Shown here piece after piece: positions 1 through 58,797 of a stretch of DNA of 58,797 nucleotides. A program made the translations under genes and the position numbers. Numbering within the stretch: position 1 is the first letter of the stretch; each line of letters opens with the position of its first letter. A model generated the notes under the pieces. It was not told where the DNA came from and did no database searches. It saw only the letters and a program-made list of their open reading frames with translations. The stretch lies in the IMG/VR virus record IMGVR_UViG_3300048837_000207, positions 1 through 58,797 of that record; one strand, written 5' to 3'. The stretch is from a virus (Duplodnaviria > Caudoviricetes).

Positions 1-477
1 GGCAAGTCGTGGGTACCCCACATCCTGCCGCTGCTCAACAGGTTCCCGCCGGGACCCATCACGGTGCTGGACTACGGCTGCGGGCGCGGCACGTTCAAGC
101 CTGCGATCGAGCCGCTGCACCCGGACGTGATCGTGAGCGAGTACGACCCCGGCGTCGTCGGCAAGGACGAGCTGCCGATGATCCCGGTGGACTACGTCGT
201 CTGTACCGACGTTCTGGAACACGTCGAGGAAAAGTACGTCGTGGACACGCTGCGCACGATCAACTGGCTGGCGATCAGTGGGGTGTTCTTCAACATCGAC
301 GTGGCGCTCTCGAAGAGCTTCCTCCCCGATGGGAGGAACACCCACATCACGATCAAGCCGACGAAGTGGTGGCGGGAAATGCTCGCCATGCACATCCCCG
401 ACATGGACTGGACGATCCACGAGGAGTCTCGCGGGCGCATCGTGATCAGCGGGTGGAGGAAGAAGCATGTCGAATAA
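1..477 (+). CDS. class I SAM-dependent methyltransferase (5' truncated at window edge)
   Basis: Frame is open back to position 1; motif I VLDYGCGRG and VCTDVLEHV are typical of Methyltransf_23-like enzymes. Confidence 0.85.
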   Translation, partial: GKSWVPHILPLLNRFPPGPITVLDYGCGRGTFKPAIEPLHPDVIVSEYDPGVVGKDELPMIPVDYVVCTDVLEHVEEKYVVDTLRTINWLAISGVFFNIDVALSKSFLPDGRNTHITIKPTKWWREMLAMHIPDMDWTIHEESRGRIVISGWRKKHVE

Positions 478-1099
478 GTTCGTCATCGGCGGCGGCTGGT
501 CCGTCAGCCAGTTCGTCGATCAGCTCGACGACCTGAAGTCGCTGGGGCACGTCATCGGCGTCAACGACGCATCGGTGCATCTCGACGTTCACGAGGCCAT
601 CACGATGGACCGGCTGTGGTTCGAGCATCGCTGGCCGGTGCTGCGCAAGCAGCACGTGCAGAAGGTCTGGGTGCGCGAGAAGTGCGACTGCAACGTCCCG
701 CGCAAGGACGAGCGCGACAACTGGCTCACGTTCAAGCACTTCAACAAGCCGGACCCGAGCATCACCGCTGGCGAACTGCACGGTGGGAACTCGGGCACCT
801 GCGCGATCAATCTCGCGTTCCAGCAGATGTCCGACGGTGACAACCTGTTCTTGTTTGGCTTCGACATGTGCAAGGGACCCAGCGACGAACCGTACTGGTA
901 CCCGCCGTACCCGTGGGCAAACCCCGGAGGCGCCACGAAGCCGGGGCACTTCAAGCAGTGGACCAACGATCTCGTCGGGTTCGCTCGCCACGCGAAGGTG
1001 AAACAGTTCAACGTGTACAACGTCTCGATACGCAGTCGCATCGAGCTGTGGCCGAAGCTCAGGTTTGACCAGATGCTGGAGATGATTCATGGTTTCTAA
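467..1099 (+). CDS. MptE/DUF115 (Maf)-like or sialyltransferase-fold protein, putative glycosyltransferase
   Basis: FVIGGGWS...IGVND...GGNSGTCAINLA...LFGFDM pattern; lies within the glycosyltransferase cluster. Confidence 0.55.
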   Translation: MSNKFVIGGGWSVSQFVDQLDDLKSLGHVIGVNDASVHLDVHEAITMDRLWFEHRWPVLRKQHVQKVWVREKCDCNVPRKDERDNWLTFKHFNKPDPSITAGELHGGNSGTCAINLAFQQMSDGDNLFLFGFDMCKGPSDEPYWYPPYPWANPGGATKPGHFKQWTNDLVGFARHAKVKQFNVYNVSIRSRIELWPKLRFDQMLEMIHGF

Positions 1100-1838
1100 G
1101 GTCCCTCCGCCGCCATTGACCGTGCGGATGATCTATCCGTACTACGAGAATCCGAAGATGCTGGAGCGGCAGGTCGAGAACTGGAACCGCTACAGCGGCG
1201 AGCTGCGCGGCGCACTGCGGGTCATCCTGATTGACGATGGCAGCACGAAGTATCCAGCCTACGACATCTTCAAGGACTGCAAGATCCCGAAGAAGCTCTA
1301 CCGCGTGACGGAGGACATCCCGTGGAACCAGCATGGTGCGCGTAACCTCGGAGCTAAGGTGGCCTGCAGGCCGGACGAGAACTTCTGGCTGTACATGTCC
1401 GACATGGACATCCTGCTCACCCCAGAGATGGCAAACGTCCTCTTTCGCAAGGAGCTGGATCCGGAGCACTACTACACGATGGAGCGCACGTTCCTCCCCG
1501 ACTGCCAGCGCCGCAAGTATCATTGCAACACCTTCATGGTGAAGCACTCGATCTACTGGGCGGTGAACGGCTATGACGAAGATTACTGCGGGACCTATGG
1601 CGGTGACGGGCCGTTTCTCCGGCAGATCAATACGCTCGCTCCACGGGTCCATCTCGATGATGTTCTCCTTTACGGCGTGGAGCGGGACGTTGTTCCAGAC
1701 GCGAATACGGATCTCCCGCGCAAGGAAGGCCATTTCGGAGACGAGTACCGACGACGCTTTAACCGAAAGCGTGCGACGGGCGATGAGAGGTCCAAGAACC
1801 CGATCCGCTTCAAGTGGGAGAAGGTAGAGCTGCCATGA
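1089..1838 (+). CDS. GT-A fold glycosyltransferase (GT2/GT7-like)
   Basis: ILIDDGS, GARNLG, DxD (SDMDIL), and VNGYDEDY..YGGD resembling the galactosyltransferase C-terminal motif. Confidence 0.85.
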   Translation: MVSKVPPPPLTVRMIYPYYENPKMLERQVENWNRYSGELRGALRVILIDDGSTKYPAYDIFKDCKIPKKLYRVTEDIPWNQHGARNLGAKVACRPDENFWLYMSDMDILLTPEMANVLFRKELDPEHYYTMERTFLPDCQRRKYHCNTFMVKHSIYWAVNGYDEDYCGTYGGDGPFLRQINTLAPRVHLDDVLLYGVERDVVPDANTDLPRKEGHFGDEYRRRFNRKRATGDERSKNPIRFKWEKVELP

Positions 1839-2557
1839 GTGACCTGAAGGTCGTCTGCTGGAAGTGGGCGCCGCCCGTCGGCTACCGTTCCGCGTTCACG
1901 CACGTGCAGGTGAACACCCTGCTCAGCATGGTCGGGCGGCAGTACAAGAAGCCGTTCGAGCTGATCTGCATCACGGACAACCCGAGGCACATCAGCTCCG
2001 AAGTCCGGATCATCCCCTTGGCGGAAGTCGAGGAGTTCGCGCACATCCCGTCGCCGCATGGCGGCCTGAACCCGGCGTGCTACCGACGGCTGTGGATGTA
2101 CGGCGACCACGCTCGGCAGATGATCGGGGAACGGTTCGTGTCGATCGACCTCGACGTGGTGCTGACCGGCGACGTGACCCCGGTGTGGGATCGTCCCGAG
2201 GACTTCATGATCTGGGGCGAGACGCTGCGCCGCACGCCGTACAACGGTTCGATGCAGCTCATGACCGCTGGCGCCCGACGGCAGGTGTACGATGACTTCG
2301 ATCCGGACAACAGCCCCCGCGATGCGCGGAAGGCCGGGTTCGACGGGTCAGATCAGGCGTGGATCAGTTACAAGCTCGGACCCCATGAGGAGCGGTGGAC
2401 GAAGGAGGACGGAGTATTCTCCTTCCGCCTCCACGTCAAACCGGAGGGGGGCCGCATGCCGAAGGGTGCGAGAGTCGTGTTCTTCGAAGGGCAGGTAGAC
2501 CCTTGGTCTCCATTCGCTCAGAAGCTTTGCCCTTGGATCAAGGAGCATTGGCGATGA
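1835..2557 (+). CDS. glycosyltransferase (GT-A, GT8-like)
   Basis: ATGA overlap with upstream stop; ICITD, DxD motif SIDLDVV, YNGS, SDQAWI. Confidence 0.75.
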   Translation: MSDLKVVCWKWAPPVGYRSAFTHVQVNTLLSMVGRQYKKPFELICITDNPRHISSEVRIIPLAEVEEFAHIPSPHGGLNPACYRRLWMYGDHARQMIGERFVSIDLDVVLTGDVTPVWDRPEDFMIWGETLRRTPYNGSMQLMTAGARRQVYDDFDPDNSPRDARKAGFDGSDQAWISYKLGPHEERWTKEDGVFSFRLHVKPEGGRMPKGARVVFFEGQVDPWSPFAQKLCPWIKEHWR

Positions 2558-2748
2558 GCGGTAGCCCCGCCGACCCGCTGGCGTTACTGGAGTGTGGTGA
2601 CTGCACCAGCATGGAGTTTCACCTGACCGTCAATGGTGGGGTGTACTGCGCCAAGTGCGACGGCAAGATCAACGCTCGCCTGATCTACAAGTTCCCGACT
2701 AAGTCCAGCTCGCCGCCGACGGACGCGGCCCCCTCGGGCGCGGCGTAG
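2554..2748 (+). CDS. small zinc-ribbon protein
   Basis: ATGA overlap; CGDC and CAKC pairs; 3' end overlaps terL on the opposite strand. Confidence 0.5.
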   Translation: MSGSPADPLALLECGDCTSMEFHLTVNGGVYCAKCDGKINARLIYKFPTKSSSPPTDAAPSGAA

Positions 2749-4096
2749 TGTCAGCGATCAACTGGGCGACGTAGTCCCCGAGCGCACCGAGCGCTGCGTA
2801 CTGCAGCGCGTCGGCCAGATCCGACCACGGGTGGGTCTTTTCCGGCTTGTCGTCCAGCTCCTTGGTCTGCTTCGACCGCTTGTAGCGGTAGTACGACTTC
2901 AGCGCCTGCACGAGCAGCGGGCAGTCGGTCCCGCTGATGAGCAGGCCGTTCATGCGCAGCATGACCTGCTCGGCGGCGCGGAGGCGCGGCTCCAGATCGT
3001 TCGTTGGCGCCGGGTAGGCCCGGAAGCCCAGCCGCTTCAGGCACTCGAACGGCGACTCCTCCCCGACCTGCGACTTCTGCCGCCCCGCCGGGTCCGCGAC
3101 CATGAAGATGCGAGATCCCGCATAGTGCGTGGAGATGAGCGGGCGCAGGACCGTCACGGCGAACTGCTCGATGCCCATCCCGTTTGAGATAGCTTCGCGG
3201 AACACCACCAGTCGCCCGGAGGCGTCCACCTGACAGAACAGGGCGGCGGGCGTGCGCCCGAAGTCCTGCCCGATCATGATCGGCATCAGCGTGTTGGCAC
3301 GCAGCGGTTCGTAGGTGACGTGAACGTCCGGCTTGAAGCTGGTGCGGAACACGGCCTGACCGGCGAGGCTCTTGCCGTACTTGGCGTGGACGTGGACATC
3401 GACCCAGTCCTCGGTGTTCGACTCGATCAGGGACTCGTAGTAGCCGTCCGGGAGGTTCTCACGGTTCTCGGCGGTCGGCTCCATGCCACCCGGCTGCTTG
3501 AACACTGCCCAGTTCGTTGGCAGGTCCACTTCCATCTTGATGTGCCACTCCGAGTCCTCGTCGGGCGGGTTCGACTCGCCGATGATGCCGAACCATGCGT
3601 TCTTGGCGACACCGAGCGGCCTGAAACGACCCACGCGACCCAGCAAGGCTTCCACAACTGAGATGGGAATCTCGCGGTACTCCGACACCCACCCGCCCGT
3701 GATGTTGAGCGAGAGCAGGCGCTGCTGGTCCTCTGGCTTGTCGAGAGGGATGAGCATCCACTCGGAGTGGATTTTCCCCTGCGTGGGGTGAACGAAGTCG
3801 AACACCAGCGTCGAGTCCGTGACCTTGTACTGGAACACGGGCTGGAGCCACTTACGGATGTCCTCCAGAATCGTCTGGCGGAGCTGCTGGGCAGTGTTGC
3901 GGACGATGACGAACCGCGTCCTACGGACCCCTCCGGCGTCCACATGCTCTTCCAGCATGCGCTTCGCCAGCTCCATGATGCACCCGGTGGTCTTGCCCGA
4001 GCCGTACGGCCCCAGAAGCAGACGGACCTTGGCTTTGTCGTTCAGCATGAACCGCGACACCGTTGGCGGGGCGCGGTAGGTCAGGGCGCTACTCAT
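2699..4096 (-). CDS. terL: terminase large subunit
   Basis: Walker A GPYGSGKTT, RRTRFVIVRNT, coupling motif ESNPP, nuclease motifs GQDFGRTPAA and SDLADALQY. Confidence 0.92.
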   Translation of the reverse strand: MSSALTYRAPPTVSRFMLNDKAKVRLLLGPYGSGKTTGCIMELAKRMLEEHVDAGGVRRTRFVIVRNTAQQLRQTILEDIRKWLQPVFQYKVTDSTLVFDFVHPTQGKIHSEWMLIPLDKPEDQQRLLSLNITGGWVSEYREIPISVVEALLGRVGRFRPLGVAKNAWFGIIGESNPPDEDSEWHIKMEVDLPTNWAVFKQPGGMEPTAENRENLPDGYYESLIESNTEDWVDVHVHAKYGKSLAGQAVFRTSFKPDVHVTYEPLRANTLMPIMIGQDFGRTPAALFCQVDASGRLVVFREAISNGMGIEQFAVTVLRPLISTHYAGSRIFMVADPAGRQKSQVGEESPFECLKRLGFRAYPAPTNDLEPRLRAAEQVMLRMNGLLISGTDCPLLVQALKSYYRYKRSKQTKELDDKPEKTHPWSDLADALQYAALGALGDYVAQLIADTTPRPRGPRPSAASWT

Positions 4097-4595
4097 CCGT
4101 GGAATGCTCCAGTGCAGGCTTGGCGTCAGACTCGATCTTCACTTCCCGATCGCCGATGACGATGTTCAGCGAGAAGGTGCCCCGGCCATCGCCTTCTTTG
4201 TCCTTCGCCTGTGAAGGACCCTTTCCAGCAAGCTGTGCGGAAACCTCGATCGCCTTGATGCGGGCCATCGACTGGGCGTCCTTGTCGTTAGCGATCTCGT
4301 CGAGGACCTTGAGGTTGTCCTCCAGCATCACGTCCGCTTTTAACTTAATGCGGTTCGCGGCGTTCATATCGCCAGCGAGGCGCTCGATCGCCTCTTTCAG
4401 CATCTGGCGAAAGATGGGGGCCTTTCGAAGGATCGACCACTGAGCCTCGGAGATCCCGTAACGCTCGCGGACGCCCTCTGCGTCTGACAATCCTGCAGCC
4501 AGCTCGGTGACGATACTGGCTTTCAGAGAGTCGATGGGGAGTGCCGTGTCAGTCCCCGGAAAAACGATGTTGGTATTCGGCGGTGGCCGAGCCAT
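4089..4595 (-). CDS. putative terminase small subunit
   Basis: Directly upstream of and overlapping terL; helical with HTH-like N-terminus and FSLNIVIG C-terminal strand; GAGGAG RBS. Confidence 0.6.
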   Translation of the reverse strand: MARPPPNTNIVFPGTDTALPIDSLKASIVTELAAGLSDAEGVRERYGISEAQWSILRKAPIFRQMLKEAIERLAGDMNAANRIKLKADVMLEDNLKVLDEIANDKDAQSMARIKAIEVSAQLAGKGPSQAKDKEGDGRGTFSLNIVIGDREVKIESDAKPALEHSTDE

Positions 4596-4660
4596 AGTTC
4601 ACTCCTCACATATTTCCCTTATACTACAGCAATCTAGCCCACGATTTGCAAGGGGACTCG

Positions 4661-4687
4661 ATGGCTGAGATGGAGTACGTGTCATAA
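4661..4687 (+). other. 8-codon micro-ORF (MAEMEYVS) whose TAA overlaps the ATA start of the next gene
   Basis: ATG at 4661 after AGGGGA; TAA 4685-4687 overlaps ATA 4684-4686. Confidence 0.4.
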
Positions 4688-5181
4688 CTACTATAGCCTA
4701 CCGAGACGGAGTTCTTGCTGCGGACTCGCGAGTCACGCATGGCGAGGACGGCTCCGCGAGGATCCACACTTGCAAGAAGCTCTTCCGTAAGACGATCACG
4801 CAGGGAAAGAAAACCTTCGATGTCGTCATCGCTACCGCTGGCGAATCATCCCCCGGCATGGTGTTCGTCGATTGGTACGGCACGGGCAAACCGATCCCCG
4901 ACATCTTCCTCCATCTCGGTGGAGACTTCACCTGCCTCGTGCTGACGCCACAGGGGCTGTTCGAATACGACGTGTACTGCCGCGCGGAGGAAGTCCTCGA
5001 TGACTTCTACGCAGTTGGCAGTGGCGCGAAGGTTGCACTCGGCGCGATGGCTTGTGGGAAGTCAGCGATCGAGGCCGTGCGGATCGCCGCACGCTTTGAT
5101 CCCTACACAGGGGGTCGCATCAACTCAGAAACGCTCGTCAGAGCGGAGGTAACTCGTGACCGCAAAAAAGTCGTCCGGTAA
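4684..5181 (+). CDS. HslV/proteasome beta-like Ntn-hydrolase peptidase (non-canonical ATA start)
   Basis: Frame reads (I)TTIAYRDGVLAADSRVT...YAVGSGAKVALGAM...DPYTGG, the N-terminal-Thr protease pattern; GGAG 8 nt upstream of ATA; in-frame TGA at 4666. Confidence 0.75.
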   Translation: MTTIAYRDGVLAADSRVTHGEDGSARIHTCKKLFRKTITQGKKTFDVVIATAGESSPGMVFVDWYGTGKPIPDIFLHLGGDFTCLVLTPQGLFEYDVYCRAEEVLDDFYAVGSGAKVALGAMACGKSAIEAVRIAARFDPYTGGRINSETLVRAEVTRDRKKVVR

Positions 5182-5446
5182 GGACGTGGATTCATTCCGC
5201 AAGCTTCACGACAAGAACTTCAAGGTCCCCCGCCAGATCAAGGCCGCGCTCGATGAGCTTGGCGATGCGTGGGAGTACGAAGGCGAATTCATGAAGCGGG
5301 CGGGCGTGTCGCAGACTGATTTTGCCCTGTTCCGCGACCAGTTTGCCGACCACTGGCTCGAAGCCCGCACACAGAGCCGGAACTCCAAGCGCGTGTGGTG
5401 CGGCACCGTGAAGTTCGCCAACAAGCTCCGGGAGTATGCGTCATGA
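5156..5446 (+). CDS. hypothetical protein
   Basis: GGAGG RBS, GTG start, overlaps both neighbours. Confidence 0.65.
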   Translation: MTAKKSSGKDVDSFRKLHDKNFKVPRQIKAALDELGDAWEYEGEFMKRAGVSQTDFALFRDQFADHWLEARTQSRNSKRVWCGTVKFANKLREYAS

Positions 5447-6513
5447 CCACTCGCAAGGGGATCGACGAGTTCCGGCAGGCGCACGACGACAGCGTCAAGC
5501 TCGCCGCCGCGAACGAGAAGCTCCGGATGCTGGAGGCGCAGCTCCTCACCGACGACTTCGTTCGCAACCAGATCCTCAAGGTCGTCAACTCCCCGTTCAT
5601 CATTCCGGAGTGGACCGTCAAGCCAGCGAAGAAGGTCTCGGACCTCGCTGGCGTACCGACGCTCTTCCTCTCCGACTGGCACTGGGGTGAAGTGGTCCGC
5701 CCGACCGAGATCGGCGGCGTGAACGCCTACGACATGACCATCGCCAAGCGCCGCGCCGAGACTGTCCTGAACGTGGCCACCGAGCTGCTCACGAAGCATC
5801 TCACGTCGGCGCACTACCCCGGCATCTGCCTGATCCTCGGCGGCGACATGCTCTCCGGGGACATCCACGACGAGCTGAAGGAGACCAACGAGGAACCGAC
5901 GACCGTCGTGTGGCTCGACCTTCTGGGCGTCCTGACCCAGATCATCTGCAGCCTGCAGGTGACTTTCGGGAAGGTGTTCGTCATCGGGGTCACGGGCAAC
6001 CACGGGCGGATGACCCACAAGCCCCGCGCCAAGCGGCGGAACCACTCCAACTGGGACTGGCTGCTGTATCAGGTTCTCCGCAGGAATCTGGAAGGCGACC
6101 GGGTGAACTTCCTGATCCCGGACGGCCCGGACGCCCTGTTCCGCCTGTACCACCATCGGTACATGCTGACCCACGGCGACCAGTTCCGGGGCGGCGACGG
6201 CATCATCGGTCCGCTCGGCCCGATCACCCGTGGCGACGTGAAGAAGCGGTCCCGGCAGGCGCAGGTCAACGCTGGGTACGACACCCTGCTCATGGGGCAC
6301 TGGCACCAGCTCATCCAGCTCGATTCCCTGATCGTGAACGGAAGCTTGAAGGGGTACGATGAGTACGCCGCGACGAACAACTTCAAGTTCGAGTCGCCCC
6401 GACAGGCGCTGTGGATCACCCACCCCGACCACGGGATTACCTTCTCGATGCCGGTCTACGCCGAGCGCCGCGACCGCGACGAGCGGGTGGAGTGGGCCTC
6501 AGTCCCGGCTTGA
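5443..6513 (+). CDS. calcineurin-like metallophosphoesterase / nuclease
   Basis: SDWHWGE, GGDMLSGDIH, GNHGR, THGD and GHWHQ motifs; ATGA overlap. Confidence 0.85.
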   Translation: MTTRKGIDEFRQAHDDSVKLAAANEKLRMLEAQLLTDDFVRNQILKVVNSPFIIPEWTVKPAKKVSDLAGVPTLFLSDWHWGEVVRPTEIGGVNAYDMTIAKRRAETVLNVATELLTKHLTSAHYPGICLILGGDMLSGDIHDELKETNEEPTTVVWLDLLGVLTQIICSLQVTFGKVFVIGVTGNHGRMTHKPRAKRRNHSNWDWLLYQVLRRNLEGDRVNFLIPDGPDALFRLYHHRYMLTHGDQFRGGDGIIGPLGPITRGDVKKRSRQAQVNAGYDTLLMGHWHQLIQLDSLIVNGSLKGYDEYAATNNFKFESPRQALWITHPDHGITFSMPVYAERRDRDERVEWASVPA

Positions 6514-6538
6514 CACACGGCTGGCATACCACGAGACT
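6510..6538 (+). promoter_or_regulatory. sigma70-like promoter upstream of portal
   Basis: TTGACA-N17-GAGACT followed by GAGGAG RBS. Confidence 0.45.
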
Positions 6539-6564
6539 ACTCTGAACGCAATTGAGGAGCCGCG

Positions 6565-8697
6565 ATGGCCGTACTTCCTGTTCCGCAGCCCGTAGGGGGC
6601 GGGGTCAACACCGGCAACCCCAATCGGGGACTGCTGCGCATCGTTTCCCCACAGGATCTGCAGCAGCAGGAGCGCCTCGCGTCGGAGGCTGCGGAGAAGC
6701 CTAACGACGACGCGCTTACCTCACAGCTTGCGTCACACATCCGCGCGCGAATGACCGAGATGCGGAACTTCCGCAATACGGAGCGCATCAGCGAGCGCCT
6801 GATCGACGCCCTGCGCTGCTACCGGGGCCAGTACGACCCCACGAAGCTGCAGGAAATCTCGAAGTTTGGCGGCAGTCAGGTCTACGCCCGCATCACCGGC
6901 ACCAAGTGCCGCGCCGCGACGGCCCTGCTCCGGGACGTATTCCTCGGCGGCGAGCGCCCGTGGGAGGTCGCACCGACGCCGGTCCCGACCATCCCGGACG
7001 ACATCACTGGCGCCATCGACCAGCTCGTCATGACCGAGGTCGTGGCGATGACCCAGATGGGGGCGCCACCGGATGAGGGGCAGATCGACGCTCGCCGCCG
7101 CCAGCTCAGGCAGCAGGCGGAGAAGGCGGCCAAGAAGCAGGCGAAGGACGAGGCGGCCCGCTCCACGGACAAGCTCGACGACATCCTTCGTGAGGGGAAC
7201 TTCTACGAGGCGTTCGCCGAGTTCCTCATCGACCTGCCGATTTTCCCGTTCGCCTGCATCAAGGGACCGGAGGTCCGGCGGGTGTCCCGCCTCAAGTGGG
7301 TAAACGGCAAGCCCCAGATGTCGCAGATCCCGCAGATGTTCTGGCGCCGGGTGTCGCCGTTCGATCTGTATTTCAGCCCCGGAGCCTCTGGCCCCCACGA
7401 GGCTGAGTTCGTCGAGCGCATCCGCCTGACCCGCTCCGACCTGCTGTCGGTGAAGGGCCTCCCCGGCTACCGGGACGACCAGATTGATCAGGTACTGGAG
7501 CGGTTCTCCGAGACCGGCTTCCGCGAGTGGTGGGACACGACCGACGCCGAGCGTGCCCGCATGGAGGACCGCGAGCGGTGGCCTCGCACACAGACTGGCC
7601 TCATCGACACTGCGGAGTTCCACGGATCGGTGCAGGGGTCTACCCTTATCGACTGGGGAATGCCCGCAGAGGATGTCCCTGACCCGCTTGCGGAGTACCG
7701 CATCACGGCGTGGCTGGTCGATCGCTTCGTCATCAAGGCCCAGATCAATCCGTCCCCGCGCCAGCGGCACCCGTACTACATGACCTCGTACGAGAAGGTC
7801 CCCGGCGCCATGATCGGCGAGGGCCTGCCGGACGTTCTCGACGACGTGCAGCAGGTGGTGAACGCCGCCCTGCGCAGCCTTGTGAACAACCTGTCGATCT
7901 CCAGTGGACCGCAGGTGGTCATCAACGACACCGTACTGCAGCCGGGAGAGGTCGATGACCTGTACCCGTGGAAGCGGTGGCACGTCAAATTCGACCCGAT
8001 GATCTCGGGGTCAACGAAGCCGATCGACTTCTACCAGCCGAATTCCAACGCGGATGTCCTGCTCAGCGTGTTCGAAAAGTTCAACGCGCTCGCGGACGAT
8101 GTCAGCTCGATCCCTCGTTACATGATGGGTAACGAGAAGGTGGGCGGCGCGGGCCGGACTGCTTCCGGTCTCGCCATGCTTATGGGCAATGCTGCGAAAA
8201 CTCTGCAGAACGTCGCCGCCACCGTGGATCGCGAGGTCATGGAGCCGCTGCTCTGTGACCTGTTCGACATGATCATGCTCACCAGCCCGGATGCGTTCCG
8301 TGGCGACGAGCAGATCGTCGTGAAGGGTGTAAACTACGCCCAGAAGCGCGAACAGGACCGGATGCGCCAGTTGGAGTTCCTGCAGCTCACCGGCAACCCG
8401 GTGGACCTGAACATCATCGGCATCCCCGGTCGTGCGAACGTCCTCCGCTCCGTGGCAAACAACCTCGGCCTCGACCACGAACGGGTCGTGCCGAGCGACG
8501 ACGATTTGCAGCAGATGATGGGAATGGGTCCTCCGGGCGCCCCCGGCCAGCCGCCGGGTGCCGCGCCGCCGGGGCAGACTCCAGCACCCAAGGACGAACG
8601 CGCTGGCCCCGAGAAGGCTCGACAGGAGCAGGGGACCGAGCAGATGTTCGCAGGCAATGGTCAGGCAGGTGGCGGGACACCCGCCGGAGGAAAGTGA
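6565..8697 (+). CDS. portal protein
   Basis: 710 aa, first gene of the head module; RVSPFDLY, GEGLPDVLDDVQ...NLSISSGPQ, RTASGLAMLM typical of podoviral portals. Confidence 0.85.
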   Translation: MAVLPVPQPVGGGVNTGNPNRGLLRIVSPQDLQQQERLASEAAEKPNDDALTSQLASHIRARMTEMRNFRNTERISERLIDALRCYRGQYDPTKLQEISKFGGSQVYARITGTKCRAATALLRDVFLGGERPWEVAPTPVPTIPDDITGAIDQLVMTEVVAMTQMGAPPDEGQIDARRRQLRQQAEKAAKKQAKDEAARSTDKLDDILREGNFYEAFAEFLIDLPIFPFACIKGPEVRRVSRLKWVNGKPQMSQIPQMFWRRVSPFDLYFSPGASGPHEAEFVERIRLTRSDLLSVKGLPGYRDDQIDQVLERFSETGFREWWDTTDAERARMEDRERWPRTQTGLIDTAEFHGSVQGSTLIDWGMPAEDVPDPLAEYRITAWLVDRFVIKAQINPSPRQRHPYYMTSYEKVPGAMIGEGLPDVLDDVQQVVNAALRSLVNNLSISSGPQVVINDTVLQPGEVDDLYPWKRWHVKFDPMISGSTKPIDFYQPNSNADVLLSVFEKFNALADDVSSIPRYMMGNEKVGGAGRTASGLAMLMGNAAKTLQNVAATVDREVMEPLLCDLFDMIMLTSPDAFRGDEQIVVKGVNYAQKREQDRMRQLEFLQLTGNPVDLNIIGIPGRANVLRSVANNLGLDHERVVPSDDDLQQMMGMGPPGAPGQPPGAAPPGQTPAPKDERAGPEKARQEQGTEQMFAGNGQAGGGTPAGGK

Positions 8698-8698
8698 G

Positions 8699-8959
8699 AT
8701 GAAGCCAATGGTTCGTGTGTACGCCGACGGCGGCAAGATCGTGGAGCGGGAGTACGGCGGTAATCCGACGTTCGGAAAGGCTGTCGCGGCCAATTTCGGC
8801 GTCGGCGACGGCTACAGCTACCGTCCGAAGAAGGCCGAGAAGAAGGCCGCACCGAAGGCCGCACCGAAGGAGAAGCCGCGCGAGATCAACGTCGGCAACG
8901 CCGTCGCTGAGTTCGGCAACGTGATGGCCAAGCGCAAGGCTGCTCTGGACGAAACCTGA
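8699..8959 (+). CDS. small basic virion-associated hypothetical protein
   Basis: Starts right after the portal stop; YADGG motif, Lys/Ala-rich. Confidence 0.6.
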   Translation: MKPMVRVYADGGKIVEREYGGNPTFGKAVAANFGVGDGYSYRPKKAEKKAAPKAAPKEKPREINVGNAVAEFGNVMAKRKAALDET

Positions 8960-8965
8960 GTCCTG

Positions 8966-8995
8966 TTGCAAACTGCACCGGACGGGCTGTAGACT
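8966..8995 (+). promoter_or_regulatory. sigma70-like promoter
   Basis: TTGCAA-N18-TAGACT in the intergenic gap. Confidence 0.35.
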
Positions 8996-9021
8996 TCAGT
9001 GAACGTGTGAGGAGTACGCAC

Positions 9022-9183
9022 ATGCAGAGCAAGTTTCTTGGGGACACGAAGGGCAATCGCGACCTGAACACCAACCGCTCGAAGGGCGGCGGTGGCAGCG
9101 GCGAGGGCCACGGCGGCAAGCCGAGTTCGAAGTTCATCGGTGAGACCAAGGGCAACCGCGATCTCCCGATCAAGCGGAGCTGA
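9022..9183 (+). CDS. 53-aa protein with internal repeat (absent from ORF track)
   Basis: GAGGAG RBS; MQSKFLGDTKGNRDL...SKFIGETKGNRDLPIKRS. Confidence 0.7.
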   Translation: MQSKFLGDTKGNRDLNTNRSKGGGGSGEGHGGKPSSKFIGETKGNRDLPIKRS

Positions 9184-9185
9184 TC

Positions 9186-9380
9186 ATGAAGCAGTCGAAG
9201 GGGTCGAAGCAGATCAAGTGCGTGGACCTGTCCCGTCTGGACGGAGTTCGCGACGTTGCGCTCGGCCACAAGGCGACTGCTGAGCGGGCCGATCGGAACT
9301 ACTCGAAGAGCGACTACGTTCGTCGCCACGAGGAACACTCCGATGTGGCCGCACGCAACAAGCGGTGGGGGCTGGCCTGA
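9186..9380 (+). CDS. hypothetical protein
   Basis: Tightly packed in the head operon, GGAG upstream. Confidence 0.55.
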   Translation: MKQSKGSKQIKCVDLSRLDGVRDVALGHKATAERADRNYSKSDYVRRHEEHSDVAARNKRWGLA

Positions 9381-9610
9381 AGCTCACTCCGCAGCAGATC
9401 GAGGCGCTTGTACGTCTGCGGGCATCCCCGGACTTCAAGCACTACGAGGAGGCCGTCCGGGAATACGAGGGCGAGCTGACTGAGAGGATGGTGAAGTCGC
9501 GCGATCGCGTGATGATCCATCAGGCGCAGGGCGGGATCGAAGCCTGCCGCGCACTCAGAGAGCTTGCAGACTCAGCTCCCGAGACGTTACGCAAGATGAC
9601 CGGCAAGTAG
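9365..9610 (+). CDS. small helical head-module protein (Bbp19-like position)
   Basis: Sits between portal and scaffold, QAQG motif; start may be GTG 9365 or CTG 9377. Confidence 0.6.
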   Translation: MGAGLKLTPQQIEALVRLRASPDFKHYEEAVREYEGELTERMVKSRDRVMIHQAQGGIEACRALRELADSAPETLRKMTGK

Positions 9611-9620
9611 AGGAACACGC

Positions 9621-10664
9621 ATGAGTGCGCTCCCCAAGGCAGTACAGAAGCAGATCGCGGAGGCGAATCGCCTCGCCGAGCAGCTCAACCAGCAGAGGCT
9701 CGACGGACAGGCCCCGCCACCGGATGGAACTCCGGCTCCCGATCAGGGCGCTCCGCCGCCCGCTGCCGCCGACGGCCAGCCTACCCCGGCTGCCGCACCG
9801 GCTCCGGCCCCCGCCCCTGCTGATGGGTGGGAGCAGAAGTACAAGGTTCTGCAGGGGAAGTACAACGCGGAGGTTCCGCGCCTGCAGAGAACGGTGAACG
9901 AGCAGAGTACGGCCATCGGAGAGCTGCGACAGCAGTTGACGGCCACCCAGACGATGCTCGCTTCGCTTGGCCAGAGACAGGGTGCTGCCCCTGCCACCGC
10001 CGCTCCCGCGCCTGCGGGCGGCAAGCTGGTCAAAGACGAAGAGGTTCGCGAGTACGGCGAGGATCTGACCGACTACATTCGGCGCGTGGCGCAGGACGCC
10101 ATCATGCCGAAAGTCTCGGAGCAGATGCAGCCGATGAGGCAGCAGGTCGAGCAGGTTCGCAGCGTGGCCGGTCAGGTCATGCAGCGGTCGGCCCAGACCG
10201 ATCAGGGAAAGATGTTCGCTCTCCTCGACCGTGAAGTCGAAGGGTGGCAGCAGCAGAACGAGGACGGACAGTTCTTGGAGTGGCTGCAGCTTCCCGACAC
10301 CTACTCGGGCGTGAAGCGGATGGACCTCCTGAAGCAGGCGTACGAGCGTTACGACGGACCGCGAGTCGTGGCGTTTTTCAAGGGCTATCGGAACGAACAC
10401 GCAGTCGTCACACCGCCAGCCGCTGCTGCACCTTCGGGCGCACCACAGCGAAAGTTGGAAGAGTTTGTGGCCCCCGGCACCGCAAAGGCCGGGACGACTG
10501 TCACTCAGGACGGAGCCGGAAAGCGGATTTGGACGCAGGCCGAAATCAAGCAGTTCTACGATGACTGTGCTGCCGGTAAGTACCGCTCCCCCACGATGGT
10601 GGAACGGAAAAAGCAGATCGAGCAGGACATCTTCGCAGCATCGCGTGAAGGCCGGGTTCGCTAA
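9621..10664 (+). CDS. capsid scaffolding protein
   Basis: Pro/Ala-rich N-terminus, WEQKYKVLQGKY coiled coil, C-terminal IFAASREGRVR; immediately before the capsid gene. Confidence 0.8.
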   Translation: MSALPKAVQKQIAEANRLAEQLNQQRLDGQAPPPDGTPAPDQGAPPPAAADGQPTPAAAPAPAPAPADGWEQKYKVLQGKYNAEVPRLQRTVNEQSTAIGELRQQLTATQTMLASLGQRQGAAPATAAPAPAGGKLVKDEEVREYGEDLTDYIRRVAQDAIMPKVSEQMQPMRQQVEQVRSVAGQVMQRSAQTDQGKMFALLDREVEGWQQQNEDGQFLEWLQLPDTYSGVKRMDLLKQAYERYDGPRVVAFFKGYRNEHAVVTPPAAAAPSGAPQRKLEEFVAPGTAKAGTTVTQDGAGKRIWTQAEIKQFYDDCAAGKYRSPTMVERKKQIEQDIFAASREGRVR

Positions 10665-10698
10665 CCAGTTCTGATCTCCTTTAGGAGGAGCGACAGTC

Positions 10699-11679
10699 AT
10701 GGCTTACACAATTGGCACGGCATGGAGCGGCAACAACCAGTCTCCGGCCTACACCGGGATCTTCATCCCGACCCTCTGGAGCGGCAAGCTTCTGGAGAAG
10801 TTCTACGCGGCCACCGTCCTCGGTGCGATCGCCAACACGGACTACGAAGGCGAGATTCGCAATCAGGGCGACCTCGTCAAGATCCGTCAGCGTCCGACGA
10901 TCTCGATCGCCGACTACGAGGTCAACATGGACCTCGTCATTCAGCGTCCGTCGAGCAACCTCGTCGAGCTGAGCATCGACAAGGGCAAGTACTTCAACCT
11001 CGCCCTCGACGACGTGATGGAAGTGCAGGCCGACCTCGACCTGCTCAGCATCTGGGCGGAGGACGCCGCCGAGCAGATGAAGATCGCGATCGACACGGAA
11101 GTCCTCGACTACCTGTCCACCGAGACGCTGACGTCTGGGATGTTCGGCAACACTGCCGGTGTCATCTCGGGCGACATCCGTCTGGGCCTCCCCGGCAACC
11201 CGCTGTACCTCGGCAAGGTTGCCGCTGGCACGGGCGCGGGCGACAGCACGTCGAACGACCGCCTGATCACGGACGCGATCGTGGACTTCGGTCAGGTCCT
11301 CGACGAAGCCAACATCCCGGAGACGGGCCGCTGGCTGGTCATCCCGGCGTGGATGGCTGCGATGATCAAGAAGTCCGACCTGAAGGATGCGTCGATTGCC
11401 GGTGACGGTACGTCGATTCTCCGCAACGGTCGCCTCGGCATGATCGACCGCTTCACGCTGTACTACAGCAACCTGCTGCCGACGGCAGACGGCTACAGCT
11501 CCCAGACCTACGTGTACTTCGGCACGAACGCCGCACTGACGTTCGCCGCCCAGTTCACGAAGATGGAGACGCTGCGGTCCGAGCGTTCGTTCTCCAACCT
11601 CGTCCGTGGCCTGCAGGTCTACGGTCGCAAGCTGGTGAACACCGCTGCCTTCGGTCGCGCGGTGGTCGCGAAGGGCTAA
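10699..11679 (+). CDS. major capsid protein
   Basis: AGGAGGAG RBS; FIPTLWSGKLL, NTDYEGEI, GDLVKI, RGLQVYGRK; followed by a terminator. Confidence 0.92.
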   Translation: MAYTIGTAWSGNNQSPAYTGIFIPTLWSGKLLEKFYAATVLGAIANTDYEGEIRNQGDLVKIRQRPTISIADYEVNMDLVIQRPSSNLVELSIDKGKYFNLALDDVMEVQADLDLLSIWAEDAAEQMKIAIDTEVLDYLSTETLTSGMFGNTAGVISGDIRLGLPGNPLYLGKVAAGTGAGDSTSNDRLITDAIVDFGQVLDEANIPETGRWLVIPAWMAAMIKKSDLKDASIAGDGTSILRNGRLGMIDRFTLYYSNLLPTADGYSSQTYVYFGTNAALTFAAQFTKMETLRSERSFSNLVRGLQVYGRKLVNTAAFGRAVVAKG

Positions 11680-11705
11680 CCCCTAGCGACGGTCTGTCAA
11701 GGACC

Positions 11706-11740
11706 ACCCCCGGCGGGGTAAAATCCGCCGGGGGTTTCTT
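11706..11740 (+). terminator. intrinsic terminator after capsid gene
   Basis: ACCCCCGGCGG / CCGCCGGGGGT stem followed by TTCTT. Confidence 0.75.
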
Positions 11741-11752
11741 CAGGGGTTGCTC

Positions 11753-12109
11753 ATGGCCAAGACGTACCAGACTGCACTCGACGAGGCGCGGGAGATCCTT
11801 CAGGACACGGACAGCGACGATTATCGCTACTCCAACACCGTCCTCCTGAACATCCTCAATCGCGCCCTGCAGGAGCTTGGCCGCATCCGTCCGGATGCCT
11901 TCTGGACCACATTCTCGGTGGACGACATCGTCGTCCCCGAAGTCACGACCCTCGACCTCAGTACGACGTTCCCCCTCCCCATGCAGTTCTACCTGCCCGT
12001 GGTGAGCTTCATCGTCGCGTGGGCTGAAGTCCTCGATGACGAGTTCACGCAGGACGGTCGTGCGGGTATGCTGCTGGCACAGTTCAAGCAGCAGGTACTC
12101 TCACTGTGA
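11753..12109 (+). CDS. head-tail adaptor-like protein
   Basis: Position after capsid; AREILQD...RYS...LN...RIRPDAF pattern. Confidence 0.65.
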   Translation: MAKTYQTALDEAREILQDTDSDDYRYSNTVLLNILNRALQELGRIRPDAFWTTFSVDDIVVPEVTTLDLSTTFPLPMQFYLPVVSFIVAWAEVLDDEFTQDGRAGMLLAQFKQQVLSL

Positions 12110-12726
12110 CCGCCGCAACCGCACTCTGGCTGAAGGACATCATCCCCCGCACCCCCGGCATCGTCCGGCAGGTCGCCAAGCGGGAGCTTATCCTCACCGC
12201 CCGCGAGTTCTACCGGGACTCGTATGCGTGGCGTGAGGTCGTCGAGTCCGTGTACTGGGATGACGGGCTGTTCGAGTTCGTCGTCCCGACTCCGTACATC
12301 TATGCGGAAGTCATTCAGGTCACGCAGGTGGAGGTCAACGGCCAGCCGCTGACGCCGAAGGTCGAGCGCCCCCTTGGCGATCGGCAGAACGGCACACCGA
12401 CGAGCTGGTTCCCCACCGGCCCGGACACGATCGAGATCTGGCCGACTCCGGAAATGTACGAGGACACACTGCGGATTCGCGTGGTGCTGATCCCGGATGT
12501 GGAGGCCACGGAGCTTCCAGACCTCGCGGCAGCGAAGCACTACGAGGCGCTGCTCGACGGCGTCCTCGGGCGCATCTACGCGCACCCGGCGAAGCCGTAC
12601 AGCAACCCGCAGCTCGGTGAGTACCATCTGCGGCGGTTCCGTAGCGCCATCGGTGCTGCGGCTGGAGAATTCAAGCAGGGCGGGTTTGCAGGCCAGAACT
12701 GGACCTTCCCGCGCTTCGGAAAGTAG
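12106..12726 (+). CDS. head-tail connector / tail tubular protein A-like
   Basis: GTGA overlap; AREFYRDSYAWRE, PAKPYSNPQL; synteny. Confidence 0.6.
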   Translation: MTAATALWLKDIIPRTPGIVRQVAKRELILTAREFYRDSYAWREVVESVYWDDGLFEFVVPTPYIYAEVIQVTQVEVNGQPLTPKVERPLGDRQNGTPTSWFPTGPDTIEIWPTPEMYEDTLRIRVVLIPDVEATELPDLAAAKHYEALLDGVLGRIYAHPAKPYSNPQLGEYHLRRFRSAIGAAAGEFKQGGFAGQNWTFPRFGK

Positions 12727-12735
12727 GAGTAGCCC

Positions 12736-14181
12736 GTGGCCGCACAGAAGTTCGCCAACAACGCCAGCTCGCTGCTGGCGGCATCCATCGACGACATTGA
12801 GACCAGCATTCAGGTGGATGCGGGGTACGGCGCCCTGTTCCCCAATCCGGGGGAGGGCGAGTACTTCGTCATTGCGCTGGAGAACGGCGCGGGCGACCTC
12901 GAAATCTGCAAGGTGACGGCCAGAGCCACCGACCTCTTCACTGTCGTGCGCGGGTGGGAGGACACCATTCCGCAGGCGTGGACCAACGGCGTCACCCGTA
13001 TCGAGCTGCGCAACACCGCTGGCTCGATGAGTGGTCTCGTCCAGAAGTCCGGCGACACGATGGAGGGCGACCTCCACATGGCTGGGCATTCCATCCATGA
13101 CGCCGTTCTGGAAGGCGAGACGGTCATCGAGGCCGGGGCGATCATCAAGGGCGCGACGATCACCAATGCCGCTGGCGACCTCGGCAACGCGATCACGATC
13201 CCGGACGACGGGCAGTCGCCGCCGCTGGTTGGCGGATCCTCGGTCCTGACCGTATCGTCTTTCGATCCCCAGTCGGTGTTCACCGCTGGCATGATCATGA
13301 TGTTCTACGGCGACGTGGGCGACATCCCGGACGGCTGGGCGCTGTGCGACGGCAACAACGGTCGCCCCGACCTGCGCAACAGGTTCATCGTCGGTGTCGG
13401 TTCCGACTACGTGCTGGGAGATGTCGGCGGCGATGACATCCTGACCGGCCTCGTGACGGCCTCTGGCGGTGCGGCAGGCGCTGCGACTGAGGAACATATC
13501 CTCACGATCGACGAAATTCCTTCGCACTCCCACACGTTCTCCACCCGTGGGTCGAACGCATCCTCGCAGGGCAACTCCCAGCGTGACTTCCCTCGAAGCT
13601 ACGATGAAAGCGATGCCACGACTGTGGAAAGCTGCGAAGTGGAGGCCGTCGGCGGCGGGCTTGGCCACTCGCATGCCATCGACATCGCGGCGCACACCCA
13701 CGATATCGCGGATCAGGACAACCGGCCCCCGTACTACGCGCTGTACTTCATCATCAAGGTCGATCCTTCTGGCGACTACGGTGGCGTCGGTGGGGGCAGC
13801 GGTGGCGATGGGTCGATGTACGACATGTACAACGAGGATGGCTGCACTGCCTACATCGGCGGGCAGGCGACCCTCATGGACGACGTTGCGATCGTCAGCG
13901 GGCTGATCCAGATCAACTGCTGCGCGTCGAACGTGTTCCGCATCCAGCTCTCGGAGAATGCCGAGCTGCTCGCGCCCAACAATCCGATCAGCGGACAGGT
14001 CATCAACATCATCGTCAAGAACTCGGCCAGCTACACGCTGACGTTCCCGTCGGTGTTCAAGTGGGCTGGCGGGTCTGCTCCAACGATCACGACCGGCGCT
14101 GGCGCGAAGGACATCATCTCCTGCCAGTACGACTCGGCGGATGATGTCTGGTACTGCTCCGTTCAGGCGGCGTTCGCATAA
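12736..14181 (+). CDS. tail fibre protein with tail-collar domain
   Basis: FANNASSLLA anchor; GMIMMFYG..IPDGWALCDGNNGRPDLRNRFIVG collar; NRPPYYALYFIIK. Confidence 0.8.
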   Translation: MAAQKFANNASSLLAASIDDIETSIQVDAGYGALFPNPGEGEYFVIALENGAGDLEICKVTARATDLFTVVRGWEDTIPQAWTNGVTRIELRNTAGSMSGLVQKSGDTMEGDLHMAGHSIHDAVLEGETVIEAGAIIKGATITNAAGDLGNAITIPDDGQSPPLVGGSSVLTVSSFDPQSVFTAGMIMMFYGDVGDIPDGWALCDGNNGRPDLRNRFIVGVGSDYVLGDVGGDDILTGLVTASGGAAGAATEEHILTIDEIPSHSHTFSTRGSNASSQGNSQRDFPRSYDESDATTVESCEVEAVGGGLGHSHAIDIAAHTHDIADQDNRPPYYALYFIIKVDPSGDYGGVGGGSGGDGSMYDMYNEDGCTAYIGGQATLMDDVAIVSGLIQINCCASNVFRIQLSENAELLAPNNPISGQVINIIVKNSASYTLTFPSVFKWAGGSAPTITTGAGAKDIISCQYDSADDVWYCSVQAAFA

Positions 14182-14891
14182 TGTTCCCGACTTTTTTCCT
14201 TCCTGCTCCATCGGCGGCGATCGACCCGTCGATGATCATGCTGCTTCTGCATTTCGAAGAGACTTGGACCGACGGAACGTCCACCTACGTCGTCGATAGC
14301 AGTAGCTACGCGGCGGACGTATACATCACCAACGGGAGCCTCACTACCGCGCAACAGAAGTTTGGCAACAAGAGCTGGACCGCAGTGGGGAACTACGCAA
14401 ATGTCCGGCCCAAAAATTACGCCAGCGGCCAGTGGCGAGTCGATAACAGAGACTGGTGCATGGAGGGGTGGTTCAGGCATCCGTCTGGTGATTTCGGTGC
14501 GGGCATGTTCTTCACGATTGGCCATCCGAGTTTCGTTGATCGGATGATCTGCAGCTTCGAGAGCGGGAATAATGTCTACGTCAGGCAGTGGCAGGCCAGT
14601 TCTCCTGCTTGGGTCCTTGCTGGAACTTTCCCTGTCGATACGTGGTTCCACTTTGCTGTCGTGAGGTATTCTGGCAAGGTGAAAATGTACATCAACGGAG
14701 TACTGCAGCAGGAGACTGCGGCGGATGCTTTTGTCTGTGCGCAAGAAAGCCCCCAGCTTGAGATCGTCGGCAACATCGGTAATCTCTGGGACTACCCCTC
14801 TGGGTATATCGACGAAGTACGGATCGTGATGGGGGACGCCGTGTACTACGGCGAATTCGACCCGCCGACTGCAGCGTTCCCGGATCCTTGA
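14181..14891 (+). CDS. LamG/ConA-like domain protein, probable receptor-binding or fibre-tip protein
   Basis: LLLHFE, DWCMEGWF, WFHFAVVR, MYINGV, GYIDEVRI; codon usage differs from neighbours. Confidence 0.8.
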   Translation: MFPTFFLPAPSAAIDPSMIMLLLHFEETWTDGTSTYVVDSSSYAADVYITNGSLTTAQQKFGNKSWTAVGNYANVRPKNYASGQWRVDNRDWCMEGWFRHPSGDFGAGMFFTIGHPSFVDRMICSFESGNNVYVRQWQASSPAWVLAGTFPVDTWFHFAVVRYSGKVKMYINGVLQQETAADAFVCAQESPQLEIVGNIGNLWDYPSGYIDEVRIVMGDAVYYGEFDPPTAAFPDP

Positions 14892-14901
14892 GGGCTGATT
14901 C

Positions 14902-16767
14902 ATGGGGCAGGTCATCAAACTGGAAGCGTTCGGGGGCATGATCCCCCGCATGTCGCCGCGCCTGCTCCCTCCGCAGGCGGCGACCCTCGCCCGCAACACG
15001 AAGCTGCTCAACGGCGAGCTGCGTGGCTACCGTGCGCCCCGCGAGATCGCGGACCTGACCTACGAGCCGTTCACTGTTCGAAGGGCATATCGGATCGAGT
15101 ACAACGACCAGTACTACGGCGCTGGCGAACACTGGCTCGCGTTCGACAGCAAGGAAGTGGACGTGGTCCGCTCCCCGATCGTGAACGACAGGTTCGACCG
15201 ATACTACTGGGCTGGTGACGGGCGCCCGAAGTACAACCCGCTGAGCCGGATCCTGCACGGGCTGGACCCGTACTACCTCGGTGTCCCGGCGCCACTCACT
15301 GCGCCGACCGTAACGCCTCCCGCTGGCACCGATGAGACGCGGACCTACCTCGTCACGTTTGTCTCTGCGTATGGGGAAGAGAGCGGCCCGTCGCCGTACA
15401 AGGTCGCCACCGGCAACTCTGGAACGTGGGCGCTCACGAGCCTGCCCACTTCAGTGGCAGATCCGTCGTTCAGGAACATCACGCACAAGCGGATCTACCG
15501 CACAGTCGTGGGGAACAACTCCGCGCTGTACTACCGCGTGGCGACGATCGCTCTGAGCGACACAGCCTACGACGACACGTCGAACGACGACGAGGTCGTC
15601 CTCAACGAAGTGCTGGAATCGACGACGTGGGCCGAGCCGCCGGACGATCTGGAAGGCTGGGTGCTGATGCCCAACGGCTACCTCGTGGGCTGGGTCGGGC
15701 GTCGGCTGTGCTTCAGTGAGCCGTACCGCCCGTGGGCGTGGCCCGCCGAGTACGAGCTGTCCACCGAGTTCGAGATCGTCGGCCTCTGCGTGTGGGGTTC
15801 CACACTCATCATCGGAACGAAGAGCCAGCCCTACCTTGGGCAGGGCGTGACTCCGGCGTCGTTCACGATGCAGAAGATGGACGCCGTCGAGCCGTGCCTG
15901 TCCCGCAAGGGCATGGTGGCCACGGTCGCAGGGGCCTACTACCCGTCGATCAACGGCCTCGCGCTGATCAACTCGTCGGGGGTGCAGATCGTCACGAAGG
16001 ACATCCTCACGAAGGAGGAGTGGGCGCAGTACAACCCGGCGAACATCTTCGCGGCCTCACTCGGCCTGCAGTACCTCGCGTTCAATTCGACCAGTTTCGG
16101 GTTCCTGTTCAACCCGACGGAACCCAACACGAAGCTGGTCGAGCTGGACAGGTTCCAGCAGGTGAACGGGCTGGAGACGGACCGTTACACCGGCAACATC
16201 AACCTGATCATCTCCGACCGGGTCTACGACTGGGACCCGGAGGATGTCGAGCGCCTGTGGTGGCGCTGGCGGTCGAAGGAGTTCCACCTGCCCAAGCAGG
16301 TGAACTTCGGCGCCGTGCGGATCAAGTTCGACACCAGCGACTACTCCATCGGGGCGGACATCACCGAGACTTACGGTGGGTGGAACGATGACAGGTTTGC
16401 CGATGGCCCGCTGAACGTCCTCGGTGGCCATGCGCTCAACGATGTCGAGCTGGAGTACGACGATCCGGGCATGACGGATGAGATCGTCTACGACCCGCTG
16501 ATCCCGCAGTGGCGCACGCCGCTCGGCGGCGGACCCATGTACCCACTCACGTCGATGAGCGTCTCCGTTGGCGCCGTGCGGTTCATCGCGTACATCGTCC
16601 GTGGCAGCGCACGTGTCAAGAAGTTCGACAAGGTGTTCTTCGGCGAGAACACCATCCGGCTGCCGACTGGGTTCAAGCATGACGTGTGGCAGTTCGAGAT
16701 CATGTCGAACACCAACGTCTACTCGATCCAGATCGCTGAGACTGGCAAGGACCTCGAAAAGGCATGA
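14902..16767 (+). CDS. tail tubular protein B / nozzle-like protein
   Basis: 621 aa, beta-rich; FGGMIPR, LCFSEPYRPWAWP, WRWRSKEF; synteny. Confidence 0.7.
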   Translation: MGQVIKLEAFGGMIPRMSPRLLPPQAATLARNTKLLNGELRGYRAPREIADLTYEPFTVRRAYRIEYNDQYYGAGEHWLAFDSKEVDVVRSPIVNDRFDRYYWAGDGRPKYNPLSRILHGLDPYYLGVPAPLTAPTVTPPAGTDETRTYLVTFVSAYGEESGPSPYKVATGNSGTWALTSLPTSVADPSFRNITHKRIYRTVVGNNSALYYRVATIALSDTAYDDTSNDDEVVLNEVLESTTWAEPPDDLEGWVLMPNGYLVGWVGRRLCFSEPYRPWAWPAEYELSTEFEIVGLCVWGSTLIIGTKSQPYLGQGVTPASFTMQKMDAVEPCLSRKGMVATVAGAYYPSINGLALINSSGVQIVTKDILTKEEWAQYNPANIFAASLGLQYLAFNSTSFGFLFNPTEPNTKLVELDRFQQVNGLETDRYTGNINLIISDRVYDWDPEDVERLWWRWRSKEFHLPKQVNFGAVRIKFDTSDYSIGADITETYGGWNDDRFADGPLNVLGGHALNDVELEYDDPGMTDEIVYDPLIPQWRTPLGGGPMYPLTSMSVSVGAVRFIAYIVRGSARVKKFDKVFFGENTIRLPTGFKHDVWQFEIMSNTNVYSIQIAETGKDLEKA

Positions 16768-18407
16768 CGACGTTCAAGGCCAACCGCAAGTTCCCGAATC
16801 CGATTACGGTGACGGATGACCCGAAGTCGCACACGCTTGCACTTCAGCAGGTCATTGAAGCCCTGAATATTGGGCAGCGCCGGACGAAGGAGGTCCAGAG
16901 CAGTTACGTCCGCGTCCATGAATTGGTGGACGTGGGGCTGATCGAAGTCGTCGGGAACCAGCTCAAGCTCACGAACCTTGGGCAGGCTGTCGCCGCTGGC
17001 GGGGCAACCACGCTGGCGGCGCTCACCGATGTAGATCTGACTGGCCTCGCCGACGGTGATGTGCTGGTCTGGAACTCCGGTACGTCAAGGTGGGAACCCG
17101 GCACTGCATCGGGGGCCTCTGCACTGGCCGACCTCACCGACGTGGACCTGACCGGCCTTGCCGATGGGGACACGCTGATCTACGACTCCGGTACGTTGAC
17201 GTGGACTCCCGCCACGCCCAGTGGCGGCGGTGCGAGCGCAACGCTGGAGGACGAGATCCTCGCAGACTCCCCTAGCGGGTACTGGAAGTGCGAGTACAAC
17301 ACGGTCGGTGGCGGCACGCTCCTTGATTCCAGCGGGAACGGATACGACTCGACTTCTGGGAACATGTCTTCAGCGAACTTCGACACGCCGCTCGTCCCGT
17401 CCACTCCGAACACGCTTTACCTGCGCGTGCCGACTGGGTCGGGGTACTATGAACTTCCGTCCACCCCCTTCGGTACTGCGCCGCTCACGGGGGACTGGAC
17501 GATGGAGTGTGTCGTTGTCCCTTGCGTCATCGGGGCGAACTCCGTTCGAATCCTCACCTTCTCCGGGATTGGCGAGACCGAAGCGGCCAACTACCAGTTC
17601 TATCTCAACCTCTCCACCTCGGGCGAGCTTTCTATGTTCTGGGAGTATGGGGCGGGGGCGAACCTCAACGTCCCTTCCAGCATCCTGCTGGAAGAAGGTA
17701 CGCGATACCACGTCGCCATGATCAAAGACGGCACGGCAGACACGATCGCGTTCTATATCAACGGCGTGCTTGTCGCGACGGTCGCGTATTCGTTCGAGCC
17801 TTCCGGCGGCGGGTCTGCCTTTGTCAGGGTCGGATCCGACGGCACCGGCACGACCAACGGGTTTATCGTCGGGCACATTGCGTTCTACAACGGTGTGAAG
17901 CTCGACTCCACGCGCATCATGGCGCACTACGCTGCCATCAATGGTGGCGGCACGACTCTGATGACCTACGCCCTCGACGACCTGACCGATGTGGACGCTG
18001 CGGCTCCGTCGGACGGCGACGTGCTGACGTGGGACACCGGCACCATGACGTGGAGGCCGGAGGCTCCCGCAGTCGAGATCCAGTCGTACTTTGCCGGTCG
18101 GCCTGCGGACTCGCAGGTGATGCTGTACTGGCATGCCACCAAGCTGCTGATCATCCCCGGCGACTTCGCTGGTGCGTACGGCTACTGCCGGGTGAATCCG
18201 ACGGCGACGGTCACTCTCAACGTGGCAATCAATGGGTCGAATTTCGGCACCATCAGCATCTCGACTGGCGGGGTGTTTACGTTTGCTACGACCTCCGGCG
18301 CGCAGCAGGGGTTCTCCCCCGGCGATCGTCTTTCGATCACCAATCAGGCGACCAGCGACCTCACCGCCGCTGACATCGGAGTGACGTTGGTCGGCGTGCT
18401 GGCGTAG
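16764..18407 (+). CDS. tail fibre/spike with LamG domain and repeats
   Basis: Three L..LTDVD....DGD.L.W/Y repeats flanking a LamG domain (ILADSPSGYW, YHVAMI, FYINGV). Confidence 0.75.
   Translation: MTTFKANRKFPNPITVTDDPKSHTLALQQVIEALNIGQRRTKEVQSSYVRVHELVDVGLIEVVGNQLKLTNLGQAVAAGGATTLAALTDVDLTGLADGDVLVWNSGTSRWEPGTASGASALADLTDVDLTGLADGDTLIYDSGTLTWTPATPSGGGASATLEDEILADSPSGYWKCEYNTVGGGTLLDSSGNGYDSTSGNMSSANFDTPLVPSTPNTLYLRVPTGSGYYELPSTPFGTAPLTGDWTMECVVVPCVIGANSVRILTFSGIGETEAANYQFYLNLSTSGELSMFWEYGAGANLNVPSSILLEEGTRYHVAMIKDGTADTIAFYINGVLVATVAYSFEPSGGGSAFVRVGSDGTGTTNGFIVGHIAFYNGVKLDSTRIMAHYAAINGGGTTLMTYALDDLTDVDAAAPSDGDVLTWDTGTMTWRPEAPAVEIQSYFAGRPADSQVMLYWHATKLLIIPGDFAGAYGYCRVNPTATVTLNVAINGSNFGTISISTGGVFTFATTSGAQQGFSPGDRLSITNQATSDLTAADIGVTLVGVLA
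17011..17215 (+). repeat. tandem ~110-bp coding repeat in fibre gene (third copy near 17971-18060)
   Basis: LAALTDVDLTGLADGDVLVW / LADLTDVDLTGLADGDTLIY. Confidence 0.75.
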
Positions 18408-18472
18408 GGCATCGCTCGGTACACTCGGAACTTCTCTGTCCCCAACTGCATGTTCCCTGAGCGAGGTCCGTA

Positions 18473-19030
18473 ATGGACACCTTCGACAAAGCCCTGAAGC
18501 ACACCCTCGGCATCGAAGGTGGGTACAGTAACCACCCGGCAGACTCGGGTGGCCGGACTCGCTACGGCATCACGGAGGCCAAGGCGCGGGCATTCGGCTA
18601 CACCGGCCCCATGACCCAGCTTCCCATTGATCTGGCGAAACAGATCTACCGGGAGGACTTCTGGGACATCATCCGGCTGGATCAGGTGGCTGAGTTGAGC
18701 GAGGAGGTCGCGCTGGAGATGTTCGACACCAGCGTGAACTGCGGCCCCGGAGTCCCGGTCAAGTTCCTCCAGCGTCTCCTGAACGCCTTCAACCGGCAGC
18801 AGACCGACTACGCGGACATCGCCGTGGACGGAATGATGGGCCGGAATACCCTTGCTGCGCTGCGTGCGTTCCTCTCCCGCCGTGGTAAACTGGGGTCGCA
18901 GGTGCTGGTTGAGGCACTGAATTCCCTTCAGGGGGCGTTCTACACCGATCTGGCAGAACGGCGTCCGAAAGACGAAGCATTCATGTTCGGTTGGTTCGCC
19001 AACCGTGTTCTGAAGAGGGCCGACACATGA
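18473..19030 (+). CDS. endolysin, glycoside hydrolase family 108 with peptidoglycan-binding domain
   Basis: EGGYSNHPADSGGRTRYGIT, FDTSVNCG, VDGMMGRNTL, FMFGWFANRV. Confidence 0.92.
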   Translation: MDTFDKALKHTLGIEGGYSNHPADSGGRTRYGITEAKARAFGYTGPMTQLPIDLAKQIYREDFWDIIRLDQVAELSEEVALEMFDTSVNCGPGVPVKFLQRLLNAFNRQQTDYADIAVDGMMGRNTLAALRAFLSRRGKLGSQVLVEALNSLQGAFYTDLAERRPKDEAFMFGWFANRVLKRADT

Positions 19031-19452
19031 CGCCGCTCGACTGGATCAAGGCGCTACTCGGTAAGGGGCTCGTCGAGCCCGTAGCCGACTACTACAAGCG
19101 CAAGCAGGAACTCAAGCAGGCCAAGTTCGAAGCCCAGTTGAAGTTCGAACAGGCCAAGGGCGACCGGCAGGCACAACTCATCCGCGAGGGACTTGCCGCC
19201 GACGCGAACTGGGAGATGGAGTTCGCACGCCAAGCCGCTGCAAGCTGGAAGGATGAGTACACGTTGCTCGTCGTCAGCATCCCGGCAGTCCTCGCGTTCA
19301 TGCGAACGAAATGGCTCGATGGTCCGCAGATCGTTGCGGACGGCTTTGCGGCACTCGCCGCGACCCCTACTTGGTATCAAATCCTGCTCTGTAGCATGTT
19401 CGGTGCGACGGTGGGTATCCGCTGGTGGCGTCGGACCCAGAGCGACACATGA
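19027..19452 (+). CDS. holin-like membrane protein
   Basis: ATGA overlap with endolysin; SWKDEY followed by two hydrophobic segments. Confidence 0.65.
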   Translation: MTPLDWIKALLGKGLVEPVADYYKRKQELKQAKFEAQLKFEQAKGDRQAQLIREGLAADANWEMEFARQAAASWKDEYTLLVVSIPAVLAFMRTKWLDGPQIVADGFAALAATPTWYQILLCSMFGATVGIRWWRRTQSDT

Positions 19453-19483
19453 GCGGGGAAGAGATGGATGGGAAGGTGTAATC

Positions 19484-19804
19484 ATGTGGGAGAAGGTACA
19501 GGAGTGGGGCTGGAGCCTCGTTTTGCTTGCGCTCGGGGCAGTGGGGACATTGCTCTCTAGGTGGATCTCAATGCTGCATAAGCACGAGAAGCAGCTCGCG
19601 ATTATCGAGCATGAACAGCAGGCTCGAATCGCAGCTTCAACTGAGATGGTCAAGTCTCTGTCGGATATGAACGCCCGCTTGGAAGTGCATCGCAAGGAGT
19701 CGATGGATCGCATGGATTCGTTGCGCCGCGACCTCCGGGAGGACTTCAAGACGCTGATCGAGTTCCACACTCGTAGTGAAGAACGCGACCAGCGACGTGG
19801 CTGA
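19484..19804 (+). CDS. membrane-anchored coiled-coil protein in lysis module
   Basis: N-terminal TM (WSLVLLALGAVGTLL) plus coiled coil; GAAGG RBS. Confidence 0.55.
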   Translation: MWEKVQEWGWSLVLLALGAVGTLLSRWISMLHKHEKQLAIIEHEQQARIAASTEMVKSLSDMNARLEVHRKESMDRMDSLRRDLREDFKTLIEFHTRSEERDQRRG

Positions 19805-20243
19805 CGGACTGACATCGGCGCATCAGGATGTCCTGTGGGGGTTCCTCCGGGACCGCATCGGACTTCCCTACAGCAGTGACCTCGTCTGCATCGGGCGGGT
19901 CATGGACGACAAGCTGATCGCCGTGGTCGGGTTCGCGAACTTCACCGGGACCTCCTGCCACATGCACATGGCTGGGGACCACCCCCGGTGGATGAACAGA
20001 GAGTTCCTTCGGGCGGCCTTCGCCTACCCGTTCGAAGCTCTAGGCTTGACAATGGTGTTCGGAGTCGTACCTTCTGGTAACATCCGGGCACTTGGGATAG
20101 ACCGCAAACTGGGGTTCCGTGAGATTCTCTACATCCCCGGCGCGCATCCCGACGGTGGGATCCACATTCTTCAGATGAAGCGGGAAGAGTGCCGCTGGTT
20201 GAGGACACGCAATGGGAAAGAAGAGTACACCGAAGCCGCCTGA
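19776..20243 (+). CDS. GNAT-fold acetyltransferase-like virion assembly protein
   Basis: AAFAYPFEAL...GVVPSGNIRALGIDRKLGF; precedes the ejection proteins, as in other podoviruses. Confidence 0.7.
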   Translation: MKNATSDVADGLTSAHQDVLWGFLRDRIGLPYSSDLVCIGRVMDDKLIAVVGFANFTGTSCHMHMAGDHPRWMNREFLRAAFAYPFEALGLTMVFGVVPSGNIRALGIDRKLGFREILYIPGAHPDGGIHILQMKREECRWLRTRNGKEEYTEAA

Positions 20244-21279
20244 CCTTCAGCCCTACGCCGATGCGATGTCGCAGCAGGGCGAGTGGGCCTACAGGGCAGG
20301 GCAGGATCAGCTCGCATGGGCGCGTGAACAGGACGCGAGCAACCGCCAGTTGCTCGATCAGGTCCTCGGCCCGCAGCTTCAGGCGCAGCAGGATCAGGCC
20401 CAGTGGGCGCGATCGGACCGCGAGCGGTACGAGAACGTCTACCAGCCGCTTGAGGACAACCTCATTCAGGACTTCCAGTCCTACGGCACCCCGGAACAGC
20501 TCGCTCGCAACCGTGGCCGCGCGATGGCCGACGTGGCGTCGAGCTTCGATGCGCAGCGGCGCAACGCCCTGCAGCGGCTGGAAGGCTTCGGCGTGGACCC
20601 GTCCCAGACCCGCAACGCGGCGCTCGACGTGGCGATGCGGACCCAGCAGGGCGCCGCGCTGGCCGCCGCCGGTACGAACGCCACCCGCATCGACGAGGAC
20701 AAGGCCCGTGCGCTCCGCGCGGACGCCATCAACATCGGTCGCGGCATGCCGTCGCAGGTTGCCCAGTCGTATGGGCAGTCGGTTGCGGCTGGCTCGCAGG
20801 CGATGGGCGGCGCCAACTCGACCTTCGGCACGTCTGCCGGTGCGATGGGGAACCCCACGGCATGGGGGCAGATGGGGCAGTCGGGTGCGATGGGCGCGTC
20901 CAACATCACGAATCAGGGCTTCGCCAACCAGATGACCCAGTACAACGCCCAGCAGGCGGCGAACTCCAGCATGATGTCGGGCATCGGCTCGGCAGTCGGC
21001 ATGGCGGCCATGCTCGCTGACGGCGGCCAGCCCAAGCAGGCGCTGCCGGTGACTCCGGGGCACATCGCCTCCGGCCCCGGCGACGGCTCGGGCATTGACG
21101 ACCAGATGCCGATGGCGATCGTGAACCCCAAGACCGGGCGGATCGAGCAGCAGGCCCGCGTGTCGCCGGACGAGTACATCATCCCGGCTGATGTGGTGCG
21201 CAAGAAGGGCGTGGAGTTCTTCGACAAGCTGCTGGAGAAGTACCACACGCCTGCGGATCAGCAGAGGGCAATGGCATGA
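20212..21279 (+). CDS. internal virion / DNA ejection protein
   Basis: MGKKS.PKPPD start, Gln/Ala/Gly-rich, C-terminal GPGDG...DEYIIPADVV. Confidence 0.7.
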   Translation: MGKKSTPKPPDLQPYADAMSQQGEWAYRAGQDQLAWAREQDASNRQLLDQVLGPQLQAQQDQAQWARSDRERYENVYQPLEDNLIQDFQSYGTPEQLARNRGRAMADVASSFDAQRRNALQRLEGFGVDPSQTRNAALDVAMRTQQGAALAAAGTNATRIDEDKARALRADAINIGRGMPSQVAQSYGQSVAAGSQAMGGANSTFGTSAGAMGNPTAWGQMGQSGAMGASNITNQGFANQMTQYNAQQAANSSMMSGIGSAVGMAAMLADGGQPKQALPVTPGHIASGPGDGSGIDDQMPMAIVNPKTGRIEQQARVSPDEYIIPADVVRKKGVEFFDKLLEKYHTPADQQRAMA

Positions 21280-23003
21280 GCTTCGGCGCATTCATGGAAG
21301 GTCTGCAGGGCGGCGTGAAGTCCGGGCAGGGCATCCGCCGCGAGCGGCAGCTCGACGACATCTACGACGCTGCCACCCGCAAGCTGAAGAACGAGGAAAA
21401 GGCCGACAACATGGCCCGCGCCGATTTCGGCGATGTCGGCGATGACTCGGCGCTCGGGGACCCGTTCGGCCAGCAGTTGTTCAACTGGGCCAAGGGGCTG
21501 TTCAAGGGTGGCGACGACGCCACTACGGCAGTGCCGGACCCCGGCGCGGCGGCCCTGCAGGACAAGGTCTCCGACGTGGAGACAATCCGCACCGGCATCC
21601 CGCAGGAGGACCCCTCCAGCTATCCGGGCGCGGGCCTTGCGCCGTACGCCAATGGTGGGCGGGTGCAGAAGTTCGAAAGCGGGGGCCAGCCGCTCTCGGA
21701 GGAGGAACTCCGCAAGCAGAAGGCCGAGCGGTATGGCACGACCCCGCAGAAGCTCGTCTCGGATCTTGGCAACGCTACAGGCACGGTAGCGCGGGCGATC
21801 CCGGCTGCAGCGAAGTGGGGGGTCCATAAGGTGGCCGATGCCATCGACGTGGGTACAGACGACCCGGTGGATAACTATGCCGAGGGCGCTTTCGACACGC
21901 CTCGTGTTCTCGCGGGGCAGGTGGTGCGCAAGTTCGGCGACTTCGTCGGCGGCGACATCCCGTTCTACGACGAGACCGGCGGCGCGAAGCCGCAGGCACT
22001 GCCGACCCCGGCCCCGACGGCTCCTCCTGCGCGTGGTGTACGCCCCGGCGCACCGCCGAGCGCGGTCGCCCGCAAGCCTGCCGCCGCAGCGCCCGCCGCC
22101 GCGATTCCGACCCCCGGCGCCGCCCCGGCGAAGCAGGCCGAGGCCCCTGTGATGTCCCCCGACGTGATCAAGCAGATCCCGTGGGACAAGGTCAACGTGA
22201 TGGACCTGCCGAAGTTCAAGACGCAGGACTGGGTCAAGTACCGCGAATCCGCCGCTCGCCAGATGGTCATGCGCGGCGGCGTGACGACTCTGGACGCCTA
22301 CGACAAGGTCGATCAGCAGGTGATCGGCATGCAGCAGCGCGGCACCAAGGCCCTGCTGCAGGAAGCCATCATGCGGGTCCAGTCCGGCGACCTGAAGGGA
22401 GCTGGCAACGCTCTCGTGGCGATGTTCCAGTACGTTCCCTCCGGGACGGACGCAGTCGTGGGCACCTACAACGGTCAGCTCGTGGCACAGTTCGTCGACG
22501 AACAGACTGGCCAGCCCGTGGGCGAACCGACTCCGGTCGATGGCAAGATGCTCGGCGACCTGTGGCAGCAGTACGCCAACCCGGCGGCATGGGCCGAGAT
22601 GGCTCAGGACCGGGCGAAGCTCGCGGATCAGGAGGCGCGTACCGGGATCATGCAGGGGACTCTGGATCTCGCCGAGCGCAGGCTCGACGAAGTTGAGATC
22701 CCCGAGGCGCAGTCCAGTGCGGACTACCGGGCGTTGATCGGAGAGGCGTCAATGGCGAAGGCGGTCGGCGGCGGGGCGGAGGGCCTCAAGCCGTCGGAGC
22801 AGCTCGCCAGCGACAAGGATGTGCGGGACGTGGTTTCGCAGTACGCCATGATGCAGGATGAGGATGGGAACCTGTTGCACCCCAAGCTGCAGGACCCTAA
22901 CATCCAGCATGCGCTCCTCACTGCTATCATGAAGATGAAGCGGCAGTCGGGGGCGCCGACGGAAGAGATTCTGCTGCAGATTCTGAACGCCGCGAAGGAA
23001 TAA
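21276..23003 (+). CDS. internal virion / DNA ejection protein
   Basis: MSFGAFMEGLQGG start, Pro/Ala linker, position before the giant protein. Confidence 0.6.
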   Translation: MSFGAFMEGLQGGVKSGQGIRRERQLDDIYDAATRKLKNEEKADNMARADFGDVGDDSALGDPFGQQLFNWAKGLFKGGDDATTAVPDPGAAALQDKVSDVETIRTGIPQEDPSSYPGAGLAPYANGGRVQKFESGGQPLSEEELRKQKAERYGTTPQKLVSDLGNATGTVARAIPAAAKWGVHKVADAIDVGTDDPVDNYAEGAFDTPRVLAGQVVRKFGDFVGGDIPFYDETGGAKPQALPTPAPTAPPARGVRPGAPPSAVARKPAAAAPAAAIPTPGAAPAKQAEAPVMSPDVIKQIPWDKVNVMDLPKFKTQDWVKYRESAARQMVMRGGVTTLDAYDKVDQQVIGMQQRGTKALLQEAIMRVQSGDLKGAGNALVAMFQYVPSGTDAVVGTYNGQLVAQFVDEQTGQPVGEPTPVDGKMLGDLWQQYANPAAWAEMAQDRAKLADQEARTGIMQGTLDLAERRLDEVEIPEAQSSADYRALIGEASMAKAVGGGAEGLKPSEQLASDKDVRDVVSQYAMMQDEDGNLLHPKLQDPNIQHALLTAIMKMKRQSGAPTEEILLQILNAAKE

Positions 23004-23007
23004 CCTG

Positions 23008-26000
23008 ATGGCCTCTCTGGAAGAAGTGCTGGCCCAGATCAACGGATCTGGCCCGGACCTCACTACGCCTGAAGATGTGATTCAGGGGCAGGCGGGGAGT
23101 GTCGGCGGGCCTGATCTCCCTCGCGGCATCCGGAACAACAACCCCGGCAACATCCGGCGCTCCGCGATCCCGTGGGAAGGTAAGGTCGAGGGCACGGACA
23201 CGGCGTTCGAGACCTTCGCCACCCCTGAGCATGGCATGCGGGCGTTGGAGAAGAACCTCACGACGTACCAGACCAAGCATGGGCTGGACACCCCGCGCAA
23301 GATCATCGGGCGGTGGGCGCCGCCGACCGAGAACGACACCGGGGCCTACGTCAACGCCGTGGCTCAGGCACTTGGCGTCGGCCCGGATGACCCTATCAAC
23401 GTGCAAGACCCGGCGGTCATGCAGCGGTTGCGCGATGCGATCATCCAGCACGAGAACGGCCAGAACCCGTACGCGGGCGGCGCGGCTGCGCCCACTGCGG
23501 CCCCGGCCAGCCCCGGCGTGGATGTCGCGGGCGCTCGCCAGCGGGCCATCGGGACCCGCGAGACGATGGAATCCGCTCGGGACAGCATTGGCACCAGCGA
23601 GGACTACAACACCCTCCTGCAGGGCGCTGCGGGCCTCCTGAAGGGCGCGGCCCCCGGCGGCAGCGTCTCTGCAGGCGACTACGGAAAGTCGGCTGTGGCC
23701 TCTCTGGGTTCGCTCGGCAGCATGTTGGCGGGCGCGGGCGAGTACGCCTCGCAGCAGCTCGGTGCTGGTGAAGGTACCGGGAACGAGGCATGGCGCTCGC
23801 TTTCCCCCATGTTCGCTGCAATGCGCGAGACGACCGACGCCTTCACGCAGGAGTGGCTGGACAAGCGGTCGGACGAAGCCAAGGAGCGGGCCGCCCGCCA
23901 GTTTACGACGCTCGACCCCGACCAGACCATCTGGCAGGGCGGCATGGGCGAGTTCGTCTCCAGCATCGCGCTCAAGGGCGCAGAGTCGCTGGCCCCCACG
24001 ATCGTTCCTCTCGGCGGCGCGGCCCTCCTCGGTCGGCTGTCGGTAGTCGCCGCATCGACGGTCCTCGGTGGCTCCGAGGCCGTACTGAGCATGGGCGCTG
24101 CCGCAGCGGACATGGCCGACGCCGTCCGCGAGGCTCCGATCGAGGAGCTGATGTCCTCGCCCCAGTTCCAGACACGGCTGAAGGAAGCTGGCGGCAACGA
24201 GGTCGCGGCCCGCGAGGCGTTCATCAACGACGTGCAGGGGTGGTCGCCGATCATCACTGGCGCGATCGTCGGCCTCACGGCCAAGATCGTCGGCAGGTCC
24301 TTCGACGAGATCTTCAGCCCTGACAAGGGCCTCGGCCTGTTCAAGCGGACCGGCGTGGGCTTCACGTCGGAGGCCACACAGGAAGCTGGCCAGTCGGCAG
24401 CGGAGCAGGTCGCCCAGAACGTCGCCCGTCGTGTGTACAACAGCGACACGGGCGTCTGGGACGGGGTCCTCGAAGCCTCGCTGCAGGGCGCGGCGGTCGG
24501 TGGCCCGATGGGCGGTGGCATGGCCGCAGCCTTCGGCACCCGGCCCCAGCCGGTCAAGCCCAAGGAGCAGGCGGTTCCGGACGACATCGCCGCTGCCGTC
24601 AACCCGGTTCCGGTCGGTGCGCCGACGGTTCCCGACACGACTGCCATCCCCGTTCCGAATGTCGATCCGACCGGAACAATGAACGCGCCGGAGCAGGAGG
24701 GCATGTTTGCTGGCATCGGCCCGCAGACGTGGACCGATATGGGCGGTGGAGAGCCGCCCCCGCCGCCCAGTGGCGGAGGCCCCGGCACTCCGGGGATGAG
24801 CTTCGGTAACGAGCAGGTAGCGCGAGCGATCGACACCGCGCCGTTGAGCGCGATACAGGGGACGGAGCCGCCCCCGCGAGCAGGGCAGTATCCCGGCTTC
24901 GCTGCCAACATCCCCGGCCCGCAGGATCCGTTCGACACGACTGGCATGGAAACGGTGGAGCCGCCGCCGCCGCCGATGCCGCCCAACGCCGGTCCGCAGT
25001 TGGACCCGGACACGCTGCCGTTCGTCCCGCCGGAAGCCCCGGCACAGGGCGAGCCGCCCGTACCGTATCAGCCCGCGCAGGAAGATCAGGTGCTGCTGGA
25101 AGGCCAGCCGCCCGACAAGACCTCTCGCCAGCAGGTCGGCTGGCGCGTGCGCCGCCTCGACCGACAGGGCAACGTCATTGCCTCCAAGCTCATGGGCAAG
25201 GAGGAGGCCGCTAACGGCATGGCCGAGGTCTGGCGCAAGGAGTCCGAGGCCAAGGGCACCGGGGACACGATCGAAGTCCTCCCGGCGCGGCAGACGGTCC
25301 TCGGCGATCGCTCGCCGGAAGCGGAGTCCGTCGGCGACTACATGGCGCAGCTCGACGACCTCCAGTCGGAGGACCGCCGGGGCGTCTACATCTCCAAGAA
25401 GGGCCTCGCGCACCTGAAGGCCGTCGGCAAGCTGGACGAGGTTCTGGGCCGGGGCGTGCCGATCCGCAACTTCGACAACCTCGGCGGCATCATGGTCGCC
25501 AAGGGCGGCGCTGCCGCCCGCGAGCTGATCGAACTCAAGGAGACCGACGCCGGGTCGCTGGACGAGATCATCGGTTACGCCACGACCGCTGGCCGTGGCA
25601 AGCCTGTGGGGAAGGATTCGCTCGTTGCCCAGAAGGTGGACGAGGACCTCAACGTCGTCCGCGAGCGGCTCATCAGTCCTGCGGAGAAGCAGCAGGTCAT
25701 CGAGGAGTGGGGCGAGGATGTGCGGTTCGTGCGACCCGAGAAGGCGCTGGCCGACCGCAAGGCGCGAGTCGCGGCTGATCGCAAGCCCGTCCAGTCACAG
25801 GACGTTGCACAGTCGAAGGAGAAGGTCGGTGAGCTGTTCACTGGTCCGGTCATTGGCGGCGACAAGGCACGGGCTGAGGCGCTGGTCGAGCAGGATCCGG
25901 ACATCACCGAGGACGAGGTCGGCGAGAAGCTGATCCAGTCCGCTGCCGTCACCGCCAAGGCGGAGCGTGAGCGCCGCAAGTTCGGCGACCTCCCGGCCCC

Positions 26001-29000
26001 CGAGGACGTGTACTTCCGTGGTAAGGAAGTCACGCAGGCCGCTCGCACCGCGCAGTCCGCTGGCAAGACGAAGGCGGAACTGGAAGCGCAGAAGGCCGAG
26101 CTGGAGGCCACCCCGCTCTCCCCCTTGGAGGATGCAAAGACCCGGCAGGAAACCCTGACCCGGATCTCCGACGCAATCTACGAAGCGAACCGGGACGTTC
26201 AGAAGGCCGCTGGCACCGTCACCGGCACCAAGGACGTGGCGGCGCAGCGCCAGCAGGAGTACCGCGACCTCTACGGCAAGCTGGTCGATGCGGCGATCCG
26301 CGTCGAGATACAGCAGGACATGGGGTCCGATCAGGACGCGACCGAGGCACAGGCTGCCTACGATCAGGCGCTTGAGGACATCAAGCTGTTCATGCAGGTC
26401 GAGGGTGCGTACACCCGTGGCGAGGCGCTGGCCGACGCCGCGATGCGCTTCAGCCCCAAGGCCCGCAAGAAGGTTTTCGCACGCACGCAGGCCGCGAAGG
26501 AGAACAAGCGCGACCTCACTGCTGTGGAGAAGGCTGTCGAGCAGGGCTTCCGGGCACGGCCCGACGAAGTCACGACCGACGAGATGTCGCCGAAGGAGGC
26601 TCGCGCAGCGGGCAAGCTCCGCAACACGGGCGAGCAGGTCGTCAGCGACACCGTCTCGGCGGAGAACGTCGCGCGGGCGGCACGGGTCAGTGCGCTCAGT
26701 GCTGCGGAGCTGGGGAAGGTCAAGCTCCACACGAAGCGGCTGGAGGCGGCTGCGAAGAAGCTCGAAGGCATGCTGACGGATCCGGAGACCCGGTATCTCG
26801 TCCGCCGCTGGCTGGGCGAGTACATGCTGGCCATGCGCCGCAACACCCCCGCCGAGCAGCGGAACGTCAAGACGAACCGGAACTGGGCATGGCACGGTCG
26901 CGCTGGCCGTGTGACCGAGATGGTCGGCAACCTGTTCGGCGAGAACGTCACGGCTGCGACCCAGCAGAAGGGACTGGAGAACGTCGCCACTCGTGTGGTG
27001 AAGCTCGCCTCGCGTGCCAACCGGCTGGGCATCGGCGCCGAGATGGACCCGACCGGGTTCATTCTGGCGATCGAGAGCGGCAAGGCTTCGGAGCTGGAGG
27101 CGTTCCTCACCGAGCAGGTGACACCGCTGGAGGACACGGGCTTCCCGAGCGACCTCACGAAGGACGCGCTGGAGGCGATGGACCCCGGCACCCTGAACAC
27201 GCTCTACGTTCGTGCAGTGAACTTCATGGACGCCGAGCGCACCCCCGACGTGGTGCGGGCGTTCATGGTCCGTGGGGTCAAGAAGTGGCTGGGCCGTCGG
27301 TTCTCTACTGGAGAAGTCAACGTCAACGAGGACCGGAACGTACGCACCGGCGAGAAGGCTGTCCCGGCGACATTCAAGGAGCGCGACGCCAAAGGTAATG
27401 TGACGAAGGAGTGGGAGCCCGCGCCACGCTTCGTTTCCGCCCGACAGCTCTACAACGAGTTGATCAGCGGAAGCTCGTCGATGCAGGGTACCGGCGGCGA
27501 CAAGCGCATGCCGCTCGACCAGCTCAAGGAGCTGTACGCGCTCGCCGTGGAAGAGTCCAAGAGCGCGGCCAAGGCCAAGGATCGCCTGCCGGAGCGCCCG
27601 ATGGGGCTGTACCGGAACAAGCTCCTCCGTCGTGTTGCGAAGAGCGACAAGGTCGAGGACATCCTGCGTGCGTCGGCCAAGGCGGGCAAGCAGAAGGTCG
27701 GCACTGGCGGCACGCAGCTCACTCGGACGACGACCGACAAGGCGACCCCGGACAAGTACACGAAGGCGGAGTCGAAGTACTCCCCCGGCGTGTTGCTCAA
27801 CAACGATCCTCCCCGCGAGCTGAAGGGCAAGGCGAAGGAGGAACACGAGGCCAAGCAGAGGCAGGCTATCTCCGAGATGGCCCGCGAAGATGTGGCGTTC
27901 GATGAGTTCCTCACGAAGCTGGAGAAGAACCGCGACTTCGCGGCCATCGCCAGCGAGGTTGACGGTAAGGGCAGGATGACAGAGCGCGCCAGACTCGCTC
28001 GCAATGCCCAGACTTACGCTACATGGTTGAGCCTGTACCTTGGCTCGTTCGTGAAGCTCAACGAGGCACAGCAGCTCCAGAACCCGAAGGTGCTGGACGA
28101 AGTTCTGCAGCTTGTCGAAGATCTGCGGAACATCCGCAACCTGCCGATGAAGAACTTCATCACTCAGTTGGGCGGGGCGTTTGGCGTCGAAATGGCCGCG
28201 CAGGAGAAGCGGGCGCGGGGCGCGATCAACAACGCGCTCGACAAGCGTAACCCGCAGGATAAGGGGCAGTGGATGGCTGCTTCACTGGCCCGCCTTGGGG
28301 CGACGGAAGCGGCACTGGACCGGCTCAACGAGCAGTGGAAGAACAGCGAGGAATACGTCGAGATCATCCAGCCGATACTGGCAAACATCCGCAAGGCGCT
28401 TATTCGCGACAAGTGGTACAGCTACGAGTTGACGGATGACGAGCAGGACGCTGTCTCTTGGCTGTTCGCCAAGTGGTCGAGGAATGAGGAGTGGATGAAC
28501 CGGCTCACGAAGAAGCAGCGTGAAGCCATCGAGAAGCTGCCGTTCGACCAGACGCTGAAGGATGAACTGTACGACCCGCTGAGCAAGCAGCTTGCAGCTA
28601 CTGGGTTCCCCAACCGGGACGTGGCGCTGGAGAAGAAGTTCGTCAAGCGGTTCGGGAAGGACGCAGGAACGCCCCGCGAGCGTGTGCTGGAAGGCGATGT
28701 CGTCTACAGGCTCGACGCAGACGGAAACCGCATCCCGACTATCACCGGCAAGGAAGTCGGCGGTGCGTGGGCGCTGCCGGACGACCCCAACACCCCGGAG
28801 AACCAGCTCGCCGATCGGATCCGTGAAGCGTCACTGCCTCCGGAGCAGCGTGCCCGCGCTCGCGAAGAAGCTCTTGTCAACATGACGGACGAGGAAGCGG
28901 ACAAGCTTCCGGCAGGGCGGAAGGAGGAACGGCAGCGGCTGCTGACCGAGTCGAAGGCCACGCGCTACGCCGCTCAGCTCCAGAAGGTTCAGGACCTGAT

Positions 29001-32000
29001 GCAGGAGTTCCGTGACTACGTGTCGGGGAACCTGCGCAACGTCACCGCCGCCGCGATCAACGCCGCCGAGTCTCGGATGATCGAAGCCCTGCGTGACCTT
29101 GGCGCGTGGAAGGACATCTCCAAGAAGGATGGCACCGGCACGATCAAGCTGCCGGACGCAGAGTCCGTCATGCGTCAGATCGAGAAGCTCACAGCCGATA
29201 TGCGGGCGCTCGAAGCAGAGTACGGCTACCACCGCGTGGCGGTTCGCGACAGCAAGGGCAAGCCTACCGGCGAGACCAAGTTGCTGTTCATCGGCGGCGA
29301 GCGCACTGACGCCAAGGGGCGGCTGGTCGGGCAGGACCCGAAGTACCTCAAGCAGTGGGACAAGCTGGCCGAGGAGATGAACGACGCGCAGGCGCAGCTC
29401 GCGCTGCTCCCGCGAGGCCCGAAGTTCAAGACCGAAGCCATCACCTACCGGCGCCTTGGCGACCGGCTGGTGCAGGGCCTCGTGACCAAGGCACAGGTGG
29501 CCGAGAACGCTGCGGTGCTGAAGCTCCGCCGGTTCATGACCGAGATCGAGCGCCAGCTCACGCTCGGCCTGCCCAAGACTCCGCAGCCGCGTAAGTCCGC
29601 GTGGAAGGGCCTGCCGCTGGACGAGAACGACAAGCCTCTGGACCCTCCCCGCAAGCTCACCGAGAAGGAGGAACTCGCACGGGCCAAGGCCGAGGCTCGC
29701 GAGTCGCTGGCGAACCAGCAGGAACCCCTCCCTTTTGAGGTAGCTCAGGCGGTCAATCGCCTGAGCGGCAAGCTGAATCTCGACCTCACTGCGATGTCGG
29801 GAGATGCCGCCGCGCCCACCGCCAACGAGTCGGAGGCGTACAGCGCGATCACTACTGCACTGGCGAACGCCCCCGAGGGCGCGACGATGGGCGATGTGGT
29901 CGCCGACCTGCAGAGCAGTCTGGAACGTGATCACCCGTACCAGCCGCTGCTCGCCAAGCTGGCGCGGTTCCCCGAGATCGCGGCGACCAACGTCCGGTTC
30001 GTGGAACTGATTCCCGGCACGAAGGGCAACGGTGTCGGTCGGCTCGTTCTGGACAGCGAGAACAAGCCGCGCATCATCCTGAGCAGGAAGTGGTTCGGCG
30101 CCAACGGCCTCAACCCGGTCGAGGGCCTGCATGCGCTGCTGCACGAGATGGTCCACGCTGCCACGGTGGGCAACATCATCGGGCCGATGTACGGCAACCG
30201 TGAGCTGCGCAACCGGATTGACACCTTGCGCAAGATCGCTCGCGAGAAGTTCGGCGATCGGTTCGACTATGCCACCAGCGATGTCTACGAGTTCGTGGCC
30301 GAGGCGTACACCAACGCCGAGTTCCAGCGTGCGCTGAAGGACTACAAGGCTGCCGAGCTGGCGAAGTCCTCGCTCTGGAATCGCTTCGTGAACATCGTCC
30401 GCACCTTCATGGGGCTGGACACCGAGTTCACCGACCTGCTCGACGCCGTCATGACTATCACGACGGACACCTTCGGGCCGACGCCGTTCGACAAGTACAG
30501 CAAGCGTGTGGTGGATCTGGAAGGCGCTGGCTTGAATCTGGGCGTGGACACCTTCTTGGACAAGCACGTCACTCCTGTGACGAACGCGCTGAAGGACCGG
30601 GCCAAGCTCCGCGCCGACATGGTTCGCGAAGGCACCACGGCCCTGAACCGGCTCGCCGAGGCGGGCCGCAGGTTCATGGTCAAGTCGCTGACGGTCCGCC
30701 AGCTCCACGACTTCTTCGTCAACGAGTTCGGTGGCAAGGACGGCGCCTTGGCCAAGTGGTTCGCTGCGTGGGAGGCCCGCAACGCCTCTGCCACACACGA
30801 GCTGGGAGTCGCCGACAAGCTCTCCCGCCGCTGGACGTTGCTGCGCGATGCAGACCCGGAGGCCGAAGTCCGGCTCTCCGAAGTGATGCACGACGCGACG
30901 ACCTACGGCATGCACATCGACGAGGCGTTCCCGTCCGCTGCCGCATTTCAGGCGAAGGCCAATCTGGCTGCGCTCAAGGCGAGCAAGGCCCGCAAGGCGT
31001 ACGAAGAAGCCAAGGTGGTGTTCGACGCGACCTACGGCAAGCAGCCCAACATCCATCTGGAAGAGAGCCAGCGGGGTGACTACGACAAGATCCGGGCAGA
31101 GTGGGACAAGCTGACCCCGGAAGCGCAGGCGCTCTACAAGGAAGTGCGGAACTACTACCGCGAGACGATCGACCGCGAGAGCAGGCTGATGATGCTCAAC
31201 GCGATCCGGTCGAGCAAGCTCTACGACGGCGAGTTCACGCTCACCGAGAACGACATCGACTTCGAAAAGATCAACGAGGGCGAGGGCGGCATCAACGGCT
31301 GGCTCCAGCGCACGCTCGGGATCGACATCGCTGCCGACAAGAAGGCGATCGAGAAGCTGAAGGAAAGCCTCAAGACGGACTCGGCGACCCTCACGAAGGA
31401 CCAGATCCGGGCACGCAAGCAGGCCCTGCGCCTGACCCAGATTGATCTGGCCGAGGAGATCGACCAGCTCCGCATCGTGGCCAAGATGGCGAGCATCCCG
31501 CGCCTGAAGAAGGGTCCGTATTTCCCGAAGCGCCGGTTCGGCGACTACGTCGTCCGCGCCGAGAAGCTGATCGAGGTCAAGCGGTTCGCGAACCGGCCCG
31601 AGGCCAATGCGTGGAAGCACGAGCAGCAGCTCAAGGACCCGACGATCCAGTTCAAGGAAAAGCGCCACGAGGACGGCACGATGGACGTTGCCGCCATCGA
31701 GGTTGAGTTCAGGACTGGGGAAACCTACACCGAGGCTGCGAACGCCCGCGAGGAGCTGATCCGGATCTACGGCAAGGACGCGGTCACGGACATCGACACG
31801 AAGTCGAACCAGTTCGCGCGAGATGCGTCGATCCCGTCGAACGCGGCGCTGCAGGCGCTGCTCGGCAAGCTGGAAGGGAACCCCGGCGCACAGGCGGCGC
31901 TGCGGAACTTCTACCTGCAGACGCTGAGCGACAAGTCGTTCCGCAAGAACGAGATCAAGCGCAAGAACATCCGTGGCGCCGACGCTGCGAACCAGCAGCG

Positions 32001-33840
32001 TGCGTTCGCGTTCTACGCCAAGTCGTCGTCCTACTACACCGCCCAGCTCCGCTACGGCCACGTCATGGCGACGGCCAAGCGGGAGATGGACGAGTTCGTC
32101 AAGAAGAACCGCGAGCAGCCGGGGGACCGGCACTCCACAATCATGCTGCGAAAGCTGGTTGACGAGCTGGAGATTCGGGACAATCAGGCCGCCGACATCC
32201 ACGACCTGCCGAAGTTCATCCGGCGCTCGGTCGAGTACGGCCAGTTCATGCTGCTCACCAGCCCGTCGTACTGGCTGATCAACGCTACGCAGCCGTGGAT
32301 GGTTACGGTGCCGTGGCTGGCAGGCTACACGTCTACCCTTAATGCGGTGAACGAGCTGAAGAAGGCGCAGAACCTGATCATCCACCCGCTCCTCAAAGAG
32401 TCGGTGAAGTCCTACGGCGGCTTCAAGGCCCTGTGGTCCAAGACGACCGCAGAGGATGCCTTCACCGTCGTCGAGAAGGTTGTGGACGACATCGCCAAGA
32501 GCGACCACCCGCGCAAGGCCGACCTGCTCCGCATGATCGAGTCGCTGAAGCAGGCGTCGATCATCGACCTGTCGTTCGTGGCCGAGCTGCGGCAGATCGC
32601 AGTGGGCGAGGACAGCAAGATGGCTGACGCCGTCCTCGATGCCTCGCGGATCATGGCGCACCTGACCGAGGTCAACAACCGCCTGATGGTCTCGATCGCG
32701 GCCTACGAGATCTACCGCAAGCAGGGGCAGAGCCACGAGGACGCGGTCCAGTTCGCCAAGCAGGCCGTGGCCAAGACCCAGTTCGACTACTCGGCGCAGA
32801 ACAAGCCTCGCCTGTTCAGCGCCAACGACGCTGCGTGGAAGCCGCTGGTGTTCCAGTTCATGCAGTACGCTCAGCACATGTATGTCACGATGTTCGAGCA
32901 GGTCGCGAAGCTCGTGCGCAACGAGAACTTCGGCGATCGGAAGCGGGCGGCGCGGATCCTCGGCGGCATGCTCGGGACCCACATGATCGCTGGCGGTATC
33001 GTTGGCATGACGATCCAGCCGATCAAGTGGGCCTTCGGCCTGCTCATGGTGGCGTTCGGCGATGACGACGAGGACAACACGTTCCGCAATGCTGTGTCGG
33101 GCGAGACCTACGACCGCGCCATCGCCGATGCACTGGCGGCCATCTTCGGCACCAACAAGGTGTCGGAGGTCCTGCGGGCCGGGGCGCCGCGTGCGCTTGG
33201 CTTCGACGTGTCGAACCGCATGGCCTTGGGCCAGCTCTACATGGCCGACATCAACCCGAAGAACGCCGAGACCCTCGCTGGCTCGATCGCGATGAGCTTC
33301 CTCGGCCCGATGCCGAATCTTGTCGGCAACCTGTATCAGGCATCGCAGAAGTTCGCCGAGGGAGACCTCGATCGCGCTGCCGAGCTGGCGTCACCGAAGA
33401 TGATCCGCGATGTGATCCGCGCCTACCGTTTCGCGAACGAAGGTGTAACGGACAACACCGGCAAGGTCATCATGACCCCGAGCCAGCTTGACCCGGTGTC
33501 CCTGTTCTGGCAGTCGATGGGCTTCAGCCCGTCGCAGGTGGCTGAGCTGTATGCTCGGAACTCCGCTGTCAAGGACCGGCAGATGTTTGCGAACACTCGC
33601 AAGGCCGAGGTCATGAAGATGCAGCGGATGGTTCGCGTTACCGGGAACTACCGCGATGCGCAGCAGGCCCTGCGGGAGTACAATCGTCAGTTCCCCGAGA
33701 ACCCCATCACGTTCGCCGAAGTCGTGCGGAGCCTGACCGGCCAGCGCGAGGACGAGCGGACAGTGCAGCGGCTTGGTGCTACGCTTGGCGAACGCGAGCG
33801 TGCCTACGCTCGTGAAGGCAAGCCCTACAACGTGGAGTGA
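23008..33840 (+). CDS. giant (3610 aa) polyvalent internal virion protein: lysozyme-like N-terminus, zincin HExxH domain, PLxRFG-like region
   Basis: RGIRNNNPGNIR...FATPEHGMRA; LLHEMVH...EFVAEA; YFPKRRFGDYVV; C-terminal AVAKTQFDYS...FQFMQY. Confidence 0.8.
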   Translation: MASLEEVLAQINGSGPDLTTPEDVIQGQAGSVGGPDLPRGIRNNNPGNIRRSAIPWEGKVEGTDTAFETFATPEHGMRALEKNLTTYQTKHGLDTPRKIIGRWAPPTENDTGAYVNAVAQALGVGPDDPINVQDPAVMQRLRDAIIQHENGQNPYAGGAAAPTAAPASPGVDVAGARQRAIGTRETMESARDSIGTSEDYNTLLQGAAGLLKGAAPGGSVSAGDYGKSAVASLGSLGSMLAGAGEYASQQLGAGEGTGNEAWRSLSPMFAAMRETTDAFTQEWLDKRSDEAKERAARQFTTLDPDQTIWQGGMGEFVSSIALKGAESLAPTIVPLGGAALLGRLSVVAASTVLGGSEAVLSMGAAAADMADAVREAPIEELMSSPQFQTRLKEAGGNEVAAREAFINDVQGWSPIITGAIVGLTAKIVGRSFDEIFSPDKGLGLFKRTGVGFTSEATQEAGQSAAEQVAQNVARRVYNSDTGVWDGVLEASLQGAAVGGPMGGGMAAAFGTRPQPVKPKEQAVPDDIAAAVNPVPVGAPTVPDTTAIPVPNVDPTGTMNAPEQEGMFAGIGPQTWTDMGGGEPPPPPSGGGPGTPGMSFGNEQVARAIDTAPLSAIQGTEPPPRAGQYPGFAANIPGPQDPFDTTGMETVEPPPPPMPPNAGPQLDPDTLPFVPPEAPAQGEPPVPYQPAQEDQVLLEGQPPDKTSRQQVGWRVRRLDRQGNVIASKLMGKEEAANGMAEVWRKESEAKGTGDTIEVLPARQTVLGDRSPEAESVGDYMAQLDDLQSEDRRGVYISKKGLAHLKAVGKLDEVLGRGVPIRNFDNLGGIMVAKGGAAARELIELKETDAGSLDEIIGYATTAGRGKPVGKDSLVAQKVDEDLNVVRERLISPAEKQQVIEEWGEDVRFVRPEKALADRKARVAADRKPVQSQDVAQSKEKVGELFTGPVIGGDKARAEALVEQDPDITEDEVGEKLIQSAAVTAKAERERRKFGDLPAPEDVYFRGKEVTQAARTAQSAGKTKAELEAQKAELEATPLSPLEDAKTRQETLTRISDAIYEANRDVQKAAGTVTGTKDVAAQRQQEYRDLYGKLVDAAIRVEIQQDMGSDQDATEAQAAYDQALEDIKLFMQVEGAYTRGEALADAAMRFSPKARKKVFARTQAAKENKRDLTAVEKAVEQGFRARPDEVTTDEMSPKEARAAGKLRNTGEQVVSDTVSAENVARAARVSALSAAELGKVKLHTKRLEAAAKKLEGMLTDPETRYLVRRWLGEYMLAMRRNTPAEQRNVKTNRNWAWHGRAGRVTEMVGNLFGENVTAATQQKGLENVATRVVKLASRANRLGIGAEMDPTGFILAIESGKASELEAFLTEQVTPLEDTGFPSDLTKDALEAMDPGTLNTLYVRAVNFMDAERTPDVVRAFMVRGVKKWLGRRFSTGEVNVNEDRNVRTGEKAVPATFKERDAKGNVTKEWEPAPRFVSARQLYNELISGSSSMQGTGGDKRMPLDQLKELYALAVEESKSAAKAKDRLPERPMGLYRNKLLRRVAKSDKVEDILRASAKAGKQKVGTGGTQLTRTTTDKATPDKYTKAESKYSPGVLLNNDPPRELKGKAKEEHEAKQRQAISEMAREDVAFDEFLTKLEKNRDFAAIASEVDGKGRMTERARLARNAQTYATWLSLYLGSFVKLNEAQQLQNPKVLDEVLQLVEDLRNIRNLPMKNFITQLGGAFGVEMAAQEKRARGAINNALDKRNPQDKGQWMAASLARLGATEAALDRLNEQWKNSEEYVEIIQPILANIRKALIRDKWYSYELTDDEQDAVSWLFAKWSRNEEWMNRLTKKQREAIEKLPFDQTLKDELYDPLSKQLAATGFPNRDVALEKKFVKRFGKDAGTPRERVLEGDVVYRLDADGNRIPTITGKEVGGAWALPDDPNTPENQLADRIREASLPPEQRARAREEALVNMTDEEADKLPAGRKEERQRLLTESKATRYAAQLQKVQDLMQEFRDYVSGNLRNVTAAAINAAESRMIEALRDLGAWKDISKKDGTGTIKLPDAESVMRQIEKLTADMRALEAEYGYHRVAVRDSKGKPTGETKLLFIGGERTDAKGRLVGQDPKYLKQWDKLAEEMNDAQAQLALLPRGPKFKTEAITYRRLGDRLVQGLVTKAQVAENAAVLKLRRFMTEIERQLTLGLPKTPQPRKSAWKGLPLDENDKPLDPPRKLTEKEELARAKAEARESLANQQEPLPFEVAQAVNRLSGKLNLDLTAMSGDAAAPTANESEAYSAITTALANAPEGATMGDVVADLQSSLERDHPYQPLLAKLARFPEIAATNVRFVELIPGTKGNGVGRLVLDSENKPRIILSRKWFGANGLNPVEGLHALLHEMVHAATVGNIIGPMYGNRELRNRIDTLRKIAREKFGDRFDYATSDVYEFVAEAYTNAEFQRALKDYKAAELAKSSLWNRFVNIVRTFMGLDTEFTDLLDAVMTITTDTFGPTPFDKYSKRVVDLEGAGLNLGVDTFLDKHVTPVTNALKDRAKLRADMVREGTTALNRLAEAGRRFMVKSLTVRQLHDFFVNEFGGKDGALAKWFAAWEARNASATHELGVADKLSRRWTLLRDADPEAEVRLSEVMHDATTYGMHIDEAFPSAAAFQAKANLAALKASKARKAYEEAKVVFDATYGKQPNIHLEESQRGDYDKIRAEWDKLTPEAQALYKEVRNYYRETIDRESRLMMLNAIRSSKLYDGEFTLTENDIDFEKINEGEGGINGWLQRTLGIDIAADKKAIEKLKESLKTDSATLTKDQIRARKQALRLTQIDLAEEIDQLRIVAKMASIPRLKKGPYFPKRRFGDYVVRAEKLIEVKRFANRPEANAWKHEQQLKDPTIQFKEKRHEDGTMDVAAIEVEFRTGETYTEAANAREELIRIYGKDAVTDIDTKSNQFARDASIPSNAALQALLGKLEGNPGAQAALRNFYLQTLSDKSFRKNEIKRKNIRGADAANQQRAFAFYAKSSSYYTAQLRYGHVMATAKREMDEFVKKNREQPGDRHSTIMLRKLVDELEIRDNQAADIHDLPKFIRRSVEYGQFMLLTSPSYWLINATQPWMVTVPWLAGYTSTLNAVNELKKAQNLIIHPLLKESVKSYGGFKALWSKTTAEDAFTVVEKVVDDIAKSDHPRKADLLRMIESLKQASIIDLSFVAELRQIAVGEDSKMADAVLDASRIMAHLTEVNNRLMVSIAAYEIYRKQGQSHEDAVQFAKQAVAKTQFDYSAQNKPRLFSANDAAWKPLVFQFMQYAQHMYVTMFEQVAKLVRNENFGDRKRAARILGGMLGTHMIAGGIVGMTIQPIKWAFGLLMVAFGDDDEDNTFRNAVSGETYDRAIADALAAIFGTNKVSEVLRAGAPRALGFDVSNRMALGQLYMADINPKNAETLAGSIAMSFLGPMPNLVGNLYQASQKFAEGDLDRAAELASPKMIRDVIRAYRFANEGVTDNTGKVIMTPSQLDPVSLFWQSMGFSPSQVAELYARNSAVKDRQMFANTRKAEVMKMQRMVRVTGNYRDAQQALREYNRQFPENPITFAEVVRSLTGQREDERTVQRLGATLGERERAYAREGKPYNVE

Positions 33841-33842
33841 TC

Positions 33843-34100
33843 ATGGCACGCGACTACAAGAAAGAGTACGCCAATTACCACAGCAAGCCGGAGCAGAAGC
33901 ACAACCGTGCCCTGCGCAACGCGGCCCGCCGCGAAATGGCCGAGAAGGGCATGGTGCGAAAGGGCGACGGCAAGGACGTGGACCACAAGAAGCCGCTGGA
34001 TCAGGGTGGGTCGAACCATCCGTCTAACTGGCGGGTGCAGGATCGGTCGAAGAACCGGGGGTTCGCGAGAGACTCAAAGGGTCAGCCCAAGTCGCGCTGA
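33843..34100 (+). CDS. small HNH endonuclease
   Basis: DVDHKKPLDQGGSN..SNWRV...KNR. Confidence 0.8.
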   Translation: MARDYKKEYANYHSKPEQKHNRALRNAARREMAEKGMVRKGDGKDVDHKKPLDQGGSNHPSNWRVQDRSKNRGFARDSKGQPKSR

Positions 34101-36951
34101 CTTCCATCGCGTTGATACGCGGCCCCGCGTACCGGGTTCCGACGCCAAGGATGCACCGCATCTTCTTGGCGTGCAGGTCCTTGATCAACTGGTCGATCGC
34201 ACCGTAGGTCGGCAGCTCCTTGTGGGAGAGCCAGACCATGAAGTCGCGAGTCGAGAACCGAATCAGCTTGTCATTGACGGCGTACACTACTGATGCTTTC
34301 TCCGAGCGTGGCGACTCCTTGATCTCCGGCATGTAGTCTTTCGGCGGGCGCCCAGCGGGGAGCATGACCGTACGGGGATTGGATACCGTCTTGCCGCCGA
34401 CACCGCCAGTGATCGGATGCGAAGTGTGGAACCTGTCGATGACCAACATGCGATCGCCGCGATCGCGCAGGTAGTCGGCGAAGATCTCCACCATCGTGTG
34501 TTCCTCTGCCATCGTCGTCGTGCGGCTGCGCAGGTGTTCCGTATTCGTGATCAGAAACTTGCGCAGGGTCTCGATGTCGATGTGGCACAGGTCCAGCTTG
34601 CGGGCGATCGCGGCTCCTACCAGCAGCAGGGAAGTGATGCCGACCCAGAAGCGGTCCTGCGACTGCATGTCCTTACCGATGTGCAGGTACATACCCTGCA
34701 CCGCAGTACGAATCTCATCGACGTGGGTCGCGAGGTACTGGGCGTAGACACGCCCCGCGTGACCATAATTGTTCTTGAGGTTTTCGAACAGCAGCGTGAT
34801 CTCGGCGGGTGACTTGGAGGACCTCGGGGCCTCGGTCATTTCCAGTTCGAACACACGCGCCGTGCCAGCATCGCTGCCAGTGGTACGCCGCGCCATCGCT
34901 TCGAAAATCGACTCGTTCGACGCGGCAGTGACCATCGTCTCCCATGTGCCGGACCCGCGCAGGTTGGCCCCGGCGTCGAGGCGCGACTTCTCGCGGCCCT
35001 GCGAGAGCTGGAACACGAGCGTGGCGAACCCATCGACGGTGGTCTTGCCGCGCAGCTCGTCCCAATAGGCCGGGAGGTTGTTGAGGAAGCCGATCTTCTT
35101 CGCGACGGACTTCTGTGTGTCATCCACCGAGTTCATGGCGTGAACCGGCGAACCCCACACCGCCTGACTAAGCTTCAAGATCGACGATTTTCCCACACCG
35201 CTTGCAGTAGAAACGAGACTCAGCGTGCCGCCCTCGATGCCAACGAACTTCAACAGCGGAGCGGCAAAGGCAGCGGCAAGGACCGCTGTAAGTGCGGGGT
35301 GGTTCTGGTCGGTAACGAACTTGGCGACTTTTTTCCATTCCTCCAGATCTCCTCTCGGTTCATAGAGCTTCGCGAGCGCGGTGAACTCCCGCGACGGACG
35401 CACGTCATTACGAACGCGACCGTCCGAGTGGTAGACCGTCGGGCTGGTGGCGAAGCCAGTCAGCTTGTCGCCCGTGTAGATCCAGCCGAGCTGGTCCGTC
35501 ACGTCTGCCACCCGTCGGGCGTTCTGAATCTTCTCCAGCCAGCGTGCCATGAGTTCTCCGAAGGGGCCAACTTCCTTGGCGTTGAGTACGACACCGAAAC
35601 TCGCCAGCGTCTCCACCAGCTTGCGGTGGTTGCCAAGCATGCTCATCGGCAGGGTGACTGTCCACGTCTCGGTGTCCTTGAGTCTGATGTCCAGCAGCAT
35701 GTCGAACTCGCCAGTGGCGAGCGACTTCACGGGCCTGAAGTTGGAGGGGATGTGCCGGAACATCCGGATCCACTCCTTCACGTTGTTCACAGGGTCGGTG
35801 AGCATCAGGCGCTCGATGCCCTTCTCGTCAGGGGCGACCCGCCACCCGGTGGGCAGGCCCATCATGTCCTGCATGCCTTCGTAGCCGACCTGCACCGGAG
35901 TCTTGATGAACCCGTTGTGCGGACACTTGGCGCACTTCTCAGGCCGGTACGTTTCGAAGGTCTTGCACAGCGTAGGGCCTGCGCTGTTCGCCAGCCGCGC
36001 CTGCCACTTCGCCTCGGTGCCGGACTCGCTGTAGCCGGGGTGGCCGCAGGAGATCCGGTGGGCGTAGTCGGCGGCGTCCTCGCAGTGCTTCAGGAGCTGG
36101 AGGTAGGCCATCCACTCAGGCTCGGAGCAAGCTTCACCCTTGGTCTCCAGAACCCATGCGCTCGCGGCGCAGTGCTTGGTGATCTCAGCGAAGGTGGACG
36201 GCTTGGCCGGGGTACGCTCGCCGACCCCGCCGCCCAGATCGTCGTTGACGCTCGGCCCCACCTTGGGTGCCTTCCTACCCGATGTGGGCGCGAACGGTAG
36301 TAGTGCGATTTCCAGATCGTCTGGGGAATACCTTACACCACTGCTGTACAGAATCTCGACGGGCTTAGGGTTCGCGGGGTCCTTCCAGTTCTTGGAGCCG
36401 GGGACCCGCAGGACTCGTGCCGAGTCGGCGGTGATGCTGTGGTCGGCCTTGAGGTCGAGGGCCTTGCAGGCTTCCTTCAGAGCGCCTGAGAGGCTCTGCC
36501 AGCGTTCCTGAGTCAGGTACTCATCGAAGGGCCAGTACGTGTGGATCCCGTTGCCCGAGTGAACCACGATCGACGGGGGCGGCATCTTGGCCGACCGGCA
36601 GAACTCGACCACAGCCACGATGGCTTCCTTGTGGTCCGAGTACCCCTGCTTGAAGTCGATGTCGAGCCAGAGCGCGGCCAGCTCCTGCACGTTGTCGTGG
36701 ACCCGGACAACTTTTTTGCCCTTTTCATTCTGGTGAAAGCCTTGCTTGTACGATGCAAGGGCAAAGTAGAGATTCTGCTGGCCCTCGGCCATCGCCGTAG
36801 CCTTGGCCACCGCCTCCTCATGGGAAGCGCAGACCGTGTGGTTCCACGACATGAAGGTGGAACCGTCCGGTCTCGTCTTTGGCGCCGGTCGGGCAAGGAT
36901 GATCTTGCCGCCCGCAGGCACTACTGCATCAAGGAATTCCTGAAGATCCAT
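34024..36951 (-). CDS. DNA primase-helicase (AEP/RepB-like primase fused to DUF927-like and P-loop domains)
   Basis: LWLDIDF, VHSGNGIHTYW, ARVLRVPGSKN; QLGW; Walker A SGVGKS; AYWDE. Confidence 0.85.
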   Translation of the reverse strand: MDLQEFLDAVVPAGGKIILARPAPKTRPDGSTFMSWNHTVCASHEEAVAKATAMAEGQQNLYFALASYKQGFHQNEKGKKVVRVHDNVQELAALWLDIDFKQGYSDHKEAIVAVVEFCRSAKMPPPSIVVHSGNGIHTYWPFDEYLTQERWQSLSGALKEACKALDLKADHSITADSARVLRVPGSKNWKDPANPKPVEILYSSGVRYSPDDLEIALLPFAPTSGRKAPKVGPSVNDDLGGGVGERTPAKPSTFAEITKHCAASAWVLETKGEACSEPEWMAYLQLLKHCEDAADYAHRISCGHPGYSESGTEAKWQARLANSAGPTLCKTFETYRPEKCAKCPHNGFIKTPVQVGYEGMQDMMGLPTGWRVAPDEKGIERLMLTDPVNNVKEWIRMFRHIPSNFRPVKSLATGEFDMLLDIRLKDTETWTVTLPMSMLGNHRKLVETLASFGVVLNAKEVGPFGELMARWLEKIQNARRVADVTDQLGWIYTGDKLTGFATSPTVYHSDGRVRNDVRPSREFTALAKLYEPRGDLEEWKKVAKFVTDQNHPALTAVLAAAFAAPLLKFVGIEGGTLSLVSTASGVGKSSILKLSQAVWGSPVHAMNSVDDTQKSVAKKIGFLNNLPAYWDELRGKTTVDGFATLVFQLSQGREKSRLDAGANLRGSGTWETMVTAASNESIFEAMARRTTGSDAGTARVFELEMTEAPRSSKSPAEITLLFENLKNNYGHAGRVYAQYLATHVDEIRTAVQGMYLHIGKDMQSQDRFWVGITSLLLVGAAIARKLDLCHIDIETLRKFLITNTEHLRSRTTTMAEEHTMVEIFADYLRDRGDRMLVIDRFHTSHPITGGVGGKTVSNPRTVMLPAGRPPKDYMPEIKESPRSEKASVVYAVNDKLIRFSTRDFMVWLSHKELPTYGAIDQLIKDLHAKKMRCILGVGTRYAGPRINAMEVSATWADPLSLSRTPGSSTDPAPAS

Positions 36952-36967
36952 CGCGCCCCCGCGAAAG

Positions 36968-36993
36968 TGAGGGGGAGGTTTCCCTCCCCCTCA
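36968..36993 (-). terminator. GAAA-capped hairpin after SSB-like gene (weak terminator or processing site)
   Basis: Minus strand TGAGGGGGAGG-GAAA-CCTCCCCCTCA then CTTT. Confidence 0.45.
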
Positions 36994-37005
36994 GAGCCAC
37001 ACCTA

Positions 37006-38154
37006 CTACTTGCCGCCGAGCAGGCTTTCGAGGATGTCGTCGAACCCACCCTTCGCTGCGGGGGCGGCAGCGGGAGCAGGCGCGTCATCCTCGTCAGCCG
37101 CCGGAGCCGGAGCAGGGGCGGAGGGCTTGGTTGCGGCCTTCTTCTTGGCCTTCTTGGCGGCGGCTGCTGCGGCCTTCGCTGCAGCAAGGGCAGCCTCGGC
37201 AGCAGCAGTGCCGTCATCGTCCTCATCCTCGTCATCCGTCGGCTCGACCACGGGGGCGAGCGGAGCGGCCACGGTCGGCACGTCCTCGTCATCGACGGGG
37301 CGGGGCTTCGGCTTGGAGGGAGCCTTGACGGGAGCCGGGGTCGCTTCTGGGGCCGGAGCCGCTGCATCGCCCTCCCCGGTAGTTCCCGCCGAGGCATAGT
37401 CGGGTTCCTCGGAGAGGATGTGTTCGACCTCGGGGCTGTCGCGCAGCTCCTCGATCGTGGCGTACTCCTCTTCCGTCAGGAACCGGGGGTGATCGTCCTC
37501 GTCCGTGGAGACCCGGAACGTCAGCTTCGGGTGCGAGGCACCAGAGTCGAAGCCAACCTGAGTCGCCACGGCGTAGTACTCCACGCCCGCAGGGCCGAGG
37601 ACCTTCTCGGCGTAGTCCTTCAGCGGGTTCAGCGAGGCGGGCGGGATCCGCATCAGGAATACGTGCGCGTCGGCGCCCTTCTTCGCCAGCTCGTCGGCGA
37701 ACACCACCGCCATGCGGCGAACGTCGCTGCACTCGCGCCCCTTCTTGCCCTGCTCGGTGATGCGGCTCCCCCACGCATTGCGGGGGCAGGTCGCGCAGAC
37801 CGTGTGCTGCTTGTTCTGCACGGCAGCGTCAGGCTTCACGCCATCGCTCGACCAGCAGTCCGGCGGCGAGTTGTCGCCCTCCTGCCACTTGCCCTTGTAG
37901 TAGGTCTTGGACAGGTTCTTGTTCGACTTCACGAACACCACGTCGATGGACGGGACGGCGTTGCCACGGCGATCGAGGAAATCGACCTCGGTGCCGCCCT
38001 TGCGGACGCGCCACACCTTGCCACGGTAGCTGATGATCGGGAACCCGGCGGTGACGCCAGAGGCCAGCTCACTGGCGACGGCGCGAGCCTGCTCGGGGGA
38101 CTTCCGCAGGTGGAAGGGAAGCTGGTTCTTGTTCAACGGGACGAGATTGGTCAT
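37006..38154 (-). CDS. putative single-stranded DNA-binding/annealing protein
   Basis: PDCWSSDG, CATCPRNAWGS, GRECSDVRR; long acidic/Ala-rich C-terminal tail; position in replication module. Confidence 0.6.
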   Translation of the reverse strand: MTNLVPLNKNQLPFHLRKSPEQARAVASELASGVTAGFPIISYRGKVWRVRKGGTEVDFLDRRGNAVPSIDVVFVKSNKNLSKTYYKGKWQEGDNSPPDCWSSDGVKPDAAVQNKQHTVCATCPRNAWGSRITEQGKKGRECSDVRRMAVVFADELAKKGADAHVFLMRIPPASLNPLKDYAEKVLGPAGVEYYAVATQVGFDSGASHPKLTFRVSTDEDDHPRFLTEEEYATIEELRDSPEVEHILSEEPDYASAGTTGEGDAAAPAPEATPAPVKAPSKPKPRPVDDEDVPTVAAPLAPVVEPTDDEDEDDDGTAAAEAALAAAKAAAAAAKKAKKKAATKPSAPAPAPAADEDDAPAPAAAPAAKGGFDDILESLLGGK

Positions 38155-38558
38155 GAGGCCCTCCGGACTCCAACAGTGTGTACAGACGTGAACTTGACGC
38201 CGGGGACTTCCTCCCCAGCCTCCAGCAACTCGCGCACGGCGACCTTGTTCGCCTTCAGATCGACGGCGTCCCACTTGCCAGTGGATTCGACCCACTCGCG
38301 GAATACCGCGCGATCCTGAACGGTGGCGCTGTGCTGCGTGTTGCGGTAGACGGTGCCTGCATCGCAGGACAGGGAGTCGGCACCCAGCTCTTCGAGCTTC
38401 GTCAGGAGGATGCCTTCCAGCTTCTCCATACCCTGATTGGTGCGCTCCATCGACTTCTTGAACTCGGCTTCTGCGGCCTTCTTGGCATCGCGCAGGCCGA
38501 TGTAGATCGCCACCAGTTCGGCGGGTGGACGATCAGCGACGGGTTTCGTGCTGCTCAT
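38151..38558 (-). CDS. replication-module protein (Gp157/Gam-like coiled coil)
   Basis: YIGLRD coiled coil, GTVY, EVPGV; GAGGAG RBS. Confidence 0.55.
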   Translation of the reverse strand: MSSTKPVADRPPAELVAIYIGLRDAKKAAEAEFKKSMERTNQGMEKLEGILLTKLEELGADSLSCDAGTVYRNTQHSATVQDRAVFREWVESTGKWDAVDLKANKVAVRELLEAGEEVPGVKFTSVHTVGVRRAS

Positions 38559-39093
38559 GTGGTCTCCTCTTTGTGGACTGTAATCTTTTTCTGGAAACGA
38601 TCGCCCGTGCGATCCGCATCATCAGCTCGTCGTCTCCACTACCACGCATCGCGTTCACTGCGTGCAGTACCAGCCTGCAGTTACGCGGGGTGTACCCCTT
38701 ACTTGGGTCTATCCTATCTACCGTTGCCGACAGTGGACCTATGACTCCATGTCCGGGGCAGAAAGCAAGACCAGTAATAGCACACCCGCGCTGGTAGTTC
38801 AACTCAAACCACTTCGCAGTAAGCGCGTACGGTATGTTGCGCTTTTTTGCATTGCTACGTTTGGCGTTCTCGATGGTTTTCCAAGGGCGTCTACGTCTCA
38901 GCGAGCGATACTCGGCTGCCGGATCGGCAGCCCTTCTAGCGGAACGCTTGGCGTGCTGAGCGGCTTTCGTTCTTTCGTAGTACGCCTTCACGTAGCGGCG
39001 TCGGCCCGGAGTCTTTGCGTATTTCCGCTCCCACTCCAACCTATGCGCTAAGTTCTCGCTGCGCCACTCCCCCTGCCTACTCGAAGAGTTCAA
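38533..39093 (-). CDS. free-standing HNH-like (His-Me finger) homing endonuclease
   Basis: CAITG...VDRIDPSKGY...NCRLV...VNAMRG; lower GC than flanks; start uncertain. Confidence 0.7.
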   Translation of the reverse strand: MNSSSRQGEWRSENLAHRLEWERKYAKTPGRRRYVKAYYERTKAAQHAKRSARRAADPAAEYRSLRRRRPWKTIENAKRSNAKKRNIPYALTAKWFELNYQRGCAITGLAFCPGHGVIGPLSATVDRIDPSKGYTPRNCRLVLHAVNAMRGSGDDELMMRIARAIVSRKRLQSTKRRPHEQHETRR

Positions 39094-40609
39094 GAAGCGC
39101 CCCCTGCATACGCTGTTTTGACTGCAGCCGCTTGTAACACTGCGTTTCGACCTTCGCCCCTGTAATGTGCATGATCAACGTCTTTCGAGTCTGCCCCGGC
39201 CTCGTAATTCTTGCGCATGCCTGCTCGTAGATCTCGTTGGATGTCGTCGGACCAAACCACACTATAAGGTTGGCTGCGGTAAGTGTCAACCCATGAGCTG
39301 AGCATTGAGGGTGCATGATCAGCACCCGTGGAAACATCCCACTCTGGAACTCGGTGAAAATCTGATCGCGGGCAGACTTCGGGGTTTCACCGGATACCTG
39401 TGCGACCGAGTAGCCTAATTTCGTCAGCCGGTTGGCGATCATCTTGGAGGCGTGAATAAAGTTCACGAACACAATGACCTTGCCCTCGGCCTCGTCGATC
39501 AGCTCGGTCAGGGCGTCCATGCGGGGGGCGTTGTCCAGTTCGACCGCCTTCCCGTCTCTCGTGTACACGAAACCAGTAGTGATCTGCAGCAGCTTCGACA
39601 TCAGCACGCCTTCATTGGCAGCGTTCACTTCACCACTGGCAAACGCCGTTTTCATGTGGCGCATCATCTCGGTGTAGACGCGCTTCTGCTCGGGCGTGAG
39701 CGGAGCCTCGCGGGTGTCGTAGATGGTCGGCGGCAGCTCGACGCAGTCATCGCGCTTGAAGCGCACGGCAGGCTGCAGCATGTCGTAGACGGTATCCTTG
39801 GAGTCGTTGCGGGGCACCCACCGGAAGGTGGATACCGGGTACATCGTGGCTTCCTTGAAGTTCTTGAAGAACTTCGGCGCCCGGTCGGGAGTCAGGAGCT
39901 TGGCCTGTGCCCACGCATCGCAAGGCTCGTTCGGAGTCGGGCTGCCAGTGAGGCCCCAAGCGAACGAACGGCTACCCACGAGAGCTGCAAGAGCCTTCCA
40001 GCGATCAGTACGAGCGTTGCGAAAAGCAGCAAGCTCGTCAATAACCACACAGTTGATATCGTTGCGGCGTAGAAGGTCAGGGAGGACAGTCTTAATTCCG
40101 TCGTGGTTGATAACGTAAATATGGTGGTCCTGCGCAAGAACCTCCTTCCTCCGCTCCCGACTCCCATGCAGAACTCCCACGCTCAGGTGATTGAAGTACC
40201 GGAATACCTCCCTGTACCACACGGTGGTGAGGGTCGAGAGGGGGGCCACGATGATCGCCCGCTGAATCTGCTTCTCGCGGATCAGAAAGTCAACGGCGAA
40301 CAGGGTCGCGCGTGTCTTGCCGGTGCCCATTTCCGACAGCACGTAGGCCCGCCTGTTCATCGTGAGCATGGCCGCAGTGACCTTCTGGGTCTTGAACGGA
40401 CTATCACCGTTCCAGTCGTACCTGACCATGATGGGCGCAGGGGCCTTGAGGCCGAGGTTGCGAGCGAGCTTCACAACGTCATGCGAGTGGGGAACGACGA
40501 TGCGGTCCTTCTCCACACGGTGGTCCTTTACCAGATTCGCCAGCGCCGCGTTGTACGGCAGCGAGAGCGTCTGGTTCCGGCGATCGACTAAGACAGCATC
40601 GCCAGCCAT
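39077..40609 (-). CDS. SNF2-family helicase
   Basis: EMGTGKT, VVIDE, LTGSP, KLLQI, AHGLTL, QACARITRPGQ. Confidence 0.9.
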   Translation of the reverse strand: MAGDAVLVDRRNQTLSLPYNAALANLVKDHRVEKDRIVVPHSHDVVKLARNLGLKAPAPIMVRYDWNGDSPFKTQKVTAAMLTMNRRAYVLSEMGTGKTRATLFAVDFLIREKQIQRAIIVAPLSTLTTVWYREVFRYFNHLSVGVLHGSRERRKEVLAQDHHIYVINHDGIKTVLPDLLRRNDINCVVIDELAAFRNARTDRWKALAALVGSRSFAWGLTGSPTPNEPCDAWAQAKLLTPDRAPKFFKNFKEATMYPVSTFRWVPRNDSKDTVYDMLQPAVRFKRDDCVELPPTIYDTREAPLTPEQKRVYTEMMRHMKTAFASGEVNAANEGVLMSKLLQITTGFVYTRDGKAVELDNAPRMDALTELIDEAEGKVIVFVNFIHASKMIANRLTKLGYSVAQVSGETPKSARDQIFTEFQSGMFPRVLIMHPQCSAHGLTLTAANLIVWFGPTTSNEIYEQACARITRPGQTRKTLIMHITGAKVETQCYKRLQSKQRMQGALLELFE

Positions 40610-40893
40610 CCGGCCAGTACCTCCGGGTTCGTGCCGTCATAGACGATCACGTGCGCCCCTGCCTTGTGCATTTCCATGATCGTCGCTTCCTGCCGTTCCG
40701 TCGGCTTCTTCCCCGGCGCCTTCGTCTCGATGGCGAAGAACTGCCCCTTGATGCAGCCGACGAAGTCAAGGGTGGGCTTCCCCATCCCGTTCTGCACAGG
40801 CATGTGGTAGTACACGGGGTAGCCCTTGTCCTGCAGGGTTTTCAGCGCCCGCTTGACCTGCGCCTTGACCTTGGCCTCCGGAGTGCTAGCCAT
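40588..40893 (-). CDS. VRR-NUC domain nuclease
   Basis: TPEAKVK, GKPTLDFVGC, FAIETKAPGKKPTERQ. Confidence 0.85.
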   Translation of the reverse strand: MASTPEAKVKAQVKRALKTLQDKGYPVYYHMPVQNGMGKPTLDFVGCIKGQFFAIETKAPGKKPTERQEATIMEMHKAGAHVIVYDGTNPEVLAGWLAMLS

Positions 40894-41161
40894 TGTGGCA
40901 GTCGTAGCACGCCTGCACGATAACTTCAGCCAGCTTGTCCACGGAGCCTTCGGCCTCCGCTTCGCCGCAGTAGACTTCGACCTCGTCACCCTCAATCTCG
41001 ACCTTCACCTTCTTGCCTTCGGCAGCGGCCTTGGCCAGCACTACGAACGCGGCGCCGGGGGAGGTCGTGTACCACTGCGACCCGACGGCGTCGGCAACGG
41101 TGTCCTCGTCCTCGCCCACGAACTTCGCGGCCCACTCATCCAGCACTTCACGCTTTGCCAT
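40886..41161 (-). CDS. small acidic hypothetical protein
   Basis: GGAGG RBS, overlaps next gene. Confidence 0.6.
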   Translation of the reverse strand: MAKREVLDEWAAKFVGEDEDTVADAVGSQWYTTSPGAAFVVLAKAAAEGKKVKVEIEGDEVEVYCGEAEAEGSVDKLAEVIVQACYDCHNG

Positions 41162-41172
41162 GACTGACCCTC

Positions 41173-41652
41173 CTACAGGTCGAAAACCATCCCGCACTTG
41201 GCGAGAAACTCAGTGTCGTCGATTTCTGTCTCGGCGGCATGCAAGCGCCGCCCGTTCTTGAACTCAATGTCCAGCCCGCCACTGCCGTCACACTCCACCT
41301 TCTTTATATGCTTGGGGAAGTGCTTGGCGAGGCGGAAGAAAAACAGCTCTCCCCGCAGACTCAGGTTCTTCACGACTTCCCTCACTTCGACGGCCATGAG
41401 GCCGAGGTCTTGCGCAACGCGCTCGTCCACCATGTGGTCGATGCAGCGTGCGAACTTCTTGTCGATCGGGTCATGCCATGCGATGCGAAGCCGCAGCGAC
41501 ATGCTGCGAATGTCGTACTCGGTGTGGACCTTCACGTTCAGCCCGCGATATTCCGCGTCTGTCAGGGCTTCCCTAGCGGCTTTGTCCCTGATCATCTGTT
41601 GAATCGCACGCGACAGGAACTCTGGCCTGTTGGACACGTTGCTCTTGCTCAC
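41173..41652 (-). CDS. hypothetical protein
   Basis: GTGA overlap with nuclease gene, GAGGAG RBS. Confidence 0.6.
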   Translation of the reverse strand: MSKSNVSNRPEFLSRAIQQMIRDKAAREALTDAEYRGLNVKVHTEYDIRSMSLRLRIAWHDPIDKKFARCIDHMVDERVAQDLGLMAVEVREVVKNLSLRGELFFFRLAKHFPKHIKKVECDGSGGLDIEFKNGRRLHAAETEIDDTEFLAKCGMVFDL

Positions 41653-42314
41653 CGCTCCTCCCAATTGGGGCAGTGCTTCACAGGGCAGTACCGGCACAGG
41701 CCGCTCGGCTTCGCCGGGAAGTCGGTGGTCTTGATCGCCAGCTCGATGCGCGATGCACGCGGCAGCAGGTCCGACCAGATCTTCTTGAAGTCGTGCTTCG
41801 TGTACGACTCACGACTGATGTTCTTGTGCTTGAGCCAGAAGAACGCGAGGTCGAACGTCTCCAGCTCGGGGACGAACTGCGACAGCACCGCTGCCGACAT
41901 GGCGAGCTGCGTGAAGTCAGGCTTCACCTTGCCCGTCTTGTAGTCGATGACGATCGCGTGGGTTCCCTGAATGATCGCCAAGTCGATGATGGCCCGCAGG
42001 TAGACATCGCTGGCGAAGAACTCCGTCGGTTCGAAGTCCCGGTTCAGGGCAAGCTTCTGTTCCCCGAGCTTTTCTCCGGGGGTGGCGGCGAGTCGTGCTG
42101 CCAGCTTTTCGTGCATCCTGAACGCAACAGGGAGTGGATCGCCTTTCGTAACACGGCGGAAGAGCGCGGCGTGGATGGCGTTGCCTTCGGCTCCTGCTTC
42201 GGAATCTCCGTACTCATCTTTGATATCCTTCTTGACGTTGATGTGGAAGTACTGCTTAGGGCAGTTCTCGTAGCGCGTCAGCGCCGAGTAGCTCCATGCG
42301 AAAGGCTTGGCCAT
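41649..42314 (-). CDS. PD-(D/E)XK exonuclease, Cas4/RecB-like
   Basis: WSYSAL..YENCP, GNAIH, IDL..., IDYKTGK, QL, C-terminal CRYCPVKHC. Confidence 0.85.
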   Translation of the reverse strand: MAKPFAWSYSALTRYENCPKQYFHINVKKDIKDEYGDSEAGAEGNAIHAALFRRVTKGDPLPVAFRMHEKLAARLAATPGEKLGEQKLALNRDFEPTEFFASDVYLRAIIDLAIIQGTHAIVIDYKTGKVKPDFTQLAMSAAVLSQFVPELETFDLAFFWLKHKNISRESYTKHDFKKIWSDLLPRASRIELAIKTTDFPAKPSGLCRYCPVKHCPNWEER

Positions 42315-44173
42315 TACTTGCAGTCTCCGAAGGTCGGACCCCAATGGACTTCCACCGCAACAGGCAGGTCGGGTGCCCATGCAGGTGGTGCCGACATGAT
42401 CTGTGTGATCTGCGCGGCAAGTGTCTCAGCATCCCTCTCCGGGACCACGTAGTCAAGTTCGTCGTGGACCTGCAGCACCATCTGGAGGCCCAATTCCCGA
42501 TGGATCGTGAGCATGTTGTCCATGACGATGATGCGGGCAAGGGCCTGCACGATGTTCTCGGCCAGCTTGCCGCCGAAGAGCTTCCGGGTCTCGCGACCGA
42601 AGGTGTAGATCCAGTCCCCGGTGTCGCTGCGGCGCAGGTCGTTGTAGTAGATCGGCATGCCGTTTGGCAGGATGATCATGTTCTTGGCGGTCATGCAGAC
42701 CTGCTTACCGTCGGGGGGCGCGATGATCGCCTTCCCTTCACCTGTGGCAATCATCGACAGGATGCGGTCGAACTTGTTCCACAACTGTGGAATCTCGCGG
42801 TACAGGGTGCGGTAGGTGTTGACGAGCTTCTGGGCCTCAACCAGCTCGACCTTGACGTTGTCCTTCCTGAGAGTCGTCTGGAGCTTCGGCGCTCCCATGC
42901 CATAGCCGAGGCCAAGGATGCAGGTCTTGCCGACGAACCGGCGGGCGTCGTCCTCCTTGGACCGCCCCTTGACCACGTCCACCCGGTAGGCATTGGCAGC
43001 GAAGGACGAGTACACGTCCTGCCGGTCCCGGAAGCCCTGCGTCAAAATGTCGCACCCGGCCAGCCACGACACGATGCGGGCCTCGATCTGCGAGAGGTCG
43101 GCGCCCAGCACGACATGCCCCTTTGGCGCACGCATGGCAAACCGGATCTTCGATTTGTCCACCCGTGGGGGGTTCTGCATGTTGATCTTCTGCGTACCGC
43201 CGTACCGGCCCGTGTGGGCCGCGTAGTAGTTCAGGGGGACCCTGAGCTTCCGGTGGCGCTTGGCGATCTCCAGCAGCCTCCCTGTGCGCGTCTCACCGAT
43301 CGTGGACTTCATCCCGAGGCGAGCCTCGATCAGGCCAGTCACGATTTCATCGTCGGCGTACTCCTCCTGCAGGGCCTTGAACTCCGGGTCGCCCTTGGCG
43401 AAGGCCCACGTCAGCTTGTCAGTCGTGAGGGAAACCTTCGTCGGTGGTTCCACGCCGATACGCTGCAGGACGGCGGCGAACTTGTCGTTTGACATAAGTT
43501 CGTCCTTCGTCGCCAGCCGGGAGAGCGATGCCATGAGCTGCGCCTTCTTGGCGATCTCGTGCTGCAGCTCCTTGGCGAGCAGGTTGGCATCCAGCTCCAG
43601 CACAGGATCGAGGTACATCCTGTGTGTGAGGTCCATGATCGCGAACTCGGAGCGGGGGAACAGGGGCTTCAGGTGCTTGAACAGCAGCCACGTTCCCTCA
43701 ACGTCGGTGATGCAGTAGTCCGCGTAGGAGTACAACTCCGTCTGCGACAGCGACTGCCGTGACCGGCCAATCATGTTGTGGACCTCGACGCCCTTGCGCA
43801 GGCCATCGAAGTCGCAGTACTCCAAGCACTTCGCCAGCGACACTCCGGACAGGAAGGGCCGCAGGTGGGCCTGAGCCATGCTGATGGTGTCGAAGATGAA
43901 CTTGGGCCTGATCCCAAAGACCTGCTGCAGGATGGTCGCGTCGAACATCATGTTGTGGCCGACGACAGCGTTGTTCGGGATATCAAGGGCAGACAGCCAC
44001 TGCGCCGTCTGCTTCTTGGTACCACTGAACCACTGCGTTGGCTCCTCATTCACCTTGGCAGCGACGAGGATGACCTCAAACCGAGGGTCGGTGATGTAGT
44101 CCTCGGTGGACATCTTCGACAGCGAGAACTCGCGGTCGTAGTAGGTTTCGAAGTCGATCGTGATGATGTTCAC
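42314..44173 (-). CDS. polA: family A DNA polymerase with 3'-5' exonuclease
   Basis: IDFET, HNMMFD, YCITDV; HTGR, NMQN, DLSQIEAR (motif A), R..GKTCILGLGYG (B), QVHDE (C). Confidence 0.93.
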   Translation of the reverse strand: MNIITIDFETYYDREFSLSKMSTEDYITDPRFEVILVAAKVNEEPTQWFSGTKKQTAQWLSALDIPNNAVVGHNMMFDATILQQVFGIRPKFIFDTISMAQAHLRPFLSGVSLAKCLEYCDFDGLRKGVEVHNMIGRSRQSLSQTELYSYADYCITDVEGTWLLFKHLKPLFPRSEFAIMDLTHRMYLDPVLELDANLLAKELQHEIAKKAQLMASLSRLATKDELMSNDKFAAVLQRIGVEPPTKVSLTTDKLTWAFAKGDPEFKALQEEYADDEIVTGLIEARLGMKSTIGETRTGRLLEIAKRHRKLRVPLNYYAAHTGRYGGTQKINMQNPPRVDKSKIRFAMRAPKGHVVLGADLSQIEARIVSWLAGCDILTQGFRDRQDVYSSFAANAYRVDVVKGRSKEDDARRFVGKTCILGLGYGMGAPKLQTTLRKDNVKVELVEAQKLVNTYRTLYREIPQLWNKFDRILSMIATGEGKAIIAPPDGKQVCMTAKNMIILPNGMPIYYNDLRRSDTGDWIYTFGRETRKLFGGKLAENIVQALARIIVMDNMLTIHRELGLQMVLQVHDELDYVVPERDAETLAAQITQIMSAPPAWAPDLPVAVEVHWGPTFGDCK

Positions 44174-44203
44174 TGAAGCTCTTTCGCCTGATCGCTGTTG
44201 TAG

Positions 44204-44401
44204 TCATTCATGGAACCCTGCCCTCCGCATTCTGGATATCTGATTCTTGATCGCCCTGTGATCGGACGGGGTTGACCCCGAGACCACGATCGACTTGCCG
44301 TCAGGTGCGTACCACTTGTAATGGGCCGCATTACTTCGCTCGACTCGCCAACCTTGCCTGACGGCAGCTTGGCGTAGGCGCTCCAGCTCTTTACACTTCA
44401 T
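44204..44401 (-). CDS. HicA-like small protein
   Basis: GWRVERSNAAHYKWYAPDG..IVV...TPSD.R pattern, 65 aa. Confidence 0.5.
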   Translation of the reverse strand: MKCKELERLRQAAVRQGWRVERSNAAHYKWYAPDGKSIVVSGSTPSDHRAIKNQISRMRRAGFHE

Positions 44402-44958
44402 TTGGCGTACCTCTTCATCAGGAAGCTCACCCACTGGACGACGTTCACTTCCAACTGGTTGAGCGAGCCATAGTTCTTCACGGTCCCCTCAATAAGTGCC
44501 GGGGAGATCCCTTTCTCCGACGAGTGTGCAGCCACGGGGGCAACCCCCTCGCGATCGACCTTCCACACGGTGCCGCCCGCGTTGATGATAGTCTGCGCCT
44601 CGTTGTCGAACCGTACGTCGGTCACGACCATGCGTGGGGAAGTCATGGCCCGTACCTCGTCCCACCTGCGCAGCATCAACATCACCCACAGGTCGGGGTG
44701 TACGTGCTGCCTGCCCCACTCGGTGCCAAGCGTCTGCGCAACCTGCCGTGGGGATTTGCCGAGCCAAGGGATAACCTGCTCCTTGCGCTCCCGGTCGTCC
44801 CAGACGTGAAGGTCGATACCGAGCATGGCTTCCAGCCCCATCTTGAGCGGCATGGCAAGCGTGTAGCGAGAGAAGCCGCAGTTCGCCATGTACATGGCGA
44901 CGGTGTCTTTGCCGCAGCCTGCGGGGCCGCAGAGTCCAATCAGCAGTTGCTTGCTCAC
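44398..44958 (-). CDS. deoxynucleoside monophosphate kinase
   Basis: IGLCGPAGCGKDT, SPRQVAQTLGTEWGR, VTDVRFDNE, HSSE. Confidence 0.88.
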   Translation of the reverse strand: MSKQLLIGLCGPAGCGKDTVAMYMANCGFSRYTLAMPLKMGLEAMLGIDLHVWDDRERKEQVIPWLGKSPRQVAQTLGTEWGRQHVHPDLWVMLMLRRWDEVRAMTSPRMVVTDVRFDNEAQTIINAGGTVWKVDREGVAPVAAHSSEKGISPALIEGTVKNYGSLNQLEVNVVQWVSFLMKRYAK

Positions 44959-45227
44959 CGGGTTGAGTCCTTGCGCAGTACGAACCTGTTGTGGAGAAGC
45001 ATCGCGGCGAGACAGCCGGTGCCGCCTCCGAAGCCTAGTGCCAGAACCAGCCATATCGTGAATCCCTCTTTGGCAACCATCGCCACAACGTAGACTTCGA
45101 ACAGGGCCATCGCGTTGCTCGTCGCGACGACCCAGCCGTAGTTGTTGTGTATGACATTGCGTTGCTGAAACGCCTTCAAGAAGATAAAGGCGAAGTTGGC
45201 AGCGAACGTGGCGAGGAAAGCGATCAT
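44955..45227 (-). CDS. small multi-pass membrane protein
   Basis: Three hydrophobic segments, LKAFQQRNV, GGGTG. Confidence 0.6.
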   Translation of the reverse strand: MIAFLATFAANFAFIFLKAFQQRNVIHNNYGWVVATSNAMALFEVYVVAMVAKEGFTIWLVLALGFGGGTGCLAAMLLHNRFVLRKDSTR

Positions 45228-45490
45228 GCCTCGACCGTGACGACCTTCCTGATCGGACCCCTGCCGTCTGCCGCGTCTGCCGCTGCCCATGCCGCGTTCC
45301 AGCGCGTGGTATCCCAATGCCGCTTCGGCACAGGGGCGGCTTGCGGGTGCGTGAACGCGAACTGCATCGTCGGGCGCATATCGTGGTAGACGATGTTGAA
45401 CACCTTGCGAGCGTGGTTGCTCCAGCCCTCCCACTGCCGCTTCGGCACCTTGTGCTTGTTGAGGACTGGCCTGCCCATGTTCTTTGTCAT
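45224..45490 (-). CDS. hypothetical protein
   Basis: AAGGAGAC RBS; first gene of the replication operon. Confidence 0.65.
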   Translation of the reverse strand: MTKNMGRPVLNKHKVPKRQWEGWSNHARKVFNIVYHDMRPTMQFAFTHPQAAPVPKRHWDTTRWNAAWAAADAADGRGPIRKVVTVEA

Positions 45491-45519
45491 GTAGTCTCCT
45501 TGTGAAAATGATAGTTCAT

Positions 45520-45662
45520 GCCCCGTCTCGTGGGGCCTACGGCGGATCCAGAGTTCGCTCTTTATGAGGCGGCTTCACTCCCCCGCTGGCGACCGTTACT
45601 TTGTTGGGCCGAAGCCCGCAATGTCTCGCGACCTGTCGCCTGCGCGAGGGTGCGCTAGCACC
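45520..45662 (-). ncRNA. candidate structured leader RNA
   Basis: Several hairpins including cUUCGg and a potential 6-bp pseudoknot between a promoter and the first RBS. Confidence 0.4.
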
Positions 45663-45675
45663 TAACTTAAACAGC

Positions 45676-45703
45676 AGTATGCCCACGAATCCGAAAATGT
45701 CAA
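45676..45703 (-). promoter_or_regulatory. sigma70-like promoter for replication operon
   Basis: Minus strand TTGACA-N16-CATACT, just downstream of a terminator. Confidence 0.6.
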
Positions 45704-45717
45704 GCCCTACAGCAGAC

Positions 45718-45748
45718 AAAAAAATGGGGACCCCCGAAGGGGTCCCCA
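45718..45748 (-). terminator. intrinsic terminator ending the early operon
   Basis: TGGGGACCCC-TTCG-GGGGTCCCCA followed by T7. Confidence 0.9.
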
Positions 45749-45779
45749 AAGTGTTTTCGGGCACTTGCTAGGCTAGCAA

Positions 45780-46505
45780 TCAGGCGATGCCGTGGACTAC
45801 CCGAACCGGCCAGTCAGGACTGATCGTCTCGTCCGGTAGCAGCAGCGCCTCCGTGATGACCGCATCGTACGGGGCCAGCGCGGCAGGCGTCCATTCCTTG
45901 TCCAGCAGCACTGCCTCCGGTAGCCTCGACCGCACCTTGATCTTGCGCACGACTTCCTGCCCACGTTCAGGCAGGAAGCTGCACAGGTTGGGCCACAGCC
46001 GGTGGATCTGCCCCATCGTGTTGCAAGCCGAGAAGGCCCGCTCGACCTTGTTGTAGACCTGCGCACGCTCGATATCGAGCTTCACCCACCGCTCGCCCCA
46101 CTCCACCAGTGCATCCACCATGCTGATGGGAAGTCGGCTCATGTTCACCATGTCTGCGCCGGACCTCCATGTCTCGGTAGATGGCAGTGGCAGGCCAGTG
46201 CCGAACTTGACGAACATGGTCAGCGGCATCCTTGGCGGGGAGAACACAGTATCGACCTTGAACTCCTTCACGTCCCACTGCAGCGTCAGGTCGCTGTTCC
46301 GATGCAGCAGTGTCGGCATACTGGACTTCAGCAGCCGCAGGGCCGCACGTTCCTCATTTGTCCACAGGTGCCGGTAGATTTCCTTCGGGGCTATGGGGCA
46401 GGGGGCGAGCAGCCCCATCCGGTTCACCATCCGTTGCCCTACTCGCTCCAAGACTTCCGACTTGGAGTAGTCGCGGACGGTCTGGTTGTGTCGTCGTCGT
46501 CTCAT
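45780..46505 (-). CDS. hypothetical early protein
   Basis: GGAGG RBS, ATGA overlap; LWPNL motif; resembles upstream neighbour. Confidence 0.7.
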   Translation of the reverse strand: MRRRRHNQTVRDYSKSEVLERVGQRMVNRMGLLAPCPIAPKEIYRHLWTNEERAALRLLKSSMPTLLHRNSDLTLQWDVKEFKVDTVFSPPRMPLTMFVKFGTGLPLPSTETWRSGADMVNMSRLPISMVDALVEWGERWVKLDIERAQVYNKVERAFSACNTMGQIHRLWPNLCSFLPERGQEVVRKIKVRSRLPEAVLLDKEWTPAALAPYDAVITEALLLPDETISPDWPVRVVHGIA

Positions 46506-47206
46506 GTTATGCCCTCCTTATTGAGGCCAATCCACGCTGGTAGTTTCCCGTCAGCAGGCAGCATCACGGAGGCTGCCAACAGCTCGACCAAGCGAACAGA
46601 ATCTGCTGCCGACAGGCGAAGGTTGAGCCTCCCCCTGATGGCTTCGATCCTGCCGGTGTCCCGATGCGGAGCAGTCCGCATCCCTGCCAGCAGGGACGGC
46701 ACCGCACTCGCGACCTCTGGCCACGCGCGAGCGATATCCGCCTTGCTGGAGAACAACGGAGAGACCTCGTAGATCTTGTTGTGGAAGTGTCGGATCTCCG
46801 TGTCCATCGCTTCCGCCTTCGCGTACCAAGCCGTGAGCTTAGGGTCCTTGCGCACCGCCTCGTCCAGCATGAACGGTGATAGTACGCTGCTGGGACACAC
46901 AGGGCAGTCCTCCATGTGTAGCCAGAACGGCTGGACAGGATCAGCCCAATCGTCCACCGTGCGTGGATCCTGCAGGGTGAAGTGGATTACCTGCTGCCGT
47001 GCCGTCGCGCGCAGCAGGTTCCGGTACGCTATGTTGTGGTGGTGCATGGACGTGGGGACACGATCCACGAACCACTTGGCCACTTGAGGGGTGAACGCCC
47101 CGGAGTAAACCTTCACCGGGTCGCATGGGAACGGGATCGTCTGCCTCAGTCGAGGCAGCAAACCCGCCAGCTCAGTACGAAACGTGTACCTGACTGCTTC
47201 ACTCAT
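46502..47206 (-). CDS. hypothetical early protein
   Basis: Overlaps VWA gene end; AWPEV motif. Confidence 0.7.
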   Translation of the reverse strand: MSEAVRYTFRTELAGLLPRLRQTIPFPCDPVKVYSGAFTPQVAKWFVDRVPTSMHHHNIAYRNLLRATARQQVIHFTLQDPRTVDDWADPVQPFWLHMEDCPVCPSSVLSPFMLDEAVRKDPKLTAWYAKAEAMDTEIRHFHNKIYEVSPLFSSKADIARAWPEVASAVPSLLAGMRTAPHRDTGRIEAIRGRLNLRLSAADSVRLVELLAASVMLPADGKLPAWIGLNKEGIT

Positions 47207-48455
47207 AGTCGCTCAGCTCCACGCGAACCAGATCACCGAACGGCGGCTGCACGTCCGTCGTCATTACCCAGATGACGGGGTAAGGCGGCGGGACCGGAGG
47301 GAACGTGCCGTAGCCGTCGGTGAAGAAGATCAGGCAGTCAGGCACGATGCCAAGTTCCTCCACCTTCTGGAACGCAGGGATGAAGTTCGTACCACCGCCA
47401 CCGCGAAGCTCGGGCTTGTAGGTGTAGAGGTCGGTGTTGGCATCCAGTTCGTGAACGTCATGCACCTTGGCGTCACAGGACATCAGCCACAACCGCTGTG
47501 GCCTGCATGTGGAGAGAATCTCAGCCGACTCGGCGTAGCTCGCATCGAACTCAGCCTGCCCCATGCTGCCAGAGGTATCCACCACCTTGACCACCGTGCC
47601 AGCGCCGAACCCGGTGTAGCTCGGGAAGAAGATCTTCTGAGTCACCAGCCGACGGCGATGCGGTGACGCCCACGACGTAGCCTCACGGCTCACGATACGT
47701 GTGACGATGTGCCGCAGCCGATCCTTCCAGTTGACCTGCGGCTTGAGCATCTCCTCCACCCAACGCTCAAGGCTGGCGGGCATCTTCCCCATTGCCTTGG
47801 CTTGGTTACGTGCCGACGCAATGGACCGCTTCATCTCAGCCTCGGACTGCTTCGACGGCTCGTAGATATGGGTGTCCATCGGTTGCTGGTCTCCCACACC
47901 TTCGTTGGACGGGTCCCCTTGGCTGCCGGGAGGCGGCTGTCCACCGCCCGGTCCACCCGGCCCTTTCCCCTTGCCACTGGGAGGCGGCTTGAGCTTCTTG
48001 GCGAGCAGCCGGTACACATCCTCAAACAGCTCGGTGCCTTCCCTCGCGATGTTGGTGTCGTACAGCAGTCCCTTCGGCATCTGCCCGATCTTGTTGGCAA
48101 CGAGCAGCGCGTTGACGATGTAGTCGGCTGCGATGTTCGCCAGTCCGGGGTGGAACGGCTTGCCTTCGAAGCCGAGATCCGAGTACCGCTTGAACCGATC
48201 CATGTGCATCCACATGGCGTGGCCAATCTCATGGCAGCACACGAACACGGCCTCGGGTAGGCTCAGCTTGGCGAGGAAGTCCTCGTCGAACCAGATGAGC
48301 TTGCCGTTGGTCGCAGCAGTGGGGATGCCGGGGTACTTGCCCACACGCAGGTCCATCATGTCGAGCATGAGGGACGCAAAGAACGGGCAGTGCAGAAGCA
48401 TCGCGGTCTTCATTTCGGTGAACCGCGTGCGTGCTACGGGGTTGTTGATTTCCAT
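47199..48455 (-). CDS. DUF2201-type metallopeptidase plus VWA domain protein
   Basis: TAATNG, CHEIGH, NIAADY; MIDAS DTSGSM, GGGTNF, FTDGY. Confidence 0.88.
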   Translation of the reverse strand: MEINNPVARTRFTEMKTAMLLHCPFFASLMLDMMDLRVGKYPGIPTAATNGKLIWFDEDFLAKLSLPEAVFVCCHEIGHAMWMHMDRFKRYSDLGFEGKPFHPGLANIAADYIVNALLVANKIGQMPKGLLYDTNIAREGTELFEDVYRLLAKKLKPPPSGKGKGPGGPGGGQPPPGSQGDPSNEGVGDQQPMDTHIYEPSKQSEAEMKRSIASARNQAKAMGKMPASLERWVEEMLKPQVNWKDRLRHIVTRIVSREATSWASPHRRRLVTQKIFFPSYTGFGAGTVVKVVDTSGSMGQAEFDASYAESAEILSTCRPQRLWLMSCDAKVHDVHELDANTDLYTYKPELRGGGGTNFIPAFQKVEELGIVPDCLIFFTDGYGTFPPVPPPYPVIWVMTTDVQPPFGDLVRVELSDYE

Positions 48456-48485
48456 CGTTGTCTCCTTGTTGCTAGCCTAGCAACG

Positions 48486-49118
48486 TCAAAGGTCGAGGCC
48501 GGTCTGGAGGTTGAACGTCAGGACCGGCTTGCTCCTGACGAACTCCAGTAGTGGCATGCGCAACGGCAGCAGTTCCTTCTGCCACTCACGAACGAGGTTC
48601 GCGAGCTTACTGGTTGCGGGCTTCAGGTGGCCGCCGCTACGCCGCCATCGGCTGCGGGACATGGGGACTTCGTCGTCCTTCACGTGGTGCCCCACGTTCC
48701 ACCCATCAACGCAGAGCCACATGAACTGACCAGTCCAGCTATCGCAGCGGCGAATCGCCACGGCGGTGCGCAGGTCTACGTCAACCATGTGGGCGGCGGC
48801 GATGAGGTCCGTCTTGCAGGCTTCGGCCTTGTCGATGGGCACCAACACGTTCATGTTCTTCTTGCCCACGTAGCCGATGTTGGGGACATTCGGAGCCTCG
48901 TCGCAGTTGTCGAGCATGGTGAGGACGGCTCCTACTGCGTCGCCGTGGGACACCTTGAATCCCTGCTCGATTGCGGAACACACCTTGGTGAAGTCGGACT
49001 TCTTCATCCGCTCCCACCGAAAAGTGATAGTTCCAGTGCAGGTAAACGCCTCGGTCAGGTCGCTGCACACGTAGATTCCACCGACACCAGTGTGTCCGCT
49101 GATTCGTGATACGTTCAT
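48486..49118 (-). CDS. hypothetical protein
   Basis: AAGGAGG RBS before ATG 49118. Confidence 0.65.
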   Translation of the reverse strand: MNVSRISGHTGVGGIYVCSDLTEAFTCTGTITFRWERMKKSDFTKVCSAIEQGFKVSHGDAVGAVLTMLDNCDEAPNVPNIGYVGKKNMNVLVPIDKAEACKTDLIAAAHMVDVDLRTAVAIRRCDSWTGQFMWLCVDGWNVGHHVKDDEVPMSRSRWRRSGGHLKPATSKLANLVREWQKELLPLRMPLLEFVRSKPVLTFNLQTGLDL

Positions 49119-49120
49119 GG

Positions 49121-50383
49121 TCAGACCTCCTTGGCCATGCGGTCCATCATGTTGATGACTTCCTGTGCGTGAGCGCCGACCTCGGCGCGGAGCGTCGGCT
49201 TGGTCCGAAGTTCCTCCACGTCGTGCTGGCACAGGTGCTTGTCGATGTACTGGCGAATCTCTTCGATCCGCTTGTCACCCGTGACGTTCAGGTGCTTGAG
49301 CTGGCCGGACACCGACCGAACGTTGTCCACCAACGTGTAGTGAAACAGCTTGTCGGGATGCGACAGCCGCTCAGCCATACGCCCCACGTTCTCGTGGATG
49401 CGGACCCACAGGTCCTGCATGGCGTTCTCCAGCATCCTCTTCGTCTTGCCCTTCAGTGCGTCAGCCAGTGCCTGACACTGGGCCTCGGGCAGCCCCTTGA
49501 AGTCCGAGCCGACCGGGATCGGATGGAAGTCGAACGAGATATCGAAGTGCTGCCGGATCGACTCAGCATTGGGGTAGTCCGAGATATCGAACCGCTTGCC
49601 GAGCTTCTTCTTGGCCTCTTCGATCAGTTGGGGGTACAGCGGCACAAACGCATCCACCGCTGCCTCCATCTCCGCCTTGCGAGCGCCGAGCTTGCTGATG
49701 CAGTCGAAGAACGATGTGTTGGGCATCATCCTCGCCCCCGACCGACGGCCTGTGTCGTCCAGACCAGTGGTCGTCCACGGCGCAGTCACCGCGTAGAAGT
49801 CGGCACGTGCCGAGTCGATCGCCTTGTGGATCTTCTTCAGTTCCGTGTCGGCCCCCGCGAGCAGGTGCTTACGGGTTTCGAACGCAGTCACGTCGGCGTC
49901 GTTCGCATCGGCCACGTCTTGGCTGGCCTTGCGATCCTTCACCTTCGCATGCCACCTACGTGTGTTGAGCGTCACCAACGTGGCGAAGTTGCGCAGGTCC
50001 AGAGTCTCTGCGATCTCGTCGGTGGTGAACGTCGGCATGGTCATGGGCGGCAGCGAGTAGTCCGTCCTGTCCTTGGTGTCGGCAAAGGGCAGGGTTTCCT
50101 CCTGCGGGGCCGCAGGCTCGGTGATCGGCAGTTGCTCGCTGAAGTCAGCGAACGCCTCGCCTACCGGGTCCGTTGCTAGGCTAGCAACGTCGGGCTGGTC
50201 CATGATTTCCGTAGGCAACGGCTCGCCGTGGGTCAGCTCCTGCACGTCCGTAATCAGCGGCTCAAGCTCGGACTTGGGTTCCTCCACAGGTGCCGAAATG
50301 ATAGTTTCCGGCTCCTGCACAGGCAGAGGCTTGCTCTCGTCGAGGATATCAGCGAGCAGTTCGTCGAGGTTGAAGTCAGTCAT
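49121..50383 (-). CDS. AAA/VWA-associated helical protein (DUF3150-like) with acidic N-terminal extension
   Basis: KHLLAG, T.PW...G.R, LGKRFDISDYP, LKHLNVTGD; AAGGAGAC RBS. Confidence 0.65.
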   Translation of the reverse strand: MTDFNLDELLADILDESKPLPVQEPETIISAPVEEPKSELEPLITDVQELTHGEPLPTEIMDQPDVASLATDPVGEAFADFSEQLPITEPAAPQEETLPFADTKDRTDYSLPPMTMPTFTTDEIAETLDLRNFATLVTLNTRRWHAKVKDRKASQDVADANDADVTAFETRKHLLAGADTELKKIHKAIDSARADFYAVTAPWTTTGLDDTGRRSGARMMPNTSFFDCISKLGARKAEMEAAVDAFVPLYPQLIEEAKKKLGKRFDISDYPNAESIRQHFDISFDFHPIPVGSDFKGLPEAQCQALADALKGKTKRMLENAMQDLWVRIHENVGRMAERLSHPDKLFHYTLVDNVRSVSGQLKHLNVTGDKRIEEIRQYIDKHLCQHDVEELRTKPTLRAEVGAHAQEVINMMDRMAKEV

Positions 50384-50510
50384 TGTGTGTCTCCTTGTAG
50401 CGTCGAAGGGTCTCAGCATCCACCAGCCACGTGGCGGCAGCGTTGAGTGCGAACATTGCCATGCAGCAGATCATCAGCAGCGTATCCCGCACGGCTTGGG
50501 ATACAGTCAT
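50376..50510 (-). CDS. 44-aa putative membrane peptide (absent from ORF track)
   Basis: MTVSQAVRDTLLMICCMAMFALNAAATWLV...; fills a gap in the operon. Confidence 0.4.
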   Translation of the reverse strand: MTVSQAVRDTLLMICCMAMFALNAAATWLVDAETLRRYKETHND

Positions 50511-50518
50511 GAAAGCGT

Positions 50519-50689
50519 TCACCAGTTGGTCTCCTTGCGTCGTAGCTCGATCTCCATGCGGAGCCTTTCCACTTCGCGTTCAGAACGGCGGTGTTCTTCC
50601 TCCGTGCGCTTGAAGCGCCGAAGGGCCTGTTCAAGCTCCATCTCCATCCGCCAGAGCGGGAGCCTCGGTTGCAGTCGGTGGGCGTTCAT
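50519..50689 (-). CDS. 56-aa coiled-coil protein (absent from ORF track)
   Basis: GGAGGA RBS, ATGA overlap; MNAHRLQPRLPLWRMEMELEQALRRF... Confidence 0.5.
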   Translation of the reverse strand: MNAHRLQPRLPLWRMEMELEQALRRFKRTEEEHRRSEREVERLRMEIELRRKETNW

Positions 50690-51018
50690 CCTTCCTCCTT
50701 CATGATGCGAATCGCTTCGGCCTCTGTGTAACGGCGGACAAGTTCAGGGTGCAGCCGAATGATGCCCCCCTCACTCACGTACTCGGTGCTGAGCATGCCT
50801 GCCGCCAGCAGGATATCCCCACCCCTTGACGCTCCCCACTGGACCAGCCGAACGTCGAACATGTCGGCATGCACGACGCCACGCTGGATGCGGTGTTCCA
50901 GTCTCACTTGGATAGCCCCTCCCCATCCTGCGATGGTGGCGCGATACCCGCTGGACTTACTGCCGCAGCGAGTGGCCTCCCCCTTCGTGCCCTTGATGCT
51001 GCCGTAGAAGTGGCTCAC
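50686..51018 (-). CDS. hypothetical protein
   Basis: GTGA overlap with AAA gene; SHFYGSIKG..GEATRCGSK.SG. Confidence 0.6.
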   Translation of the reverse strand: MSHFYGSIKGTKGEATRCGSKSSGYRATIAGWGGAIQVRLEHRIQRGVVHADMFDVRLVQWGASRGGDILLAAGMLSTEYVSEGGIIRLHPELVRRYTEAEAIRIMKEEG

Positions 51019-52082
51019 TTGCGCTGCTCCAAGATGTTGGCCGCCAGCACCAGATCCTTGTTCTCCCGGATCCACTGCGCGAAGTCGGGGGTCTGGATCA
51101 TCTGCGGGCAACGGCGCAGCACAGCCTTGAGGCCAGCCACCTGAAACTCCTTGCCCAACCGCTTGAGGAAGGTGAACGCAGGCTTGGCCGTGGTGGCATC
51201 CACACGATGCGCGACCATCTGCATGCAGGCATACGTCGCGTCGATCCGGTTCTCGGGAACCTTCACCTTGTCGGGTGTCGCCACGATATCCTCCCACTTG
51301 GGCAGTTCCTCAGCCACACGCAGAAACGCAACGAACTCAGCCGCTGCACCTTCACCGATGTAGCCACCTGCCGCCTCGGTGAACATGTCCATTGGCAGCT
51401 TGCCGATCAGATGGCTGGTCTTGACGAACGTGCGGGGAGTGCAGAACGGACCCGACTTGTCCGGTACCTTGTCAGCGAAGATCAGGCTCGGCTTCACCTT
51501 TGCGAATGCAATGGCGAACGGGTTCAGCCCCTGCCGCTCGGCCCAATCGACCCACGAGTCCAGAGAGGGTTCGATGTTGACCCGGCAGATGCGGTTCTGG
51601 ATGAACGCCAGATCCCGGTTCACGCCCGAACGATCCGACTCACGGTTCGATGCCGCGACGACCATGTACGTGAGTTCGAGCCGTGACTCGCCCACTTGGC
51701 CTGACAGCATCAGTTCCGCACTCGGCTTGGCAACGTCGGGGTTGGCCTGCGCACGCTCGTTGAGGAAGATGAAGCCGTGCTTGGGGTCATTCGCACGCGG
51801 GACCCACGGTGCCTTCGTGAAGGTCATGATGGGACTGTTGTCCGTATCACGACCGGGGAGGCCGAAGCCACGTACGTCCGGTGCCTCAACCGTGGTGAGA
51901 AAGAAGGACTTGATGCCGAAGGGCTGTGCGAGCCGCTTCGAAATGATAGTCCCCGCCTGCGCCACGGCAGCATCCTTGCCGACGCCCGGCCCGGACACCA
52001 GCTCCACGGTGAAGCGTTCGCCCGTCTCCTGCTGAATGAAGTACATGTCGGCAAGGAAGATGGCAGCTTGGTTTACGTTCAT
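51015..52082 (-). CDS. MoxR-like AAA+ ATPase with variant Walker motifs
   Basis: SGPGVGKD, DVRGFGLP, FIFLNE, VAASNRESDRSG, QNR, TPRT; VWA partner in same operon. Confidence 0.82.
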   Translation of the reverse strand: MNVNQAAIFLADMYFIQQETGERFTVELVSGPGVGKDAAVAQAGTIISKRLAQPFGIKSFFLTTVEAPDVRGFGLPGRDTDNSPIMTFTKAPWVPRANDPKHGFIFLNERAQANPDVAKPSAELMLSGQVGESRLELTYMVVAASNRESDRSGVNRDLAFIQNRICRVNIEPSLDSWVDWAERQGLNPFAIAFAKVKPSLIFADKVPDKSGPFCTPRTFVKTSHLIGKLPMDMFTEAAGGYIGEGAAAEFVAFLRVAEELPKWEDIVATPDKVKVPENRIDATYACMQMVAHRVDATTAKPAFTFLKRLGKEFQVAGLKAVLRRCPQMIQTPDFAQWIRENKDLVLAANILEQRK

Positions 52083-52128
52083 GTGTGTTGTCTCCTTCGA
52101 TTGATGATTGATCTAACGAACATGCGCC

Positions 52129-52341
52129 TCACGGCGCTTGCATCCAGTATCGAGCGGCCTCGTCGCTCCAGATGTCCTTGACGAGCTGCGCCGCAGCCTT
52201 GTTCGTTCCAGACATCAGTGGGTAGCCGTCCCGGTTGCGGACGATCCACGTACCGGGGTGCGACGTTGACTCTTCCAGTTCGAACGGTGCGTTGAGTGCG
52301 GCCCACTCAGGGTCGCTGGGCGTTGGGGGTTTCCTCGTCAT
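52129..52341 (-). CDS. hypothetical early protein
   Basis: AAGGAGG RBS. Confidence 0.55.
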   Translation of the reverse strand: MTRKPPTPSDPEWAALNAPFELEESTSHPGTWIVRNRDGYPLMSGTNKAAAQLVKDIWSDEAARYWMQAP

Positions 52342-52528
52342 ACATCCTCCTTTCGTAGGTATCACGGATCACTGCCCACGCGTTACGCGGCTCACCCTTG
52401 GCGCGTAGCACGTGGCCCATGTGGATGAGGAACTCGGCTTCACCTGTCTGGGTAGTGGTAGTGACGGTATTGATGGTCGCGGTGCCGAACTGCAGCATGT
52501 ACGCTGCAAGCCAGTCCTCGTCAGTCAT
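52307..52528 (-). CDS. hypothetical early protein
   Basis: ATG directly after a palindrome copy; fits operon packing. Confidence 0.5.
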   Translation of the reverse strand: MTDEDWLAAYMLQFGTATINTVTTTTQTGEAEFLIHMGHVLRAKGEPRNAWAVIRDTYERRMYDEETPNAQRP

Positions 52529-52532
52529 GTTG

Positions 52533-52709
52533 CTAACCTAGCAACAGGCGGAACCAGTTGACCATCTGGTAGATGGCCTGCAGGCTCCACACGAAGCACA
52601 AAATGATAGCGATAATGCAGGCAATCCTGCCGATCGCGCCGATTGCTGCCCATGTGTCGAGCAAGATCAGCGTGCGTGTGGGGTCGATGCCTTTACGTCT
52701 CTCGTTCAT
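52533..52709 (-). CDS. small membrane protein
   Basis: GGAG RBS; hydrophobic IACIIAIILCFVWSL. Confidence 0.5.
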   Translation of the reverse strand: MNERRKGIDPTRTLILLDTWAAIGAIGRIACIIAIILCFVWSLQAIYQMVNWFRLLLG

Positions 52710-52956
52710 TTGGGTTCTCCATGAGTACGACTTCATAGTCGCGGTGGTCGAGGCTGTCTGCCCACTGGTCTGCGGACATGACAGAGGGGAAGGGTCCATA
52801 CGCTTCAGAGTCTCCGTCACCTGAGCGATGGACGATCAGCACGAACTGGTAGCGTTCCTCCTTTGGTGGTTGATCGAACGGTTTCATAGGCGAGCCACAG
52901 CCCGAACAGGTCTCGGGCTTCTGGGCTTCGGTGCCGCAGGCAGCGCAGATCCACAT
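52693..52956 (-). CDS. zinc-ribbon protein with YGPF domain
   Basis: GGAGG RBS; CAAC...CSGC; AYGPF. Confidence 0.6.
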   Translation of the reverse strand: MWICAACGTEAQKPETCSGCGSPMKPFDQPPKEERYQFVLIVHRSGDGDSEAYGPFPSVMSADQWADSLDHRDYEVVLMENPNERET

Positions 52957-52958
52957 GG

Positions 52959-53627
52959 TCAGCCTCCCTTCACGAGTTCCTTCACCCACCAGTCACCCTG
53001 CAACTTGTCCCCATAGTCACTGGCATCAGAAGGATCATCGAAGGGACCGTAGTACTCCATGCCGTCCACAGGGTTGCCGTGGATCAGGATGTACAGCGCG
53101 GGCTTGACGGCAGGATTGGTGACGTAGCCGGTGGCCGCCTTGTTCTTGACCCACTCACTGGCCAGCTCACGCAGCCGCTTCTCGTGGTTGTGCAGCGATT
53201 CGTGGAGCATCTTCCCCATCGCTTCGGCACGGCCAATCGCCTTGGTCGTCGTACCTTCCTTCTGGATCAGCGCCAGAACTTCGTTGTTCAGCTCGGCCAG
53301 TCGATTGTTGAACAGATCGAACTTCTCAGCCGTGGTGATCGACCGCCTGTCCATTTCCTCCCTTGTGTCCACGACTGCCCTACCGGCCAGATCAGCCTTG
53401 CAGAACGCATCGGACGACTGCTTGGTCAGGAACGCGATCCGGTCCTGCAGGGCCTTGATCACGTCGTTGTTGGACTCGTACCACTCGGTGTGGCCTTCGA
53501 TGTGGTCATGCACGCGAGCGAACAGCAGGTCGAACTTGTCCCGCAGATCCCTGATGCCCTGCGCCAGCTCAGCGGCGCGTTGCAGAGAGATATGGGACTT
53601 CTGGGTTGTGGATTTCTTCGTGGTCAT
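52959..53627 (-). CDS. coiled-coil protein with C-terminal YGPF domain
   Basis: AAGGAGAC RBS; heptad-rich; YYGPF. Confidence 0.7.
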   Translation of the reverse strand: MTTKKSTTQKSHISLQRAAELAQGIRDLRDKFDLLFARVHDHIEGHTEWYESNNDVIKALQDRIAFLTKQSSDAFCKADLAGRAVVDTREEMDRRSITTAEKFDLFNNRLAELNNEVLALIQKEGTTTKAIGRAEAMGKMLHESLHNHEKRLRELASEWVKNKAATGYVTNPAVKPALYILIHGNPVDGMEYYGPFDDPSDASDYGDKLQGDWWVKELVKGG

Positions 53628-53680
53628 GTGTGTCTCCTTGCTAGGTTAGCAACGTGTGAAAAATGATAGTTTGAGGGGCT

Positions 53681-53699
53681 GGGGGGCAGAACGCCCCCC
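53681..53699. other. GC-rich hairpin between early genes
   Basis: GGGGGGC-AGAAC-GCCCCCC, no clear U tract. Confidence 0.35.
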
Positions 53700-53722
53700 G
53701 CCATGCGCAGAGAACCTGCGGC

Positions 53723-54223
53723 TTACTTGAACTCGCCGATGAGCCACGCCAGCTTGTTGGCATCGCCGGTCATGAACGACTCGTCAATGCTGCGGGCAAG
53801 ATCCTGCCACTTCTCGACCTCGCAATGCGGAACTTCCAGCTTGCGAGTGTCCTCCCTGCGGCCATAGTCATGCGTCAGGCCGAGTGCCGGGAACGCCACC
53901 TGCGTGGTGTACGTGGAGCCGACGGTGGGCAGGGTGTCGATCGTGGCCTTCACTTCCTCGGCAAACTCCTTCATGGCCACGGCATCGAACTGCACGGCGC
54001 ACTCAGCCCCCCATCCCCGCTGGATGGCAGTGATATCGGGCCGGATCGACTTCACCAGTCGCTTCTCGTACTTCTTCAGGATCTTCTGCGCCGCCGCTTC
54101 GATCTTCGCGTTGTTCGTCAGTTCGAACTTGGCCGCCAGATCGGTCTGCAATTTGCAGGCCGCCGTCGCCTTGGCCATGAGCATGGACTTGATGACGCGA
54201 AGCTGTGCTTGGGTGATCTTCAT
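53723..54223 (-). CDS. hypothetical early protein
   Basis: AAGGAGA RBS before MKITQAQL. Confidence 0.7.
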   Translation of the reverse strand: MKITQAQLRVIKSMLMAKATAACKLQTDLAAKFELTNNAKIEAAAQKILKKYEKRLVKSIRPDITAIQRGWGAECAVQFDAVAMKEFAEEVKATIDTLPTVGSTYTTQVAFPALGLTHDYGRREDTRKLEVPHCEVEKWQDLARSIDESFMTGDANKLAWLIGEFK

Positions 54224-54252
54224 GTGTTTCTCCTTCGTTGCTAGGTTAGCAA

Positions 54253-54471
54253 TCAGTTGATGGTCGGATTGGCCGCGAGTATCTGGTCGATCAAGTCGAT
54301 GCACTGCTCGGCCTGTGCCAGTGCCTCGGCATGCTGTGCGCCCCCTCCTTTCAGGGCCTTCAGTCGGTTGTAGAGCTTGACCCACTCCCAGCGAATCTCC
54401 TTCGCGCGGGCAATGGTCTCGGCATCCAGCGGCTGCGACAACTGGATGTGGTTGGTCACGAAGATGTTCAC
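54253..54471 (-). CDS. hypothetical early protein
   Basis: GGGAGG RBS, GTGA overlap. Confidence 0.55.
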   Translation of the reverse strand: MNIFVTNHIQLSQPLDAETIARAKEIRWEWVKLYNRLKALKGGGAQHAEALAQAEQCIDLIDQILAANPTIN

Positions 54472-54587
54472 GGGTACGGCCTCCCCGCCTCGACCACCCA
54501 GAGGACCATGAACATGATCCACAGGACGGCAACTGCGAAGTAGCCCAGCCAGCCCAGCACACGTGCCGAAAATGATAGTTTCCTCAT
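54468..54587 (-). CDS. 39-aa membrane peptide (absent from ORF track)
   Basis: TGATG overlap; MRKLSFSARVLGWLGYFAVAVLWIMFMVLWVV. Confidence 0.5.
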   Translation of the reverse strand: MRKLSFSARVLGWLGYFAVAVLWIMFMVLWVVEAGRPYP

Positions 54588-54778
54588 CACTTCCACCCTC
54601 CCCTGCCAAAGATACGGTCGAACTCAGCCTCGAAACGAGGACTGGCCAGAGCCTCCGATACCGCAACGTCCTCGGCGCGGTCGTCCTCGGGCTTGGGCGG
54701 CACGTATGTGCAATGAGGGCAATCGCCAGCGATTGCTTCCCCTCCACAGTACGTGCAGACATGTGTTGGTGCCGTCAT
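54587..54778 (-). CDS. small zinc-finger protein
   Basis: CTYC...CPHC; TAATG overlap. Confidence 0.55.
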   Translation of the reverse strand: MTAPTHVCTYCGGEAIAGDCPHCTYVPPKPEDDRAEDVAVSEALASPRFEAEFDRIFGRGGWK

Positions 54779-55686
54779 TACATATCCCTCTGCAGTGCGT
54801 TCAACGAGGCATTGGTGGCAACGAGGTCGAGCTTGTCGTTCAGCGCCCGACGCTGGTCCTCCATTCTCTCCTCCAGATCCATCAAGGCACGGCGAGCTTT
54901 CCCGCCACGCTTGGTGGGAGGCTTGGGGGTCTTGGGTTTGCGCGTCGAGTTCATCGTGCGCTGCTCGGCGTAGACCTCGTCAATGGTGGGGCACGACTGA
55001 ACCGCGATCATGAAGCCCCTCACGTCGGGGCCGGAGTACTTCGGCAGCGAGACCCAAGCCGACAGTTCCTCGGTCACGGTGGGCGCGGCATACACAGGGT
55101 TGCCGTTCTCGTCCTGTGTGTCGTAGGGCTGCGGGGTTGCTAGGCTAGCAACGAGCGTATCGGTTATGTCGGAGTCCGGCCTCGGCCACTTGGCAGGCTT
55201 GGGTTCAGGCCGTGCGTTGGGATCGAACCCCTCGGGCAGGCGCCCACACACGTCGGCGTAGCTCCAGATGATGTACGGCGCATAGGTGATGGCGCCAAGG
55301 AACTGGGTCTCGTACCCGACTTTATCTGCCGTCACGTTGACCGAAATGATAGTTTTCGTGAGCGTGTTGCCAGAGCTGATCAAGTCATCCACGAACACCC
55401 ATCGCCTGCCGATCGTGCCTTCGATGCACTCGGAGCTGTGCGAGCCGTCGTTGTCCTTGCGGGCAATGGCCCAGCGCAGCCCCAAGGCTCGTGCCACGTA
55501 GGGCACAACCAGTGCGCCCGACAGGCCACGGCCTACGAGCGTGTCGCACTCGTCGAACTCTGCGAAGTTGGCTAGTCCCTCCTTGATGTAGGGAATGATC
55601 GCATCCAAGTCAGCCAGTGCCGATTCGAGGTATGGCGCGTGGGCCATGAGGATATCCCCGTCGGCGGACATGATTACGCGAGGCAT
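54778..55686 (-). CDS. type I phosphoribosyltransferase-domain protein with C-terminal extension
   Basis: LVGRGLSG, IARK, PRPP-binding loop WVFVDDLISSGNT. Confidence 0.8.
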   Translation of the reverse strand: MPRVIMSADGDILMAHAPYLESALADLDAIIPYIKEGLANFAEFDECDTLVGRGLSGALVVPYVARALGLRWAIARKDNDGSHSSECIEGTIGRRWVFVDDLISSGNTLTKTIISVNVTADKVGYETQFLGAITYAPYIIWSYADVCGRLPEGFDPNARPEPKPAKWPRPDSDITDTLVASLATPQPYDTQDENGNPVYAAPTVTEELSAWVSLPKYSGPDVRGFMIAVQSCPTIDEVYAEQRTMNSTRKPKTPKPPTKRGGKARRALMDLEERMEDQRRALNDKLDLVATNASLNALQRDM

Positions 55687-55687
55687 C

Positions 55688-55840
55688 TTACTTCCCCTTG
55701 CTGTGTGGAACCGTGAACTTACCGGCACGGTCGGTGTACCGTGTCGGGCTGTCCTGCCTGTGGTCGTACTTGAGCTTCTGCTCGCGCCGCTTGGCGTGGC
55801 GGTCCGAGAGTGGCTTGCCGTACTGGTTCGTGGATTTCAT
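55688..55840 (-). CDS. small basic protein
   Basis: GGAG RBS, MKSTNQYGKPL... Confidence 0.5.
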   Translation of the reverse strand: MKSTNQYGKPLSDRHAKRREQKLKYDHRQDSPTRYTDRAGKFTVPHSKGK

Positions 55841-55929
55841 CGTCGTTCTCCGTGTGGTGCCCCATTGGTGGATGCTATGGGTTGTGGGGCTGTCGGCCCA
55901 TAGCGTGTGTGTGATTGCTAGGCTAGCAA

Positions 55930-56345
55930 CGGGAAGCGTCATCCAGATGGATGGCTGTGACGCTTTCGCTGGACGCTTTATTTCCGTTTAGGATCAAGGG
56001 CTTAGGGGGTATTGGGTAAAGGGACCACGTTTTTTTTACACGTAACGCTGTGGGGCTTTGGTCCCCAATCCCCTGACCCTTCTCTCTGCCCTGCCCTCAC
56101 GTGTAACCATCCTCAGTTAGCTCTATACCTCTTTTACCTATTTATATATAAGTATATAATATATAAAGGAATTCATCCAAAAGAAGCGTCCCGCAATTTG
56201 CCGAATAAAGCGTCACATGTTGGCGCTTTCGTGCCGGAAGCCCCGTACAGTACGTGCCGCGATGATAGTAATCCGCCGCTTTTCGGCCCCCCAGCCTCAC
56301 GTTCCCAACACGTAAGGTTCAAAGCTACGTGTTGGGAACGTGTCC
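55930..56345. other. AT-rich non-coding region, putative replication origin / control region
   Basis: TTTATATATAAGTATATAATATATAAA at about 56141-56167, AAGCGTC/GACGCTT repeats, 17-bp perfect inverted repeat. Confidence 0.55.
56298..56342. repeat. perfect 17-bp inverted repeat with 11-nt spacer
   Basis: CACGTTCCCAACACGTA (56298-56314) / TACGTGTTGGGAACGTG (56326-56342). Confidence 0.9.
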
Positions 56346-56413
56346 AGCCATTGCTAGGCTAGCAACACGTGTGGGGAAAAGCCTCAAGGGCCGAGGTTTG
56401 CCATGACGCGGAC

Positions 56414-56442
56414 AAAAAAAGGGAGCGCCTTGCGGCGCTCCC
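56414..56442 (-). terminator. intrinsic terminator
   Basis: GGGAGCGCC-GCAA-GGCGCTCCC followed by T7. Confidence 0.9.
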
Positions 56443-56454
56443 AATTTCGGCCTG

Positions 56455-57192
56455 TTAGCCGACGGCCAGCGGGTTGTTGCGGTACGTGTTGCCGTGCTTC
56501 AGCGACACCGCGCAGTTGTCGGCCCAGAGGACCAACTGCGCCTTTGCCTTGGCATTGAGGCACGCCGGGACCGCAGCGCCCTCGGGCTTGAGGTTCAGGA
56601 TGCGGTCGATCAACGTCGCCACGTCCTTCGCGTACTCCGGTGTCGCGGCGGCGGCGGCCTTGCGGGCTTCCATGACCGCAGCGAGGTTGTACGCCGCGTC
56701 TTTCAACTCTGTGCAGAGTTTGCCCGCGTCCACCACACCGTGGATGATTCCCTGCTCCTTCGCCTGTGCAAGGATCGTGCTGCACGTGAACAGCGCCTTC
56801 GCCCTGCTGTGCTTCTGGTCGCAGGTCCGCTTGATGCGGTCCTGATCTTCCTTCGGCAGCTTCGACGTGTCGCCGTAGGATGCCGCGAGCTTCGCGCGCA
56901 CTGCGTCGGCGTGCTTGTTCACCACTTCCTCGGGGAGCGGCTTCCCGCGCCACTCGGCGGGAACGTGCGGCGCGAAGGACAGCACAGCACCGAGGAACGT
57001 CGTGTCCCTGCTGTGAGTGTCGAACGACTTCACCACTGCATCTTCCAGCGCGGTCCACGCCGACTCGGCGATTGCTAGGCTAGCAACCTCGGGCGTCGTC
57101 TGCTGAACCGCGTTCAGCACGGGCTGGCCACCCTGCGCCGCGAGCTTGGCTTCAAGTTCCGCGATCTTCTGAGCCATTGTCTGTCGAGCCAT
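56455..57192 (-). CDS. monocistronic hypothetical protein (245 aa, Ala/Lys-rich)
   Basis: CAGGAGA RBS before MARQTMAQK; has its own terminator. Confidence 0.75.
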   Translation of the reverse strand: MARQTMAQKIAELEAKLAAQGGQPVLNAVQQTTPEVASLAIAESAWTALEDAVVKSFDTHSRDTTFLGAVLSFAPHVPAEWRGKPLPEEVVNKHADAVRAKLAASYGDTSKLPKEDQDRIKRTCDQKHSRAKALFTCSTILAQAKEQGIIHGVVDAGKLCTELKDAAYNLAAVMEARKAAAAATPEYAKDVATLIDRILNLKPEGAAVPACLNAKAKAQLVLWADNCAVSLKHGNTYRNNPLAVG

Positions 57193-57359
57193 TGCTTTCT
57201 CCTGTGGGACGGTATGTCCATAGGACGGGTGGTGGGGGAGGGGGGGTCCGGCGCTCGGCGTTGCTAGGCTAGCAAGTCGCGGGGCTACCGGGGTGCCGGA
57301 CACCGGCCACCCCCGTCCGTAGGCCCCTATTAGGCACTTCAGCCCCACACCAAGTAGGG

Positions 57360-57389
57360 TAGACAACCTACCCTACCCCGGTTTATCCT
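57360..57389 (+). promoter_or_regulatory. sigma70-like leaderless promoter overlapped by a 9-bp inverted repeat
   Basis: TAGACA-N18-TATCCT-N6-ATG; GTAGGGTAG/CTACCCTAC at 57354-57376. Confidence 0.45.
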
Positions 57390-57395
57390 CCCCCG

Positions 57396-57878
57396 ATGAG
57401 TAAAGCACCGTGGACCAAACCCAAGCTCTGTCGCCGCTGCAAAAACGAGTTTCCGAGAACCCCAAAATTCTTCAGCGGGAAAGGACTCAAAGGAGGGTAC
57501 TGCAGGAAATGCGCTGACGCCGCGCTGGAAGCCTCTCAGCTCAACAACCCGAAGAAGCCCAAACACGAAAGCGGGCACTGGCTGTCGGAGAAGATGAAGC
57601 GCCTGCGGGTCCGCGCAGCGCGGCAGAACGTGCCGTTCGACCTCGACATCGAGTTCATGCGGGAGAAGTACTCGCTGACGCACTGCGAGTTCACCGGCAT
57701 CGAGTTCGCGGCGTCCGGACCGTTCGCGAAGTCGATTGACCGAAGAGATCCTAGCAGTGGGTACGTGAAGGCCAACGTCCAGATGGTGGTGTGGATCCAC
57801 AACGCGGCTCGTGGAAATTGGGGGGACGAAGCACTTGCGCGGTACGTGGCTGCGCTCGTGACGCGGAGGAGAAAATAA
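57396..57878 (+). CDS. HNH-like endonuclease with N-terminal Zn ribbon
   Basis: CRRC...CRKC; CEFTG...SIDRRDPSSGY...NVQMV...HNAARG; resembles 38533-39093. Confidence 0.72.
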   Translation: MSKAPWTKPKLCRRCKNEFPRTPKFFSGKGLKGGYCRKCADAALEASQLNNPKKPKHESGHWLSEKMKRLRVRAARQNVPFDLDIEFMREKYSLTHCEFTGIEFAASGPFAKSIDRRDPSSGYVKANVQMVVWIHNAARGNWGDEALARYVAALVTRRRK

Positions 57879-57879
57879 A

Positions 57880-57907
57880 TTGACTTGTTGTGATTCGTAC
57901 CCATAAT
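57880..57907 (+). promoter_or_regulatory. sigma70-like leaderless promoter
   Basis: TTGACT-N16-CATAAT-N6-ATG(57914). Confidence 0.6.
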
Positions 57908-57913
57908 AGACCC

Positions 57914-58141
57914 ATGACCACCGACGAGTTCTACGCCGCAACCCTCCTCGCCCTCGGCCCTCCGCCCACACTGCGTTACGTCAACCACTACAATGACGCG
58001 GAGCGGGAGTACCGGAAAGAATTCCTCCGCATGGTCCGGCTGTCCGGCGTGTGCACGTATCAGGAATCCGCCGAGTACCTGTATCGGGACTGGCAGTGGG
58101 TCTACCACAACGGGTCCTTCTGCGAGCGCAACAAGCCATGA
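57914..58141 (+). CDS. small hypothetical protein
   Basis: MTTDEFYAATLLALGPPP; ATGA-coupled to next gene. Confidence 0.6.
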   Translation: MTTDEFYAATLLALGPPPTLRYVNHYNDAEREYRKEFLRMVRLSGVCTYQESAEYLYRDWQWVYHNGSFCERNKP

Positions 58142-58347
58142 CCTTCAACGAACTGTTCACCGCTGCCCAGCTCGTCCTCGGCCCTTCACCACGCGATGAA
58201 GCGTCGAACGAAATGACGGCCTACCAGCTCAACCTGCTGAAGTGGTGCGAGGACGCAGGCGTGAAGAAGCTCGACGATCACGAGTACCGCAGGTTGCTGC
58301 TCGGCTGGTACTTCATGTGGGAGGCGGCGAATGCAGCTCGAATTTGA
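58138..58347 (+). CDS. small hypothetical protein
   Basis: MTFNELFTAAQLVLGPSP. Confidence 0.6.
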   Translation: MTFNELFTAAQLVLGPSPRDEASNEMTAYQLNLLKWCEDAGVKKLDDHEYRRLLLGWYFMWEAANAARI

Positions 58348-58364
58348 TTTCCCAGAATCAGGGA

Positions 58365-58393
58365 TTGACACCCACACCCGGCCCACGGATAAT
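58365..58393 (+). promoter_or_regulatory. sigma70-like leaderless promoter
   Basis: TTGACA-N17-GATAAT-N6-ATG(58400). Confidence 0.7.
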
Positions 58394-58399
58394 TCCGGC

Positions 58400-58642
58400 A
58401 TGGACTACGAGACCCTCGCCTCTGCGTTCGCGCTGCTGCACGGCAACCCGCCGAAGTCGTTGCGATACCGACACGGGTTGTTCTCTGCCGACGACAGCAA
58501 GGCCCAGCAGTACCGCAGTGCGTGCGAGAACTTCATCCGTGCGCAGCACCCCCACGCCACGCGGACCCGCGAGCTGTGCAGGCGGCGGCGCAACGACGTA
58601 CTCCGTGCCCTCTATGCCCAACTGGGGATCGAATCGAAATGA
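58400..58642 (+). CDS. small hypothetical protein
   Basis: MDYETLASAFALLHGNPP. Confidence 0.6.
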   Translation: MDYETLASAFALLHGNPPKSLRYRHGLFSADDSKAQQYRSACENFIRAQHPHATRTRELCRRRRNDVLRALYAQLGIESK

Positions 58643-58791
58643 AGAACCTCGTCGAGCCGATACAGGATGCCTACGATCGCGTCGTGGACTTCGTCGTGAA
58701 GCACGAGTGCGAGGGCTGCAAGAAGCGCCGGAAGAAGGTCAAGGCGTTCTTCGATCGCACGAAGCGCGACTGGCTGCGGAGGCGCAAGTGA
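58639..58791 (+). CDS. small basic protein with CxxC
   Basis: ATGA overlap; CEGCKKRRKK. Confidence 0.5.
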   Translation: MKNLVEPIQDAYDRVVDFVVKHECEGCKKRRKKVKAFFDRTKRDWLRRRK

Positions 58792-58797
58792 AGCGGG

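Follow-up and report, generated by a model that had tools for sequence, protein, structure and literature searches.

What is the function of a short asymmetric motif that recurs, always in one orientation and interleaved with a palindrome, through the early leftward-transcribed arm of an uncultured podophage? We addressed this question in one stretch of DNA (the window, analysed over its full 58,797 nt) and in related genomes, and the best explanation that emerges is that the motif is half of a polar control module, made of two parts and repeated along that arm.

Counts, strand and context of the motif

The motif has the core YTATCAY, here AACTATCATTT, often with GCACGT next, and no published description of it was found in the literature. 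On the minus (coding) strand there are nine copies of CTATCAT within 44.6-56.3 kb and none on the other strand there, while two CTATCAC variants fall in the same zone (Table 1). Read on the plus strand, AATGATAG occurs seven times and on the minus strand not once (expected 0.35; 0/100 shuffles reached 7), the 13-mer with up to 2 mismatches has 6 matches, every one on the plus strand (expected 0.14), and the core TGATAG has 11 plus-strand copies, the whole set inside 44586-56263. A leave-one-out PWM scan of both strands of the whole window returned 11 matches on the minus strand, all at 44591-56268, and 2 on the plus strand. The motif is real and exact, and inside the early arm it is confined to the sense strand.

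The sequence-only reading had described a polar, strictly co-oriented cis-element, and this description holds, the element being confined to the early leftward arm. The eight copies then listed are all found in place on the plus strand, although the list missed three (56262-56268, 44585-44591 and the weaker CTATCAC at 46876-46882). Six of those eight are intragenic, as claimed, and two intergenic (45508..45514 and 53663..53669), on a heuristic gene map made from our own ORF and GC3 calls, upon which these classes rest; more than one reading frame is indeed used, namely xCT-ATC-AYx in five intragenic copies and CTA-TCA in one. Enrichment over codon usage is likewise apparent, inasmuch as synonymous-codon shuffling of 20 early genes leads one to expect 0.88 intragenic copies where 6 are observed, a number reached in 0/2000 shuffles. 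The same codon-preserving null expects only 0.07 antisense copies, so that the empty antisense strand is no evidence on its own and the evidence lies in the sense-strand excess.

Table 1. Positions of the motif copies, palindromes and neighbouring features in the window
Feature	Position	Strand	Context
Motif M1, CTATCAT	56262..56268	-	~600-nt non-coding leader; 4 nt later GGCACGTA
Motif copy	55346..55352	-	Phosphoribosyltransferase-like gene, ~codon 126, frame xCT-ATC-ATT
Motif copy	54572..54578	-	Codon 5 of 40-aa ORF, frame CTA-TCA; then GGCACGTG
Motif copy, intergenic	53663..53669	-	G+C-rich hairpin before; palindrome 10 nt after last base
Motif copy	52603..52609	-	88-aa ORF, 3' part; palindrome 58 nt further on
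Motif copy	51943..51949	-	MoxR-like ATPase gene, codon 45
Motif copy	50298..50304	-	420-aa DUF3150-like gene, codon 27; intragenic palindrome 110 nt further on
Variant CTATCAC	49024..49030	-	210-aa ORF, ~codon 30
Weak variant CTATCAC	46876..46882	-	Poor flanks; PWM score below threshold
Motif copy, intergenic	45508..45514	-	First base 24 nt before ATG of 88-aa gene
Motif copy	44585..44591	-	dNMP kinase gene, codon 155; orthologous site in L006
Intrinsic terminator	56421..56442	-	After first early gene; ~150 nt upstream of M1
Intrinsic terminator	45725..45748	-	End of ~10.5-kb unit holding eight motif copies
Near-pure A+T tract, ~55 nt	56130..56190	-	~80-130 nt downstream of M1
Eleven 15-bp palindromes TTGCTAG-N-CTAGCAA, 0-2 mismatches	45765..57275		Starts: 45765, 48469, 50173, 52530, 53638, 54238, 55137, 55915, 56351, 57072, 57261

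M1 is the copy best conserved among relatives, its composite being found in the window and in L006, L007, L008, L010, L014, L018, L019, L023, L027 and L030. The A+T tract downstream of it, which has an equivalent at the same relative place in relatives, may be a host-type promoter or an origin. As regards the remaining sites, the copy at 52603..52609 carries the flank TCG, the same in relatives; that at 50298..50304 falls in a poorly conserved N-terminal part of its gene; that at 53663..53669 precedes, with the palindrome in between, a 222-aa gene and its ribosome-binding site, the first base of the motif lying 42 nt before the gene's ATG; and that at 45508..45514 has both a sigma-70-like promoter and a strong terminator upstream of it.

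Coupling of motif and palindrome

The motif is coupled to the palindrome in both order and distance. Among 135 motif copies, 43 have a palindrome within 200 nt downstream, where 15 are expected, and 11 have one at most 200 nt upstream; with the limit set at 50 nt, the numbers are 13 downstream and 1 upstream. The two elements also alternate (18 runs against 10.9 expected; in the window the string reads PMPMPMPMPMPMMPMPMPMM), and at five junctions the palindrome stands directly before a ribosome-binding site, between the stop codon and that site. These relations bear out the proposal that motif and palindromes make up a two-part code. The accompanying statement, that most copies have a palindrome within 5-600 bp, is correct but means little with elements as dense as these; the signal is the polar order of motif, then palindrome.

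The sequence of the palindrome is lineage-specific, and the motif is common to lineages whose palindromes all differ. The layout of the leader (palindrome, ~100 nt, motif plus GCACG, ~115 nt, A+T tract) is kept in four genomes with three palindromes. When genomes were scanned for the leader composite, only 4 matches turned up, about the chance estimate, and the one inspected, in L091, falls in what looks like bacterial coding sequence.

Conservation and variation among relatives

The motif is conserved over a large clade of uncultured podophages. Of 32 related viral contigs, most keep YTATCAY in a common orientation, and ten complete genomes have 83 sense and 5 antisense copies in the early arm versus 7 and 8 outside it, which is chance level; P-values overstate independence because the genomes are related. 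CTATCAT itself is found 9/0 times (sense/antisense) in the window and in L006, 8/0 in L007 and 8/1 in L008, its one-mismatch variants being at background level in these four genomes. The presence of the motif in the uncultured phage and in over twenty relatives, about once per kilobase in early genes and as a rule with a palindrome next in order, points to a conserved control system. Copies are evenly spaced at ~1.1 kb (CV 0.36-0.55 in 11/15 genomes, against ~0.85 simulated), and since the motif zone covers just 11-17 kb of each genome, the idea of a translocation-polarity signal finds no support.

Variation is itself structured: at position 0, 7 genomes have C and 10 have mostly T, the flanks at -2/-1 are AA in the window and L027 and CG in all others, and in half the clade C and T are about equally frequent as the last core base. 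Flanking bases change in concert within a lineage, from which we infer that a lineage-specific, probably phage-encoded, factor reads the motif. Coding sites have been gained at the cost of amino-acid changes, as at the MoxR-like ATPase site, where A/T-I-I-S stands in place of D-K-I-A-type residues in the lineage of the window and L006 only. Two genomes, G013 and G014, lack the motif and keep all core genes.

The nearest cultivated relative, Rhizobium phage RHph_TM27A (portal 51% and ATPase 31% identical), has GCGCACTCAY in its early arm, with 7 sense and 0 antisense copies, and an abundant GGTAAC/GTTACC pair, mutual reverse complements, accompanies it. The core of this motif differs from ours at two or three positions, and judging from the sequences the two may be homologous; no description of the Rhizobium phage motif was found in the literature.

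Candidate functions of the motif

In the proposed module, the motif would be followed after 5-200 nt by the lineage-specific 15-bp palindrome, usually abutting the next gene's ribosome-binding site, and the whole would recur about every 1.1 kb over 11-17 kb. The reading we favour, possible if somewhat doubtful, is that the motif acts as a promoter-like initiation signal, specific to the phage and lacking a -35 element: under the direction of a putative phage factor, host RNA polymerase would initiate at the motif, the palindrome would serve as operator or as 5' hairpin of the transcript, and M1, the best match to the extended consensus, would be the operon's first promoter. Consistent with this, copies in the window, L006 and L010 have their first base 21-28 nt before an ATG, the diverged motif of RHph_TM27A shows the same placement on the GenBank annotation (two GCACTCA cores start 21 and 25 nt ahead of an annotated start codon), and both strong terminators of the arm have a motif copy within ~150-210 nt after them. 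On the other hand, only a third of copies have a palindrome nearby, and gene starts show no upstream concentration (31/163 copies at -100 to 0 nt, against 24 expected), the largest excess being 25-100 nt inside genes (31 copies against 18.9 expected); the 0.5-1.3 kb that follow the copies in the ATPase, 420-aa and 210-aa genes hold no start codon. Upstream of 42 sites, neither a -35-like block nor a second conserved one was seen, PHROGs, Pfam and NCBIfam yielded no transcription factor, and a six-frame search found neither a T7-like RNA polymerase nor sigma region 2, this search being weak because its polymerase control matched nowhere. The match of the giant virion protein is to an internal virion protein and not to a polymerase. 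T7-type phages are known to have promoters with RNase III hairpins behind them, and there, as here, some ten co-oriented, sharply conserved motifs are spread across ~10 kb that encode early and DNA-metabolism functions, a hairpin or palindrome lies between motif and next ribosome-binding site, one copy adjoins an A+T-rich tract (in T7, at the primary origin) and motif variants track lineage; unlike T7, our phage has no detectable RNA polymerase of its own, its conserved span is shorter (~11-18 bp) and most copies have no gene start immediately after them.

Rather unlikely, in our estimate, is that the motif acts in the early transcript, recognized there by an RNA-binding protein or a sequence-specific endoribonuclease; cleavage would split early messages or render them inactive, and the new 5' end would carry the palindrome hairpin, by the ribosome-binding site. 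Such a site would suit the motif-then-palindrome polarity, the strict sense-strand placement within early transcription units, in coding and non-coding RNA alike, and the surplus of copies within the first 100 nt of genes, a place at which cleavage would disable the message; the palindrome could also fold into a 6-bp stem with a 3-nt loop. Nevertheless, predicted unpairedness is 0.58 versus 0.56 with shuffled flanks (p = 0.18, 143 sites), searches for an RNase candidate and in Rfam gave nothing, and the best conserved copy may not be transcribed, because it lies between a strong terminator and the A+T tract, a possible early promoter. The missing accessibility signal also weighs against a nut-like antitermination signal, its box read by host Nus-type factors and its hairpin by a phage N-like protein, which we consider very unlikely; it and the promoter had both been named in the sequence-only reading and both are possible. 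Lambda nut (boxA plus boxB) has the same order on the transcribed strand, a linear box and then a phage-specific hairpin, the motif is kept across lineages with all-different palindromes, and CGCTATCA is identical at 6/8 positions to the lambda boxA octamer. However, lambda has one nut per operon, whereas here there are about ten copies for only two terminators, the spacing from motif to palindrome ranges over 5-200 nt, the palindrome is almost without a loop (at most 3 nt) and the CG flank is lost in the window and L027. A polar protein roadblock or operator site, where a phage protein produced once the early genes have been expressed would bind, stop elongating polymerase and shut the early operon unit by unit, is also improbable, even though the site is asymmetric, exact and oriented with transcription in coding and intergenic DNA, its copies are evenly spaced, one stands beside a putative early promoter region and flanks co-evolve within lineages. 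The stoperators of L5 and other cluster A mycobacteriophages, likewise asymmetric (~13 bp), numerous, transcription-oriented and placed inside and between genes, occur in both arms of temperate phages with a repressor; here the other arm has no copies and neither integrase nor repressor was found, so membership in the L5 type is unsupported, and a roadblock leaves unexplained why the palindrome comes after the motif and not before it. Most improbable of all is direct reading by a host factor, either as a sigma-70 -10 element or as a Chi-like signal protecting the entering DNA end. The textbook -10 hexamer is one base away from TATCAT and the motif is far more conserved than the palindrome, but a -35 element is absent, one-mismatch variants are not enriched, the arm's two host-type promoter candidates look different, flanks shift in concert between close relatives and the last core base is often C, which, given how sigma-70 recognizes the -10 element, argues against host sigma.

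It is likewise on the unlikely side that each copy is a nick site, cut in packaged DNA by a phage-encoded strand-specific nickase. The published accounts describe WACTRTGAC/TACTRTGMC for Bruynoghevirus-like phages, and different sites for T5 and the phiKMV-like phages, with 9-14 exact copies per genome on one strand, concentrated in one half of the genome, usually on its coding strand, and in 88% of cases inside coding sequences, often at their start, with variants that differ by lineage and a dispensable function (PMC3517423, PMC11780129). This anatomy is close to that of our motif: in those accounts, asymmetric 9-mers (in tf, LUZ24 and Rembedalsseter, in T5 and in phiKMV-like phages) occupy one strand, as here, lie in the early half of podophages with convergent arms, are mostly intragenic and are missing from some relatives, as ours is from G013 and G014. 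LUZ24 itself, when scanned here, carried its 9 copies on the top strand only, with 8 of them in the early arm, 5 of these intragenic. Moreover, AACTATCAT in the window is identical to WACTRTGAC at 7/9 positions, and VRR-NUC, PD-(D/E)XK and endonuclease VII-like proteins are present as nuclease candidates. Nicking, however, would not account for the palindromes, with which the motif alternates and is coupled in a polar order, and such a partner is not described in the accounts consulted and was not seen in LUZ24 contexts; the motif of most relatives (CGYTATCAY) agrees with the nick motif at only ~5/9 positions, YTATCAY and ACTRTGAC are different sequences from unrelated phage lineages, and gene homology to LUZ24 is limited to a tail-collar domain and a small membrane protein. 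Outside the early arm, our copies show no preference for one physical strand, whereas LUZ24 and tf keep one strand there. Among published systems, the motifs associated with nicks in Bruynoghevirus, T5 and phiKMV phages are the closest look-alike, one absent from the options considered in the sequence-only reading.

A one-strand word in the early arm

On its coding, minus strand the leftward early arm of the window carries a sharply defined word, with core CTATCAT and consensus rAACTATCATTTy, that recurs nine times in exact form from 44,591 to 56,268 and is accompanied by two CTATCAC variants; 7-mers with one mismatch show no enrichment. A sequence-only reading had listed eight co-oriented copies between 45504 and 55355, and all eight lie where it placed them, three of the eleven copies in the window having escaped its list. 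Its claim that the motif keeps to one strand is borne out by AATGATAG, found seven times on the plus strand and never on the minus strand against an expectation of 0.35, and the PWM scan and codon-usage comparison that it had proposed both uphold the motif. A leave-one-out PWM applied to both strands of the whole window returned 11 matches on the minus strand, all inside an 11.7-kb zone, and two on the plus strand; shuffling of synonymous codons within 20 early genes predicted 0.88 intragenic copies where six are observed, a number reached in none of 2000 shuffles. Antisense copies are almost absent under this null too (0.07 expected), so the evidence lies in the sense-strand excess and not in the emptiness of the antisense strand.

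Five related viral contigs were retrieved through the ATPase gene, and alignment of these raised the total to 32. The closest relatives hold CTATCAT in sense and antisense orientation 9 and 0 times (L006), 8 and 0 times (L007) and 8 and 1 times (L008), a complete 62-kb genome (G002) has all of its eight copies on one strand within 14.6 kb, and a second clade uses CGTTATCAY in place of CTATCAT. When genome-specific 9-mers were counted in ten complete genomes, the early arm yielded 83 sense and 5 antisense copies, and the sequence outside it seven copies on the same physical strand and eight on the other, at the density of chance; one relative, G012, has two well-flanked same-strand copies in its late arm. 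Two complete relatives, G013 and G014, are devoid of the motif and keep every core gene, and a search for alternative asymmetric words in four motif-less relatives (L021, L025, L009 and L024) gave no extended consensus. A word put forward for the relative L030 was rejected as a tandem coding repeat, 18-nt units resembling CGGGTGTTCGGCAATGCG being repeated in a coding region at 7130-7380 of that contig.

In Rhizobium phage RHph_TM27A no excess of YTATCAY was found; the word GCGCACTCAY occurs there seven times in sense and never in antisense orientation, is absent from the annotation of the record, and in two copies has a GCACTCA core that starts 21 and 25 nt 5' of GenBank-annotated start codons. 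These traits suggest a diverged version of the motif, probably homologous to it, and the question is therefore one that can be taken to the bench, the phage being cultivable on Rhizobium phaseoli. Between positions 18000 and 46000 the same record also contains the mutually reverse-complementary words GGTAAC and GTTACC about 30 times each, compared with about five expected, likewise unannotated.

Conservation around the core is confined to positions -6 to +11 (42 aligned sites, five genomes), with no -35-like block. In nearly all genomes the leader copy has a second box, GCACGT, 1-5 nt 3' of its core, and in the window this box follows several non-leader copies too. The leader copy itself lies about 150 nt 3' of a strong terminator and about 100 nt 3' of a palindrome, and is followed some 80-130 nt further on by an A+T tract of about 55 nt, a spacing shared by four genomes with three different palindromes. 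The tract, which has an inverted repeat upstream of it (Table), recurs at the equivalent relative place in relatives; the tract might act as an early promoter of host type or as an origin of replication. Along the arm the motif is spaced more evenly than by chance in 11 of 15 genomes (CV 0.36-0.55, about 0.85 in simulations) and does not depart from random in the other four (P 0.21-0.32). With respect to heuristic gene calls, 69 of 163 copies fall within 100 nt on either side of a gene start (49.6 expected) and 31 of 163 within the 100 nt upstream of a called start (24 expected), the largest excess being found 25-100 nt inside genes. The predicted RNA accessibility of the motif does not exceed that of shuffled flanks.

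Coupling to lineage-specific palindromes

The palindrome TTGCTAG-N-CTAGCAA is present in eleven copies within 45765-57275 of the window, in five cases between the stop codon of one gene and the ribosome-binding site of the next; where it is intragenic it reads V-A-S-L-A. The relatives possess palindromes of the same 7-N-7 build and of other sequence, for instance TTAACAG-N-CTGTTAA or TTAACTG-N-CAGTTAA, so that the palindromes vary between lineages while the asymmetric motif stays. Those of L007, L008, L014 and L023 have the form TTAA-N7-TTAA, which we take to be the CtrA-box form of Alphaproteobacteria.

Across 14 genomes, a palindrome follows within 200 nt downstream of 43 of 135 motif copies, against 15.0 expected and with none of 2000 simulations reaching 43, and precedes 11 of 135 within the same distance upstream; within 50 nt the figures are 13 downstream versus 1 upstream. 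Two further relatives, L017 and L027, were left out of this test for want of a 7-N-7 family with the chosen half-site. The order of the two elements in the window, PMPMPMPMPMPMMPMPMPMM, comprises 18 runs where 10.9 are expected, and alternation is significant at 0.05 in 9 of the 14 genomes. Kinship among the genomes and the orthology of some sites mean that the probabilities overstate independence, but the polarity of motif followed by palindrome recurs in lineages with different palindromes and at non-orthologous sites. The motif is real, conserved, under selection, polar and paired with a faster-evolving second element. As for what binds this second element, a homologue of the protein of the first early gene was detected in L006 alone, which is the only relative to share the palindrome of the window; the protein is for this reason a candidate palindrome-binding regulator.

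Selection at the sites and what may read them

The intragenic copies are mostly framed as xCT-ATC-AYx and occupy tolerant positions, among them the first 100 residues of a 420-aa protein, a stretch that is poorly conserved. The site in the ATPase gene is found in the window and L006 alone, where the residues are A/T-I-I-S, other relatives having residues of the D-K-I-A type. CG occupies positions -2/-1 in 15 of 17 genomes; the two exceptions, the window and L027, carry AA there and are not mutual closest relatives. At four orthologous coding sites position -1 is A in the window and G in L006, three of these four differences being Ala-to-Thr. Selection at the motif acts on the nucleic acid, and because it is imposed on coding sequence at an amino-acid cost the motif must do something important for these phages. 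Flanks that change in concert argue for a reader that would be phage-encoded, or that would at least differ between lineages. Comparison of gene content did not single out a reader: no protein of the window is both found in all nine complete genomes with the motif and missing from G013 and G014, and none is common solely to the two genomes with AA flanks.

The motif may, with considerable doubt, be regarded as a phage-specific promoter-like signal for which the palindrome would serve as operator or 5' hairpin. The order of motif, hairpin and start, along with the copy beside an A+T tract, recalls T7, in which promoters occur with RNase III sites, and the T7 origin; unlike in T7, however, most copies do not stand just before a gene and no polymerase was detected, neither PHROGs nor Pfam giving a phage RNA polymerase match and a six-frame search with PF00940 giving none either (the control genomes were also without match, so this search had no positive control). 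No sigma factor was detected in the window. That a host factor recognizes the motif is scarcely credible: for a host sigma-70 promoter one would look for an upstream signal, namely a -35 element at 16-18 bp, which is missing from the 42 aligned sites, and for enrichment of degenerate variants, which is not seen, and the last motif base is C in about half of the copies of several genomes whereas the last T of the sigma-70 -10 element is invariant. When bacterial genomes were scanned for the leader composite, four matches were obtained, about the number estimated by chance, and the one examined (L091) looks like bacterial coding sequence; the scan thus offers no clue to the host.

A nick site of the kind known from Bruynoghevirus, T5 or phiKMV is an unlikely identity for the motif, although the motif shares with such sites a number of about ten exact copies, a bias to one half of the genome and a largely intragenic position; the copies outside the early arm, at chance density, give no signal of a one-strand rule, and coupling to the palindrome would be left unexplained. 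The contigs assembled from four sequencing runs showed neither molecule ends nor informative contig breaks. The closest published look-alike of the motif is nonetheless the nick motif of Bruynoghevirus-like phages, which passages of PMC3517423 and PMC11780129 describe as 9-14 exact copies on one strand, with one genome half favoured and mostly on the coding strand, an anatomy with which the copies that we inspected in LUZ24 agree. The window matches 7 of 9 positions of WACTRTGAC/TACTRTGMC and most relatives about 5 of 9; the LUZ24 lineage is unrelated, tblastn of all window proteins having given two minor matches only. For LUZ24, the portion of PMC10914365 on ONT-cappable-seq reports no promoter motif besides sigma-70-like ones. 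The concerted flank change seen here resembles the co-evolution of nickase and site that the authors working on phage tf propose in part of PMC3517423. RNA cleavage or binding at the motif is improbable to a similar degree, as is a polar roadblock. The sequence-only reading had suggested for the latter a stoperator like those of mycobacteriophage L5, which is not supported, as the copies occur solely in the early arm instead of being oriented with transcription in both arms of a temperate phage that encodes the repressor, and no integrase or repressor family was found with PHROGs and Pfam. Its nut-like alternative fares worse and is very unlikely, with gaps of 5-197 nt from motif to palindrome and about ten copies per arm in place of a boxA and a boxB hairpin at a short fixed spacing and one site per operon; L5 stoperators and lambda nut sites each have one or two traits in common with the motif and fail on others. 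The remaining probability goes to something else.

We also entertain, as a speculative and rather doubtful proposal, that motif and palindrome form an undescribed two-part 'punctuation' system of these phages. The strand-specific word would be recognized by an enzyme of the conserved phage core, a nickase or else an endoribonuclease, and the palindrome by a fast-evolving partner; acting together, the two would divide the early operon, by cutting its DNA strand or its transcript, about every 1.1 kb. If this were true and the cut fell in DNA, nicked phage genomes, a puzzle for 50 years, would be connected with the boundaries of gene cassettes in a second phage group, unrelated to the first. A full-text literature search on four forms of the motif found no description of it in print and returned only an E. 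coli paper without relation to it. A word kept on one strand and evenly spaced across more than 20 phage genomes may offer a second, independent system for unexplained nick-type motifs or, alternatively, represent a promoter or processing signal of a new class, in phages for which no polymerase of their own was detected, and its pairing with lineage-specific palindromes is a handle absent from known systems.

Genomic setting

The record of 58,797 bp has an estimated completeness of 97% and, by PHROGs and Pfam, a podophage-like layout with two arms that converge at about 34 kb (Table). The early and replication arm, for which the gene map is heuristic and built from ORFs, ribosome-binding sites and third-position G+C, encodes a MoxR-like ATPase, a VWA/DUF2201 protein, a dNMP kinase, a family A DNA polymerase, nucleases, an SNF2 helicase and a primase-helicase. 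Of the cultivated phages, those of the RHph_TM27A group, which infect Rhizobium, are closest (51% identity in the portal, 31% in the ATPase), ahead of podophages of marine Alphaproteobacteria; DNA searches of cultivated phages, near and distant, gave no close match.

Table. Features of the window, with coordinates and strand
Feature	Coordinates	Strand	Basis or remarks
Structural genes: portal, major head protein, internal virion protein, 3610-aa polyvalent virion protein	4.9-34.1 kb	+	PHROGs, Pfam
Early and replication genes	57.4 down to 34.0 kb	-	PHROGs, Pfam
First early gene, 245 aa	57192-56455	-	Palindrome upstream and one inside; strong terminator after
Inverted repeat, 14 bp, GTTCCCAACACGTA ... 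TACGTGTTGGGAAC	56292-56330		Upstream of A+T tract, same leader
A+T tract, about 55 nt, nearly pure A+T	56130-56190		Non-coding leader of about 600 nt
MoxR-like ATPase / DUF3150-like / VWA-DUF2201 metallopeptidase-like block	47199-52082	-	Kept in all relatives
3610-aa virion protein	23008-33840	+	N-terminal lysozyme-like domain, HExxH, LPD39
Methyltransferase, glycosyltransferase, dNMP kinase and phosphoribosyltransferase set	64-2557; 44398-45054; 54778-55728	+; -; -	Gene content

Among the early proteins, the protein atlas gave a DUF3150-like lead for the 420-aa protein and no usable match for an 88-aa one; NCBIfam returned nothing above family cut-off for 15 early proteins, and Rfam a single sub-threshold match (istR, E = 0.97). 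The ATPase has matches at about 29% in phages whose genomes measure about 72 kb and whose hosts include Vibrio among many others. Homologues of the 3610-aa virion protein in relatives measure 2584-3550 aa, the HExxH near residue 2379 being invariant and the C-terminal 800 or so residues conserved; this giant protein was also considered as a hidden polymerase and rejected, phmmer and a five-sequence profile against the PDB giving only lysozyme-like and internal-virion-protein matches. Modification of DNA bases is hinted at by a gene set that comprises a methyltransferase, three glycosyltransferase-like genes, a dNMP kinase and a phosphoribosyltransferase-like gene. A seawater metagenome run, X1, contains a relative, about 96% identical, that over 43500-58797 differs at about 2-6% of positions, at roughly 230-fold word depth, and in which several short segments are replaced, for example 45542-45665 and 53203-53319.

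Follow-up and report, generated by a model that had tools for sequence, protein, structure and literature searches.

The parS sites and the operators of KorB show an all-or-none perfection that the palindromes described here resemble. P22 Mnt, whose operator is a 17-bp palindrome, sets a precedent for palindrome recognition by a ribbon-helix-helix (RHH) protein, and the hairpin promoters of phage N4 need a purine at the center of the loop on the template strand. N4 hairpins are described with a 5–7 bp stem and a 3-nt loop (PMC4496689). In LUZ7, hairpin promoters of the early class number nine, and a tandem pair of them precedes the first abundant early gene (PMC9163698).

We analyzed a 58,797-nt stretch of viral DNA (IMG/VR record IMGVR_UViG_3300048837_000207), here called the window. 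The record is linear and incomplete. A scan of the whole window identified exactly 11 exact matches to TTGCTANNNTAGCAA, all within positions 45765–57275 and none in the other 47 kb, in agreement with the original prediction; matches occurred in 0 of 100 dinucleotide shuffles. Relaxing the scan to two mismatches added no copy anywhere in the window (shuffle mean 0.41), indicating an array without a degenerate tail. The consensus of the 11 copies is TTGCTA-N3-TAGCAA, with plus-strand centers GGC (seven copies), GGT (two), GCC (one) and ACC (one), and the true repeat unit is the 15-bp palindrome TTGCTAG-S-CTAGCAA, which eight copies match perfectly while three carry one inner-arm transition. A 17-bp form with a G...C extension is present in four. 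Gaps between copies shrink irregularly, as had been claimed (2704, 1704, 2357, 1108, 600, 899, 778, 436, 721 and 189 bp), and the suspected rarity of CTAG was borne out, with 31 occurrences against 202 expected from base composition and 61 from a Markov model; 19 of the 31 fall within palindrome copies.

The placement of the copies relative to genes was also as described beforehand (Table 1). Three coding copies are in frame (DVASLATD, LVASLATP and EVASLAIA); they have no choice of reading frame, since TAG occurs in both alternative frames of the motif. Copies 1, 2, 4, 5 and 6 adjoin a ribosome-binding site (RBS), a stop codon or a terminator. Copies 8, 9 and 11 are intergenic. At the end of the operon the order stop, site, terminator was seen by eye in all six loci inspected. 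Copy 5 is preceded, 10 nt upstream on the minus strand, by a TATCAT element.

Table 1. Palindrome copies and neighboring elements in the window.
Feature	Position	Strand	Context
Copy 1 (TTGCTAGGCTAGCAA)	45765..45779	.	between TGA stop of ORF 45780-46505 and operon terminator
Last early gene	45780-46505	minus	its TGA stop adjoins copy 1
Copy 2 (center GCC)	48469..48483	.	between ORF 48486-49232 stop and RBS/ATG of 47199-48455
DUF2201 VWA/metallopeptidase gene	47199-48455		RBS/ATG preceded by copy 2
Copy 3	50173..50187	.	in frame in 432-aa ORF 49121-50419, codons about 78-83, VASLAT
Copy 4 (variant, + strand center ACC)	52530..52544	.	overlaps TAG stop of ORF 52533-52820; its end is 1 nt ahead of ATG of ORF 52307-52528
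Copy 5 (variant, center GGT)	53638..53652	.	immediately upstream of RBS of ORF 52959-53627
Copy 6 (variant, center GGT)	54238..54252	.	between ORF 54253-54762 TGA stop and next gene's RBS
Copy 7	55137..55151	.	in frame in phosphoribosyltransferase-like ORF 54778-55728, VASLAT
Copy 8	55915..55929	.	about 75 nt upstream of ATG at 55842, opener of long early operon
Copy 9	56351..56365	.	600-bp intergenic region, just downstream of ORF1 terminator
Copy 10	57072..57086	.	in frame within ORF1, VASLAI
Copy 11	57261..57275	.	divergent control region 57193-57395, about 70 nt upstream of ORF1 start
ORF1, first early gene	56455..57192	-	245 aa, all-alpha, pI 8.5; candidate palindrome binder
Intrinsic terminator after ORF1	56421..56442	-	100% conserved in L024
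Intrinsic terminator closing palindrome-bearing operon	45725..45748	-	
Sigma70-like promoter TTGACA-16-CATACT	45676..45703	-	consensus match only; opens palindrome-free replication module
Intergenic hub between copies 8 and 9	55930..56350	.	AT-rich tract, ACACGT repeats, L024-conserved blocks

As relatives we took 32 IMG/VR loci encoding the neighboring ATPase. Conservation had been named as a check on the array, and the array is kept in relatives: a palindrome particular to each of them recurs at syntenic positions of this operon in about 27 uncultured relatives and in one cultured Rhizobium phage. Twenty-six of the 32 loci have a recurrent palindrome in at least four copies (range 4–18), and a 27th, the 4.2-kb locus L043, has two; no recurrent palindrome was found in the other five, comprising four of the five most distant loci (27–35% ATPase identity) and one 2-kb fragment. 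Half-sites include TTAACAG, TTAACTG, TTACACA, TTACAAC, TCACACA and TTACC-N6. In two complete relatives the copies are confined to a single stretch, of 12 kb (8/8) or 9 kb (5/5). The divergent control region holds one to two copies, and tandem arrays occur in L037 (five copies with a 20-bp period, in the region equivalent to the hub of Table 1) and in L026 (two copies 27 bp apart).

The palindromes thus form an array that is confined to this operon, is conserved, and is replaced in a lineage-specific manner. That they constitute a DNA-level binding-site array and not a coding or chance feature, as originally proposed, is upheld by two observations. Relative L014/L015 retains the motif at nine syntenic places despite flank divergence (65–83% nucleotide identity). 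In addition, the peptide encoded in the 432-aa ORF shifts by lineage to match each local palindrome: 17 of 24 homologs carry their own lineage's palindrome in the N-terminal part, read as VASLAT, VNSLLT, VNCQLI, VTPVCN, VTTVVN and others, and selection on DNA overrides protein sequence in this family. Copy 2 is syntenic in L015/L024 with its center flipped (the C>G change at 48476 is also present in related contigs), copy 7 is syntenic in L014/L024 with unrelated flanks and a flipped center, and copy 6 has its counterpart at L014:4495; L014 lacks the genes around copy 5. The VASLA(I/T) peptide of ORF1 is conserved across the 25 sequences of alignment A1.

Recognition of the palindrome looks symmetric. 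Of about 114 odd-centered sites, 112 have C or G as the central base (69 C and 43 G on the coding strand); neither strand is strictly preferred, and the base is exchanged for its complement from one orthologous site, or one strain, to another. Outside the palindrome nothing is conserved except a symmetric G(-1)/C(+1). We give an even chance to the reading that the palindromes are an array of operators on duplex DNA for a putative phage-encoded protein, two-fold symmetric and sequence-specific, whose specificity would co-evolve with its sites. Among the parts of this reading, the target of recognition is probably duplex DNA, the ORF1 product, as the leading candidate, is quite possibly the binder, and repression is tentatively suggested as the effect of the sites.

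ORF1, proposed as a candidate binder from the outset, is the protein whose divergence, among those tested, tracks motif divergence best; it is also basic and a predicted homodimer. It is monocistronic, as noted before, having its own intrinsic terminator. One site lies upstream of the gene, one inside and one downstream, and in six loci that we read ORF1 comes first among the genes, with sites on both sides. The family is present in 20 loci and forms 223 clusters at 50% identity; the pI is above 8.5 in 68 of 68 members scanned. Across 15 lineages, which are few and related, motif distance correlated with ORF1 distance (r 0.59; partial Mantel r 0.47 given ATPase distance, p 0.0003), with ORF1 distances near saturation and ORF1 physically linked to the sites; the same partials were 0.26 when the VWA protein took the place of ORF1, -0.04 with the 432-aa protein and, over 13 lineages, -0.03 with the RHH protein considered below. 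The ORF1 product is predicted to form a homodimer in modeling, where the complex scored 0.65 (best of three controls 0.00; partner pLDDT at least 71) with contact agreement between runs of at least 73%; when the tool was calibrated, its mark was reached by 20 of the 30 solved pairs but by 1 of the 23 single chains. ORF1 had no match in Pfam, PHROGs or the PDB and no recognizable DNA-binding domain. Its AF2 model has a pLDDT of 77, and a fold search returned no match (best rows Foldseek E 0.56 and VIA Z 6.1); an Spo0J HTH segment (Z 4.6, rmsd 2.3 over 53 residues) was set aside as within noise. A profile search of the palindrome-bearing Rhizobium phage found no ORF1 homolog.

In the scheme that we propose, host RNA polymerase would start the leftward early genes; the ORF1 product would then build up and occupy the control regions and the short gaps ahead of most cistrons, as well as a few intragenic places and the operon end; and initiation would be repressed and elongation blocked across the whole early operon, with ORF1 autoregulating its own expression. 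Such a scheme would unite features of control by Cro, by mycobacteriophage stoperators and by KorB. The comparison with dispersed KorB operators, drawn earlier as a loose analogy, is apt as such (an invariant palindrome, a central S and dispersed copies). The accompanying contention that the sites are something other than ordinary promoter operators was too strong: copies occupy the divergent control region, and 6 of 136 sites in relatives directly follow a sigma70-like -10 hexamer (starting -2 to +11 nt from it), against about 1.3 expected from background density. If the operator-array reading is true, the array points to a phage regulator protein that has gone unrecognized.

The architecture of the genome, to which the original prediction did not refer, is N4-like, which makes hairpin promoters the alternative most in need of exclusion. 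In this unlikely alternative, each palindrome would extrude from supercoiled DNA as an N4-type hairpin, serving as a promoter or a regulatory site, and would be recognized by an RNA polymerase that is either delivered with the virion or made early by the phage. Possibly housed in the giant 3610-aa protein, this polymerase would co-evolve in specificity with the stem. Gene order matches that of N4 (a gp24-like ATPase, a gp25-like VWA protein, then polymerase, exonuclease, helicase and primase), and the N4-like early and replication genes converge on the giant virion gene. The giant ORF has no cysteine among its 3610 residues, as in N4 gp50 and the vRNAP of Vibrio phage phi 1, and shows weak collinear similarity to both (aa 335–475 with gp50 244–408, E 0.02; aa 2375–2487 with phi 1 vRNAP 1938–2060, E 1e-9); its central part diverges very fast, with 26% identity to relative G001, in which the ATPase is 74% identical. 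The hairpin geometry is also suitable (6–7 bp stem, 3-nt loop, about -4.6 kcal/mol as ssDNA, early region only), and the length of the center differs among lineages as a loop might: the gap between similar 7-nt half-sites varies by 0, 1 or 2 bp, and the center is free in the Rhizobium phage, facts that fit a hairpin loop as easily as a dimer co-evolving with its sites. However, no RNA polymerase domain was found in the giant ORF (Pfam, LPD39 only; PHROGs, transglycosylase and DarB-like parts; phmmer against the PDB, none), a poor AF2 model of aa 1100–2225 (pLDDT 55) gave no polymerase match, and the early ORFs searched include no RNAPII-like gene. The template-strand center is G in 9 of 11 window sites and in half of the 10 sites of L024, and in 69 of the 112 sites taken together, at odds with the purine requirement of N4 promoters. 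No conserved sequence separates the hairpin from the position at which transcription would begin, and a start 11–14 nt from the center would cut off the Shine-Dalgarno motif that lies 0–5 nt after the palindrome. One copy always sits just ahead of the operon terminator, the five L037 copies at their 20-bp period would be senseless as promoters, and sigma70-like promoters are present.

It is rather improbable that the binder is instead a small RHH protein of the relatives' divergent operon, whose gene would here lie in an unassembled gap by position 58797. Such a gene, for a genuine DNA-binding protein, is present in 16 palindrome-carrying relatives, always on the divergent side and 1.2–3.2 kb from the nearest site (eight loci measured), with Pfam RHH_3 matching 13 of 13 aligned members and RHH_1 12 of 13. 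The window record is cut where relatives encode the RHH protein and begins within a methyltransferase gene; in L026, 3.4 kb including the RHH gene separate homologs of window positions 58791 and 64, and near-identical proteins were found on contigs of 63–64 kb. Motif distance does not follow RHH distance once phylogeny is allowed for, however (the partial r given above has p 0.59, and given ORF1 it is -0.16). L025 and L029 have a common motif and differ at the two variable beta-strand residues of the RHH protein. In L039 and L044 the RHH N-termini are almost the same and the half-site spacing differs, and in L049 an ORF weakly resembling RHH proteins (E 0.004) occurs without palindromes. A search found no RHH protein in the window or in 33 kb of the Rhizobium phage. 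More broadly, about 58 distinct window ORFs compared with Pfam, PHROGs or both included no recognizable repressor, integrase or ParB, as had been reported.

We find it highly doubtful that the motif acts in mRNA, as a 6-bp stem and 3-nt loop 5' of RBSs at which an RNA-binding protein of the phage, particular to each lineage, would bind or cut, with translational repression, processing or stabilization of early cistrons as the effect. Among 142 sites, 67 lie at most 16 nt upstream of a Shine-Dalgarno motif, compared with 13 on the control side, a proximity that also fits an mRNA-level element; yet this association is expected anyway, because the gaps between stop and RBS are the sole non-coding DNA in the packed operon. 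The window copies, possibly except copy 11, all lie in transcribed DNA of one operon, the 3'-end copy precedes a terminator, and at sites preceded by a promoter the hairpin would form the transcript 5' end. Against this, loop identity on the sense strand is not kept (GCC, GGC, ACC and GGU are all present), single-mismatch variants show no sense G-U bias (three sense G-U, nine antisense G-U and five other), AT-rich variants form weak stems (-3.5 kcal/mol, DNA parameters), and the copies in the divergent control region and the 20–27 bp tandem arrays resemble DNA operators.

A role in DNA handling, as initiator iterons or handcuffing sites, as a dispersed centromere or compaction array, or in pausing or protecting first-entering DNA through an ejected virion protein, is very improbable. 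Site density is highest around the 600-bp intergenic region with its AT-rich tract and other repeats, the same region of L037 carries the five tandem copies, and no other large protein in this analysis evolves as fast as the giant ejected one, but the early ORFs searched contain no ParA, ParB or recognizable initiator DNA-binding domain, and no specific support emerged for the roles suggested originally, in coating DNA after injection, in ratcheting the genome into the cell or as a centromere. Of the two further early proteins compared, the 432-aa protein showed no covariation with the motif and the VWA protein a weak one, and the copies track the gene boundaries of one operon, not a single locus.

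The original prediction described 11 copies of TTGCTA-N3-TAGCAA restricted to the early region, and our scan of the window returned exactly those 11, between positions 45765 and 57275; shuffled sequence contained none, and tolerating up to two mismatches added no copy in the window. The spacing, reading frames, contexts and rarity of CTAG were likewise as described. The repeated unit is a 15-bp palindrome, TTGCTAG-S-CTAGCAA, with eight perfect copies; the other three represent one single variant, with a GGT/ACC centre in either orientation. The three copies within genes share a reading frame because TAG occurs in both other frames, so this coincidence is forced. Also upheld was the statement that no repressor, integrase or ParB is recognizable: none was found among the ~58 distinct ORFs scanned, in a record that lacks several kb, nor was any known DNA-binding domain found in these ORFs.

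We found the exact 15-mer in IMG/VR on one contig with nine matches, whose tenth copy has a GGT-type centre. This contig is collinear with window positions 41121-57248 at 65–83% identity, and nine of its ten copies are syntenic with copies in the window, the central base being flipped in several and the flanks having diverged. We then gathered 32 loci by searching with the neighbouring ATPase and surveyed them for recurrent palindromes. Among relatives whose ATPase is at least 53% identical, almost all have a palindrome of their own in 4–10 copies, with half-sites TTAACAG, TTAACTG, TTACACA (with 0, 1 or 2 central bases), TTACAAC, TTACAAG, TTACTCA, TCACACA/G or CCACACA. No recurrent palindrome was present in four of the five most distant loci (27–35% ATPase identity) or in one 2-kb fragment, and the same survey found none in N4 or Vibrio phage phi 1. 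Two complete relatives (62.0 and 61.6 kb) have all of their copies in one stretch, eight of eight within 12 kb and five of five within 9 kb, and the cultured Rhizobium phage RHph_TM3_14A carries TTACC-N6-GGTAA 18 times in the 33 kb examined, reaching into the replication module. Besides cultured Rhizobium phages, the clade includes contigs from wastewater, freshwater and seawater runs. The array in the window is real and conserved, and is one instance of a clade-wide system of co-evolving sites.

Certain locations recur across lineages: sites lie within and around the first early gene, in the intergenic DNA that follows it, in the gaps between a stop codon and the next ribosome-binding site, and upstream of the ATPase gene. 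A palindrome also lies in the N-terminal part of a 432-aa ORF of the operon in 17 of 24 homologues, where the encoded peptide varies with the local motif. In six of six loci read by eye, a palindrome separates the last stop codon from the operon terminator; a scripted detector flagged a terminator at any site in nine of 26 loci, and we base this placement on the six loci and make no claim of universality. Within the window, the intergenic region that holds copy 9 (56351) contains an AT-rich tract and at least five ACACGT(T) repeats, as inverted pairs around that copy, and the blocks ACTATCATC, CCCCTAAGCCCTTGAT and GGAATAAAGCGTC are kept in L024, a relative's locus; this region could be an origin or the main early promoter region. 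Two relatives carry repeated copies of a 20-bp unit bearing the lineage palindrome (CCACACACCTGTGTGG in L037), arranged in L037 head to tail in the intergenic DNA behind the first early gene. One relative (L038/L062) has two variants side by side, TTAACAG-N-CTGTTAA in four copies and TTAGCAG-N-CTGCTAA in three, which may represent a change of specificity in progress. A metagenome scan for the exact 15-mer (at least 118 loci) gave, among the matches listed, three short relatives (L155, L191 and L219), none of which spans the gap in the record. Two unrelated metagenome contigs of 34% GC (L180 and L212) carry the 15-mer three times, 86–93 bp apart and within longer inverted repeats, an occurrence that we judged to be coincidence.

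The record is linear (58,797 bp, estimated completeness 97%), and no cultured phage matched window positions 45000-58797 by megablast; a close cultured relative at the DNA level is absent. The rightward genes, which extend from 57396 over the ends of the record as far as about 34100, specify methyl- and glycosyltransferases, terminase, portal/adaptor, the major head protein, tail fibres, an internal virion protein and a giant protein. Leftward genes run from 57192 to 34024, beginning with ~20 early genes that are mostly without known function and continuing, beyond a terminator and a sigma70-like promoter, with a replication module of dNMP kinase, family A polymerase, PD-(D/E)XK exonuclease, SNF2 helicase and DUF927 primase-helicase. 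Coliphage N4 shows the same order of genes converging on a giant virion gene (gp24 ATPase, gp25, polymerase, exonuclease and primase, with gp50 on the opposite strand), and the nearest cultured matches of the ATPase are in Rhizobium phages (31%) and N4-like phages (26–29%). The record is cut, opening within a methyltransferase gene; at the equivalent junction the relative L026 has ~3.4 kb with a 90-aa ORF, a ribbon-helix-helix (RHH) gene, a 186-aa ORF and two transferase-like ORFs, and proteins 98–100% identical to those of the window are found on contigs of 63–64 kb. Three adjacent small ORFs near the right edge look like paralogues, with a common '...A..L.LGP.P...' start and Trp/Tyr-rich ends, and have homologues in L025 and L026. 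Window-wide, TTAA is depleted like CTAG (6 observed, 73 expected) and TATA is low too (15 versus 73), with GATC and TCGA at about twice their expected frequency. TTAA occurs in palindromes of relatives.

Coordinates of features in the window and in related loci
Feature	Position	Strand or direction	Remark
Frame at record start	window 1-477		5'-open; methyltransferase
Giant protein gene	window 23008-33840	rightward	3610 aa
DUF2201 VWA/metallopeptidase	window 47199-48455	leftward	early gene
MoxR-like ATPase	window 51015-52082	leftward	early gene
PRTase-like protein		leftward	early gene
Intergenic region	window 55930-56450		600 bp
AT-rich tract	window about 56140-56170		in intergenic region
ORF1	window 56455-57192	-	245 aa
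Paralogue-like small ORFs	window 57890-58141; 58138-58334; 58331-58642	+	adjacent
Other edge of record	window 58639-58797
Promoter-like element before ATPase gene	L025:9940-9985
Promoter-like element before ATPase gene	L026:9930-9978
Promoter-like element before ATPase gene	L029:9935-9980
Promoter-like element before ATPase gene	L032:1050-1100
Promoter-like element before ATPase gene	L033:7750-7800
Palindrome-bearing 20-bp unit, five copies	L037:6214-6310
Palindrome-bearing 20-bp unit, two copies	L055:6269-6305
Annotated 'attL'	RHph_TM3_14A 16113-16126		14 bp, inside ATPase gene
Annotated 'putative integrase'	RHph_TM3_14A 31572-33032		1027 aa

Several lines of evidence bear on the form in which the palindromes are recognized. 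Nearly all sites have G or C at the centre, with no fixed strand (on the coding strand, C in 69 and G in 43); the flanks, judged by position frequencies at 142 sites, show no conservation beyond a symmetric pair, G(-1)/C(+1); variants with one mismatch show no preference for G-U pairs on the sense strand (3 versus 9); and relatives carry tandem palindrome arrays at 20–27 bp spacing. Because of these four features, symmetric recognition of duplex DNA is favoured. Two observations pull against this reading, namely that a Shine-Dalgarno sequence lies just 3' of the site in 67 of 142 cases (13 of 142 on the control side) and that the length of the centre varies by lineage, as a loop would. The gaps holding a site and a Shine-Dalgarno sequence are the only non-coding DNA in the packed operon. 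Six of 136 sites start -2 to +11 nt from a sigma70-like -10 hexamer, where ~1.3 are expected, and most of the six lie upstream of the ATPase gene in several lineages; a site just after a -10 and ahead of the ATPase gene is in the classic position of a repressor operator. The promoter-like element there is conserved in several relatives and reads TTGA(T/G)TT, a spacer with CACACG(T/A)TT and then TAT-N-AT; the lineage's own palindrome begins either at the -10 hexamer or directly behind it. Contigs from four 'RNA-Seq' runs were flagged as probably DNA, revealed neither transcript starts nor ends, and carry no information on expression.

A different explanation is offered by the N4-like phages, in which, according to the available portions of the sources, a giant virion RNA polymerase carries out early transcription from DNA hairpins with a stem of 5–7 bp and a 3-nt loop (PMC4496689, PMC9163698, PMC3715699); LUZ7 has nine such promoters, with starts 13–14 nt from the hairpin centre (PMC9163698). 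In those accounts the hairpin promoters, like the palindromes here, are inverted repeats with a 3-nt centre confined to the early region of a genome of matching overall gene order, and their copy number (3–9 per genome, with a tandem pair ahead of the first abundant early gene) counts as a further likeness. The geometry fits, as the 17-mer folds into a 7-bp stem and a 3-nt loop (-4.6 kcal/mol, DNA parameters), the genome architecture is like that of N4, and the giant virion protein, at the equivalent position, is without cysteine, as are N4 gp50 and the phi 1 virion RNA polymerase. We nevertheless consider it unlikely that the palindromes are promoters of this type. They have no fixed, strand-specific loop base like the purine (G) that N4 promoters carry at the loop centre of the template strand: here that position is G in nine of 11 window copies, in five of ten copies in L024 and, counting every odd-centred site, in 69 of 112. 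Over 142 sites there is no counterpart, beyond the symmetric flanking pair, of the conserved sequence from hairpin to +1 (-17 to +1 in N4; a G start in LUZ7). Unlike the N4-like promoters, they adjoin ribosome-binding sites, which a start 11–14 nt away would truncate, and one copy precedes a terminator. Moreover, we detected neither RNAPII genes nor, in searches of the giant protein against Pfam, PHROGs and PDB sequences, an RNA polymerase domain.

What we could assign in the giant protein was an N-terminal lytic transglycosylase (aa about 36–160), LPD39 (aa 2543–2731) and a DarB-like C-terminal part. Residues 2375–2487 resemble residues 1938–2060 of the phi 1 virion RNA polymerase (E 1e-9), a weak, collinear similarity outside the catalytic part. 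The central 2000 residues gave no matches and are 26% identical in a relative with a 74% identical ATPase; an AF2 model of residues 1100–2225 was too poor to judge from (pLDDT 55), and a fold search with it gave no E value better than 0.016, T7 core proteins being among these weak matches. Were the palindromes hairpin promoters after all, the giant protein would conceal a virion RNA polymerase that has diverged very far, an outcome at least as interesting.

The reading that we prefer is that the palindromes form a putative array of dispersed operators for a symmetric DNA-binding protein that the phage encodes. This protein is most likely the product of ORF1 and, when bound, would turn the early operon down. 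The early genes begin with ORF1, which has a terminator to itself and sites on either side. We found positional homologues in 20 relatives' loci, and the family comprises 223 clusters at 50% identity (1.84 billion proteins searched), all of them metagenomic, with a basic character in 68 of 68 members. The modelled fold is all-alpha (AF2 pLDDT 77), and a symmetric homodimer is predicted for ORF1 (score 0.65 against 0.00 for the best control, pLDDT of 71 or higher, 73% or more of contacts shared). The family had no match in Pfam or PHROGs, and Pfam gave no common family for the 68 members; Foldseek against the PDB gave a best E of 0.56, VIA wide a best Z of 6.1 within helical noise, and the best named cluster in the protein atlas (DUF3102, 0.80) fell below the reliable range. 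The best profile match among PDB sequences, to an engineered I-CreI chain (E 0.0012, 22 bits), stood in the ranking amid designed helical repeats and was treated as compositional. Searches with the ORF1 profile gave no homologue from the Rhizobium phage, from N4 or phi 1, or from the distant loci, and the only feature common to ORF1 and these is, by eye, a C-terminal '...AA..LG(I/L).(I/V)' ending.

Covariation between proteins and sites was assessed by Mantel tests of half-site distance against protein distance, with partial r given ATPase distance. Across 15 lineages, ORF1 gave a simple r of 0.59 and a partial r of 0.47 (p 0.0003), the VWA protein 0.47 and 0.26 (p 0.005), and the 432-aa protein 0.32 and -0.04 (p 0.69), the profile of the last family also having no match in the PDB. 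For ORF1, the signal comes mainly from alignment columns about 100–200. These sequence comparisons favour ORF1 as the binder; they are suggestive and not conclusive because the lineages are few and non-independent. A second candidate is the RHH protein of 55–65 aa encoded in the divergent operon of 16 relatives. Its gene is absent from the 58.8 kb of the window, the record being cut exactly at the expected place, and in the Mantel tests its divergence does not track operator sequence (simple r 0.26, partial r -0.03, p 0.59, 13 lineages). A site for a host regulator was set aside as improbable, since closely related phages differ in motif while copies within one phage are identical.

We tentatively suggest that ORF1 may be the founder of a new dimeric, all-alpha family of sequence-specific DNA-binding proteins that, with a lineage-specific palindrome array, acts as a whole-operon switch for early genes, in matched, co-evolving 'specificity groups' across a large uncultured clade of N4-like architecture. 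Such groups would be comparable to immunity groups, but in what are apparently lytic podoviruses. If this is true, widespread environmental phages control their early genes by a compact, orthogonal protein-operator system in which each lineage pairs a different perfect palindrome of 15–16 bp with a presumed matching variant of one small protein. The clade would then offer a natural library of orthogonal repressor-operator pairs, a new DNA-binding fold, and a handle on early-gene timing in N4-architecture phages without recognizable phage RNA polymerases.

Stoperators, KorB sites and N4 hairpin promoters each resemble the array in some features but not in all. The operators of lambdoid Cro/CI and of P22 Arc/Mnt are palindromes of 15–21 bp bound by symmetric oligomers whose specificity differs among related phages (immunity groups), and the first gene of the early operon turns that operon down. 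These systems have 2–6 operators, clustered at control regions and including degenerate copies, whereas here 11 near-identical copies extend over 11.5 kb, some inside genes. KorB operators (OB) of the IncP plasmid RK2 and ParB-parS sites are invariant palindromes with a central G/C and all-or-none site quality, and number about a dozen, dispersed so that copies lie variously at promoters, at a distance from promoters and inside genes. The window palindromes are similarly invariant, with a free central G/C, and dispersed over promoters and genes. Unlike KorB sites, they belong to a phage early operon and not to a plasmid backbone, with no sign of sliding or CTP use; no CTP-binding ParB/Srx-domain protein and no ParA/IncC, its usual partner, was found in the incomplete record, and the ORF1 C-terminus matched the Spo0J helix-turn-helix segment at only Z 4.6. 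Stoperators are short sites present in many dispersed copies in transcribed DNA, often in short intergenic gaps, of temperate phages; the phage repressor that binds them also halts elongation, and site and repressor specificity differ between subgroups. Many dispersed short sites in transcribed DNA are found here too. In the available part of the source, the stoperators of Cluster A mycobacteriophages (L5/Bxb1-type immunity repressor) are asymmetric, monomer-bound and orientation-dependent (PMC9283540). The window sites, by contrast, are perfect palindromes of mixed centre orientation, and no known immunity repressor or integrase was found among the ORFs scanned in this incomplete record.

The closest published parallel, judged from the accessible portion of the report, is the 17-bp palindrome of Cluster O mycobacteriophages, 5'-TGTTCGGNNNCCGAACA, with 34 copies in Corndog and a function and binder that were not established there (PMC4351075). 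As that portion describes them, these repeats share with the window array two invariant 7-bp inverted arms, few one-mismatch variants, a small centre, an orientation without meaning relative to transcription, and copies between ORFs or near gene 5' ends; the window array thus has the features of a Cluster O-type dispersed palindrome, a descriptive class that implies no common sequence or host. The Cluster O phages differ in being siphoviruses of Mycobacterium and in carrying more than 30 copies genome-wide, where we find 11 in one early operon, and the same portion describes neither replacement of the motif from lineage to lineage nor a candidate binder (PMC4351075), both of which are present here. 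A switch of the kind suggested for ORF1 may, if true, account for these similar, still unexplained palindromes.

Two further observations concern other phages. RHph_TM3_14A (MN988472) is annotated with a 'putative integrase' where the window has the DUF927 primase-helicase, and with an 'attL'; both annotations look doubtful because the gene order is common to this phage and the window. Finally, two viral contigs that are apparently not related and encode different RHH proteins carry TAGTGT-N-ACACTA in six copies (L133) and TGCCCG-N-CGGGCA in four (L131), and the phenomenon may therefore extend beyond the clade.
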